Shown: in pieces, positions 1-64,000 of the stretch | Numbering within the stretch: position 1 is the first letter of the stretch | How the letters are laid out: each line of letters starts with the position of its first letter | NCBI GenBank assembly: GCA_965235115.1 | Contig: OZ249436.1 | Coordinates: forward strand, 4,838,001-4,902,000 | Length of the DNA stretch: 64,000 nt | Reading direction: 5' to 3' | From: Laetmonice hystrix | Taxonomy: Eukaryota | Position numbers and translations under genes: made by a program | Notes under the pieces: model-generated | Database searches by the model: none | What the model saw: the letters and a program-made list of their open reading frames with translations, nothing else | What the model was told of the DNA's origin: nothing

Positions 1-434
1 ATGTGAAGGTTGGTATACCAGGTTGATGTGAAGGTTGGTATACCAGGTTGATGTGAAGGTTGGTATACCAGGTTGATGTGAAGGTTGGTATACCAGGTTG
101 ATGTGAAGGTTGGTATACCAGGTTGATGTGAAGGTTAGTATACCAGGTTGATGTGAAGGTTGGTATACCAGGCTGAATGCTTGATGTGAAGGTTGGTATA
201 CCAGGTTGATGTGAAGGTTAGTATACCAGGTTGATGTGAAGGTTGGTATACCAGGTTGATGTGAAGGTGGGTATACCAGGTTGATGTGAAGGTTGGTATA
301 CCAGGTTGATGTGAAGGTTAGTATACCAGGTTGATGTGAAGGTTGGTATACCAGGTTGATGTGAAGGTTGGTATACCAGGTTGATGTGAAGGTTGGTATA
401 CCAGGTTGATGTGAAGGTTGGTATACCAGGTTGA
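1..434. repeat. 25-bp minisatellite (atgtgaaggttggtataccaggttg), runs off the window start
   Basis: Direct tandem copies. Each unit contains the palindrome tggtatacca. Confidence 0.97.
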
Positions 435-2956
435 ATACTTGATGAGAAGACTCCCAGGGAGCGTGCCAAGATGAGAGCGGTCCCACACGGACAGCCTGTC
501 AGCTGTCGGGTGGTGTAATACCTGCTAGTGAAGGATGGAGGGACGGGTAAAGGGTTAATGAAAACTCCACCCCCAGTAGGTCTCACCATATTTATGTTTT
601 ACCCCCTCCCCTCCACATATCTTACGGTAGCCCGGGGACCTGTATAATAAGAGTGGATTAGAGGCGCCAGTCTCTGCCCCAGTCTCTGCCATGGCGTTTG
701 ATAAATGGATGGCGCTTGTCCTCCCTGGAGACCTACAGTAAATATTATTGGCAGATAAGCGCCACTTCCCAGGTGGGCCGCCTAACTTGGAGAAGTAGCT
801 CTGTGGTAGGGGCAGGCATTTGTCTACATGGTGACCGCTTTTCACATACGTGTGGTCTGTCGATGTTACGTAATAACTCAACTGTGGCCGATCTCTGTTG
901 ACCTGTTTGTCCTTGACCAATAATCATTGCACTCCTTCCCATGCTAGTGTTTAGTCGGGTCAATCCCATTGGTGCGACTCAGTCAGTGCTATTTTCATAT
1001 ACTATAAGGTAATTTGACCTTTACCTGACTCTGTGAACTTTACCCGCTAGCATAGTCAACCATGATAATGTTTGTGATGGTGTGTTTTCTATTTGCATGT
1101 GATTCCTTTTAACCTAAGGGCAGGCTTTCCTGGAGGATTTCACCTTGGGGGGGGGGGGGGGTAGGGGGGGGGGCCCTTAGGGGGTAACCTAGGGTGGAGC
1201 ATTTGAAAAAAGTCAGAAATTTTTTGGGGGAATAACTGGGGGTTTTAAGCCCCCCCCCCCAACAAATGAGCCGGTCTTGGACTGGGGGGGGGGGGGTCAA
1301 AGGTCAAAGGTTTCTCTGATATACGGTGGCCCAAAAGGACATACATATTGTTTAGGAGGTCGGTGGGCAAGGGCCGTCAGTCACTGTACCGCTGACAGGC
1401 ACTGGTCAGCAGGGAGCCATGCGGTGGACCCTGAGTGACCACTGCCCGGTCTCCTCCGCTGACAGCTGGATATCTGCTGGGACCAGCCGCTGGGACCAGC
1501 CGCTGGGAGGACACCAGTCGACGCTGGTCAGTGGAGGCCAGCCGAGAACCACTTAAAATACATTCTCTCCTAGCCCGTGAGGCTTGGCGGCCACCAACGG
1601 CACAGGGGATAGATCTGTGGTCTGGGGGCGAGTTTGATGTGGGGGTCTGGGTTCTGGTTGGTGGTCTGTAGTCTGGATGGGGTGTGGGGGGGTCTGCAGT
1701 CCGGGTCTGGGGTCTGGGTAGGAGTCTGGTGTGAGGGACCATGGGTCAGGGGTCTCTGTAGTCTGGTTGGGGTGTGCGGCCCGGTCTGGTTGGTGGTTTG
1801 CAGTGTGGTCTGGACACAACCACATACTGTCTTCGAAAAGACTTTCAAGAGTTGCTTCATTAAAGTTTCTATCGATTGCCTTGAAATACGACTTGTATTT
1901 CTTCGTCTGGGCCTGCCAAATACACGTATTGATACGTGGAAATTGATTTAACAGCCGGTGCTCTGATCCGATTTCTAAAGGCCACCCAAGTTTTCTCCTG
2001 ACAACTTTTTTTCCATTCCATGTTGAAGAAGTTTTCCCACCAGCCGTTTTTATAAATTCGTAAAAGCTGTCGACACATGACGGGATAATTTGACTTGTGT
2101 TGGTTGTACGACACAGCCACCATGTAGACGCTTGTTACAGATCGTACTGCCAGGATATTATACACAGGGTGATCACAGTACGTGTACATGGAAAACTGGA
2201 AATGGACCCAATAAAAATTCCCTGTGATGGGGGGAAAACACAGGGAAAACTTGACAGCCAGACTAAAATCTGGCAAATGTTTTAGAACATGTGATTGTTG
2301 GATGAAGTGATGGCGAACTCATTCATGACGACTGCCTGGCCACTAAATTGGATGAAAACATCGATTAACAGACATATGGGATGATTGGAAACATTATCAT
2401 GGGGCAGGGAATTGAAAATATAATATATGTGGTCATTCTGTGAACCGTATGAGATCGTATTTCTATATGTGAATTTTCTAACCTTTATCAGTTATATTTG
2501 TCGTACAACAAGCGGCCAAATCAAGAAAGCAAGACGAGACAAAAGGTTTTTTGGATGAGAGTAGTGTATAGAAAGTGCCCTGAGGCACAGGGACCGAGGG
2601 TAGTAGTACATAGCAAGTGGCCTTAGGCTCAGGGCAGATGGCGTCAGCTGGCGATGTAAAGGCGTGTTTAGCCCTGGGTGAGATGGGAGTAGATATTGAA
2701 GGCGTGATAGGCCAGTGAAAACAGTTTCCGTCGCCATTAACCTGAGAGCAACAAAGAGAAAAGTATTATTAGCCAAAGCATTCTGATGGCCGTGCGGGTC
2801 GGCAATAGTTGAGGGTCAGGCAGCCCTGCGTTTGGTGGGTAATCGGTAAATGTTCAGACCGCGCTGGTAGCAGACATTCATTCTGTTTCTATTTCTTTGT
2901 TAATGATATCGTAGTGAATGTCTGTGTGAGTGATGATGGGACTAATGGTGTGTATA

Positions 2957-5070
2957 GGGGGACAGAAGGTAAATCTGGTGTGTTATTATACTGGACGAGT
3001 AGGGGGCAGAAGGTAAATCTGGTGTGTTATTATACTGGACGAGTAGGGGACAGAAGGTAAATCTGGTGTGTTATTACACTGGACGAGTAGGGGACAGAAG
3101 GTAAATCTGGTGTGTTATTATACTGGACGAGTAGGGGACAGAAGGTAAACCTGGTGTGTTATTATACTGGACGAGTATGGGACAGAAGGTAAATCTGGTG
3201 TGTTATTATACTGGACGAGTAGGGGACAGAAAGTAAATCTGGTGTGTTATTATACTGGACGAGTAGGGGACAGAAGGTAAATCTGGTGTGTTATTATACT
3301 GGACGAGTAGAGGACAGAAGGTAAATCTGGTGTGTTATTATACTGGACGAGTAGGGGACAGAAGGTAAATCTGTTGTGTTATTATACTGGACGAGTAGGG
3401 GACAGAAGGTAAATCTGGTGTGTTATTATACCGGACGAGTAGGAGACAGAAGGTAAATCTGGTGTGTTATTATACTGGACGAGTAGGGGACAGAAGATAA
3501 ATCTGGTGTGTTATTATACTGGACGAGTAGAGGACAGAAGGTAAATCTGTTGTGTTATTATACTGGACGAGTAGGGGACAGAAGGTAAATCTGGTGTGTT
3601 ATTATACTGGACGAGTAGGGGACAGAAGGTAAATCTGTTGTGTTATTATACTGGACGAGTAGAGGACAGAAGGTAAATCTGTTGTGTTATTACACTGGAC
3701 GAGTAGAGGACAGAAGGTAAATCTGGTGTGTTATTATACTGGACGAGTAGGGGACAGAAGGTAAATCTGGTGTGTTATTACACTGGACGAGTAGGGGACA
3801 GAAGGTAAATCTGGTGTGTTATTACACTGGACGAGTAGGGGACAGAAGGTAAATCTGGTGTGTTATTACACTGGACGAGTAGGGGACAGAAGGTAAATCT
3901 GGTGTGTTATTATACTGGACGAGTAGGGGACAGAAGGTAAATCTGGTGTGTTATTATACTGGACGAGTAGGGGACAGAAGGTAAATCTGGTGTGTTATTA
4001 TACTGGACGAGTAGAGGACAGAAAGTAAATCTGGTGTGTTATTATACTGGACGAGTAGGGGACAGAAGGTAAATCTGGTGTGTTATTATACTGGACGAGT
4101 AGGGGACAGAAGGTAAATCTGGTGTGTTATTATACTGGACGAGTAGGGGACAGAAGGTAAATCTGGTGTGTTATTATACTGGACGAGTAGGGGACAGAAG
4201 GTAAATCTGGTGTGTTATTATACTGGACGAGTAGGGGACAGAAGGTAAATCTGGTGTGTTATTATACTGGACGAGTAGAGGACAGAAGGTAAATCTGGTG
4301 TGTTATTATACTGGACGAGTAGGGGACAGAAGGTAAATCTGGTGTGTTATTACACTGGACGAGTAGGGGACAGAAGGTAAATCTGGTGTGTTATTATACT
4401 GGACGAGTAGAGGACAGAAGGTAAATCTGGTGTGTTATTATACTGGACGAGTAGGGGACAGAAGGTAAATCTGGTGTGTTATTACACTGGACGAGTAGGG
4501 GACAGAAGGTAAATCTGTTGTGTTATTACACTGGACGAGTAGGGGACAGAAGGTAAATCTGGTGTGTTATTACACTGGACGAGTAGGGGACAGAAGGTAA
4601 ATCTGTTGTGTTATTATACTGGACGAGTAGGGGACAGAAGGTAAATCTGTTGTGTTATTATACTGGACGAGTAGGGGACAGAAGGTAAATCTGGTGTGTT
4701 ATTATACTGGACGAGTAGGGGACAGAAGGTAAATCTGTTGTGTTATTATACTGGACGAGTAGAGGACAGAAGGTAAATCTGTTGTGTTATTATACTGGAC
4801 GAGTAGAGGACAGAAGGTAAATCTGTTGTGTTATTATACTGGACGAGTAGGGGACAGAAGGTAAATCTGGTGTGTTATTATACTGGACGAGTAGGGGACA
4901 GAAGGTAAATCTGTTGTGTTATTATACTGGACGAGTAGGGGACAGAAGGTAAATCTGGTGTGTTAATACACTGGACGAGTAGGGGACAGAAGGTAAATCT
5001 GTTGTGTTATTATACTGGACGAGTAGGAGACAGAAGGTAAATCTGGTGTGTTATTATACTGGACGAGTAG
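2957..5070. repeat. 44-bp minisatellite, about 48 copies
   Basis: Unit ggggacagaaggtaaatctggtgtgttattatactggacgagta. Confidence 0.97.
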
Positions 5071-5634
5071 CTTTTGTTTCGCAGTGATTAGGGTTCGTCC
5101 CCGAACGTATCCAATTACGGGATATATTGGTCTTGTCGTCCACAGAATGAAATCACAACTACCTATTATTGACCGGTGAGGAATCAATTCTGACTACAGA
5201 ATACAGTTCGTGTGGCTACCTCTCTACTGATTGAGAATCAGCACTTGCTATCAGGCAGGTCGATTGGACTACATGGATTTCTATTTCATTAAATTGGGTG
5301 GTAGATGGCGTCATTTTATATGCCATTCGGGTTTTATGGCACCGGGAAATCGAGACGGTCTTTGTATTTTTTGAAGACCTATCTTATGATAGGTCAGTGG
5401 ATCTCATCTCACGGCCTTGAGGCTGGCAAAGAGAAGATCTAGAAGGAGATAAAGTATGTCAGATAAACAGGATTACCAAAGGAATCGTTGCATACGTAAA
5501 TGGCGACATTAAGTGTGGTGTGGTTGTGGAGGGGTGAGTTTGATCGGGCCAGATTAACCCTTGGGTGACAGTGGGACTATGGACGGCCTGAGGACAGCTC
5601 GTGAGATCACCATTAAACGTCTGCCGATCTGTCA

Positions 5635-5925
5635 GCCGGCCGGGCGGGTGGCGGCGGGAGGCCGGGTGGTGGGAGGCGGCGGGAGGCCGGGTGGCAGGCG
5701 GGCGGCGGCAGGAGGCGGGAGGCCGGGTGGCATGCAGGCGGGCGGCGGCAGGAGACGGGAGACGGGGGACGGGAGGCCGGGCGGCGGGCGGGCGGCGGCA
5801 GGAGGCGGGAGACGGGAGGCCGGGCGGCGGGAGACCGGGCGGTGGCAGGCCGGGCGGCGGCAAGAGGCGGGAGGCCGGGTGTCGCGCGGGCGGCAGGAGG
5901 CGGGAGACCGGGAGGCTGGGCGACT
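5635..5925. repeat. GC-rich low-complexity repeat (ggcgggaggccgggcggc)
   Basis: Degenerate G-rich tandem units. Confidence 0.85.
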
Positions 5926-6299
5926 TGACGGCGGCACATCTTGCCGCCCGGGATTACACCTGACAGACGTGAGCCGGGGACACAGGTCATCCTAGAGTGA
6001 AGCTAAAGGTCGCACCACAGTGCTGTTGATCATAGAGGGAGCCACAGGTTGACATGAGTGATATGTCACAGTGCAAGGCGGCTCGGTTTCTCTTGCTCCT
6101 CTCACTGTCCATGATGCCACGGGTCATCTCTCTCAATACAGCAGGGTGAAGTATAGACTCTGGCTTATAGCTTGAATGGCTAGAAGATGACTAGATGTTG
6201 AATCTCACAATTTGAAAATGAGGTGTTTTTTTATTTATTTTTTATTCCAATACAACATTACACAGTGTTGACGGGGGATCAACACAATATTAGCTGTGC

Positions 6300-6437
6300 T
6301 TCCTCCCCCACATACTGTGCCATTAGCCATGTACAGGTAACCCCCCCCCCCCTCCCCCACATACTGTGCCATTGGCCATGTACAGGTAACCCCCGCCTCC
6401 CCCACATACTGTGCCATTGGCCATGTACAGGTAAACC
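6300..6437. repeat. Three copies of a roughly 45-50-bp unit
   Basis: ctcccccacatactgtgccattggccatgtacaggtaa repeated three times. Confidence 0.85.
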
Positions 6438-6709
6438 CGTTGCATAGTTAACCATGACCAGTGTTTTCAGCTGGGGAGGACTTGGGTTAAGGCATGACTT
6501 CAGGCAGAATGAATGTGTTTGCTGAGACCTTCAATTTGTGAGGAAACCAAAGCAAAGCTCCTTACCAGCTCATGTTGGTTATAGCCCATCTTGAGGCTGC
6601 CCACTCGAGCATAGCTCGACCTGCCCTGAAGCCTCATTACGTTTCATGGACGGCGGTTACGGTTGTAAACGAGATCTTAGCGTTTAAAGATTTATTGGCA
6701 CTTTTTACT

Positions 6710-7039
6710 AACGTTATGTGACCTGGGTATACAGAGCTATGAACCAACCCAAGGAGGCTGTTGTAACGTTATGTGACCTGGGTATACAGAGCTATGAACC
6801 AACCCAAGGAGGCTGTTGTAACGTTATGTGACCTGGGTATACAGAGCTATGAACCAACCCAAGGAGGCTGTTGTAGCGTTATGTGACCTGGGTATACAGA
6901 GCTATGAACCAACCCAAGGAGGCTGTTGTAACGTTATGTGACCTGGGTATACAGAGCTATGAACCAACCCAAGGAGGCTGTTGTAACGTTATGTGACCTG
7001 GGTATACAGAGCTATGAACCAACCCAAGGAGGCTGTTGT
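6710..7039. repeat. 55-bp minisatellite, 6 copies
   Basis: Unit aacgttatgtgacctgggtatacagagctatgaaccaacccaaggaggctgttgt. Confidence 0.95.
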
Positions 7040-7062
7040 CTACACCCGACGGTCAGAGGATG

Positions 7063-7192
7063 ACGTCTCTGACGTCACACACAGGGAACGCCGTATGGGC
7101 GGCGTCTCTGACGTCACACAGGGAACGCTGTATGGGCGGCGTCTCTGACGTCACACAGGGAACGCTGTATGGGCGGCTTCTCTGACGTCACA
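7063..7192. repeat. About 37-bp repeat carrying TGACGTCA
   Basis: cgtctctgacgtcacacagggaacgctgtatgggcgg, about 3.5 copies. Confidence 0.9.
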
Positions 7193-7823
7193 CCGCTCGG
7201 TGGCGCCAACGTGATGTAGGAAAGAGAGAATGTAAGAAATAAACGTGCCAACCGAGTCTATAGTCTCCGGGAAAATATCAGCTTGTGTACTACCGAACAT
7301 TATAGTCCTCAAGTGGCTGCGGGCGTTCCTGCCCATATATTTGTCTATATCTGGTTTTCTCCTCGGTCTTCCTCTGTTTTCCCTTTTCTCCGATGCGGTC
7401 CTAGCCAATTTGTGCTTCCCCTTACCTATAGCTGACGTTCACCGTCTCTGCCATTGGCAGGCGGACCCCAGGAAGGCCACAGCCAGCCCTAATGGAGTGG
7501 AAGACTGTAATGAATTGACTTTGCTCAATTGATTGAAGCCAACGGCTCACTGCATGCTGAGCGTTGTCATGCCACACCCCTAGCTGGGATCCGGCGCCGA
7601 AAATCGATGGCCATTCATAATCGGTTGGTGTGGTTATCGGCCAGGATTCATATCGCTGCTACAAAGTGTGATAACAGGAGTGATACTACATGATAGCTCA
7701 GTGATATCTGTCACCAACCTCGAGGATCATCATGGTTTACGTATGGTTGCGTCTTGGAGCGCATCACCAGCAGTAGAAATAAAATAACGGGGAAAACAAA
7801 ATTTTTAAATAATCCAGTACGAC

Positions 7824-8406
7824 GGCTGCGTTCGGATGGGCTGTTCTTGATGTTCCTGAACACTTCAGGAACATGTTTCTGATCATCCAAACAACAAAGA
7901 ACACGCACCTGGAACATGTTCTTCATAGCACCATCCAAACACCGAGAACTATAACCTTACAAAATGGCTGCACCCAGCAATGATGAATTGAACAATTATC
8001 TGGTGATGAATCACTAGTTCTTTCAAAATGTGACAGCGTGATGCCTTTGGTAGTTGTTGTAGGATTTTTAGGGGGGAGACAAGGCCTTTTTGGACCCCTC
8101 TGGATCCGCCACTGTCAACTTTGCAAGCTAGCACCTGTGATCGACCTGTCCAGCGTCGGCAGCTTGGCTTAGCGCAACTGCCGCAAGTTTCACAGCGCCC
8201 AGTTTACCACATAGATCTAGACCTAGGCCTAACTGCTCTTCTTGGTTAGTCGATTACCGGTATCCTATATTATGCCGATTTTGACATGAGAACATTGACG
8301 TTCGGCACTGTTCGGATGAAAAGAACAATGTTCGTATTCGTTCCCCAGTCCATCCGAACAACAAGAACATGTTCGAGTGTCAAGGACAGCCCATCCGAAC
8401 GCAGCC
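7824..8406. mobile_element. MITE with about 27-bp TIRs
   Basis: ggctgcgttcggatgggctgttcttga / tcaaggacagcccatccgaacgcagcc. TSD not evident. Confidence 0.7.
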
Positions 8407-9743
8407 TAGTGTCGACCGTTTTTGATTGTCAGTGTTGTTAATTTTGACAACCAGCTTTTCTCTGCAGTGCTCAGGAAAATGTGTATCGTATTACTCGCAG
8501 ATCATTAGGAACTGAGATTTTGTCTGCGGGAAGGAAATACGCCTCCTTCACTTTCAGAACCTGATATGGATGAAAACCAGAATGGCACCGAGTAAAGAAT
8601 TCTGAAACCTCTTATTGCCAATCTGATCCCTGCCTCTATCTACAGTTTTGTCTTCCTCTGTCTGACTGTCGTATCAGTTGAAACGATGTCGCAGATATCC
8701 ACATTTTCTTTTGTACCGACAGTGAGTTTAGTTAATAGTGATCCGTCACCTGAAAGGCCATGGCATTTTTTTACAAGTGATGCGATGAAGTGTCTAAAGA
8801 AAAATGGAGGTGAATATGCGAGGAAATTCTATGGTGGATTTATTTATCATGTTTGAGGTGGATCAGTTTCCATTGACCGAAACCATATTAAATTTTCGTT
8901 ATATATACGAACGGGTGTACAAAAAGCTACTTCTGAACGACCTTCTGAATTAGGACATGACGGGTCAGCCCACCCAAAATAAGTTATACTCCCCCCCCCC
9001 CCAATAGTTCTGGCTGTATTCTTTTCAAAGTGCCTACCTACGGAGAGCCTACCTTCGAGGACACCTTCAGTGTCTGAATTCTATGGTGGATTTATAACAT
9101 TTGAGGTGGATCTGCAGTTGTGCAGATACAAACACGTAACAAGTTTGTGTATGAGCTCTTATAGTGAAGGACATAAGTTTGTGGGCTGGCCCCTAAATCG
9201 GAAGATCCTTCAGAACTAGCTTCCGTTCGTGAATGGAAACCAGGTTGCAAAATAAAGTCAATATGGTTTCGGCTCATAGAACCTAAAACTTATGGCCCCA
9301 AGGACTTTGGAGCAGGAAAAAACGTAAGCACCTTGCTTGGGTGCTGTTTGGTCAACAGGCCCTTTCCACGTCCTACGTAATTATACATCAGGTGGTCCGA
9401 ACAAATCGATTGCAAGAATATGTTTTTGGTTAGCGGGTGATAACTGGCCTGAAGTCTAGTGGATGTGCTCATTAAATGAGGAACACTGCAAGACAGAAGT
9501 CGTCCATCGTCAAGTGTCAGCGATGTGGAGCAGACGCATTGTTTGTACTGTACCGTCTTGTGAACAACAAATCTGTTATCAATATTTTACTGACAATCAT
9601 TAATGATGTGTTTCCGGTCACAGTCAAGCGGGATACTATTTGCAAATAATTTTTCTTTTTTTATCATTTTCTCAATTTTACATCAGTCAAATTATAATCT
9701 GTCTAAAACTTTCTGAACGCATTCAATAAATCATAGTTGGCAT

Positions 9744-11150
9744 ACCAAACGTAATGATCAGTGGTACGAGAGGCGAGACTGTGGCCAGAATGGTACCACC
9801 AAACGTAACGATCAGTGGTACGAGAGGCGAGACTGTGGCCAGAATGGTACCACCAAACGTAACGATCGGTGGTACGAGAGGCGAGACTGTGGCCAGAATG
9901 GTACCACCAAACGTAACGATCGGTGGTACGAGAGGCGAGACTGTGGCCAGAATGGTACCACCAAACGTAACGATCAGTGGTACGAGAGGCGAGACTGTGG
10001 CCAGAGTGGTACCACCAAACGTAATGATCAGTGGTACGAGAGGCGAGACTGTGGCCAGAATGGTACCACCAAACATAACGATCAGTGGTACGAGAGGCGA
10101 GACTGTGGCCAGAGTGGTACCACCAAACGTAACGATCGGTGGTACGAGAGGCGAGACTGTGGCCAGAATGGTACCACCAAACGTAACGATCGGTGGTACG
10201 AGAGACGAGACTGTGGCCAGAATGGTACCACCAAACGTAACGATCGGTGGTACGAGAGGCGAGACTGGCCAGAATGGTACCACCAAACGTAACGATCGGT
10301 GGTACGAGAGGCGAGACTGTGGCTAGAATGGTACCACCAAACGTAACGATCGGTGGTACGAGAGGTGAGACTGTGGCCAGAATGGTACCACCAAACGTAA
10401 CGATCGGTGGTACGAGAGGCGAGACTGTGGCCAGAATGGTACCACCAAACGTAACGATCGGTGGTACGAGAGGCGAGACTGTGGCCAGAATGGTACCACC
10501 AAACGTAACGATCGGTGGTACGAGAGGCGAGACTGTGGCTAGAATGGTACCACCAAACGTAATGATCGGTGTTACGAGAGGCGAGACTGTGGTCAGAATG
10601 GTACCACCAAACGTAACGATCGGTGGTACGAGAGGCGAGACTGTGGCCAGAATGGTACCACCAAACGTAATGAGCGGTGGTACGAGAGGCGAGACTGTGG
10701 CCAGAATGGTACCACCAAACGTAACGATCGGTGGTACGAGAGGCGAGACTGTGGCCAGAATGGTACCACCAAACGTAACGATCGGTGGTACGAGAGGCGA
10801 GACTGTGGCCAGAATGGTACCACCAAACGTAACGATCGGTGGTACGAGAGGCGAGACTGTGGCCAGAATGGTACCACCAAACGTAACGATCGGTGGTACG
10901 AGAGGCGAGACTGTGGCCAGAATGGTACCACCAAACGTAACAATCGGTGGTACGAGAGGCGAGACTGTGGCCAGAATGGTACCACCAAACGTAACGATCG
11001 GGGTACGAGAGGCGAGACTGTGGCCAGAATGGTACCACCAAACGTAATGATCGGTGGTACGAGAGGCGAGACTGTGGCCAGAATGGTACCACCAAATGTA
11101 ATGATTGGTGGTACGAGAGGCGAGACTGTTGCCAGAATGGTACCACCAAA
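9744..11150. repeat. 54-bp minisatellite, about 26 copies
   Basis: Unit accaaacgtaacgatcggtggtacgagaggcgagactgtggccagaatggtacc. Confidence 0.97.
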
Positions 11151-11774
11151 GGATCTTGTATAGCTGGACCCCATTCGATCCTTAGAAAGGAGCTTTACGA
11201 CATAGTGAAGGACTACCTTGTTAAGAACATGCAGACAAGTGCTTAAGCTCTCCGACAAGATTGTGAGTAAGCACCATGTTAAATGGCTCCACCTAGCGGG
11301 AGCCCCTGGAGAGACGGCACCGCCTTTATTCCAGGTATTCCATGGCTGAACGCTGCGCGACGGTAATGAATGCACATGACTGGAGGACCCATTAGTGTAA
11401 TTGGTCACAAACCGGGGAGCACATCCCATAATGCCGCGGGGAACCCCTGGTGGGCAGGAGACGAACTATGGCAGTGTTTGTCATTGGATTGACAGCGACT
11501 GAGGTTGAAGGTTGCCGGATCTAAGTCTCATTTAACTGGGAGAAGCTCGCTGTGGGAGGGGTATGGGCTGACATTCTAACAGCTATCCGGTGTTTCCTAA
11601 TGTGATTTTATCATTAATCTTGACCCCAAGGAAGAGAGATAGATATCCCACTCTTTGCAGTGTCTTGGAAGAAAAACTGAACGGCGTCTCACTCTCAGTA
11701 AACTGCGTAGCAAAGACAAGACAGTGTCTGTCCCACTTGTCGTGCCCATGTATTTTTCTGTCCCCAGTAATTAG

Positions 11775-12593
11775 TGAAATCTGCAGGTTTAGATCCTGAC
11801 ATAGGGCGTCATCAATCGGTGTAAATGGACTGTTGAAATCTGTGGTATAGATCCTGACATAGGGCATCATCAATCGGTGTAAATGGACTGTTGAAATCTG
11901 TGGTGTAGATCCTGACATAGGGCGTCATCAGTCGGTGTAAATGGACTGTTGAAATCTGTGGTGTAGATCCTGACATAGGGCGTCATCAGTCGGTGTAAAT
12001 GGACTGGTGAAACCTGTGGTATAGATCCTGACATAGGGCGTCATCAGTCGGTGTAAATGGACTGTTGAAATCTGTGGTATAGATCCTGACATAGGGCATC
12101 ATCAATCGGTGTAAATGGACTGTTGAAATCTGTGGTATAGATCCAGACATAGGGCGTCATCAGTCGGTGTAAATGGACTGTTGAAATCTGTGGTATAGAT
12201 CCAGACATAGGGCGTCATCAGTCGGTGTAAATGGACTGTTGAAATCTGTGGTATAGATCCTGACATAGGGCATCATCAATCGGTGTAAATGGACTGTTGA
12301 AATCTGTGGTATAGATCCAGACATAGGGCGTCATCAGTCGGTGTAAATGGACTGTTGAAATCTGTGGTATAGATCCTGACATAGGGCATCATCAATCGGT
12401 GTAAATGGACTGTTGAAATCTGTGGTATAGATCCAGACATAGGGCGTCATCAGTCGGTGTAAATGGACTGTTGAAATCTGTGGTATAGATCCTGACATAG
12501 GGCGTCATCAATCGGTGTAAATGGACTGTTGAAATCTGTGGTGTAGATCCTGACATTGGGCGTCATCAGTCGGTGTAAATGGACTGTTGAAAT
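11775..12593. repeat. 58-bp minisatellite, about 14 copies
   Basis: Unit tgaaatctgtggtatagatcctgacatagggcgtcatcagtcggtgtaaatggactgt. Confidence 0.97.
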
Positions 12594-13406
12594 GGATCTC
12601 CAGCGCTGTGAGTGGGGATTATGAGGGGATTACGGTAATCCTGGTTTGAGAGTGAGGAGTCTACTGCCTGGATGATCAGAAAGCGCGAGGACGTGACATG
12701 ATTACGTAGTGTACTACAGGGTGTATAAAAAAAAAGAGTAATCCGAGTTCAGGGGTAATTACCCCAAGGTTACGTAGTTTGATAATACACATGTGGTTAA
12801 TTAAGACGACTTTTACCGATTATCCTGCCCCCTGGCCTCCCCCATAAAAAAGGTGAAATCCCCCAGGAAACTTTGGGTCCCAGGTCAGTCTGATATGACT
12901 GGGATCCGAATCGTCCATTCTCCCACGTGAGGACAGCAGTGACCTTGCCACTTGCTCTGGGCGACCTTGGGCGCCCATTAGAGCGTTTGTGGATGCTTAG
13001 TCGTGTTCCATGCCTACTGCCCAGTCCGCCGTAAAACTCCATTAACAGATAGAACGAGTTGGGAGTGCCGGTTAGCAATGGAATACTGCTAGCTGGTGGA
13101 TTGAACCAGGGAGGGGGTGGGGGAGGTTTACCTGCCGCCGGCTGGAGGTGGAGTATGACTGGAGGAGTTAGTCTCACAGGAAACCAGCAAGATATCATTG
13201 GAAATTTTGTGAATGACCGTCAAGTAGGAAAACTTGGTCACTTTTGCCACTTTCTTTTTAAACAAAAATGTCCGCAATGTAAGCCTTGACCAGTGTTTAC
13301 AGCAGTCGTAAACATGTACAGTAGAATAATCAGACAAGTCGTAGAGACTGTAAGAGACATGCAGATACTTGGGTGTTTCCAATCATTGTATGATGTCGTC
13401 TGGTTT

Positions 13407-13462
13407 CACACCCACACCCACACCCACACCCACACCCACACCCACACCCACACCCGCACCCA
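13407..13462. repeat. (CACACC)n microsatellite
   Basis: Direct hexamer repeats. Confidence 0.9.
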
Positions 13463-13828
13463 TCCAATCGTAAACCTGGGCCCCAGAGGTACTGGCCGAC
13501 CTGGCCAGTGTTGACGTGTGTCGACAGACAACCCTGACAATACTTTGATCTGGTCAGAATAAACACTATCCGCGAATATAAACCTCACAGCTCACCCATC
13601 TTGTACATACAGACTGTAGGGGCGGTGGACAAACAGACTAAAACCCTTCACAGCTCACAGCCGGTCTGATCATGGCAGAAAACACCCTCCCTTTGATCAT
13701 AATGGACTGGGTGGATGTCTTCTGATGGTGACCAAAACATCCAGCTGAGTACGTTTTGTACTTTGTAAGATAGAGACGGTGATTTTACACAGTGCAAGGA
13801 TTATAGGGTACTTTAAACTGCAAAATGT

Positions 13829-14030
13829 CCTTCTTCTTCTCCTTCTCCTCCTTCTCCGCCACCGCCACCGCCGCCTCCTCTCTCCCTCTCTCCTCCGCCC
13901 TCCTCCCCTCCCTTGTCCTCCCTCCCCGTCCCCCTCCTCCTCCTCCCTCCCCCTCCTCCCTCCCTCCTCCCTCCCCGTCCTCCCTCCTCCCTCCCTCCTC
14001 CCTCCTCTTTCCTTCTCCCTCTTCCTTCTA
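13829..14030. repeat. C/T-rich polypyrimidine low-complexity tract
   Basis: (cct)/(ccct) runs. Confidence 0.9.
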
Positions 14031-15451
14031 TTTTTCGTGATGCCAAAATCACAAGAACATGTGCTCACCAGGTTCGCTCGAGATTATAGAGGGTATTTAT
14101 TTTTTGTGGTTACATCATGGCTTCATGACACTTTTGAAAAAAAGAATGATTTTTTTTTTCATGTGTGCCAATAAAATTCCATACAGTTGGTTGAATGCTT
14201 CTTGACGTGACAATGTTGAAACCAGTTGTATTCATTCACTACAGTGACGTATCTCAAGTGGCCAGTGATCAGAAACTCCGGAACAGTTGGAAACCTGCTG
14301 ACAGGGCAGAATGTGACGGGGACAGATGGAGGTAAGGGGACAGCTGGCGGGACGAGATACGGTTGTCCCCTGTCTGAGAGAGGACATGGGATACAGAACA
14401 TGTCATATCACACCCTCCTGCTTCCATGGCAACTGGCACCAGCGTTTGGGTCCTGCCTGCCTGGGAGGTTGTTAAGGGAATTAAGGAGAGTTTCTCAGGG
14501 TTAAATAGTCCGATGCATCAACATAGATATGCTTTGGTCTCCTTAAAAACAACTTTGTCGAGCAGCGGGGACCCTGAGAGGACTAATCCATCAAATTATC
14601 CACTCACGGTAAACCCCTAGCGGTCGTTCTTTGTACTACACCCTGGGCAGTCCGAGGCTGTTTGAACCTTGGCGGCTGCAGGCTAAACGTAGCTCTGTCA
14701 GGCGAGACCTATCACGAGGTTTCCCGAGAGTGTTGACCTCGGTATATTATGGTGCCATCAGACAGGTCTGGGGTTGGTTGTGATGATTGGAGCGTTCGTA
14801 GCATCACTTCTGGCAGGGGAGGGAGTAAAGGCCAAGGGTGACTTCGGGCTGAACACACGGGTTGTCACATGACGTTAGAGAGTGTGAGGGCAGGGCAACA
14901 TCTGTGGTTTACTGTTCCGGGAATTCAAATCAAACGAAAGGGTGACTCTGAGAAAGAGATGGGTTAGAAAAATTGCCGGGAAATGAATTAAGATTCATAA
15001 AAAATATATCCAGAGGTGACTTAGATCAGCAGGAATACACCACCAACTCAAGAGAATGGGTGTCGTTAGTTGAAGCATCCCATGTGATCCTGGGAATAGA
15101 GGCTATGCCGGCTGGTACAGGGCACAGGGGACTGTGGACATAAAGTCGTGGAGCAGGTTTGCTCCCCCGACAGGTTGGGACACGTTTGGATTTACCTTCA
15201 TAAAATCTGCCTAGGCCTGTGGACGGCGCTGACCATGGACTGTACTGCTGACCAGTGGTCAGTGGCATGGTATTAGACTCGGTGGGGGAGGGGGCTCCAG
15301 GGAGCGATCTCACGCGCCGAGAAATGGACCTATTCAACTCACATAGCGTGATACCATCGAGTAGAGAGTCCGACAAGGGACCAACACTCCAATCGACAGA
15401 CTGACACCACACTGTCAATTAGATTTTGAGACTGGCGACTGGCAGTTGTTG

Positions 15452-17456
15452 GGTGAGAGCCGTGCTTGGCCGAGCTGCTGTCAGACCTAACCGTACCACT
15501 GCCGTGTGAGAGCCGTGCCTGGCCGAGCTGCTGTCAGACCTAACCGTACCACTGCCGTGTGAGAGCCGTGCCTGGCCGAGCTGCTGTCAGACCTAACCGT
15601 ACCACTGCCATGTGAGAGCCTGGCCGAGCTACTGTCAGACCTAACCGTACCACTGCCGTGTGAGAGCCTGGCCTAGCTGCTGTCAGACCTAACCGTACCA
15701 CTGCCGTGTGAGAGCCGTGCCTGGCCGAGCTGCTGTCAGACCTAACCGTACCACTGCCGTGTGAGGGCCTGGCCGAGCTGCTGTCAGACCTAACCGTACC
15801 ACTGCCGTGTGAGAGCCGTGCCTGGCCGAGCTGCTGTCAGACCTAACCCTACCACTGCCGTGTGAGGGCCTGGCCGAGCTGCTGTCAGACCTAACCGTAC
15901 CACTGCCATGTGAGAGCCTGGCCGAGCTACTGTCAGACCTAACCGTACCACTGCCGTGTGAGAGCCGTGCCTGGCCGAGCTGCTGTCAGACCTAACCGTA
16001 CCACTGCCGTGTGAGAGCCTGGCCGAGCTGCTGTCAGACCTAACCGTACCACTGCCGTGTGAGAGCCGTGCCTGGCCGTGCTGCTGTCAGACCTAACCGT
16101 ACCACTGCCATGTGAGAGCCTGGCCGAGCTACTGTCAGACCTAACCGTACCACTGCCGTGTGAGAGCCTGGCCTAGCTGCTGTCAGACCTAACCGTACCA
16201 CTGCAGTGTGAGAGCCGTGCCTGGCCGAGCTGCTGTCAGACCTAACCGTACCACTGCCGTGTGAGAGCCTGGCCGAGCTACTGTCAGACCTAACCGTACC
16301 ACTGCCGTGTGAGAGCCTGGCCGAGCTACTGTCAGACCTAACCGTACCACTGCCGTGTGAGAGCCGTGCCTGGCCGAGCTGCTGTCAGACCTAACCCTAC
16401 CACTGCCGTGTGAGGGCCTGGCCGAGCTGCTGTCAGACCTAACCGTACCACTGCCATGTGAGAGCCTGGCCGAGCTACTGTCAGACCTAACCGTACCACT
16501 GCCGTGTGAGAGCCTGGCCGAGCTGCTGTCAGACCTAACCGTACCACTGCCGTGTGAGAGCCTGGCCGAGCTGCTGTCAGACCTAACCGTACCACTGCCG
16601 TGTGAGAGCCTGGCCGAGCTCCTGTCAGACCTAACCGTACCACTGCCATGTGAGAGCCTGGCCGAGCTGCTGTCAGACCTAACCGTACCACTGCCATGTG
16701 AGAGCCTGGCCGAGCTGCTGTCAGACCTAACCGTACCACTGCCGTGTGAGGGCCGTGCCTGGCCGAGCTGCTGTCAGACCTAACCGTACCACTGCCGTGT
16801 GAGAGCCTGGCCGAGCTGCTGTCAGACCTAACCGTACCACTGCCGTGTGAGAGCCGTGCCTGGCCGAGCTGCTGTCAGACCTAACCGTACCACTGCCGTG
16901 TGAGAGCCGTGCCTGGCCGTGCTGCTGTCAGACCTAACCGTACCACTGCCGTGTGAGAGCCTGGCCGAGCTGCTGTCAGACCTAACCGTACCACTGCCGT
17001 GTGAGAGCCGTGCCTGGCCGAGCTGCTGTCAGACCTAACCGTACCACTGCCGTGTGAGAGCCGTGCCTGGCCGAGCTGCTGTCAGACCTAACCGTACCAC
17101 TGCCGTGTGAGGGCCTGGCCCAGCTGCTGTCAGACCTAACCGTACCACTGCCGTGTGAGAGCCTGGCCGAGCTGCTGTCAGACCTAACCGTACCACTGCC
17201 GTGTGAGAGCCGTGCCTGGCCGAGCTGCTGTCAGACCTAACCGTACCACTGCCGTGTGAGAGCCGTGCCTGGCCGAGCTGCTGTCAGACCTAACCGTACC
17301 ACTGCCGTGTGAGAGCCGTGCCTGGCCGAGCTGCTGCCAGACCTAACCGTACCACTGCCGTGTGAGAGCCGTGCTTGGCCGAGCTGCTGTCAGACCTAAC
17401 CGTACCACTGCCGTGTGAGAGCCTGGCCGAGCTGCTGTCAGACCTAACCCTACCAC
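15452..17456. repeat. 48/53-bp two-variant minisatellite
   Basis: gtgagagcc[gtgcc]tggccgagctgctgtcagacctaaccgtaccactgccgt, with an optional 5-bp block. Confidence 0.97.
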
Positions 17457-18614
17457 CTGCGTGTTTGACACACTATTGACATTTGTGCACTCGGTATGAC
17501 AGACGAGACATGAGAATTGCTATGATAAAGAGTAAGAGTGAAATGATAATTTTTGTTAGCTGAGGCCAGTCTTTTCCTGCCTCTTGTCTGGCCATTAGAT
17601 GTTATCGGCTTCCGGTGACATATTCCGCTAAAAGGCCCTTGTCATATCTTTAGAAAATGACGTGGGCGATTAAATTAGCGTGATAAAGGAAGAATCTGCA
17701 ACACGCCTGAAGTTTTGATGGAATTACACATATAATTGTCATGTTAGTCGTGCTAGTCATGACAATTCCCATAGACATTAGCGTGATGTTACCTATTGAG
17801 GACAACAATCGCAGACAGATGTTATCGTGACAGTTTACCATGGACTGGCACATTCATGATCATGTTATATTAAGGTAATTGGCAATTAATGCACAGGACT
17901 CGTAACGGCTTATGTTTACACTGTCAGGCCAGCCTTGATGGAAACTTCTTTTTAATATACATGTATCAAAGATGTTTAAATTAATAATAATAGACTTTAC
18001 GACTGCTACCTAGATAGTAAAAGTTAAAGCAGGAAACATGTTTTTGGTTTCAAACGACAGTTGTCTTTTCAGCGTCTTTTATCATGTCATAGAATCTCAG
18101 ACGGCAGGTTTTTAAAGAAAGCTATTAAATTGAGCGAGACTGGAATGTTGGTGTGCTGAGGCGGCTCTGACTGTCCCCGTCGTGTCTACAGTCTGGCATG
18201 TCTCCTGGTCTAATCACCCCCGTGTCCATTAGGTGGTCTGAGGGGCTGAGGATCAGCTCTGCGGGATGGGCTGAGGGGCGAGGCGAGGGGGGGTATGGTC
18301 GGGGGTGAGGGGGTACAGCCGGGGGGTGAGAAGTGATAGTAGTTGCCAGTGTCGTTTTGAGTGTTCCGGGTCGGAGTGGCGACTGCTGCTCCACGGCCGC
18401 TAACAGACAATCCTCCGACATGCAATATGAGTTAGAAGCCGATTACTTATGGCATGGGGCTCAGCCACCCGCACACGACCCGACCTCCACATCACCCCGT
18501 ACCCCGGCCAGCCATCCACACCGAGCTGGCTGGTCATCTACCCCTCCTGGTGCTGGTCACCCTCATGTCACGATCGTTGTCGTCGGACAGCTCCTCGATT
18601 ACATCCTTTTATAA

Positions 18615-19218
18615 ACTGACAACAGTCTGACACTATGGACCGGCGCAAGGTCCTCAAACACCACTTTATACACTGACAACAGTCTGACACTATGGACCGG
18701 CGCAAGGTCCTCAGACACCACTTTATACACTGACAACAGTCTGACACCATGGACCGGCGCACGGTCCTTGGACACCACTTTATACACTGACAACAGTCTG
18801 ACACTATGGACCGGCGCAAGGTCCTCAGACACCACTTTATACACTGACAACAGTCTGACAACATGGACCGGCGCACGGTCCTTGGACAACAGTCTGACAC
18901 CATGGACCGGCGCACGGTCCTTGGACAACAGTCTGACACCATGGACCGGCGCACGGTCCTTGGACAACAGTCTGACACCATGGACCGGCGCACGGTCCTT
19001 GGACACCACTTTATAAACTGACAACAGTCTGACACCATGGACCGGCGCACGGTCCTCGGACAACACTCAACCATGGACCGGCGCACGGTCCTCGGACAAC
19101 ACTCAACCATGGACCGGCGCACAGTCATCAGACACCACTTTATACACTGACAACACTCAACCATGGACCGCCACACGGTCCTCGGACAACACTCAACCAT
19201 GGACCAGCGCACGGTCCT
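18615..19218. repeat. Modular 36/39/57-bp minisatellite with an internal hairpin
   Basis: Core gacaacagtctgacaccatggaccggcgcacggtcc with or without gacaccactttatacact. Stem ggaccg/cggtcc. Confidence 0.93.
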
Positions 19219-19237
19219 GTAGCTCACAGAGCTCATC

Positions 19238-19592
19238 AATCCCAGGCTGTTGATGGCGGTGAGGTTTAGAATCCCAGGCTGTTGATGGCGGTGAGGTTTA
19301 GAATCCCAGGCTGTTGATGGCGGTGAGGTTTAGAATCCCTGGCTGTTGATGGTGGTGAGGTTTAGAATCCCAGGCTGTTGATGGTGGTGAGGTTTAGAAT
19401 CCCTGGCTGTTGATGGCGGTGAGGTTTAGAATCCCTGGCTGTTGATGGTGGTGAGGTTTAGAATCCCAGGCTGTTGATGGTGGTGAGGTTTAGAATCCCT
19501 GGCTGTTGATGGCGGTGAGGTTTAGAATCCCTGGCTGTTGATGGTGGTGAGGTTTAGAATCCGAGGCTGTTGATGGTGGTGAGGTTTAGAAT
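19238..19592. repeat. 32-bp minisatellite, about 11 copies
   Basis: Unit aatcccaggctgttgatggcggtgaggtttag. Confidence 0.96.
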
Positions 19593-20563
19593 AGATAGTT
19601 TGAGTGGGATGGTTTATTGATGTGACAGTGATGGTTGCGGTGTTGGTGTGGAGGGCACCTTGATGAACTGTTAGGGTCGCTGTAATAATCTGACCACAGT
19701 CTCTGTGTGTGACCGGCGTTTGAATGTAGCCAATGGTTTCCTGGCCGTCAGTCGACGCAGCGTTCGTGTTGGCGTGTTAGTTCCTGACGGCAATAATTGA
19801 AACGCTGAATGTGCAGACGTGGGACTGAATATATGAAATCAGAATATCACCACATGGATTGCTTCAATAAGTGTGGAGAAAAATACCCACGCCAAGCGGG
19901 ACTGCCTTGTTGCTGGTTACTGGCCCCATGTGGCGGGGAAGGAAGATGAGATGAAGGAAGAAAATGGCTTAGTTTTATCTTCTCCTCCCAGTGTCCATAG
20001 TAAACTACAAGAGGAGTCCTCTGGCTCGTCGACGTCACTGGCGTCTACTCGTTCCCTACGACCCACGTCCATGATGCGTCGCCGGGGAAATAAAACAAAG
20101 ATATTTCTCACTAATTATCAAGATTTTACTTGGTTGAACAGAAAACCACCCGGACAGGGGGACGGGGAGGTAATTACATAAATCTCCTGTGAATTAGGGA
20201 TCAATATGAGCTCCCTGGTCCATACGGAGATTTTCATACAGCGTCCGACCTGGTTCAGTGGAAGATTCTGCCAACATGATTCACTGCTTGCTGTGTCTGG
20301 TGGAAAGCCCCCAGGCGCCCATCTCTCTCAGCCTGATGGAAAACGTGGGGGAAAAAACCCTTGGAGAAGGCGAGGGGGAGGGGGAGGTAGGGTCATTGTG
20401 GGAAGTATGTGTGGGAAATTAAATTATCACAGAGGATGATAATGGCAGTAATGGCACCTGGTAGATGAGAAAATGGCCCGAGGTAGTAGGATGATCTGCT
20501 CCCCCGTCCTTTCAGTTCCTGCCTGGTCAGAGAGGATGCATGGTGTCAACAATGGTAACATAA

Positions 20564-20691
20564 GGCTATGACGCACTGGACAAAATCGGGGCCGATCACG
20601 TCCCGATTGCCCGACTTCGGGACGTGATCGGCCCAAACGGGCGCTGAACCGATTGTCGCCAATCGGGTCGGGGACCGCAGTGCATCGTAGG
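20564..20691. mobile_element. Small foldback MITE-like element
   Basis: Imperfect outer IR gctatgacgcactg / cagtgcatcgtagg, a perfect 18-bp inner IR gggccgatcacgtcccga / tcgggacgtgatcggccc, and TAA on both sides. Confidence 0.55.
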
Positions 20692-21394
20692 TAAAGGTGA
20701 AGGTCGTACGTTGTTGTAGGTAATGGTAAAGGCCATATGATGTTGTAGGTAAAGGTGAAGGTCGTACGTTGTTGTAGGTAAAGGTGAAGGTCGTACGTTG
20801 TTGTAGGTAAAGGTGAAGGTCGTACGTTGTTGTAGGTAAAGGTGAAGGTCGTACGTTGTTGTAGGTAAAGGTGAAGGTCGTACGTTGTTGTAGGTAAAGG
20901 TGAAGGTCGTACGTTGATGTAGGTAAAGGTGAAGGTCGTACATTGTTGTAGGTAAAGGTGAAGGTCGTACGTTGTTGTAGGTAAAGGTGAAGGTCGTACG
21001 TTGTTGTAGGTAAAGGTGAAGGTCGTACGTTGTTGTAGGTAAAGGTGAAGGTCGTACGTTGTTGTAGGTAATGGTAAAGGCCATATGATGTTGTAGGTAA
21101 AGGTGAAGGTCGTATGTTGTTGTAGGTAAAGGTGAAGGTCGTTGTTGTAGGTAAAGGTGAAGGTCGTACGTTGTTGTAGGTAAAGGTGAAGGTCGTACGT
21201 TCATGTAGGTAATGGTAAAGGCCATATGATGTTGTAGGTAAAGGTGAAGGTCGTATGTTGTTGTAGGTAAAGGTGAAGGTCGTACGTTGTTGTAGGTAAA
21301 GGTGAAGGTTGTACGTTGTTGTAGGTAAAGGTGAAGGTCGTACGTTCATTTAGGTAATGGTAAAGGCCATATGATGTTGTAGGTAACGGTGAAG
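20687..21394. repeat. 29-bp minisatellite with a recurring variant unit
   Basis: gtaggtaaaggtgaaggtcgtacgttgtt, with variant gtaggtaatggtaaaggccatatgatgtt. Confidence 0.96.
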
Positions 21395-22186
21395 TGTCCA
21401 AGTGAACCTATGAATCTTGACTAAAACCGACCATCGCTCAGTTTTCTGATCGCTGTGGCTGTGACCTAATTCTCACGATCAGTTCAGTCGCCCATATAAA
21501 AACACCAGCCTCCTCATTGCCGCTGTCGGGTGTGGACAGGTCATGAATGAGATTATACCCTTTGAGCTGGCTGTCCTGTGTCTGACCGAGGTCGCCATGG
21601 CTTGTGTTGGTCTCTGTACCCTGTCACAATCGATGGTATCTCCCTATTATACACCTGTCAGTGAGCACGTGGTCCCTGGGCGATAATAGAGGGTACAGTA
21701 GGGGTGATGAATGTTATCCGAGAAATTCCTGACCAAGTGATCAGTTGCTAATGGTGGTAGGGAGACCAGGGTGTTGGAATTCGACAGAACTGTGGGATTC
21801 ATTGCAGGAATAAACTAATATCATTGTTTATAGTAAAAATGATATTGTTGTTAAAATAGTAGGCGAGACGATATCGGTTTGATGTTTGAAGTAGGAATAA
21901 ATCCTCCAGGGTTAAACCAAGACGTTGGCTGATACCTTTGATGGTTGATGACACAGTTGAGCTGGGGTTGACAGTGGTGGTACATGTAGTTGTATCCAAG
22001 GATTTATGTGACAGAAAGCAGTCTGCCTAGTCTCTGCCATCAATTCTCTGGTGACGTCCCAGATATTCAGGTTATGGTGACAAATATTAACTCTATCATC
22101 TCTCTTCTCAGAACTTTCGTATGATCAAGGCTCAGCAAACGTGAGCAGAACGTGATCACGTTGTCGTATACACGATGGTAAAGATC

Positions 22187-22431
22187 TACCAAACACAGCT
22201 ATTGTTTGACATTCTGACAGTAACGACATTACCAAACACAGCTATTGTTTGACATTCTGACAGTAAAGACATCTACCAAACACAGCTATTGTTTGACATT
22301 CTGATAGTAAAGACATCTACCAAACACAGCTATTGTTTGACATTCCGACAGTAAAGACATTACCAAACACAACTATTGTTTGACATTCCGACAGTAAAGA
22401 CATCTACCAAACACAACTATTGTTTGACATT
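22187..22431. repeat. 43-44-bp minisatellite
   Basis: taccaaacacagctattgtttgacattctgacagtaaagacatc, about 5.5 copies. Confidence 0.93.
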
Positions 22432-23801
22432 GCCTCATTCTTCGGTTCTGTGTGTATATAATAAATGACCAAGTAACATGATAACGGAGGTGGGGCGGGG
22501 GCAGGTATCAGGGTGTGCCCTTGTTGTGTGATCTGAGTCGTAGCCACAAAGGGAGGGAGGAGGAGGGACGGAGGGAGAGAGATGGCTTGAGTTGGGTGGG
22601 GTCGAACTGATTAAGGAATGGCCACACATGGGCGCGCTGTTGTCGCCTTAAGACACAATGTTCTCGTCCTACAACTGTGACGTCACAGGGGGAGGAAGAG
22701 GAAGTCTTTGATGTGGATAGGTCTCAGAGGCCGCCCTCTCGGCGCTTTCCTGGTGGCATCAGTTCTCAACCTAATTAGTCTAATCCTATTCCGGCAGGTA
22801 TGCCAAACCAGGGGTGTTATTCTGGGTGCTAGCTCCTGGTTTACTCCCCAAAGCTCTGGCTCTGGTAGGAAGTCATCTGCTTTAAAAAAAAACAAGAAAT
22901 ACCAATCAGAACCATGCCCTGTTGATATGAAATTGTAATTTTTTATGGATCAAAAGTTCGGAAGGGTACTCGTCGAACGACCTAAGTGATTTGTTTCTGT
23001 CAAAACGCAGATTAGATTTTGCTTCCAAATTTGTCCCTGACGCTAAAAGAAATAGCACATTCATTAAACGGACTGGGCACATTGGCGCCATGCAGGTCGC
23101 TACACAAGGCATGTCCGGGTAGGGTTTCCCTGATCGGTGACTCCCAGAAATTAGATGGGGATGCTGAAATTGCTTTTAGACAAGGATAACGGTGGGAGTA
23201 TGAGAGACATGGAGCTGGGGTGCTCAGGTACTGATTGATGTCAGGGTGTGGAGTATGTTTATTACTTGTCAACGGGAGGACTGAGGAAACTGATGGCGGT
23301 TTTCATCGATTGAGTCAGAAACTGACGTGATAACTTCAATCTTGTGATCCCAGCCATTGTACAAAGCGAACGTGTATCATTATACTTTACGGCCAGATGA
23401 AGCTCTTCAAACTCCCCATGCCCGCGGAATTTGGGGTGCGTTCAGCAGTATGTGGCGTCACGAAACGTTGGCCGTTTAGCCTGTCACATGCATGGATACT
23501 GTTGAATCAAGATGGCGGCACAAAGACGTCGGGGTTCTACCGATAAAACCACTCACATGTGGGCACTCTCGAAATTACCAACCCCCTCAGGATCAGACAG
23601 ATAACGCTAGAATCGTTGTGAGATAACACTAACAGATAATGGACGCCAGTAGATAATTGGTGAACAATTTCCTTCCATCAGCACGGAATGCGGACGGCAG
23701 CAGCGTTCGTCGACGTCACACGTCACGTTGGGTGTCGGAGTACGAGCCTTTAATAGCATGTCATGAGAAGGTAGCAGCCACAATATTAAGGCCGCCACCA
23801 T

Positions 23802-24082
23802 AGCTTCCTCTGACCAATACATGTAGATGTGGGTCATAATGGAAGCTTCCTCTGACCAATACATGTAGATGTGGGTCATAATGGAAGCTTCCTCTGACCA
23901 ATACATGTAGATGTGGGTCATAATGGAAGCTTCCTCTGACCAATACATGTAGATGTGGGTCATAATGGAAGCTTCCTCTGACCAATACATGTAGATGTGG
24001 GTCATAATGGAAGCGTACACGTGGACATTTCACGAGGTATTCATAATGGAAGCGTACACGTGGACATTTCACAAGGTATTCA
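23802..24082. repeat. 42-bp minisatellite (5 copies) followed by 2 copies of a different unit sharing cataatggaagc
   Basis: Unit agcttcctctgaccaatacatgtagatgtgggtcataatgga. Confidence 0.93.
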
Positions 24083-25048
24083 CACTTTAAAGTATTTAGC
24101 CTGCTTAGACTTTTTGCTATAGATTCAAAGGAATCAGGTGTTCTGTGCTGTTACTGATTACGGGAAGAAATTCATGTTTCTAATCAGTAAAATGTACTGA
24201 AAGTTGAAAGCATCAGATGGAAATGATACATCAGGTGGTGTAGTCTGAGTTTCCGTATTCAGTTTGAAGGGCACTTTATCATTCCGATGTAGGCCTCGCC
24301 GTCTCCCAGTCCCCACCCTCGTCCCGAACCCGGAGTACAATCTTTCTTCATCAAGTCGTTAGGTCAGACACTCGGAGGGAATCTATGCGACACCAAGACC
24401 TTCCGATTAATAATACATTGCGTAGTAACGTATCAGGGTCAGCGTTCTGGTGACCCGGTCACGTGGTCAGTGTGGCTGCGGTCAGTAATAACTGACGGCT
24501 ACGATAGGTGGCGCTCTGACAGGCCTCCTGTCCGGACTGCCCTAGGTAAGTTCGTTTAGAAAACGAAAATCATATAAGGTGGGCACTGAGGCGGTTAGCG
24601 TGGATAGAGTAACCGGCTCTCAGTGGGATGGTAATGTTGTATCAGGAGCAGGACTGTGGAAGGAATGGTTGGTCCTGGCCTAAAGAAATGGTGAATAGAC
24701 AGTCGGTGGAGGAGCAACGCTGTAAAAACGGACTGGAAATATAAAAATGGGCCCCCGAATGACAATATGGGCTCGGTGGAGAATTTGTTAAAGCCAGTCG
24801 GTCAGGCTGGAGGATACGGGGCTGTCTTAATGGGGCTATTAGGGAGAAGTTCTCTATAAAATGAAGTCAGAAGAGCGGCAAGGGTAACTGAATGAAGATG
24901 GTGGGTAAATATCTCGATGAAAGCCGATTATGACGCAGGTATGACGGCAGTGACGGACAGGAGAGGGGCTGACTAATTACCCAGATTGTGTAATCCCTGA
25001 TCAGATCACCAAGATTAACAACATTAATGATTTACTCCCACGCCAGTG

Positions 25049-25143
25049 TGGTGATGAAGCCAGGGTGGTGATGAAGGCAGGGTGGTGATGAAGGCAGGGT
25101 GGTGATGAAGGCAGGGTGGTGATGAAGGCAGGGTGGTGAAGGC
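25049..25143. repeat. 17-bp minisatellite (ggtgatgaaggcagggt)
   Basis: About 5.5 direct copies. Confidence 0.9.
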
Positions 25144-25953
25144 TTTTAATGAAAGCAGTAGAGCTTTGGTGAGTTTGCTGGAACATGCCGACAGTCAGCG
25201 GGACAGGGGAACATTCTCAAGCCACAACAGATTGTTTTTAATTGAGGAAGGCATTTCTTCTATTGTTGTCAAACATACCCAGTCTAATCTGATTTCTTTG
25301 GGCATCATGAAGGAGAAAGGAAATATCGATCGATGGCAAAAAGATGGCGTAACCGAAGGTTTGCAAGCTTTGAATTGACCACCTTTTATTTATTCGTTCT
25401 TTCTTTCCATCCTGTCCTTCGCCTTTCCTTCCCCGTTTCTTCCCTTTTCCTTCCTTCCTACAGTGTATACCCCGGTTCCCCTGTCGCCCTTCATCCGGGC
25501 ATGGCAATTCGAGGTCGATCCTCCATGGAAAAGCTCCGGGAAATTTGACGACAAGAACTATAGATTTGTCACTGTTTATTTCTGGCCCCAACCCTAACCC
25601 ACCATTCACATTGACTTACCAACTGTACACAGATATGGCTGTACTCCAGCAGCGACTTTCGTCTATTGGCAGGACTGAAGAATTGACTGTCCAACATCTT
25701 TATTCACTCAGAAAGCCGATATCTCAGCTTTTGATAGTTTCTTACAACTGACAACACAGTGGCACAAAGCGAGCCTGTATCAGTCGTTTCTTACACCGCA
25801 GTATGTTCGTCAATTATCACTTACGTGACGACATCTTCACTGTCGACATTCCCAAGACCTCAGAGGTCGGCTGTAGACTCTAGAGAAGTCTTATAGTAAG
25901 CCACGCTCGATATCGGGGGCCACTCGTGCCGACTGCAGGGCCATGGACCAGTA

Positions 25954-26140
25954 CTAGAGGATGGGGGGGGGGGGGGGGTGTCAGGGGGTCGAACGTCTTC
26001 TTGGCAAACAATTTTTCTTTTATCCCACGATAGAAGTTTCTGAATTGGCCATGCTGAACCCCCACCCCCACCCCTCCCTTGTAGAATTCTACCTCTGAAT
26101 CCCCCCTCCCTCCCTTACCAAAATCCTGGATCCGCCCCTG
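25954..26140. mobile_element. Non-autonomous DNA transposon remnant with 8-bp TSD (hAT-like)
   Basis: GACCAGTA at 25946-53 and 26141-48. Right end cctggatccgcccctg, left TIR truncated. Confidence 0.55.
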
Positions 26141-29100
26141 GACCAGTATGTTCCCTGGGGGGTATAGTTACTCCCCCAATAAATGATAGGAATATAACGT
26201 CAGGCTGATATTTTGATGTGACTATGAGGCTGTGGTCACTGTAGTTCTCCCCAACCGTCATTAAGTATGAAGTGATACTGTTCAGTCAGAAAGTCAGGAC
26301 ACGTAAAAAATATTGTGCTGTGAGAACTATAAATCACCTCTGGGTATGAAGGGCACTGAGGCCCTGGGGACTGGAGACTTTTATCTCTGCATTTATCAAC
26401 AATAAATGAACAGAGCCAGTGGACGGAAATTAGATTTCTCTGGACTGCCGGGCTCGGAGCACGCCCTGGGGCTGTTCTCCTGGGCTGGCTGTCGACACCG
26501 GTCAGCGGGCACACCGGACACCGGGACGGGGGGCACACCGGTCGGGGAGCACACCGGACACCGGGACGGGGGGCACACCGGACACCGGGACGGGGGCGGG
26601 GGGGGGGGCACATGGCAGTCGGTTATAGGCGACTTGTCCACGTCAGGGATAACTTAAGGGTTATAATGTTGATCACCCCTTGGACAACCCCCCCCCCCCC
26701 AGCCACTGTGCTTAGTAAGTATTAAAAGGACTACAATCTATTAATATATGGTAATTTATAGTATAAAAACTTAGAAACGGAAGATCGGTTGGGTGCAGCT
26801 TCTGATTGGTTGGTTGCAGTAAACCAGTCAGTGAGAAGCGTTACGCTTGAACTGATCAAAGAGACATTTTAAAAGGAGAAGAAAGTGAAGCATCAGCTAC
26901 CCGGCCGGCAGGCGTGCTAAAAGTTCCCAATACATTTTTACTGGTCAAGACAACGAGAACTACGTGGCAGGCCAAGGTTGCTGCAGGTAGAATGTCAGCG
27001 GCCGCCAAATTGATGGTTTGACCGGTAGATGAGAGTGAGAGCCCTCCATTGTATGGCTGTAAGTAGTATAGTAAATTGGTCCATAGGTTCGGGGTCTGAC
27101 CAGTGCTCGTTAAATCCCGTTCGCATGCCAACACGCGGTCATTATAGCGTCATAGGGATTGACGAGCCCCAACAAACCAATCATAGAGGGTCTCTAGTAA
27201 TGGCACCAACAGCCGTAAATGCCGAGAGCGCTGATTGGACCAGCCAGTTGCGAGTATTGACGTAATCACGTCGTAATGATCCTATAACGTCTTTGCGTGT
27301 CGTATGGCCCTGTCATGCATCATGAAATGAAATATGACGTCTTAAATCCTGACAACAGAAGGACCAGTTCGCTGATCACTGCCCGGGGCAGCATGGATCC
27401 CTGTGTGTTGGAAACTCTAGAACCATCAGTCGACCCAGTGCGGCCACAGTGTGGACACAGATGAATCTACACAGGTCGGGCCGGCTTGGGGCAGACAGGC
27501 GACCATTAAACACTGCCTCAGGATGATAGATACTGTGTTGTTATGCGACCATGATCCTTTATCTCAACAGTAAATTGACCATGTGCACTCTGTAATAATA
27601 TACGCCTTAAGTGTACCCTCGCATGTTACGTAGACTATTATAAGGTATAACCGAGAAACCGGCCTAGACTAAGGTACTTCTTCATATTGTATGCTCAAAG
27701 ATATGACGTCCATCATATCAGGAAGTCGTGACTTATTATAAGGTAGACTCCAAGAATGTGGCTTTGGTGAATATGTCGCAACACACAGAAATCTACAGAT
27801 TGTAGATCTGCCAGAAAAACAAGAAACAAGGCTGTGCGTTTTAGTTCCATCTTTATTCTGCTGACTGCGTGTTTTTCTTGTGATTAGCTTGACACAGGTA
27901 GTTGTCACGTGACCATCCGGATAGCAGACAATGCTAATTGCAGGGCTGGGTGAGGGGGGGGGGTAAACCTCAGTTCTACCCACACGTACCCCCACCCACC
28001 CCGCCCGGGGCTGTGACCAGCTCTTGTTAACGTCGCGGTGCTGTCAGAAACATTTGGCTGCTACTGTGCTAGTAGGATGTGTCTCACAGTCTGTATTGTA
28101 CACTTTGTGTCACAAGGTTCTCTTTGAACGCGTCCTTTTATCCTATTGTCCTTCACATTGAGAAGGGAAGATGTTGGTGACACATTAAGAGACCACGGTA
28201 CAGTGTTGCTAACAGGCCATTGGGTCATGAACATATATCAAAGTTAGGATAGTGGCACTGAAATTATGAAGGGCCATATTTAGTCTAGGTAATGTGCTGT
28301 CTGGCAATAGTTAGAAAAACGTGAACGTCACCTCACATCCCACCGAGTGGACCACTGACTACTTTACCAACTTTACTATTAATGTTACCAAGTATACATT
28401 GGTTAATTACATACGCTTCTACTTACCTCATAACATATGAGAGACTTACAGTTTCTCGATTCCCAATGGTCAAAAAATTTAATAAAAGTGTTCTAAGTGA
28501 AACAAGAATGAGTTCCACCAGAACTCCTGTCTATCTAACATATTCGGTGTATGGCTCCCTCTAGCGGAGATCCGCTGGATCGTGCGCCCCCTAGTGTCCA
28601 TGTGACCTAGTAGTCAGATTTGAAATGACCACTGCTACCGCAGGACGTCTTCGTGAGTACCGTGGTTTTTTCCTTATAGTTCTGTATTCCCTTTGGTCAT
28701 TCCTGTCTATTTGTTGTTTGTAGTCTACCAGTATAGGTAGACGCACTACCTCCTTGTGTGGTAGAAGTTATTCAGCATGTTCCCTTAGTTATTCTAAGGG
28801 CCAGGTACACTCCTTGTCGGCCTCTGTTAGTCCAGGTAAGCGAGGCCATGTTGACCGACAAGTTTTCCTTTGGCCTTGTCTGACCAGGCGGAACGGTCAG
28901 CAGTGAGCCGGGGTGCACACTGTGCTTGCTCCAGGCAATGAAGCGTGTCACCCGCCCACCGTGGTGGCTAAGGGTGTGACGTCACGCTCACGTCTCAATC
29001 AGCTGGTCAGTCCCGTGCAGGACTAGGTGGGTAAGCGTAAGGTCATGGATCCTCGACCTACGCACCCACCTGACCAGTCTGAATACGCTGATACGCCCAA

Positions 29101-29235
29101 TCACGCACAGCGGGTGGCGTACAGCGTAGGCACCGATCACTGGGTCGAAATGATAACCGGAATGTCTCGGGATCGGTGCCTCGGGCTTCCCACGCGAGGA
29201 AAGGAATTAAGCCCGTTGAGACGTTGAGACGATCA

Positions 29236-29595
29236 AGGCCTGAACCCACTAGCGCGTTTTGTCGCTCAGCCAAAAACGCCGCGATTTCCCGCGACGGGAA
29301 ATCGCGGCGGCCCTGATTCGGCAACCTGTTCCCACTGAGGCAGGAAACGCATACCGGTCATCATTCACTCCCCTTCAGGTGTCACGCACCGCCGCGGTTA
29401 ATCGCTTCGAATGCTATTTTTGCAACGGCTTTTTCCCCTGTGCGTCGGCCGCGGCGGGGTCAATCAGGTATTTTTGCCGCATCGCTCAAATGGAAACCAT
29501 TCTATGAAATTCAGTTGTACCAATCTCGGCGTTGTGCGTCGCGATTTCCCGCAGCGTGGACCTCGGCGGTAAAACGCGCTGGTGGGTACAGGCCT
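29236..29595. mobile_element. MITE (PIF/Harbinger-like) nested in DIRS element A
   Basis: Imperfect TIRs aggcctgaacccactagcgcgtttt / aaaacgcgctggtgggtacaggcct. Flanks tca and tta (TWA-like TSD). Internal hairpin near 29276-29309. Confidence 0.75.
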
Positions 29596-29732
29596 TTACA
29601 CGCAGACGTTCAGCGTCTCTGGATCGATCTCTTGACGCGAGGGGAGACTCGAGTTCGCCTCGAGCCAGAGCTCGAGCGACCGTTCTCCCCCTCGTCTGCG
29701 TCCGGGGGTCTCCTCGAGGAGGCCACCCGGAC

Positions 29733-30061
29733 GAGCCGCGCGAGCCGCGCGAGCCGCGCGAGCCGCGCGAGCCGCGCGAGCCGCGCGAGCCGCGCGAGCC
29801 GCGCGAGCCGCGCGAGCCGCGCGAGCCGCGCGAGCCGCGCGAGCCGCGCGAGCCGCGCGAGCCGCGCGAGCCGCGCGAGCCGCGCGAGCCGCGCGAGCCG
29901 CGCGAGCCGCGCGAGCCGCGCGAGCCGCGCGAGCCGCGCGAGCCGCGCGAGCCGCGCGAGCCGCGCGAGCCGCGCGAGCCGCGCGAGCCGCGCGAGCCGC
30001 GCGAGCCGCGCGAGCCGCGCGAGCCGCGCGAGCCGCGCGAGCCGCGCGAGCCGCGCGAGCC
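29733..30061. repeat. Perfect (GAGCCGCGC)n, about 36 copies, inside a triplicated ~133-bp unit of DIRS element A
   Basis: Uninterrupted 9-mer. Parent units at about 29620, 30064 and 30197. Confidence 0.97.
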
Positions 30062-33000
30062 CTGGATCCATCTCTTGACGCGAGGGGAGACTCGCGTTCG
30101 CCTCGAGCCAGAGCTCGAGCAACCGTTCTCCCCCTCGTCTGCGTCCGGTGGTCTCCTCGAGGAGGCCACCCGGGCCAGCCGCGCGAGTCGGCTCGGGATC
30201 GATCTCTTGACGCGAGGGGAGACTCGCGTTCGCCTCGAGCCAGAGCTCGAGCGACCGTTCTCCCCCTCGTCTGCGTCCGGTGGTCTCCTCGAGGAGACCA
30301 CCCGGGCCAGCCGCGCAGACGCGCGTAGACAATCGGGGATTCTTCCTGAGATCGGGCATTTGTGCCTTCGGGCCTCGGTGCTTCGGGCATGCGAGGATTG
30401 AGATCTCTCGTATAGGCTCACTGAGACGATGTCGGGCAGTCGATCATTTGATGATCTGCGGTTCGATCCCCCGATCTGATCCGATCTGATCAAGATCAGG
30501 CACCGAGCCTTACTCCAGTTCGTTCCTGGCTCGAGGTCGAGATCGTTACTCCTGCTTAGGCGGGAGAACTCCCGAATTTTGGGGTTATTTGCACCCGTCA
30601 TGAATTAGGGATACAGTTTATCTCCCGCTGGAGATGGCATCAAGTGGAAGATTTCCCCGCTTGATAGGCACAAGATTTGGCAGGTCCGTCGAGCTCGAGA
30701 TCGATGAGATCGGGATCCAGTTAGGATCGGAATCCAGATCAGGATCGGGATAAGGATCAGGATCGGTGCCTGGAGCTAGAGATCTAGGCCTAGGATACAT
30801 GCGAGGAAAGAGTTCTCTCGCACTAAGTGCATTAAGAGACAAGATCGCATAGACGATTTTGTTTGTTGATCGATCTCCCCGTAATGACTAGATCAAGATC
30901 GAGTTCGAGATCGATGCCTTGGCTAGAGATCTACATGCCAGGAAGATATCTCTCGCATCTAGACCATTGAGACGATATCGTGCAGGTGATATTTATTTAT
31001 TTAATCCCCGAGACGGCATCCAGACCGAGATCGGGAGCGTTCGCGATCGTCTGTACCTAGGAACGTCTCTTTCACGCGGGTCGTCGATCTCAAGATCGTT
31101 GCCCGGGTCAAGTTGGCCGTCGCACTAGACTTTGGGGTTTTCATAGGACAGCGTCGTCACCATGGTCTGGTCTAGATCTTGGGACCATGAGAGATGTCAA
31201 TCAGTATAGACCTATGGCCTAGGCTTACGCGACCGATCGAGGAGTGCTCTGTCGGCCAGGCAGCGTAATCGCGCCTCCCTCGCGGATCAGGGGAGTCAGT
31301 AGGCTAGAGGCGGCCTCTCTCTTGTATGCTTGCAGGGTCTCCACAGCACCTTGAAGTCAAGTAAGCCTTGAAAATCTTTAAATCGGCTTTTTTGGAAAAT
31401 CCTAAATTTCCTGTTCTCTTTGTCCCCCGCCTGACACATATGAAGTTATTTAAACTGGCTTGGGGACCATGATGGCACGAGGTAGAGTCCTTGTAGCGCC
31501 ATCTATGGCTGTGAGTAGTCTATGGAAACGGTGGTAAAGATCAGACTATCTGGAAAACTGCATGTTGATACAGTTTTTAAATTGAGAGACAAGAAAAACA
31601 TGGTGACTCAAAAAAAAAATTCTTTTTGAGTTAATCACATCGGATTAAGTAGAGTCCTATATGGTCTGTTATTTGTGGCGATTTGGCATGGATTGGTTGC
31701 CAATATCTAGACGGTTACGGGCAGAGTTTCGGGGGGTGTAGAGGATCTACGCTCAGTTTGTCCAACTATGGATCTTTTCACGGATCCCTTCCCCTTGTAC
31801 CCTACTTCGGTCGGACGTTAGGGGAGATCAACCCCCGTTAATCCGTTTTTTATGGCGGAATGTACTCTGCATTCGGACCCTCCTGGTAGGGGGTTCTAGG
31901 TTGGACCCAAGGGACCTTTCTCTTGGACTGAAGGAGCCTTCGACCTTTTCAGTTCCAAAGTGCCCTTTCTTTGCTCAGGCAAACCGTGTTCGCCTAGTCA
32001 CGGCGGCGGCCATCTAGACCGACCTTGGTTATAGTCGCCGGAGGCTATATCTTTCGGCGATAGGACTAGGGCGGCCCTGGCCTTATACGTCACTCGGCAT
32101 AGAGTTTGGTTTTTAATTCCTATCTACTCTATCCTATTTCGCCGGGGTTCGACTCTAAGTCCTCAGTTTTGCATAGCCGTCTAGCGATATAAGCCTGAGT
32201 TGGATCTGGACATTTTGGTTCGGAATTAAGCGTTCGCTTACAACGAAGCACACACAAGCGGTGAGCTTGCTTCATCAATTACCAGATTCCTTGGACCCTG
32301 TCTGTTCTCAGGGAGTGATTGCGTCTGGAGTTTGTCGAGCCCGCCAGGTGTGGCCCGTTCATCGGCTCACTCTCGCAGGGCCCTCCCTTTCTGTTTCCCT
32401 AAGTTCTAGCTAAAGAATAGGAGAGATCAGGAAACTTCGAGAGAAAGGTGCAGTCGTCACTTTGGGGTCGGTAGTGAGTCCGCCCCGGGAATTATTTTCC
32501 TTCAACCCGTAGGGGTTCTCGAGAAACGTGGGGTGTCTCAGTGTCTATAGGTAGATACGATAGACACGATAGACATCGAGGACACTTTCTTGCACTAGAA
32601 GTTTCTCAGTGTTCCAACGACAGTCCATGTTTCCAGTTGGTAGTTCTGCCGTTCGGTCCGAGTTTACCTAGCTGGCAACACAGTTGGGAAGCTGGACAGG
32701 TCGGAAGGGATGGAGCTTCATCCTTACATGGTGTGGCCCGTCCAGGCCACCCAGTTGCTCTCAGTTTTACCTCCCCTGGGATGGAGGATAAACCTGGTGA
32801 AGTGTATAGGCCTGGAAGTTGCACCGACAAGCTATGTCTGCAGTTTATCGGAGTTTCTTTTTTGAACTCAGGACCGCTTGGCAAACTGCATGGGTGACTG
32901 ATGCAGTTTGCGTTGTTGAGTGCGTGGCGCTCGAGCAAGGATTTCCTCGGCGGGTGCAGGGTTCTCCTTCCTCGGTCTCTGGCGCAGTTCCTCCAGTGGT

Positions 33001-33233
33001 GGATCGATCCACAGACTTTTCAGAGGGGTGTACTTTGGAATATCTAACCCCGGATGTTTCCCTTCTCCACAGATATCTCAGGGAGGTTTGTGAGCTATTT
33101 CCTAAATAGTTGGAGCGGGGTGTGGCACGGACACATATATGGTCTAGAATTAAAGGCAATTTTCCTAGGCTCTTCATCTCTTCGCCTGGCTCCCGACGCG
33201 ATCAGTAGTCCTGATCCACCCCGACAGTACGAT

Positions 33234-33396
33234 CCCCGCTAGCAATATTACGTTGCTACAACGTTCCCATAACGCTACGTAAATTTGTTTGGTCTTCTAT
33301 GTTGCCACAACGTTGTAGTTTCGTTAGACACAACGTTGTGAAGTGACCAAACTACAACTTTATTCAACGTTGTGAAAAGGTTGTGTGTTAGTTGGG
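33234..33396. mobile_element. Short MITE (CCC...GGG ends, AT duplication, possibly EnSpm/CMC-like) in DIRS element A
   Basis: Ends ccccgctagca / tgttagttggg, AT on both flanks, internal repeats of caacgttg. Confidence 0.55.
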
Positions 33397-33531
33397 ATGG
33401 CAGTGACCTATCTGTTAAATCAAAGGGACACTCGGTCACTGCTACTATTCCGGATAACCGGGGACATCCTCTGGTGGTGTCGCCAGCACCGAGTGACGTT
33501 GTGCGTCATTTCATGTGCAGGGCAAGTTTAA

Positions 33532-33639
33532 AGCCGGGGACACACAGGGACGTGCGTGCGTGCGTGCGTCAAGAGGCGTGCATGAAAATGGCCGACGCGT
33601 CTCGAACGCGCCGCGAAACGCGCCTGTCTGGGCCAGTCA
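33532..33639. mobile_element. 108-bp Harbinger-like MITE in the RNase H region of DIRS element A
   Basis: TAA at 33529-31 and 33640-42, with degenerate TIRs. Removing it restores CAT GTG CAG GGC AAG TTT AAT (HVQGKFN). Confidence 0.6.
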
Positions 33640-33919
33640 TAATATGGGCCGGGTTGGCCTTGTTTCACAGAGATATCAGAATTGTTGCGGGATTGGGCTC
33701 GATCCCTGCCTTATGACCCCGATCTGTTGTTTTAGAGAGGGAAGTGGCATTCAGCTCCGAAGATTTTCGATTTACACCCCTCTGCTTGTCAGGAACAGAG
33801 GTGAGAAGCGTGGATTCTCGGGACAAGCGGCCCAGAGCATTGCCGAGAAACATAGGCCCTCCTCGCAAGCTGCGTATCGAGACAGCGGGCCTTCCTTATT
33901 GAATGGGCAGGGGAACATA

Positions 33920-34740
33920 TGACTTTGATCTCACCGCCCCCTCTCAGTAGCCGATTGTCTGCTTGACAGGTTTCTTCGGGGGTTGTCGGTCTCCGCCGTA
34001 CGAGGAATCAGATCAGTGATTGCAGCAAAGGCATCAGCACCAGGCGGAGGTTCCTTTAGCTCTTGACGGGAACTCAGTGCGCTATTACGCAATTTGATAT
34101 TTCTTGAGCCCGTAAAGCCGAGGAAGGCCCCTTACTGGAGTTGGTCGGTGGTACTGAACGCATTGTTGCGTCCCCCCTTATTTATCTTATGTCTTCCGTA
34201 CACCAAGTTGTACTTGAAAGACCATGTTCCTGTAGCATTAACCTCAGGGCTGAGGGCTGAGGTGGTCGGAATTTACTGCCTTCGGGGGAGCGCGTTTTGG
34301 CCCCTGTTCCTCCATTGTGACCTTTGTTACCACACTCTGTGGCTAACAACCCGACCCTGGCTCTGAGCTCCGAGCTCAGGCCGGATGATGAGGAGCGCCT
34401 GTAGAGCTGCCTGTTAGAGGGGGTGTCGTGTCTTTTGGTGAGTGCGTACCCGTCGACATCACGCCGGCTACAATTGTGGAAGGTGGAAGGCTTTAGCTTA
34501 TAGCCTTGACTCGGGCAGACGCGGCCTTGTCCAAGTCTTTACAGTTTCATCGTGTTAAGGTTCTTGAGGTGCGGGCGATTTCTGCGTCCTTGGCTCCTAT
34601 TAATGGAGTAACCTTCGCCGAATTCCTCGAGGCTGCCTTTTGGCTATCAGACACCACCTTTACAGTTCTATTGCGTGAACCTGGTGGTCAGGAGGACGCC
34701 CTTTTAGTCTGGGCCACCTCATAGTGGTCCAGGCCGTTGT
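33920..34740 (+). pseudogene. Decayed tyrosine recombinase of DIRS element A
   Basis: Fragments align by eye to the element B recombinase (WSxxVVLxAL..PP; EVRAISAS..AAFW..TF). Multiple frameshifts. Confidence 0.75.
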
Positions 34741-35655
34741 TTGTCCACGTCACTGCATGATGGAGAGCGTGGGACAAAAAGAAGGGGGGGGGGGGCAGAT
34801 GTTATCTGTTCAGTCTTCCGGCCCTTGGTTTCCCTCACAAGGAGCAGGTATTACCTTCCCTACACACGTATAGCAGTTTTCAGGATTTAACGCTATAAAC
34901 GTTCCCAGGTGAAAACAAGTGCATGGGCATACGCCTCAATGGGTATGGCTGTGGAGTGAATATTTCTGTCTTCCCACCTCCTATGCTTAGCACTCGCTCT
35001 CATATGTTATGAGGTAAGTAGAAGCGTATGTAATTAACCATAACAGTTTCGGAGGAAACTGATTGTTAATAAATACGCGATACTTACCTCATAACATTAA
35101 AGGCCCTTCCCGCCTCCCCGCTTAGTGGTCATTTAAATCTGACTACTAGGTCACATGGACACTAGGGGGCGCACGATCCAGCGGATCTCCGCTAGAGGGA
35201 GCCATACACCGAATATGTTAGATAGACAGGAGTTCTGGTGGAACTCATTCTTGTTTCACTTAGAACACTTTTATTAAATTTTTTGACCATTGGGAATCGA
35301 GAAACTGTAAGTCTCTCATATGTTATGAGGTAAGTATCGCGTATTTATTAACAATCAGTTTCCTCCGAAACTGTTATGTTTACTATAAATTTTACCAAGT
35401 ATACTACTTTATTAATTTTACCCAGTATATCACTAAATTTTACCCAGTTTACGCGGCACTATGTCAAGGTAGATTTTGTTCAGTGACCAGGGCCCAGTTT
35501 TTCAAAAATTCTTAGTCAGAAGCCTTAGGTAAGCTACTGGCCCCTGTGCGCGTTGTCCAGTGATAAAGGTTTATGATTATACAGACCCTCAAGTGTGTTG
35601 ACAGACGTTGTCTAGGTAACACAAAATCTAATCGTTATTTGTCTCCTTGTTACAG

Positions 35656-35738
35656 AAACGGTGTCAATGTGGAGGGGTCGACCCACAAACAGGTCGTCGA
35701 CCTCATCAAGACGGGAGGTGATTCGCTTACTCTCTCAG
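35656..35738 (+). CDS. SNX27: SNX27-like internal exon, C-terminal part of PDZ domain (NGVNVEGSTHKQVVDLIKTGGDSLTLS)
   Basis: Acceptor ttgttacag| and donor |gtcagt. The peptide matches the SNX27 PDZ end (NGVNVEGATHKQVVDLI). It ends with one spare nt (G) that completes GTG with the next exon. Confidence 0.9.
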
Positions 35739-35949
35739 GTCAGTCAGCTTACACAGCCCTTTATTTCTAATCTAGCCCTCGGCTCCGCCTCGGACTCTCG
35801 GTGTCATGCAATATCTACTAAACTTAGAAGTTTAGTAGATATTGAGTTAGAATTGTATGAATCCTAAACACCATTGGATGAAGGCTTGACGCCAGCAGGT
35901 CTTAATTCATCATTGCACGAAGGTTACAATGGAATAGAACCTAACACCA

Positions 35950-36500
35950 GCACGTGTTGTGGAGAATAGAGGCTGACAGGACCAAGTGTCGGGGAGAATA
36001 GAGCCTGACAGGACCACATGTCGGTGAGAATAGAGCCTGACAGGACCACGTGTCGGGGAGAATAGAGCCCGTCAGGACCACGTTTTGGGGAGAATAGAGC
36101 CTGTCAGAACCACGTGTTAGGCAGAATAGAGCCTGACAGGGCCATGTGTCAGGGAGAATAGAGCCTGACAGGACCACGTGTCAGGGAGAGAATAGAGCCT
36201 GACAGCACCACGTGTCGGGGAGAATAGAGCCTCACATCACCACGTGTTGGGGAGAATAGAGCCTGAGAGGACCACGTGTCAGGGAGAATAGAGCCTGTCA
36301 GGGCTACGTGTTGGGGAGAATAGACCCTGTCAGAACCACGTGTTAGGCAGAATAGAGCCTGAGGACCACGTGTTGGGAGAATAGAGCCTGACAGGACCAA
36401 GTGTCGAGGAGAATAGAGCCTGACAGGACCAAGTGTCGAGGAGAATAGAGCCTGAGGACCACATGTCAGGGAGAAGAGAGCCTGTCAGGACCACGTGTTG
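35950..36500. repeat. Diverged ~32-bp minisatellite
   Basis: Unit ggagaatagagcctgacaggaccacgtgtcgg. Confidence 0.93.
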
Positions 36501-37038
36501 GTGTGGGCGATGAAGGGGTTCCCATTAGTCGTCAGTCTGAAGAGGGTCTGACAGGATCCAACTATCGTTCTGTCGTCTGGCTTTGTCCGGTCGATGGCAG
36601 GTGGGGCCATGACTGGACTGGGAGCAAATTGTGTAGGTCGTGGGCAGGTGTGTAAGTGGTTTGTGGCTGGGAGTCGGGTGGGGCGTGTTTGAGGTGAAGG
36701 TGGGGGGGGGGGGGGGTGATGGTAATTACCCTATAGTAATATTCCCGTGAAATTTGAAGGCGAGAACTAAAGATTGATTCCTAACTAAAACCTAATCCTA
36801 ACTCAAGGCCTCAGACTTCCCCATTCGGTCTACCCGTACCCGTAAACCCTACCTCAATCTCGTGGTAAAGTTACAATGGGGGAAGGACCAGGGGATGGGG
36901 GGGGGCTGCTCCTGTTGCTCCTGCTGCTCCTGTTGCTCCTGTTGAGCACCCAGCTCATGGCCAGCTGTTCACTTCAAGTAGGAGAAGGCGTGCCTGCGTT
37001 TCAACAGTCGCTAACCGTTAATAACGTATGGACTTCAG

Positions 37039-38020
37039 TTTCTCCCCTGTACCAATGCTTTCTCCCATGTACCCAATGCTTTCTCCCCTGTACCAATATT
37101 TTCTCCCCTGCACCAATGCTTTCTCCCCTGTACCCAATGCTTTCTCCCCTGTACCCAATGCTTTCTCCCCTGTACCCAATGCTTTCTCCCCTGTACCAAT
37201 GCTTTCTCCCCAGCACCAATGCTTTCTCCTATGTACCCAATGATTGCTCCCCTGCACCAATGCTTTCTCCCCTGTACCCAATGCTTTCTCCCCTGTACCC
37301 AATGCTGTCTCCCCTGTACCAATGTTTTCTCCCCTGCACCAATGCTTTCTCCCCTGTACCCAATGTTTTCTCCCCTGCACCCAATGCTTTCTCCCCTGTA
37401 GCAATGCTTTTTCCCCTGTACCAATGTTTTCTCCCCTGTACCAATGCTTTCTCCCATGTACCCAATGCTTTCTCCCCTGTACCAATATTTTCTCCCCTGC
37501 ACCAATGCTTTCTCCCCTGTACCCAATGCTTTCTCCCCTGTACCCAATGCTTTCTCCCCTGTACCCAATGCTTTCTCCCCTGTACCAATGCTTTCTCCCC
37601 AGCACCAATGCTTTCTCCTATGTACCCAATGATTGCTCCCCTGCACCAATGCTTTCTCCCCTGTACTCAATGCTTTCTCCCCTGTACCCAATGCTGTCTC
37701 CCCTGTACCAATGTTTTCTCCCCTGCACCAATGCTTTCTCCCCTGTACCCAATGTTTTCTCCCCTGCACCCAATGCTTTCTCCCCTGTAGCAATGCTTTT
37801 TCCCCTGTACCAATGTTTTCTCCCCTGCACCAATGCTTTCTCCCCTGTACCCAATGTTTTCTCCCCTGTACCCAATGCTTTCTCCCATGTAGCAATGCTT
37901 TCTCCCCTGTACCCAATTGATGCTTTCTCCCCTGCACCAATGCTTCCTCCCCTTCACCAATGCTTTCTCCCCTATACCCAATGCTTTCTCCCCTGTACCA
38001 ATGCTTTCTCCCCTGTACCA
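37039..38020. repeat. 21/22-bp minisatellite with a 389-bp higher-order duplication
   Basis: Unit caatgctttctcccctgtac(c)c. Diagnostic variants recur at 37212 and 37601. Confidence 0.95.
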
Positions 38021-38789
38021 AACTTAGAAAGCATAAAAAATACTATCAATGCATTCTTTAGTTCCTGCTAAGATCAATTAAAGCAATGAAGCAGAATATT
38101 GAAATGCGATTTCCTCGAGGTATATTTCCCCCAGGTGAACTTGCCAATGTCAAAACAGCATTTAAATCTTTCGCACTAAGTGATATGGCAGCTACATTTA
38201 TTGTACCCTGCTAGATGTATTTTTGCACACTTTATGTCTGATCCCCCACCCTCTATCACGGGTGGCGTGGGTTCCCTTCAATATTTCATGTGTTTGTGCT
38301 GGAACTGTTTTTACAGCCAAATTATTCTCTTCTCTCGCGCGGTCTGTCAATTAAGGACCATCTTGGATTCACAAAAACCCGTTCAACATGGAATCTTATG
38401 CCAATGCGGAAATGATGAATGGGTGATTTTTTCGGGGTTTCTAATTGATGTCCTTGAATACTGCTTAGAATTAAAATTAGCATCCCAATTAAAATGAAAA
38501 TGTAATCAAATAAAGGTCACAGAAATGCTTGAGAATCATGCTGGTGTGATGGTTACGACCAGTACGGAGCCCAGTGTGAACAGGTGATCGCCTTCCCACA
38601 ACATAAGATGGTGACCCAGATATCTCAAGTCATTTTGTTCCCTGCCACAGAACTGTCAGCAGCAATTCTCGTCAGGCAAGCGTTCCTCTCTGAACGCTGC
38701 CAGTTCTCCGAGTTCTACTCTGGGATTCTCGCGAGGTGGCAGTGTAATGTCTGACCTGTCCCGCCTGATCTGACCCATCAGTCTGATTT

Positions 38790-39330
38790 AGTTAACAGTA
38801 TACACTGACCCGTCTGTCCTAGTTAAATAACGGTGTACTCTCTGACCCGTGTCTTCTAGTAGTTAAATAACAGTATTCTCTCTGACCCGTGTCTCCGAGT
38901 AGTTAAATAACAGTATACTCTCTCACCCGTGTCTCCTAGTGAAATAACAGTATACTCTCTCTCCCGTGTCTCCTAGTTAAATAACAGAATACTCTCTCAC
39001 CTGTGTCTCCTAGTTAAATAACGGTATACTCTGACCCGTCCTTCCCAGTTAAATAACAGTGTACTCTCTGACCCGGAGTAAAATAACAGTATACCATCTG
39101 ACCCGCCCCGCATAGTTAGATAACAGTGTACTGTCTGACCCATCCTTCCCAGTAAGATAACAGTGTACCCTCTGATCCGGAGTAAAATAACAGTATACTC
39201 TCTGACTGTCCAGTGTCCCTCCCAGTTACATAACAGTGTACGGTCTGACCCGTCCCTCCTGTACTCTTTGATTCGTTCCTCCCAGTAAGATAATAGTGTA
39301 CTCTCTGACCCATTGCTCCTGCAGTTACAT
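38790..39330. repeat. Degenerate ~37-40-bp satellite
   Basis: Units resembling agttaaataacagtatactctctgacccgtgtctcct. Confidence 0.8.
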
Positions 39331-39334
39331 GACA

Positions 39335-41806
39335 GTCTACTGTATCATGGGCACGTCCTCTCCATAACGATGATATAGTCTGTGTCTGGAGCCTATCATT
39401 ACTGTGGTGGTCTACTGTATCATTGACACGTCCTCTCCATAACGATGATATAGTCTGTGTCTGGGGCCTGTCGTTACTGTGGTGGTCTACTGTATCATTG
39501 ACACGTCCTCTCCATAACGATGATATAGTCTGGAGCCTGTCGTTACTGTGGTCGTCTACTGTATCATTGACACGTCCTCTCCATAATGATGATATAGTCT
39601 GGAGCCTGTCGTTACTGTGGTTGTCTACTGTATCATTGACACGTCCTCTCCATAACGATGATATAGTCTGGAGCCTGTCGTTACTGTGGTCGTCTACTGT
39701 ATCATTGACACGTCCTCTCCATAACGATGATATAGTCTGGAGCCTGTCGTTACTGTGGTCGTCTACTGTATCATTGACACGTCCTCTCCATAACGATGAT
39801 ATAGTCTGGAGCTTGTCGTCACTGTGGTCGTCTACTGTATCATTGACACGTCCTCTCCATAACGATGATATAGTCTGTGTCTGGAGCCTGTCGTTACTGT
39901 GGTCGTCTACTGTATCATTGACACGTCCTCTCCATAACGATGATATAGTCTGGAGCCTGTCGTTACTGTGGTCGTCTACTGTATCATTGACACGTCCTCT
40001 CCATAACGATGATATAGTCTGTGTCTGGAGCCTGTCGTTACTGTGGTGGTCTATTGTATCATTGACACGTCCTCTCCATAACGATGATATAGTCTGGAGC
40101 CTGTCGTTACTGTGGTCGTCTACTGTATCATTGACACGTCCTCTCCATAACGATGATATAGTCTGGAGCTTGTCGTTACTGTGGTCGTCTACTGTATCAT
40201 TGACACGTCCTCTCCATAACGATGATATAGTCTGTGTCTGGAGCCTGTCGTTACTGTGGTCGTCTACTGTATCATTGACACGTCCTCTCCATAACGATGA
40301 TATAGTCTGGAGCCTGTCGTTACTGTGGTCGTCTACTGTATCATTGACACGTCCTCTCCATAACGATGATATAGTCTGTGTCTGGAGCCTGTCGTTACTG
40401 TGGTCGTCTACTGTATCATTGACACGTCCTCTCCATAACGATGATATAGTCTGGAGCCTGTCGTTACTGTGGTCGTCTACTGTATCATTGACACGTCCTC
40501 TCCATAACGATGATATAGTCTGGAGCCTGTCGTTACTGTGGTCGTCTACTGTATCATTGACACGTCCTCTCCATAACGATGATATAGTCTGGAGTCTGTC
40601 GTTACTGTGGTCGTCTACTGTATCATTGACACGTCCTCTCCATAACGATGATATAGTCTGGAGTCTGTCGTTACTGTGGTGGTCTACTGTATCATTGACA
40701 CGTCCTCTCCATAACGATGATATAGTCTGGAGCCTGTCGTTACTGTGGTGGTCTACTGTATCATTGACACGTCCTCTCCATAACGATGATATAGTCTGGA
40801 GCCTGTCGTTACTGTGGTCGTCTACTGTATCATTGACACGTCCTCTCCATAACGATGATATAGTCTGGAGCCTGTCGTTACTGTGGTCGTCTACTGTATC
40901 ATTGACACGTCCTCTCCATAACGATGATATAGTCTGGAGCCTGTCGTTACTGTGGTCGTCTACTGTATCATTGACACGTCCTCTCCATAACGATGATATA
41001 GTCTGTGTCTGGAGCCTGTCGTTACTGTGGTCGTCTACTGTATCATTGACACGTCCTCTCCATAACGATGATATAGTCTGGAGCCTGTCGTTACTGTGGT
41101 CGTCTACTGTATCATTGACACGTCCTCTCCATAACGATGATATAGTCTGGAGCTTGTCGTTACTGTGGTCGTCTACTGTATCATTGACACGTCCTCTCCA
41201 TAACGATGATATAGTCTGTGTCTGGAGCCTGTCGTTACTGTGGTCGTCTACTGTATCATTGACACGTCCTTTCCATAACGATGATATAGTCTGGAGCCTG
41301 TCGTTACTGTGGTCGTCTACTGTATCATTGACACGTCCTCTCCATAACGATGATATAGTCTGGAGCCTGTCGTTACTGTGGTCGTCTACTGTATCATTGA
41401 CACGTCCTCTCCATAACGATGATATAGTCTGGAGCCTGTCGTTACTGTGGTCGTCTACTGTATCATTGACACTTCCTCTCCATAACGATGATATAGTCTG
41501 TGTCTGGAGCCTGTCGTTACTGTGGTCGTCTACTGTATCATTGACACTTCCTCTCCATAACGATGATATAGTCTGGAGCCTGTCGTTACTGTGGTCGTCT
41601 ACTGTATCATTGACACGTCCTCTCCATAACGATGATATAGTCTGGAGCCTGTCGTTACTGTGGTCGTCTATTGTATCATTGACACATCCTCTCCATAACG
41701 ATGATATAGTCTGGAGCCTGTCGTTACTGTGGTCGTCTACTGTATCATTGACACGTCCTCTCCATAACGATGATATAGTCTGGAGCTTGTCGTTACTGTG
41801 GTGGTG
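39335..41806. repeat. 69/75-bp minisatellite, about 35 copies
   Basis: gtctactgtatcattgacacgtcctctccataacgatgatatagtct[gtgtct]ggagcctgtcgttactgtggtc. Confidence 0.97.
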
Positions 41807-42389
41807 GTCGCATGAATGATTGAAGTGTGACATGGAAGAAAAACGAATCCTTTCACACGGGACAAAAACAGCCGGTCTCTCGTTGTCATGAACATGAGGC
41901 CGGGCGGAGTTAAGACAAGATCCTGGTGATTCATTCATCAGGCTTGTAAAACACGACCGACGACCCTGATGTGGAGAAGTGCGCCTGCTGCCATCAGGTG
42001 TGATCAATGGTTTCCTGTCAGAGGCTATTTTGAGGTGTTTCACAATGAGATAGCGTTTATTCTGTTATGGACATCGGCCTTCCGTCTGAAGTTTGGATCG
42101 CATTTTTAAACCTGGATGTGTTTAAATCGATTTTACATGGGAAAACAAGAAACAATGAAGACAAATACCTTTGCCTGGTCGACCTTAATCGAGACTTATT
42201 TGTAATCATTCATGATTCAACCACAGTACCTTCTGCCGCCATTTACTAGTCTGGATTCTATCAAATAGCCAGGTGCCTATTGCGCTGACTCGTTGTAACC
42301 ACAGACTAATTTACGAAGTGTTATAATTATATCTCGTGATTAGTGAGTTTTATGTTTTCAACCCCTGATTTGTGTTAATAATTTACCAT

Positions 42390-42790
42390 TGATGAGTGTG
42401 TTTTGTCTAACAATCCGTGATTTCTGTTAATTCCCTACCACTATTCCCAGTGATGAATGTGTTTTGTCTAACAATCCGTGATTTCTGTTAATTCCCGACC
42501 ACTATTCCCAGTGATGAGTGTGTTTTGTCTAACAATCCGTGATTTCTGTTAAAACCCGACCACTACTCCCAGTGATGATTGTGTTTTGTCTAACAATCCG
42601 TGATTTCTGTTAAAACCCGACCACTACTCCCAGTGATGAGTGTGTTTTGTCTAACAATCCATGATTTCTGTTGATACCACTATTCCCAATGATGAGTGTG
42701 TTTTGTCTAACAATCCATGATTTCTGTTGATACCACTATTCCCAATGATGAGTGTGTTTTGTGTAACCATCCGTAATTTCTGTTTATCCT
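42390..42790. repeat. About 57-61-bp satellite upstream of the duplicated acceptor
   Basis: Unit gatgagtgtgttttgtctaacaatccgtgatttctgttaattcccgaccactattcccagt. Confidence 0.9.
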
Positions 42791-42951
42791 GATCTCTACT
42801 CCCAATGACGATTGCGCTTCTGTTTATCATTCCTGAATTTCTGTATTTTCTATTAATTTTCCACTCTGTACACTTGGAGAAGATCTGGTTGTGTTTTGTG
42901 CTCACAATCCATGTTTATTTTAATTCCCGACCCCCTACAGCCAGTGACGAG

Positions 42952-43428
42952 TGTGTTTTGTGTTTGAATGAGTGTGTTTTGTATTTGCAGTGATCTCGGT
43001 GCCCAGACAGGTGGCCGAGAGACTTGAGCCGAGTGATGATTCCTCTGGTCCATCACTGATTGACTATTCTGAGAAGCGATCACTCCCAATATCTATCTGT
43101 GTTTTGTGTTTGAATGAGTGTGTTTTGTATTTGCAGTGATCTCGGTGCCCAGACAGGTGGCCGAGCGACTTGAGCCGAGTGATGATTCCTCTGGTCCATC
43201 ACTGATTGACTATTCTGAGAAGCGATCGCTCCCAATATCTATCTGTGTTTTGTGTTTGAATGAGTGTGTTTTGTATTTGCAGTGATCTCGGTGCCCAGAC
43301 AGGTGGCCGAGAGACTTGAGCTGAGTGATGATTCCTCTGGTCCATCACTGATTGACTATTCTGAGAAGCGATCGCTCCCAATATCTATCTGTGTTTTGTG
43401 TTTGAATGAGTGTGTTTTGTATTTGCAG
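42952..43428 (+). repeat. Three extra tandem 146-bp copies of the SNX27 splice acceptor plus the first 107 nt of the exon
   Basis: tgatctcggtgcccagacag starts at 42991, 43137, 43283 and 43429, each preceded by the same 39-nt tract ending tttgcag. Only the last copy reaches the donor at 43578. Confidence 0.95.
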
Positions 43429-43577
43429 TGATCTCGGTGCCCAGACAGGTGGCCGAGAGACTTGAGCCGAGTGATGATTCCTCTGGTCCATCACTGATTG
43501 ACTATTCTGAGAAGCGATCGCTCCCAATATCTATCCCCGATCAGCAGACCCTCGACAGGAATGGCGAACGATTTGTG
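43429..43577 (+). CDS. SNX27: SNX27-like exon, PDZ end, linker and PX start (VISVPRQVAERLEPSDDSSGPSLIDYSEKRSLPISIPDQQTLDRNGERFV)
   Basis: Acceptor atttgcag| and donor |gtgagt. 149 nt, in phase with both neighbouring exons. DYSEKRSLPISIP and NGERFV resemble SNX27. Confidence 0.9.
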
Positions 43578-44758
43578 GTGAGTTTTCACTCCTTTATACT
43601 TGATAATGGATGCCCCTCGAAACGTTGAGAACTACTCAGACATTCACATGATAGAGGACAGCTTGTAACCTAAGACCTAGAATACAGTTTCAAGTAACAA
43701 GGGAATACATTTATGGTTGTATTCACTGGTAAGTATCAACTTTCAGTTTGTTATGATATGAGGGTCGTCTCTGTCATAAATCAAATATTAATTTCTGAGG
43801 CCTACAAAAAGGATTGATTTGTGTGTCAGTGTGTAACTGAAAGGGTTGCCCAGGGAGACGTCCTGTTGGGGCACTGCTAAAAGCTTCAGGTTAATATTGC
43901 CATTGTCTTCATGCATAAAACATGACCTTGGCAAACGACATAACTTTTTGGGGCATGTCTTCGGATTTATCTAGGTCATTTGTAGCTTGATATAAGGTAA
44001 ACATGCCCTCTATCTGAGTGTACCCTCTACAGCCGAACCGTAACAAGAACCTCTGTCAATCTGCATGTTTATAAATGCAGGATACCAGTATTACTGGTAA
44101 GTAAGAAGTAAAATTCGGAGTTGGTAACAAGAAATGTTTGCCCATGAGGACACAAGTCATTTTAATGGTACATGCGAAGTCACTTCCTACTCTCAACCCC
44201 GTTTTTGCACCAGTCTTGTTTATTGGAGAACCTTACTGCTGACCCAGATCGGCTTCCTGGCATGACGTCATGATTAGTCCTGCATTACTCCGCCAGGGGG
44301 CATGCCAGTCGATAGATCAGATAACCTTATTAGATGCCGTTAGCTGCCATACAGGTGCTTAAACAGAGAAGGTCAAAGTTGGCTGCTATGCCTGTCCTTT
44401 TTTACCTGTTTTTGTCCCTTTATCAGTAATTTATTGTCTTCTTTGTTTTATAAAGATTCCATAAGAATTCTTCAATAGCTACAAAATATTAATTCAAATC
44501 AAGGTGACTGAAACGAAACCTCTCCCTTTGACGAATGGGATGATGAGATCAAGAGAACATTAACGATGCAGCCGAAATGAAACGTGGTCTGACAAATAGG
44601 GCAGTTAACATTCTGTGAGTCAGTCTGTGAGAGATGGAGAAAGTCCCATAGGCATAGAGAGGCCTTAAGTCATCGTTATCTTACCGCCTGCCTGGCAATG
44701 ACATCGACTTCTAACCCTGTCATTACCATCATCATAGGATGACTGACCACTTGACCAT

Positions 44759-45287
44759 TGACCTTGTAAGCAGCAGCTGTGGTGACCTTGTGAGCAGCAG
44801 CTGTGGTGACCTTGTGAGCAGCAGCTGTGGTGACCTTGTGAGCAGCAGCTGTGGTGACCTTGTGAGCAGCAGCTGTGGTGACCTTGTGAGCAGCAGCTGT
44901 GATGACCTTGTGAGCAGCAGCTGTGATGACCTTGTGAGCAGCAGCTGTGATGACCTTGTGAGCAGCAGCTGTGATGACCTTGTGAGCAGCAGCTGTGGTG
45001 ACCTTGTGAGCATTAGCTGTGGTGACCTTGTGGGCAGCAGCTGTGATGACCTTGTGAACAGCAGCTGTGGTGACCTTGTGAGCAGCAGCTGTGGTGACCT
45101 TGTGAGCAGCAGCTGTGGTGACCTTGTAAGCAGCAGCTGTGGCGACCTTGTGAGCAGCAGCTGTGATGACCTTGTGAGCAGCAGCTGTGATGACCTTGTG
45201 AGCAGCAGCTGTGGCGACCTTGTGAGCAGCAGCTGTGGCGACCTTGTGAGCAGCAGCTGTGGCGACCTTGTGAGCAGCAGCTGTGAT
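44759..45287. repeat. 24-bp minisatellite, about 22 copies
   Basis: Unit tgaccttgtgagcagcagctgtg(g/a). Confidence 0.96.
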
Positions 45288-45646
45288 CAAGCCGGTCTCA
45301 GGCCTAGGGTGCCTGAATGGGACGACCACAGAAAAGGTTGCATTGTGTGAGAAGACAGCTGAACAGCTCACATTGTTCCTGCACATTTATAATAACTCCA
45401 CACTGTCTGAAAACGGCTTCCAGCTGGGATTGTTACAGTCATAATGAAAGCCGTTTTTATATCAATGGACGGGGTTCTGGTGTGCTGAAAGTAAACTACA
45501 GGAATCAATACGAACATATTGAAAAGACTGGAGACTCATCAACGGTTGCTTGTCGTTTCATAGCTTTCAAAGTTACAATAAATATTAGTTTATTTATATG
45601 CTGAACGGCAGTGAAAACGCATAGATCCAAATGTATATTATTAAAT

Positions 45647-46647
45647 GGACAGTACGTGAGATATATTTTCATCACAGTCAGTACGTGTATGCGGAGAGTA
45701 CGGGAGATATATTTTCATCACAGTCAGTACGTGTATGCGGACAGTACGTGAGATATATTTTCATCACAGTCAGGACGTGTATGCGGACAGTACGTGAGAT
45801 ATATTTTCATCACAGTCAGTACGTGTATGCGGACAGTACGTGAGATATATTTTCATCACAGTCAGTACGTGTACGCGGACAGTACGTGAGATATATTTTC
45901 ATCACAGTCAGTACGTATATGCGGACAGTACGTGAGATATATTTTCATCACAGTCAGGACGTGTACATGCGGACAGTACGTGAGATATATTTTCAGATCA
46001 GTCAGTACGTGTATGGGGACAGTACGTGAGATATATTTTCATCACAGTCAGTACGTGTATGCGGACAGTACGTGAGATATATTTTCATCACAGTCAGTAC
46101 GTGTATGCGGACAGTACGTGAGATATATTTTCATCACAGTCAGTACGTGTATGCAGAAAGTACGTGAGATATATTTTGATCACAGTCAGTACGTGTACAT
46201 GTGGACAGTACGTGAGATATATTTTCATCACAGTCAGTACGTGTACATGCGGACAGTACGTGAGATATATTTTCATCACAGTCAGTACGTGTACATGCGG
46301 ACAGTACGTGAGATATATTTTCATCACAGTCAGTACGTGTACATGCGGACAGTACTCGAGATATATTTTCATCACAGTCAGTACGTGTACATGCGGACAG
46401 TACGTGAGATATATTTTCATCACAGTCAGTACGTGTACATGCGGACAGTACGTGAGATATATTTTCATCACAGTCAGTACGTGTATGCGGACAGTACGTG
46501 AGATATATTTTCATCACAGTCAGTACGTGTATGCGGACAGTACGTGAGATATATTTTCATCACAGTCAGTACGTGTATGCGGACAGTACGTGAGATATAT
46601 TTTCATCACAGTCAGTACGTGTATGCGGACAGTACGTGAGATATATT
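45647..46647. repeat. 46/48-bp minisatellite that resumes at 52620-52684 after DIRS element B
   Basis: Unit ggacagtacgtgagatatattttcatcacagtcagtacgtgta[ca]tgc. Confidence 0.97.
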
Positions 46648-47606
46648 GTTAAGGTCATACGCTCCCTTACCTCATAACTTAATAACATAATGAGATTTAT
46701 TGCTAGTCTTTTAGCCAATGGTCAGAAATTTTCCTTCTGCGGCTGCGCGGTGACCGCGCAGCCCCCTCCCACCTGATGACGTCACCACCCGGCCCATTTG
46801 AGCTGGCTAGCTAGTCACATTTTGTCTGACCACGGGTGCACCCACACGTGTTCGTCAGACTATTGCGGAGTTATAGCCTTTGGTCAGGCTTGGGTTTATC
46901 GTTTTCGTACACAGAAACTGTGAGTATTTAAACCCTTGGTTCTTCTTACGAATTTCGTTCGCCAGCTTTTCCTGTCCGGAGAGTGTGGTTTTACGAGCGG
47001 TTTGCATTGTTCGTTTCTTGTATTTACCGACTCGCCACGTAGTGTGGTTTGGTCTCGGTCTACCGGTCACCGCTTGGTCACCGCCTTTTGACTGTTGACC
47101 TGTGGTTGACGAAGCTTCCATGTATTGAGTGACTGGTGTTTAATTTTGGTATGTTTTTACCGTCACAGATGACCAGGTGTCAACATGAGTTACTCTTAGG
47201 CCTATGGGACGACCGTCGGCGGTGTGTAGCGCTCGAGAGTTGGAGGCCAGACGGGGTCGCGGACCTCGGCTCTCCGTCTGAGTCGACGGCCGGGGCGGAC
47301 TCGGTGGCCGGGTCGTCAGTCCGGGGGGTCTCAGCCAGACCTGCCGTCGAGCTTAGGATGTGGTAGGACGACCTCCCCGGGGAAGTTGGCTTCGGGCGGC
47401 GAGGGGGCCGGTGTGGCTCCGGTCTCCATTCGGCGGAGTGGAGACCTGGCTCCCTTTTACGATTGGTACGGGGTCGCACGCGGTTGACCGTCCAAGTAGA
47501 CGGGATTCCGTGATGCCTAACTTGACCCAGACGTCGAACTGTCCGCCAGACAGGCAGGGGCAGGACGGCGTCTCGTAACCTTTCGGAGATTGAGACAGGG
47601 TCGCAC

Positions 47607-49174
47607 ATGGTTGACCGTCCAAGTAGACGGGATTCCGTGATGCCCAACTTGACCCAGACGTCGGACTGTCCGCCAGACAGGCAGGGGCAGGACGGCGTCT
47701 TGTCCAATCTAGTGGCCAGGGAGGCTGATGACCCGATGTTCGGGATGTCGGTCTCCCAGCCGGTGAACTGTCAGCCCAAGAGGCAGGGGCAGGGATCCGG
47801 CTTACCTGACGGCGGAGTGAGACTAGGCCACAGTCAGGGCGGTAGCGTTGCCCCCGGGCTTGATTTCTTCAGAGATTTCGAGCCCGTCGGCGGAGCCCTT
47901 CAAAGCGCGGGGGCGTCGAGCGTCCGGCGTGACGAGCCTGTGCGTGACGGCGCTCGCCTTCAGTTCTCACGGGGGAGAACTACGACACCCTTGGCCACGA
48001 TAACACGGGAGTCGGTTAGCCGGGACCCCTACCAGCGGCGTAGTAGGCCCTTTCAAGATGGGAGTGACTCGGTTTCTGATCTCTCCCCTCCCCGACTAGT
48101 TGCGGAGTCCGGCCCGGTTAGGTCTAGGTCTCCTCTACGTCGTCACCAGCCGTGGGATGGAGACTCCGTGCAGGAGCTTCCCTTGAGCTTTGCGGAGTTG
48201 CGTAACAAGGCATCCCGCCTCCTAGGAGAGCAGGTTTGCCCGCCTCGTCGGGATTCCCCCTGCTTAGCCTTGCCAGCGGTGCCTGCCTTTCAGTTAGACT
48301 GGGGTTCGCCCCTGCCGGAGGTGGTGAATTTTCCGTATGGAGCCAGTAATACACAGATTTGGGACGTCCTCTCGGCTTGGCTTAAAGGAGTTCCCGGCAA
48401 GCCTTCCACGTCGGGCTTGCCAAGCCCACCGGTGGGAGCCCTGCATTCGACCCCTAGTGGTATGGGGACCGGGCATTTCTTCAAGTTTGACAAAGGAAAG
48501 ACCCGGCCGAAGATTAAGTGGTTCCGTCCCCAGGACTATTTGCTGCACTCGGGACCTCCAGCTGCCGGTCCCTCGCTAGATGGGGAGGCTGCGGCTCTCA
48601 ACATTTCGGAGCCCTCCAATATTTCGGTTTCTCGTTACCTCTTAGGAGAATTTGACGATAGAGCACGAGCTACGACGGCCGCGGCGATTTCGGCCGAGTT
48701 TTTGTTAGCTGCGGCTCAGAAATCTCTACGCGCTGGGTTCCTTGCGGATGTGGAGGTTTTCTGTCTTCGTCTGCGGTCGCCCTTCGCCACGTGATCGAGC
48801 TACAGGTGCGAACTCAGGCATATGTGATTTTGCTTCGGCGTGATGCGGCTTTAAAGTCTTCAGTCTTATCTGAAGTATCTCGCACTCTGTTACGCCAAAC
48901 TCCCCTGCAGGCGGACTGGCTATTCGCGGGTCAGTTGGCAGAGGCTGCGACGCGCGAGAAGGCGGCTTGGGAATTACGTCGTAGTCTTGAACCCCCAGCG
49001 GCTCATTCTCGTTATGGTCGACAAGCTCTACGCCGGCCGTTGCAGCACTTTCGGCCGTTCTACCCCCAGAGTGGGCCGACTCTTAGGCCGACGGAGTCTA
49101 TGTTCCGGGGGCGGGGACGGGGGCCCAGTCGGGGCCGTCCCCAGTCACGGGGCCGGTGGCGCGGCCGTCCTTAG
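47607..49174 (+). pseudogene. gag-like ORF1 of DIRS element B (split into 47607-48794 and 48791-49174)
   Basis: Lies upstream of RT. The C-terminal part has LLRRDAAL...PLQADWLFAG followed by an R/G-rich tail, as typical of DIRS ORF1. Frameshifted. Confidence 0.65.
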
Positions 49175-49259
49175 TGGCGCTCCCTCTCCAGGAGGTGGGG
49201 GTCTCCCCTGCTCTCTCGGTCCGTGGGTCTGCGCCTTCGGCGTGAGGGCGCGCGTTTGG

Positions 49260-51030
49260 GTTGTCGATGTGTGGACCCTTTCTGTCCCCAGGGACGGTCT
49301 ACGCATTGAGTTCCGTTCCGCCGCGTCTGTCGCCGGTAGTGAGGCCGTTCAGGCTGCTGCCTGGTTTAGTGCAACGCCGTTGCTGACGGAGGTCCGGTCC
49401 CTTCTAGACAAGGCGGCTGTGGTTCGAGTAGCGCCAGGGCAAGCAGCGCCGGGGTTCTTCTCCCCGATGTTTCTGGTGAGCAAGGCGTCGGGCGGCCTTC
49501 GTCCGGTCTTCAATCTGAAAGCTCTGAACACTCACCTCTACCGGGAAAAGTTTCAAATGGAGACGGTAGAGGGAGTGTCACAGAGCTTGAGAGTGGGGGA
49601 CTGGGCGGTAACCTTGGACATCGAGGATGCATACCTGTCCCCATCTTTCGCCCTCATCAACGCAACCTGCGATTTGCTACGGGACCCGAGGACTGTTATC
49701 AGTTTACAGTCCTTCCGCTTGTGTTAACGTCGGCACTACGGGTGTTCACGAAACTGGCGGCGCAGGTCGGACACTGGGCCCGGCAGAGAGGAATGTTCCT
49801 TCACCTGTACCTGGACGACTGGTTGTTACGCAATCCAGATCAGAAGCTGTGGTGCGACCAGGCGGACGGGTTGCTCCGTACCGTGGCGGAGCTGGAGTGG
49901 AGGCTCAACCTTCCGAAGTGTTCCCTTCGACCGTCCCAACAGTTCGTTTATCTGGGATTCCGTTGGGACACGCTTTTGGGCCGAGTGTTTCTCACCGCCA
50001 GATGGCAGGAGAAACTGTGGGCTATTCTCCCGCGGCCCGTTTGTGGCTCCAGGTGTTGGGTTTGCTCAAACTTGGGGTCACGGCCGGTGCCGTTGGGCAG
50101 GATGCACCTTCGTCCGATGCAGTTCGCTTTGCTGAGTCAGTGGCAACCGTTCAGAGATCCACTGGAAGCGCGTGTCCCGTTACCCCCGAATCTAGGACTT
50201 TGGATCCGGTGGTGGACGGGATGGGAGGCTCTCACGGAGGGCCGGCTGTTTGGACAGAGGGTGCCGACTGTCCATATGTTCACCGACGCGTCGTTGACGG
50301 GCTGGGGGCCCATCTTCTAGACTGGGAGGCCCAGGGCACGTGGTCCCCGGAAGAGTTGGGGTACCACGTGAACGTCCTGGAACTGCTGGCCATTTTCAGG
50401 GGCTTGTAGCAGTTCACGGAACAGGTGACGGGGTCCGTACTGTTAATTCATTCAGCCAACGTGGCGTTGGCTTACCTTCGCAAGGAGGGGGGCACGCGTT
50501 CGGCTCGTCTGTTCCGGATGACGTGGGACTTCCTGTGGTGGTGTCGCAACCACGAGGTCGACTTACAGCTAACCCACGTCCAAGGGAAGTCCTACCAATG
50601 GGCGGATTCGCTCTCGCGGGGGGCAGACTGCCACCGTCGGACTGGTCTCTACGGAGAGACGTAGTCCGGGGGATTTTTCAGGTTTGGGGGGAGCCACAGG
50701 TGGATCTGTTTGCCACTCGGGCCAATCATCAGCTCCCCCTTTACGTGAGCCCCTTTCCGGATCCGTGCGCCATTGCTGTAGACGCTCTGTCGATCCCTTG
50801 CTACGGAGAGTGTTAGCAAGGATCAGATCGGGGAAGGCCACCCTGATTCTCGTGGCCCCCTGGTGGACATCACAACCGTGGTTCCCCGATATAGGGGAGC
50901 TCCTACTGGATCGTCCCAGGGAGCTACCGGTTTCGGCGGACTTGCTGGAACAGAGGGGACAGTTTCACCCCGCCCCAGGACTGTACAGACTTCACGCATT
51001 TCTGTTGTCCGGGGACGATGCGAAGATCAG
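49260..51030 (+). pseudogene. Reverse transcriptase, RNase H and adenine methyltransferase-like ORF of DIRS element B, frameshifted
   Basis: RT motifs FFSPMFLVSKASGGLRPVFNLKALN, TLDIEDAY and HLYLDDWLL. RNase H motifs FTDASLTGWG and HVNVLELLAI. MT-like motifs WGEPQVDLFAT and LILVAPWWTSQPWFP. The motifs are spread over several frames. Confidence 0.92.
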
Positions 51031-52072
51031 GGATTCTCTGGCTCCGTGGCAGAATTTATCTCCCTCAAGCATCGACGGTCGACCCGTTCCGTCTATCAGT
51101 CCCGATGGGCAGCCTTTGTCGCCTGGGCTGAGGACCGAAGGGTTGATGTCTCCGCTCCCTCTGTTTCGTCAGTACTTTCTACTGACCCAGTTTGACCGCG
51201 GACTGTCAGTATCGGCGGTCCGGGGGTATCGATCAGCTATGGCATCGACGGTGTCGGACTCGGAAGGTCAGTCCTTGTTCGTCTCGCCGGAGTTGAGTGC
51301 GCTCCTGCGGAGTTTTTTTCCCTGCATAGGCCGGTGGGGGCCAACAGGGCGCCTCTGTGGAATCTGGCTTTGGTTCTGGATTCCCTAACTCAGCCTCCCT
51401 TCGAGCCGCTAGGGTCGGTGGACCTTATATACACCTGACGTGGAAGGTGTTGTTCCTGGTGGCTCTAGCGTTGGGACGGAGGCGGTCTGAGTTGCATGCA
51501 TTCGGCGGGGCAGCTGAATACGTGCGGTTTGGGCGGCGGTATTCGGGGGTAACGCTTTAGTTCTTACCGCAGTTCATTCCTAAGAATCAGGATCCAGCGA
51601 TTCCTACCCTGGCGGTTTCCTTTCCGGCTTTGTCCCCTGAGGTGGGCCAACATGATGCTGAGCGGCTCCTTTGTCCTGTGAGAGCTCTCAGATTCTACCT
51701 GACTAGGACAGCAGATCGGCGAGCGATGTCAGAACGGTTATTTGTCTCTGATGATGACCGGGTTCGTATAAAGACATTGCGCCAGCTTCTCTGTCCCGCT
51801 GGCGATGCGAGACGGTAAGGCAAGCTTATGACACCGCCTCGCCAGATCAGTTGACTGTCTGCCAGGTGAGGGCGCACGAGGTAAGGACGTTGTCAGCTTC
51901 TTGGGCTCATTTTAACGGGGTAAGTGTTGGGGACATCATGAAGGCTGCTTACTGGCGGGCGGAGTCTACGTTCACTAAGTACTACCTCCGCCAGATGTGT
52001 GGTCAACGTGATGAGCTCTACAGTCTGGGGCCGGTGGTGGCGGCTCAGACAGTGGTATCCGGGACGCGGTAG
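51030..52072 (+). pseudogene. Tyrosine recombinase of DIRS element B, frameshifted
   Basis: STRSVYQSRW; ALALGRRRSELHA (catalytic R); LCPVRALRFYL; HEVR; AAYW; FTKYY. Interrupted by stops and frameshifts. Confidence 0.9.
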
Positions 52073-52974
52073 GCGTCTACCGGGGGGAGGGGGGAGGGGG
52101 GGGGAGTGCGAGTGGGATCAGAAAAGCGGAACACTCGAGGGGGAGATGTAGGACGGTGGATCGGGAAGTCCGGAGAAATAGGAACTATTCCGGACAACAG
52201 GATCCTCTTACAATAAAGAAATTTTAGGTAAATTGTTTTACCTCCTCCCATGCTTAGCACTCGTATCTCATTATGTTATTAAGTTATGAGGTAAGGGAGC
52301 GTATGACCTTAACCAATACAGTTTTAGGGATAAACTGTTTGTTAAGGAATACGCGTACTTACCTCATAACAGTACAACCCTCCCTCCGTCCCCCCATTTT
52401 CTTTTGGGGGTCAGACAAAAATGTGACTAGCTAGCCAGCTCAAATGGGCCGGGTGGTGACGTCATCAGGTGGGAGGGGGCTGCGCGGTCACCGCGCAGCC
52501 GCAGAAGGAAAATTTCTGACCATTGGCTAAAAGACTAGCAATAAATCTCATTATGTTATTAAGTTATGAGGTAAGTACGCGTATTCCTTAACAAACAGTT
52601 TATCCCTAAAACTGTATTGTTCATCACAGTCAGTACGTGTATGCGGACAGTACGTGAGATATATTTTCATCACAGTCAGTACGTCAATGCCGACTGCTTT
52701 CTCTGAGACGTGTGTCATTACACACGTCTCACCCAACGCTCTTGGACTGATGAGTTCGCGCAGAAATCCATACCACACGAATAGAAAACGTCAGCCATGG
52801 TTGGGCTCATGATGAAACATGCAGTGACTGAGTGGGTGTGTTTAAAACAAGACTCCTTGGGTATCGGTCACCGACCCTGCCTACTCTTTGCCATGCTGAT
52901 CGGAGAAGGGAATCCAAGAAATTTGAAGTGCGCAAAAAATATGTGCTTGGTGAAATTAAATAACGCATTGTGTG

Positions 52975-55562
52975 ACAACACAGTGGATAAGATTGGTACT
53001 CGATGGGCGAGGGTGTGTGGCCGTGTTACAACACGGTGGGTAAGATTGGTACTTGATGGGTCAGGGTGTGTGGCCGTGTTACAACACGGTGGGTAAGATT
53101 GGTACTCGATGGGTCAGGGTGTGTGGCCGTGTTACAACACGGTGGATAAGATTGGTACTCGATGGGTCAGGGTGTGTGGCCGTGTTACAACACGGTGGAT
53201 AAGATTGGTACTCGCTGGGCGAGGGTGTGTGGCCGTGTTACAACACAGTGGATAAGATTGGTACTCGCTGGGCGAGGGTGTGTGGCCGTGTTACAACACG
53301 GTGGATAAGATTGGTACTCGATGGGCGAGGGTGTGTGGCCGTGTTACAACACAGTGGATAAGATTGGTACTCGATGGGTCAGGGTGTGTGGCCGTGTTAC
53401 AACACCGTGGATAAGATTGGTACTCGATGGGTGAGGGTGTGTGGCCGTGTTACAACACGGTGGATAAGATTGGTACTCGGTGGGCGAGGGTGTGTGGCCG
53501 TGTTACAACACGGTGGATAAGATTGGTACTCGATGGGTGAGGGTGTGTGGCCGTGTTACAACACGGTGGATAAGATTGGTACTCGCTGGGCGAGGGTGTG
53601 TGGCCGTGTTACAACACGGTGGATAAGATTGGTACTCGCTGGGCGAGGGTGTGTGGCCGTGTTACAACACGGTGGATAAAGCCCCAGTCCCACCAAAGCC
53701 GAATTAGCTACGACGTGTCACGATCTGATAAATCGTGTAGAATCGGGAAAGGTCCTAACTCGGTCGTAGAGTAGTCTTGATAGATCCTCATAGGTCGCGA
53801 CAATTGTGAACTGTTCAAGATCGGGGCTATATCGTAGGTCAAACGTTGCTCAGTCGGGAATATAGTCGGGGAATAATCGGGATAGTTCGTTGTTCAGTCC
53901 TGGTTTATCGTAGGAAAATTGCCAAAAAAGTCCCACCAAAGCCGATTGTACTACGTTCCATGCCGTTCTATCAAGATCTAAAATTTATTTTAAGTCGTGA
54001 TGAAATAATGACAACCCGAAGACCTAGCTACGAATTGCCACGTTCAACGGCGACTGGGCAACGGTTTTCCAAAGATCTCTCAACGATCACGATGCGTGCT
54101 ATCATGTTCTATCTCGACATCCCCCCGACCTTCCCGACCGAGAAACAACTTAGCAACGTTCTCTGCCGACCTATGCAGATTGAGCTACGTCCTATCAAGA
54201 ACCCGACCCGATGTTTGACCAACGATGTAGCAACGTTCTATGCCGTCTGGGCCCCAGCCGAGCGACGACCTGTCCCGATGACCTCAGGGCTAGATCTAGG
54301 AAATGTCTGGCGATTGTCCTACGATCAACCAGGACTGAACAACGAACTATCCCGATTGTCCCCCGACTATTCCCGACTGAGCAACGTTTGACCTACGGTA
54401 TATCCCCGATTTGAGCTTTTTCCCGACCAGTGCCGATTGTTTTGAACAGTTTAAAATTGTCGGGGTGCAATCGTGGCCTATCCCGACCTATGGGGATCTA
54501 TCAAGACTACTGTACGACCGAGTTAGGACCTTTCCCGATTCTACACGATTTATCAGATCGTGACACATCGTAGCTAATTCGGCTTTGGTGGGACTGGGGC
54601 TTTAGCCCTGATCTAGACCAGATGTCATCGGGACAGGTCGTAGCTCGGCTGGGGCACGGCATAGAACGTTGCTACATCGTTTGTCAATCTTGGTATAGGT
54701 CGCCATACATCGGCCCGGGATCTTGAGAGGTCGAAGCTCAATCTGCATAGGTCGGCAGTGAACGTTGCTTTAGTCGTTGCGCTGTCGGGAAGGTCGGGCC
54801 GATTTCGGGATAGAACATGATAGATTCGTAGCTAGCTCTTCGGGTTGTCGTGATTTTATCACGATTCATCACGACTTAAACTAAATTTCAGATCTTGATA
54901 TAACGGCATAGAACGTCGTACAATCGGCTTTGGTGGGCCTGGGGCTTAAGATTGGTACTCGCTGGGCGAGGGTGTGTGGCCCTGTTACAACACAGTGGAT
55001 AAGATTGGTACTCGATGGGCGAGGGTGTGTGGCCGTGTTACAACACAGTGGATAAGATTGGTACTCGCTGGGCGAGGGTGTGTGGCCCTGTTACAACACA
55101 GTGGATAAGATTGGTACTCGATGGGTGAGGGTGTGTGGCCGTGTTACAACACAGTGGATAAGATTGGTACTCGATGGGTCAGGGTGTGTGGCCCTGTTAC
55201 AACACAGTGGATAAGATTGGTACTCGATGGGCGAGGGTGTGTGGCCGTGTTACAACACCGTGGATAAGATTGGTACTCGATGGGTGAGGGTGTGTGGCCG
55301 TGTTACAACACGGTGGATAAGATTGGTACTCGATGGGCGAGGGTGTGTGGCCGTGTTACAACACCGTGGATAAGATTGGTACTCGATGGGTGAGGGTGTG
55401 TGGCCGTGTTACAACATGGTGGATAAGATTGGTACTCGCTGGGCGAGGGTGTGTGGCCGTGTTACAACACAGTGGATATGATCGGTACTCGATGGATCAG
55501 GGTGTGTGGCCGTGTTACAACACGGTGGATAAGATTGGTACTCGTTGGGTGAGGGTGTGTGT
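52975..55562. repeat. 53-bp minisatellite interrupted by the MITE at 53680-54946
   Basis: acaacacggtggataagattggtactcgatgggcgagggtgtgtggccgtgtt on both sides of the insertion. Confidence 0.96.
53680..54946. mobile_element. Harbinger-like MITE containing an inverted copy of itself (53930-54601)
   Basis: TIR agccccagtcccaccaaagccga / tcggctttggtgggcctggggct. TAA TSD (53677-79 and 54947-49) whose removal restores the satellite sequence ggataagattgg. Internal A-B-A'-B' arrangement. Confidence 0.85.
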
Positions 55563-56134
55563 GACTGTGGACATTACCGTCAGCAAAATGGATCTCGCAA
55601 CAGAGGTACTATTTAGGTTGTTAACATAACCAAATCTTAACACGCACCTGTCATTTTTGCTTTTTTCCTGTGGGAATCATAATAGAGCCAGCTTGAATAA
55701 TTTGTCAAACTCCCTTAATAATATTAAAACACAAGGCCAGGCGAATGTGAGGGTATGTGAGTTACTTCACCAGTGTGTGTGGGTGTCGTGGTGGTCTTCG
55801 GGTAGGAGTGTGTATGGAGAACGGATGATCCACAATTTGCTCAATTATGATTTTAACTTCACTAAAAATGTTTCAAAGTTCTCTGATGATTCCGCTGCAG
55901 TGGTTGTCACATTCCGAATAATTATGTCACTGATTCTCTGACACCGCGTCTATTTCTAGATTTTCTCATTATAATCTTATTTTCTTTTTTACTCCCTCAA
56001 TTTGAGTGGCGGGAAACCTTTGGTGTTGTCCCTAAAAACCAGCTGGGCTGATCCTAAAACTGGGAGCCGAGCTTTATGCCTATATATCGAGGTTCGAGTT
56101 CGAGGTTCAGGGTGACCAATGGTCAGGCTGGGTA

Positions 56135-56350
56135 AGATCGCAGACCCTCTCAGCAATGACTGCATGAGATCGCAGACCCTCTCAGCAATGACTGCATGAG
56201 ATCGTAGGCCCTCTCAGTAATGACTGCATGAGATCGTAGACCCTCTCAGCAATGACTGCATGAGATCGCAGGCCCTCTCAGCAATGACTGTATACGAGAT
56301 CCTAGGCCCTCTCAGCAATGACTGTATACGAGATCCTAGGCCCTCTCAGC
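56135..56350. repeat. 32-34-bp minisatellite
   Basis: Unit agatcgcagaccctctcagcaatgactgcatg. Confidence 0.92.
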
Positions 56351-56416
56351 TCTCAGGCTCAAGCTGGATGAGAAGTGACAGGTTATTTCAGAGGGGTTAG
56401 CCAAGCCACCAGCTCC

Positions 56417-56650
56417 GTGAACACATCTTACAAGGTATTACGGAAGGCCGGCCTCACTCGTATGGTGAACACATCTTACAATGTATTACGGAAGGCCGGC
56501 CTCACTCGTATGGTGAACATATCATACAATGTATTACAGAAGGCCGGCCTCACTCGTATGGTGAACATATCATACAATGTATTACGGAAGGCCGGCCTCA
56601 CTCGTATGGTGAACACATCTTACAAGGTATTACGGAAGGCTGGCCTCGCT
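56417..56650. repeat. 48-bp minisatellite, about 5 copies
   Basis: Unit gtgaacacatcttacaatgtattacggaaggccggcctcactcgtatg. Confidence 0.93.
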
Positions 56651-56839
56651 CCGGTCCTAAACATGCTGCTTCTTTGTTGTCCTAAGTAGGTCGAGCATAT
56701 TTCCTCACTGAACTGCCAATAAACGGGAGACGTATGTATATGGGCAGCAGTCATTTGTGAAAAGAAAGCAATGACCTGAATTGTGTGTATTTTACATGTA
56801 CACACAGAGGTGAACGCCTGACAAAGTGTCCGAGCCATT

Positions 56840-59800
56840 TACGGGGCAGGGAGGTTCAGTCAGGTACGGGGCAGGGAGGTTCAGTCAGGGACGGGGCAGG
56901 GAGGTTTAGGTCAGGTACGGGGCAGGGAGGTTCAGTCAGGTACGGGGCAGGGAGGTTCAGTCAGGGACGGGGCAGGGAGGTTCAGTCAGGTACGGGGCAG
57001 GGAGGTTCGGGTCAGGTATGGGGCAGGGAGGTTCAGTCAGGGACGGGGCAGGGAGGTTCAGTCAGGTACGGGGCAGGGAGGTTCAGTCAGGGACGGGGCA
57101 GGGAGGTTCAGTCAGGTACGGGGCAGGGAGGTTCAGTCAGGTACGGGGCAGGGAGGTTCAGTCAGGGACGGGGCAGGGAGGTTCAGTCAGGGACGGGGCA
57201 GCGAGGTTCAGTCAGGTATGGGGCAGGGAGGTTCAGTCAGGTACGGGGCAGGGAGGTTCAGTCAGGTACGGGGCAGGGAGGTTCAGTCAGGGACGGGGCA
57301 GGGAGGTTCAGTCAGGGACGGGGCAGGGAGGTTCAGTCAGGTACGGGGCAGGGAGGTTCAGTCAGGGACGGGGCAGGGAGGTTCAGTCAGGGACGGGGCA
57401 GGGAGGTTCAGGTCAGGTACGGGGCAGGGAGGTTCAGTCAGGTACGGGGCAGGGAGGTTCAGTCAGGGACGGGGCAGGGAGGTTCAGTCAGGTACGGGGC
57501 AGGGAGGTTCAGTCAGGGACGGGGCAGGGAGGTTCAGTCAGGGACGGGGCAGGGAGGTTCAGTCAGGTACGGGGCAGGGAGGTTCAGTCAGGGACGGGGC
57601 AGGGAGGTTCAGTCAGGTACGGGGCAGGGAGGTTCAGTCCGGTACGGGGCAGGGAGGTTCAGGTCAGGTATGGGGCAGGGAGGTTCAGTCAGGGACGGGG
57701 CAGGGAGGTTCAGTCAGTACGGGGCAGGGAGGTTCAGTCAGTACGGGGCAGGGAGGTTCAGTCAGGGACGGGGCAGGGAGGTTCAGTCAGGGACGGGGCA
57801 GGGAGGTTCAGTCAGGGACGGGGCAGGGAGGTTCAGTCAGGTACGGGGCAGGGAGGTTCAGTCAGGTACGGGGCAGGGAGGTTCAGTCAGGTACGGGGCA
57901 GGGAGGTTCAGTCAGGGACGGGGCAGGGAGGTTCAGTCAGGTACGGGGCAGGGAGGTTCAGTCAGGTACGGGGAGGGAGATTCAGTCAGGTACGGGGAGG
58001 GAGGTTCAGTCAGGGACGGGGAAGGGAGGTTCAGGTCAGGTATGGGGCAGGGAGGTTCAGTCAGGTACGGGGCAGGGAGGTTCAGTCAGGGACGGGGCAG
58101 GGAGGTTCAGTCAGGGACGGGGCAGGGAGGTTCAGGTCAGGTATGGGGCAGGGAGGTTCAGTCAGGTATGGGGCAGGGAGGTTCAGTCAGGGACGGGGCA
58201 GGGAGGTTCAGTCAGGGACGGGGCAGGGAGGTTCAGTCAGGGACGGGGCAGGGAGGTTCAGTCAGGGACGGGGCAGGGAGGTTCAGTCAGGTACGGGGCA
58301 GGGAGGTTCAGTCAGGTACAGGGCAGGGAGGTTCAGTCAGGTACGGGGCAGGGAGGTTCAGGTCAGGTATGGGGCAGGGAGGTTCAGTCAGGGACGGGGC
58401 AGGGAGGTTCAGTCAGGGACGGGGCAGGGACGGGGCAGGGAGGTTCAGTCAGGTACGGGGCAGGGAGGTTCAGGTCAGGGACGGGGCAGGGACGGGGCAG
58501 GGAGGTTCAGTCAGGTATGGGGCAGGGAGGTTCAGTCAGGGACGGGGCAGGGAGGTTCAGTCAGGTATGGGGCAGGGAGGTTCAGTCAGGTATGGGGCAG
58601 GGAGGTTCAGTCAGGTATGGGGCAGGGAGGTTCAGTCAGTACGGGGCAGGGAGGTTCAGTCAGGGACGGGGCAGGGAGGTTCAGTCAGGTACGGGGCAGG
58701 GAGGTTCAGTCAGTACGGGGCAGGGAGGTTCAGTCAGGTACGGGGCAGGGAGGTTCAGTCAGGTACGGGGCAGGGAGGTTCAGTCAGTACGGGGCAGGGA
58801 GGTTCAGTCAGGTACGGGGCAGGGAGGTTCAGTCAGGTATGGGGCAGGGAGGTTCAGTCAGGTACGGGGCAGGGAGGTTCAGTCAGGTACGGGGCAGGGA
58901 GGTTCAGTCAGTACGGGGCAGGGAGGTTCAGTCAGGGACGGGGCAGGGAGGTTCAGTCAGGTATGGGGCAGGGAGGTTCAGTCAGGGACGGGGCAGGGAG
59001 GTTCAGTCAGGGACGGGGCAGGGAGGTTCAGTCAGGTATGGGGCAGGGAGGTTCAGTCAGGTACGGGGCAGGGAGGTTCAGTCAGGTATGGGGCAGGGAG
59101 GTTCAGTCAGGGACGGGGCAGGGAGGTTCAGTCAGGGACGGGGCAGGGAGGTTCAGTCAGGTACGGGGCAGGGAGGTTCAGTCAGGGACGGGGCAGGGAG
59201 GTTCAGTCAGGTACGGGGCAGGGAGGTTCAGTCAGGGACGGGGCAGGGAGGTTCAGGTCAGGTATGGGGCAGGGAGGTTCAGTCAGGTACGGGGCAGGGA
59301 GGTTCAGTCAGGGACGGGGCAGGGAGGTTCAGGTCAGGTATGGGGCAGGGAGGTTCAGTCAGGTACGGGGCAGGGAGGTTCAGTCAGGGACGGGGCAGGG
59401 AGGTTCAGTCAGGGACGGGGCAGGGAGGTTCAGTCAGGTACGGGGCAGGGAGGTTCAGTCAGGTACAGGACAGGGAGGTTCAGTCAGGTACGGGGCAGGG
59501 AGGTTCAGGTCAGGTATGGGGCAGGGAGGTTCAGTCAGGGACGGGGCAGGGAGGTTCAGTCAGGGACGGGGCAGGGACGGGGCAGGGAGGTTCAGTCAGG
59601 TACGGGGCAGGGAGGTTCAGGTCAGGGACGGGGCAGGGACGGGGCAGGGAGGTTCAGTCAGGTATGGGGCAGGGAGGTTCAGTCAGGTATGGGGCAGGGA
59701 GGTTCAGTCAGGTACGGGGCAGGGAGGTTCAGTCAGGTACGGGGCAGGGAGGTTCAGGTCAGGGACGGGGCAGGGAGGTTCAGTCAGGGACGGGGCAGGG

Positions 59801-59870
59801 AGGTTCAGTCAGGTACGGGGCAGGGAGGTTCAGTCAGGGACGGGGCAGGGAGGTTCAGTCAGGTACGGGG
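56840..59870. repeat. G-rich 25-bp minisatellite, about 120 copies
   Basis: acggggcagggaggttcagtcagg(g/t), with 24- and 26-bp variants. Confidence 0.97.
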
Positions 59871-60462
59871 TTGGCTTGGAGGAAATGAAGAGAAAGTAGG
59901 AGAGGAAAGAAGGTCAGAAATGTGTTGGCGGTGGGGAAGAAATGGACGGGGAAGAAAGAGAGAGATGTGTTTGAGGCGGGAGAAGAAAGGAAGACGAGGG
60001 AGATTCAGAAAATGAGATTTGGAAGGTTGGGAAAGAGTAAAAGGAACATGTGGACAGAAATAAGAACGACAGCTGTTGAAGTGGGAGAGCGACTAATTTT
60101 TTTATATTCTGTTAGTAAATTCGTAATTTTAGGGGCGTGTTATTTCCGTGAGATAGGGGTGGAGATGATCATGATACAAGGGAAGTTAGATCATAAAACT
60201 TTTCTAGAATATAGTGTAGTACCTCGTCAAGGACCGGGCCCGCACGGAAACTGGGGGTGGGAAGAGAAAAAGTTAATTAGTTTTTACAATGAAGTACCTT
60301 TCCAGTTTTACTTGTCTGCAGATATAGAAACAAGTTAGATTGGAAGCCCGGGATTTATTTGGGTTTTCTTTGCCTTGGTGGGCAAAGGCCAGAAGTCTTT
60401 GAGCTGTTTTGAGCGCAATGGAAATGAAATGAAATAATGGTTGGTTTCTGTGGTTGTTGCAG

Positions 60463-60655
60463 GTGTTCAACATCTACATGGCGGGACGCCACCTGTGTTC
60501 ACGTAGGTACCGAGAGTTTGCTTCCCTTCACGGCCAACTAAAGCGGGAGTTTGCTGACTTCAACTTCCCCAAGATGCCGGGAAAGTGGCCCTTCCAACTC
60601 TCTGAACAACAGCTCGACGCTCGGCGGAGGGGCCTCGAACAGTATCTGGAGAAAG
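60463..60655 (+). CDS. SNX27: SNX27-like exon, PX domain core ([19 protein letters not shown]...[30 protein letters not shown])
   Basis: Acceptor gttgcag| and donor |gtacat. PX motifs RRYREF, FPKxPGKW and [12 protein letters not shown]. Confidence 0.95.
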
Positions 60656-61525
60656 GTACATTAACCAAGAGAAAAAACCTTCATTAAAGACTGAAATGTT
60701 TAATTTTTAACAGAAACCCCATGGGGAACCATTGGCTGACAACAACAAAAAAGGACCAAAAGAATTGCTGATCTTGCACATGCAAGATAACATGACCATA
60801 TTGGACACATTTAAAACTGCAGTAACTGTAGATCTGAGGACTGTTTGTAAAGAAGGAGGTCGTGATATCGGAAAAAAACCAGCCAGGAATTCTACCACAT
60901 CAAATGTAATGAACTGGTACTATTCTCCAAAATCGGACTGGTGTTAAATACTGCTGGGTTGACGAGTACTCTATTAGGTTCTCATGAAATCCCAGAATTA
61001 GACAAGTGTGCCAACGCTCAGGGACGTAGTCTTACTAACAAGGGGAAAGTAGAATCTTTATCCTTGCTGGTTGCATGCAAACTTTGCTAATGAATGGGAA
61101 TTGGAATTGTGATAGGATGGATGGCGAAGTGAAGTGTCTGTAGCTTGAATGAAATGCTAAACGTGAATGGAGGAAAATGTAGCAAGGTTTTGTGGTATGG
61201 TGTAATTACTATGATACCTCACACTAATAGGTATTTCCATGGCAACGGTCTTCAGTCTCTGGGCATGTTATTACGGTTTATGATATAGAAAGGGCGAAAA
61301 AATGATCCATATATGAGAGCTATAGTACGTCAGGATGATGGGCAACTAATGGGCCCTAAGGAAACCAGGCCGATCTCTGCTCACTACAGGGGCCACCTAG
61401 TGGTGGGATGGGAACACTATACAGATGGCTGTAAGTAGAACGGCTGAAATCAAATTGTTTGTAGATAAGGAGACATGCGAGTAGAAGGAGAGCAGAAGTT
61501 GACATTTGTGGAACATGTTTTTCAG

Positions 61526-61605
61526 TGTGTGCTGTTCGAGTAATTGCCGAGAGTGATATCATGCAGGAGTTCCTGTCAACGACAGAAGACGAGCATGTCG
61601 GATCG
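61526..61605 (+). CDS. SNX27: SNX27-like exon, PX domain end (VCAVRVIAESDIMQEFLSTTEDEHVGS)
   Basis: Acceptor tttttcag| and donor |gtaagt. The phase-1 join restores V, and the peptide matches SNX27 VCSIRVIGESDIMQEFL. Confidence 0.92.
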
Positions 61606-61929
61606 GTAAGTCTAGCCTCACTTCTAATCAATAGAAAATGAAAGATTCACTCTCATAGAGCACTTCCCAAAATTAAAATATGAGGCCCTGAAAAGAATTG
61701 CATGTGTTTGATGATATGGACTTTTTTCTTTAATCCATTATAGGTTATTGCACTGACAGTTTAGTGTACTGGTAAAAGAGACGAATTTGACTAGTGACAA
61801 AGTGCTTTATGTAATGATCTCTGACCCTGTTCTCTCAGGGCTCACTTTGAGCTCTGCATCCTTTGTTAACGTAATGGACGAACACAAGATGAGCTCTGTG
61901 ATCGTTGTCATGGTGAGGGATGACATCAG

Positions 61930-62178
61930 GGCCCGGTTGTTTACTTTTCCACCGTGAGCAAGGGTGAGCTGAGCTGAGCAAGGGTGAACAGAAGCTCATG
62001 CTTACCGTTTTGCTCACTGTTTTCGTTTTTTTTGGGTGGTTTTCCGCGAGCTTGCTCACCATGAGCATGCCTCATGGAAAAAAGGCAGGAAAACCGTGAG
62101 AATGAGTTCATGCTCACCCTTGCTCAGCTCAGCTCACCCTTGCCCACGGTAGAAAAGTAAACAAAAAAAAAACGGGCC
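61930..62178. mobile_element. Harbinger-like MITE with CAG TSD
   Basis: About 60-bp imperfect TIRs (ggcccg..gtttacttttc..gcaagggtgagctgagctgagcaagggtga). CAG on both flanks. Confidence 0.8.
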
Positions 62179-62292
62179 CAGAGCTTACTGTGAGCTCTGT
62201 ACGCGTTGTCATGGTAATGACCGAGCCCTGTGTGAGCTCTGTCTCCGTTGTCATGGTGATGGAATACCATAGCTGATGTTGGGTAGTGCAGG

Positions 62293-62767
62293 TGAATACG
62301 ACTCATGTCGTGAGAAGTGGTCGTGAATACGACTCATGTCGTGAGAAGTGGTTGTGAATATGACTCGTGTCGTGAGAAGTGGTCGTGAATATGACTCGTG
62401 TCGTGAGAAGTGGTTGTGAATACGACTCGTGTGGTGAGAAGTGGTCGTGAATACGACTCGTTTGGTGAGAAGTGGTCGTGAATACGACTCGTGTGGCGAG
62501 AAGTAGTCGTGAATACGGCTCGTGTCGTGAGAAGTAGTCGTGAATACGACTCGTTTAGTGAGAAGTGGTCGTGAATACGACTCGTGTGGCGAGAAGTGGT
62601 CGTGAATATGACTCGTGTCATGAGAAGTGGTCGTGAATACGACTCGTGTGGTGAGAAGTAGTCTTGAATACGACTCGTGTGGCGAGAAGTGGTCGTGAAT
62701 ACGACTCGTGTGGTGAGAAGTGGTCGTGAATATGACTCGTGTGGTGAGAAGTGGTCGTGACTCGTGA
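62293..62767. repeat. 31-bp minisatellite
   Basis: Unit gtgaatacgactcgtgtggtgagaagtggtc. Confidence 0.95.
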
Positions 62768-63014
62768 AAAGCAAGAGCGTTCAGGTCGTTATCACCACCA
62801 GTCTGAACTCGTTTTCGGACGGTCCAGGTGAAGGTCACAAAGTCGGTGCTTCCAAGAACCTCTGAGTTCACGAGTGGTGTTCACCAGCCGTAATACCGTT
62901 CAGGAAGAAATTCAGGAGTCAGGAATCAGGAGTCGGAACTCGTATACGACTCGTGAGCTCGTTACCGAACGCAGCATGACTATCAGCTGTGTATAGTTGT
63001 CATGATAATGTGGG

Positions 63015-64000
63015 AGCCCTGTGTGAGATCTGTGCTCGTTATCATGGTAATAAATGACGTCAGAGAGCTCTTACTGATAGCTCTGTGTTCGTTGTCATGG
63101 TAATGAATGACGTCAGAGAGCTATTACTGTTAGCTCTGTGTCCATTGTCATGGTAATGACCTAACCCTGTGTGAGCTTTGTGTTCGTTGTCATGGTAATG
63201 AATGACGTCAGAGATCTCTGTGTTCGTTATCATGGTAATGAATGACGTCAGAGATATTACTGTTAGCTGTGTGCCCATTGTCATGGTAATGACCTAGCCC
63301 TGTGTGAGCTTTGTGTTCGGTGTCATGGTAATGAATGACGTCAGAGATCTCTGTGTTCGTTATCATGGTAATGAATGACGTCAGAGAGATATTACTGTTA
63401 GCTGTGTGCCCATTGTCATGGTAATGACCTAACCCTGTGTGAGCTCTGTGTTCGTTGTCATGGTAATGAATGACGTCAGAGAGCTCTTACTGATAGCTCT
63501 GTGTTCGTTGTCATGGTAATGAATGACGTCAGAGAGCTATTACTGATAGCTCTGTGTTCGTTGTCATGGTAATGAATGACGTCAGAGAGCTCTTACTGAT
63601 AGCTCTGTGTTCGTTGTCATGGTAATGAATGACGTCAGAGAGCTCTTACTGATAGCTCTGTGTTCGTTGTCATGGTAATGAATGACGTCAGAGAGCTATT
63701 ACTGTTAGCTCTGTGTCCATTGTCATGGTAATGACCTAGCCCTGTGTGAGCTTTGTGTTCGGTGTCATGGTAATGAATGACGTCAGAGAGCTCTGTGTTC
63801 GTTATCATGGTAATGAATGACGTCAGAGAGCTCTGTGTTGTTATCATGGTAATGAATGACGTCAGAGAGCTCTGTGTTGTTATCATGGTAATGAATGACG
63901 TCAGAGAGATATTACTGTTAGCTGTGTGCCCATTGTCATGGTAATGACCTAACCCTGTGTGAGTTCTGTGTTCGTTGTCATGGTAATGAATGACGTCAGA
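63015..64000. repeat. Modular satellite carrying TGACGTCA, runs off the window end
   Basis: Modules ctctgtgttcgttgtcatggtaatgaatgacgtcagagag. Diverged copies at 61890-61929 and 62182-62262. Confidence 0.93.

Follow-up and report, generated by a model that had tools for sequence, protein, structure and literature searches.

Mirage minisatellites, the original description of which, for the Adh3 gene of amphioxus, is reportedly that of Canestro et al. (2002), and the human CBS insertion c.844_845ins68, for which the cited study is said to be that of Romano et al. (2002), are the closest described systems to the locus analysed here. In the amphioxus globin gene BflGb6, an intron's 3' end and the 5' portion of the next exon are repeated in tandem as units of 150-160 bp, with six and three copies on two haplotypes, and RT-PCR suggested that splicing is undisturbed (Ebner et al. 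2010, PMC3087553). The Adh3 mirage has also been reported without disturbance of splicing (PMC3087553, PMC3902484), and a third amphioxus mirage is known from PGBD5 (PMC3902484). The CBS insertion duplicates an intron/exon junction, the distal site of which is strongly favoured, so that the mRNA is normal and the upstream piece of exon is removed along with its mutation; for this insertion both the population frequency and the splice mechanism are known (PMC2630376). Similarly, the 37-bp VNTR of human F7 intron 7 spans an exon-intron boundary, and the splice site next to the exon body is used while identical spare sites remain silent (PMC1557585). Finally, intron gain by tandem duplication of AG|GT has been described in a human minigene (Hellsten et al. 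2011, PMC3265369). These accounts follow the available parts of the respective papers.

Here we describe a repeat of this kind in SNX27, within a 64,000-nucleotide stretch of Laetmonice hystrix DNA (contig OZ249436.1, positions 4,838,001 to 4,902,000 of the forward strand), which we call the window and whose first letter is position 1 in the coordinates below. The reading we favour, at a probability of roughly 0.72, is that the array is a mirage minisatellite that arose as a by-product of unstable tandem repeats and is tolerated, with no regulatory role and with SNX27 output near normal. A literature search, with most subscription journals lying outside it, found no paper on an annelid mirage and no occurrence of the phrase 'duplicated splice acceptor'.

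A repeated intron-exon boundary in SNX27

The gene was identified as SNX27 by matches to invertebrate SNX27 proteins at up to 84-86% identity, the best named of which came from nemerteans (84%) and molluscs, which points to a host that is probably a lophotrochozoan, and a genome search placed whole-protein-length matches at one locus. Four exons on the forward strand were located in the window by tblastn (35657-35738, 43429-43577, 60463-60655 and 61526-61605). The first of these encodes the end of the PDZ domain, matches seven SNX27 proteins at 63-85% identity and is followed by the donor CAG|GTCAGT at 35739. The second, 149 nt long, covers the linker between PDZ and PX together with the first part of the PX domain, matches solved SNX27 chains and ends at the strong donor GTG|GTGAGT at 43578; it lies between introns of 7.3-7.7 kb before and 16.9 kb after. 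The third, of 193 nt, belongs to the PX domain and takes up the loose ends of two spliced contigs, X4 and X5. The latter comes from another organism (11 differences over 155 nt) and joins the exon ending at 35738 directly to 43429-43577 and then to the exon at 60463, and so confirms the gene model. Among the 10 SNX27 exon matches found, one is affected by the array.

The array occupies 42952-43535 and comprises 4.0 copies of a 146-bp unit (TRF period 146, 98% matches), each consisting of 39 nt of intron ending in TTTGCAG and the first 107 nt of the SNX27 exon. The copies are arranged head-to-tail on the forward strand, at 42952-43097, 43098-43243, 43244-43389 and 43390-43535, with acceptors ending before 42991, 43137, 43283 and 43429 that are letter-identical over the 39 nt of intron. 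Both the layout and these acceptors had been proposed in an initial annotation made from the letters alone, and are borne out by TRF and by comparison of the copies. Three junctions of 146-nt copies at 99% identity are not a chance arrangement. The array ends sharply, the match extending by 0 bases on the left and 0 bases on the right; no exact microhomology was found at its ends, and one stretch of 9 bases that copy 1 shares with the upstream intron may be due to chance. When 42850-43700 was searched against its own genome, with very common words skipped, all three matches fell at the SNX27 locus; the repeat appears to be private to this locus, with a putative source in the gene's own boundary rather than in a dispersed element.

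The substitutions between copies that the initial annotation had pointed to are present in the assembly. Copy 4 equals the consensus and holds the working acceptor, with 0 differences from the spliced contig X4, while copies 1 to 3 bear one private change each: a synonymous G>A at 43082, a synonymous A>C at 43166 and a C>T at 43322 that turns a conserved proline into leucine. Since the private letter of copy 2 is also the letter found at the same place in the related organism (contig X5), some of these differences may be old alleles picked up by unequal exchange. Of 20 aligned rows, 19 have the proline and copy 3 alone does not; its loss is what an untranslated copy would be expected to show, but is a single event. 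A selection test on the copy changes, with two of three synonymous, was not significant (P=0.17); one released residue and two synonymous changes out of three are too few to show an absence of constraint.

The choice of acceptor decides whether the reading frame stays open. Joined to the exon 35657-35738, the acceptors before 42991, 43137 and 43283 all read ...LPISI-CVLCLNECVLYLQ-stop, with a TGA where the exon part of the following copy begins (43137, 43283 and 43429), and only the acceptor before 43429 gives an open frame. Up to the donor at 43578 the four possible exons measure 587, 441, 295 and 149 nt, and the premature stops lie 438, 292 and 146 nt before it, in every case more than 50 nt from the downstream junction. 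The 50-nt rule of nonsense-mediated decay (NMD) was shown in mammals; fly and worm largely do not need it. Earlier statements that full-length SNX27 requires three upstream acceptors to be bypassed, and that use of an upstream acceptor alone would yield a premature stop and a PDZ-only product, are thus upheld by the reading-frame joins. The further claim of only one donor holds for strong donors, of which 43578 is the only one, but not for weaker sites, as each unit contains a CAG|GTGGCC on the forward strand (43011, 43157, 43303 and 43449, the first spanning 43008-43016). These match 6 of 9 consensus positions, compared with 7-8 of 9 for the true donors. Enumeration of the stop-free two-step splice routes across the array marks the CAG|GT of every copy as a possible pair of donor and acceptor by which the extra copies would be removed exactly.

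A repeat-rich genome

Tandem arrays with a period of at least 10 form 38 blocks in the window and make up 37.5% of it; their share is 46.6% in the SNX27 span, compared with 11.7% in 58 kinase loci elsewhere in the genome. That the SNX27 array is one of 38 in the window had gone unmentioned in the initial annotation. Immediately upstream lies an older and purely intronic 61-bp minisatellite (42386-42961, forward strand), detected by TRF with period 61 and 6.7 copies at 42386-42844; 42890-42961 matches two of these units at 82-84%, and the last unit, which is degenerate, extends into the beginning of the 146-bp array. The two arrays, adjoining, with a motif in common and drawn from the same intron end, represent two rounds of amplification at one acceptor.

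We sought a base rate for such layouts among kinase exons. Of 826 candidates, 130 were scored, giving 144 matches; long intronless matches and tandem gene copies were left out, and 76 regions were chosen, 58 of which were obtained (73 exon hits). Screening for the layout flagged 8 of 79 hits (73 kinase and 6 SNX27), which by eye resolved into one clear case, two borderline cases and five that were intronic or of low complexity. The same layout was thus seen in 1 of 73 kinase exon hits (95% interval 0.03-7%), a loose rate judged by eye. The clear case is an exon of an MKK3/6-like (MAP2K) kinase (L045:1823-1984, at G000:C1, about 13424420-13424580), where a 79-bp unit made up of intron end, acceptor and 49 nt of exon occurs twice with one difference, and where use of the upstream acceptor leads to a stop after 17 codons. 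From this we infer that acceptor-spanning repeats are uncommon per exon and likely to be many per genome. The borderline cases are a kinase acceptor reached by the last of the 8 units of a 93-bp array (L023:1230-1993) and a 23-nt piece of exon repeated 60 nt upstream, in the intron (L009:1935-2017).

Other repetitive features were encountered along the way. An element of about 6 kb in an SNX27 intron (46648-52619) is bounded by inverted terminal repeats, contains a complementary stretch in its interior and, in broken frames, matches reverse transcriptase weakly; by its layout we take it to be DIRS1-like. A second element at 28400-35382 shares this inverted-repeat layout and has similar terminal words; within it, a 9-bp repeat of 37 copies (29732-30061) has a minus-strand frame that matches a collagen profile, which is probably only a Gly-X-Y repeat. 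Between two parts of a 53-bp array (52970-53679 and 54947-55561) lies a 1.3-kb block with several nested inverted repeats (53674-54940) that may be a foldback-type insertion. Elsewhere in the genome (G000:C4:25253376-25298170), nine near-identical kinase exon matches spaced by about 5.55 kb form a tandem array of genes or segments.

Read-derived contigs and splicing across the array

Five public runs contain the stretch, four of them from one sample that is maybe the source of the assembly. Four of the five were compared on the single-copy stretch 43390-43989, run X2, of the same size as X1, being left out. All evidence from runs takes the form of contigs built from reads rather than of reads. 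X4 and X5 were taken to be RNA-derived because their contigs are spliced, none being on record as RNA, and X1 and X3 to be genomic because their contigs cover the intron.

The genomic contigs bear directly on the tandem structure. In X1, a contig of the 146-nt unit has a depth of 81 and a 60-nt contig joining the end of a unit to its start a depth of 68.5, against 25 and 29 for the contigs that lead into and out of the array and 13 and 14 for two alleles of the downstream intron. In X3, a circular 176-nt contig has a depth of 163, with flanks at 53-67. In contigs built from the sample's reads, the copy-to-copy junction thus stands at about 2.5 times the depth of single-copy sequence, with which the stutter reading fails; the initial annotation had already argued against it from the substitutions. 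Four copies on each haplotype would predict a junction depth of 68 and a unit depth of 91 in X1 (68.5 and 81 seen), and a division into six and one fits too (unit 88, junction 63), but requires a collapsed assembly. The best fits, with depth a rough measure and one sample behind it, are 4+4 or 4+3 for X1 and 4+2 for X3. A model with four copies on one haplotype and one on the other was rejected, as it predicts 60 for the unit and 35 for the junction. Depth is no copy number; the array is probably on both haplotypes, with several copies per haplotype on average. The two haplotypes of the sample differ at 4 sites in the 112 nt beside the array, and the source animal is highly heterozygous. Within 43564-43989, a contig differs from the assembly at 4-5 further sites in the next 344 nt.

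The spliced contig X4, from the same sample, is 2219 nt long at a depth of 70, matches 43438-43580 with 0 differences and runs from the last copy into the exon at 60463. A record of the copy-to-copy junction is listed for both genomic-type runs but not for X4. A transcript using the acceptor before 43283 would split the 31-mer graph at 43426, 43438, 43469 and 43506, and X4 is unbroken at the last two. Of 75 sampled words, X4 holds a share of 0.17, compared with 0.16-0.18 predicted for the form with the authentic exon only and 0.31 for the form using 43283; the associated P=0.004 applies only if the words are distinct, and, as the words come from the same contig set, it is not independent of the other observations. 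Taken together, the unbroken contig, the lack of a junction record and the word share show that the dominant steady-state RNA is without the extra copies, within the single contig set of a single sample, where rare forms are lost in contig building and those bearing stops would be concealed by NMD. X4 covers 43438 onward, and the joint from 35738 to 43429 is seen instead in the relative's X5. Over 43390-43437 X4 has neither cover nor a record across, and this gap was not counted as evidence.

We propose that a 146-bp piece across the SNX27 acceptor was duplicated and amplified to four copies in an array-rich region, presumably by unequal crossing-over or slippage. As the copies add in front of the exon, the intact 149-nt exon survives at the 3' side beside the sole strong donor, and, both flanking introns being long, it is probably recognised across itself. 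To judge from human data, the acceptor closest to the donor at 43578 would then win by exon definition, and the three upstream copies would be removed as intron and be free to drift. In the available part of that work, sites that lie closest across the exon are favoured when flanking introns are long, and the upstream preference of 3' sites is 'significantly reduced' with such introns, a reversal not being shown (PMC9225289). A small share of transcripts might still use an upstream acceptor, most likely 43283, and, with its early stop, would probably be degraded.

If at least 20% of transcripts used upstream acceptors, mainly 43283, and were destroyed, the allele would be leaky and mildly hypomorphic, with more copies meaning less SNX27; this would be a cost of repeat instability and not a designed control. 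The four acceptors are identical over their 39 nt of intron, the 295-nt exon to 43283 is in a size range that is still spliced between long introns, and human 3' sites retain some upstream preference (the last two from the available part of PMC9225289). Moreover, X4 begins at 43438, exactly 30 bases before the diagnostic base of copy 3 at 43468; the same 30-base rule was seen at three breaks in the genomic contigs, and in the 31-mer graph a lone break at 43438 was reproduced only by a dead-end branch of copy 3. This hints at a little copy-3 RNA, either through acceptor 43283 or as unspliced precursor. However, a drop in coverage, unspliced precursor or an unlisted variant could explain the start of X4 equally well, no copy-3 record is listed for X4 any more than a junction record, and a complete 43283 form would have broken the graph at four points, at the last two of which X4 is continuous. 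The published mirages and CBS 844ins68, as far as the available parts of those papers go, also yield normal mRNA. We therefore consider a leak of this size unlikely. The initial annotation had raised a hypomorphic allele; X4, of full-length type at depth 70 and with no junction contig, lends it no support and does not refute it either.

In a more specific form, the leak would be graded, with 43283 taking a real share and 43137 and 42991 less, so that a splice-acceptor VNTR varying between haplotypes would set the SNX27 dose through decay. We regard this as doubtful, at long odds. If true, the array, with one marker letter per copy, would be a ruler barcoded by nature with which to see how far exon definition extends in an invertebrate, and would stand among many loci of this genome at which repeats trim the output of genes; were leak to scale with copy number, expression variation in repeat-rich genomes would commonly stem from such repeats.

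We assign very little weight to a two-step rescue, in effect a nascent intron, in which an upstream acceptor is followed by a 20-nt mini-exon to the internal CAG|GT (43011, 43157 or 43303), which is then spliced to the AG|GT of copy 4 (43449). The route is stop-free, adds 0 nt and gives an mRNA that is letter-for-letter normal; as the first 20 exon bases are alike in all copies, X4 is compatible with it. The AG|GT pairs are 146-438 nt apart, above 60 nt. The internal donors are, however, weaker than the true ones, as noted above, the AG before 43449 lacks a pyrimidine tract and follows a strong acceptor at a distance of 20 nt, and 20-nt exons are poorly defined when between long introns. Duplicated AG|GT gave 6-16% splicing in a human minigene (PMC3265369) and is the model proposed for mirages (PMC3087553), in the available parts of those papers.

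Comparably improbable is a selected dosage switch by which SNX27 is tuned by copy number through NMD. It could draw on the stop that follows every upstream acceptor and on the apparent presence of the array on both haplotypes, divergent as these are beside it, but frameshift and stop are the default outcome of a 146-bp unit, copies 99% alike are young or homogenised, and the same layout occurs in the unrelated MKK3/6-like gene. The literature search, with most subscription journals outside it, found no paper on an SNX27 poison exon or NMD event. The copy-number-tuned switch put forward in the initial annotation is thus left without support, X4 being of full-length type, depth, as a rough measure, fitting best with an array on both haplotypes, splicing having been reported as normal for the class and the layout recurring in the genome. 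Least credible of all is an assembly artefact of a single-copy exon. Copies that are almost identical and bear one private change apiece might in principle result from consensus errors, and the copy-specific letters are absent from the listed read contigs. However, bubbles of a single letter are often removed as contigs are built, so that the missing letters say little, and the read-contig junctions and depths refute an artefact for the tandem structure.

Comparison with known systems

Four of the five features of a mirage are found in the SNX27 array: a head-to-tail repeat whose unit spans the intron-exon boundary, confinement to the locus, spare copies that retain their splice signals, and a regular mRNA from the authentic boundary copy (X4 from 43438 onward, one sample). 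The fifth is length instability, in which copy number varies between haplotypes, individuals or cells; on this, the rough contig depths of the one sample fit equal as well as unequal haplotypes (4+4 or 4+3 in X1, 4+2 in X3). As a mirage repeat outside amphioxus, the array is a clean case with reads behind it. For annotators it urges caution, as exon-like copies with perfect acceptors need not be used. It also provides a test bed, with identical acceptors at 149, 295, 441 and 587 nt from one donor and each upstream copy marked by a letter, in which ordinary RNA reads could gauge the reach of exon definition in a lophotrochozoan.

The following comparisons rest on the available parts of the papers introduced at the outset. 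As in BflGb6, the unit joins the 3' end of an intron to the 5' part of an exon, with 146 bp against 150-160 bp and four copies against six and three, and as in the amphioxus mirages generally, spare AG signals coexist with a normal mRNA. Unlike those, the host here is a lophotrochozoan-like animal and the gene a single-copy trafficking gene; the copies are 99% alike at SNX27, compared with 81-100% in the amphioxus mirage. Poison exons and alternative splicing coupled to NMD likewise bring in a premature stop by splice choice, but these are conserved and regulated, whereas the SNX27 array appears to be a young, lineage-limited repeat with a predicted stop-bearing form. The F7 VNTR is on the donor side, with its spare sites downstream of the real one, whereas the SNX27 array is on the acceptor side. 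The case of Hellsten et al. (PMC3265369) is similar in that CAG|GT lies within the unit and its use in two copies would excise the duplication exactly; there, however, the duplication consists of exon sequence only and has to be spliced out, whereas the SNX27 unit includes the real acceptor, so that simple skipping to the last copy suffices. This is the behaviour of CBS 844ins68, in which a duplicated junction is likewise resolved in favour of the distal site, with two copies of 68 bp where the SNX27 array has four of 146 bp.
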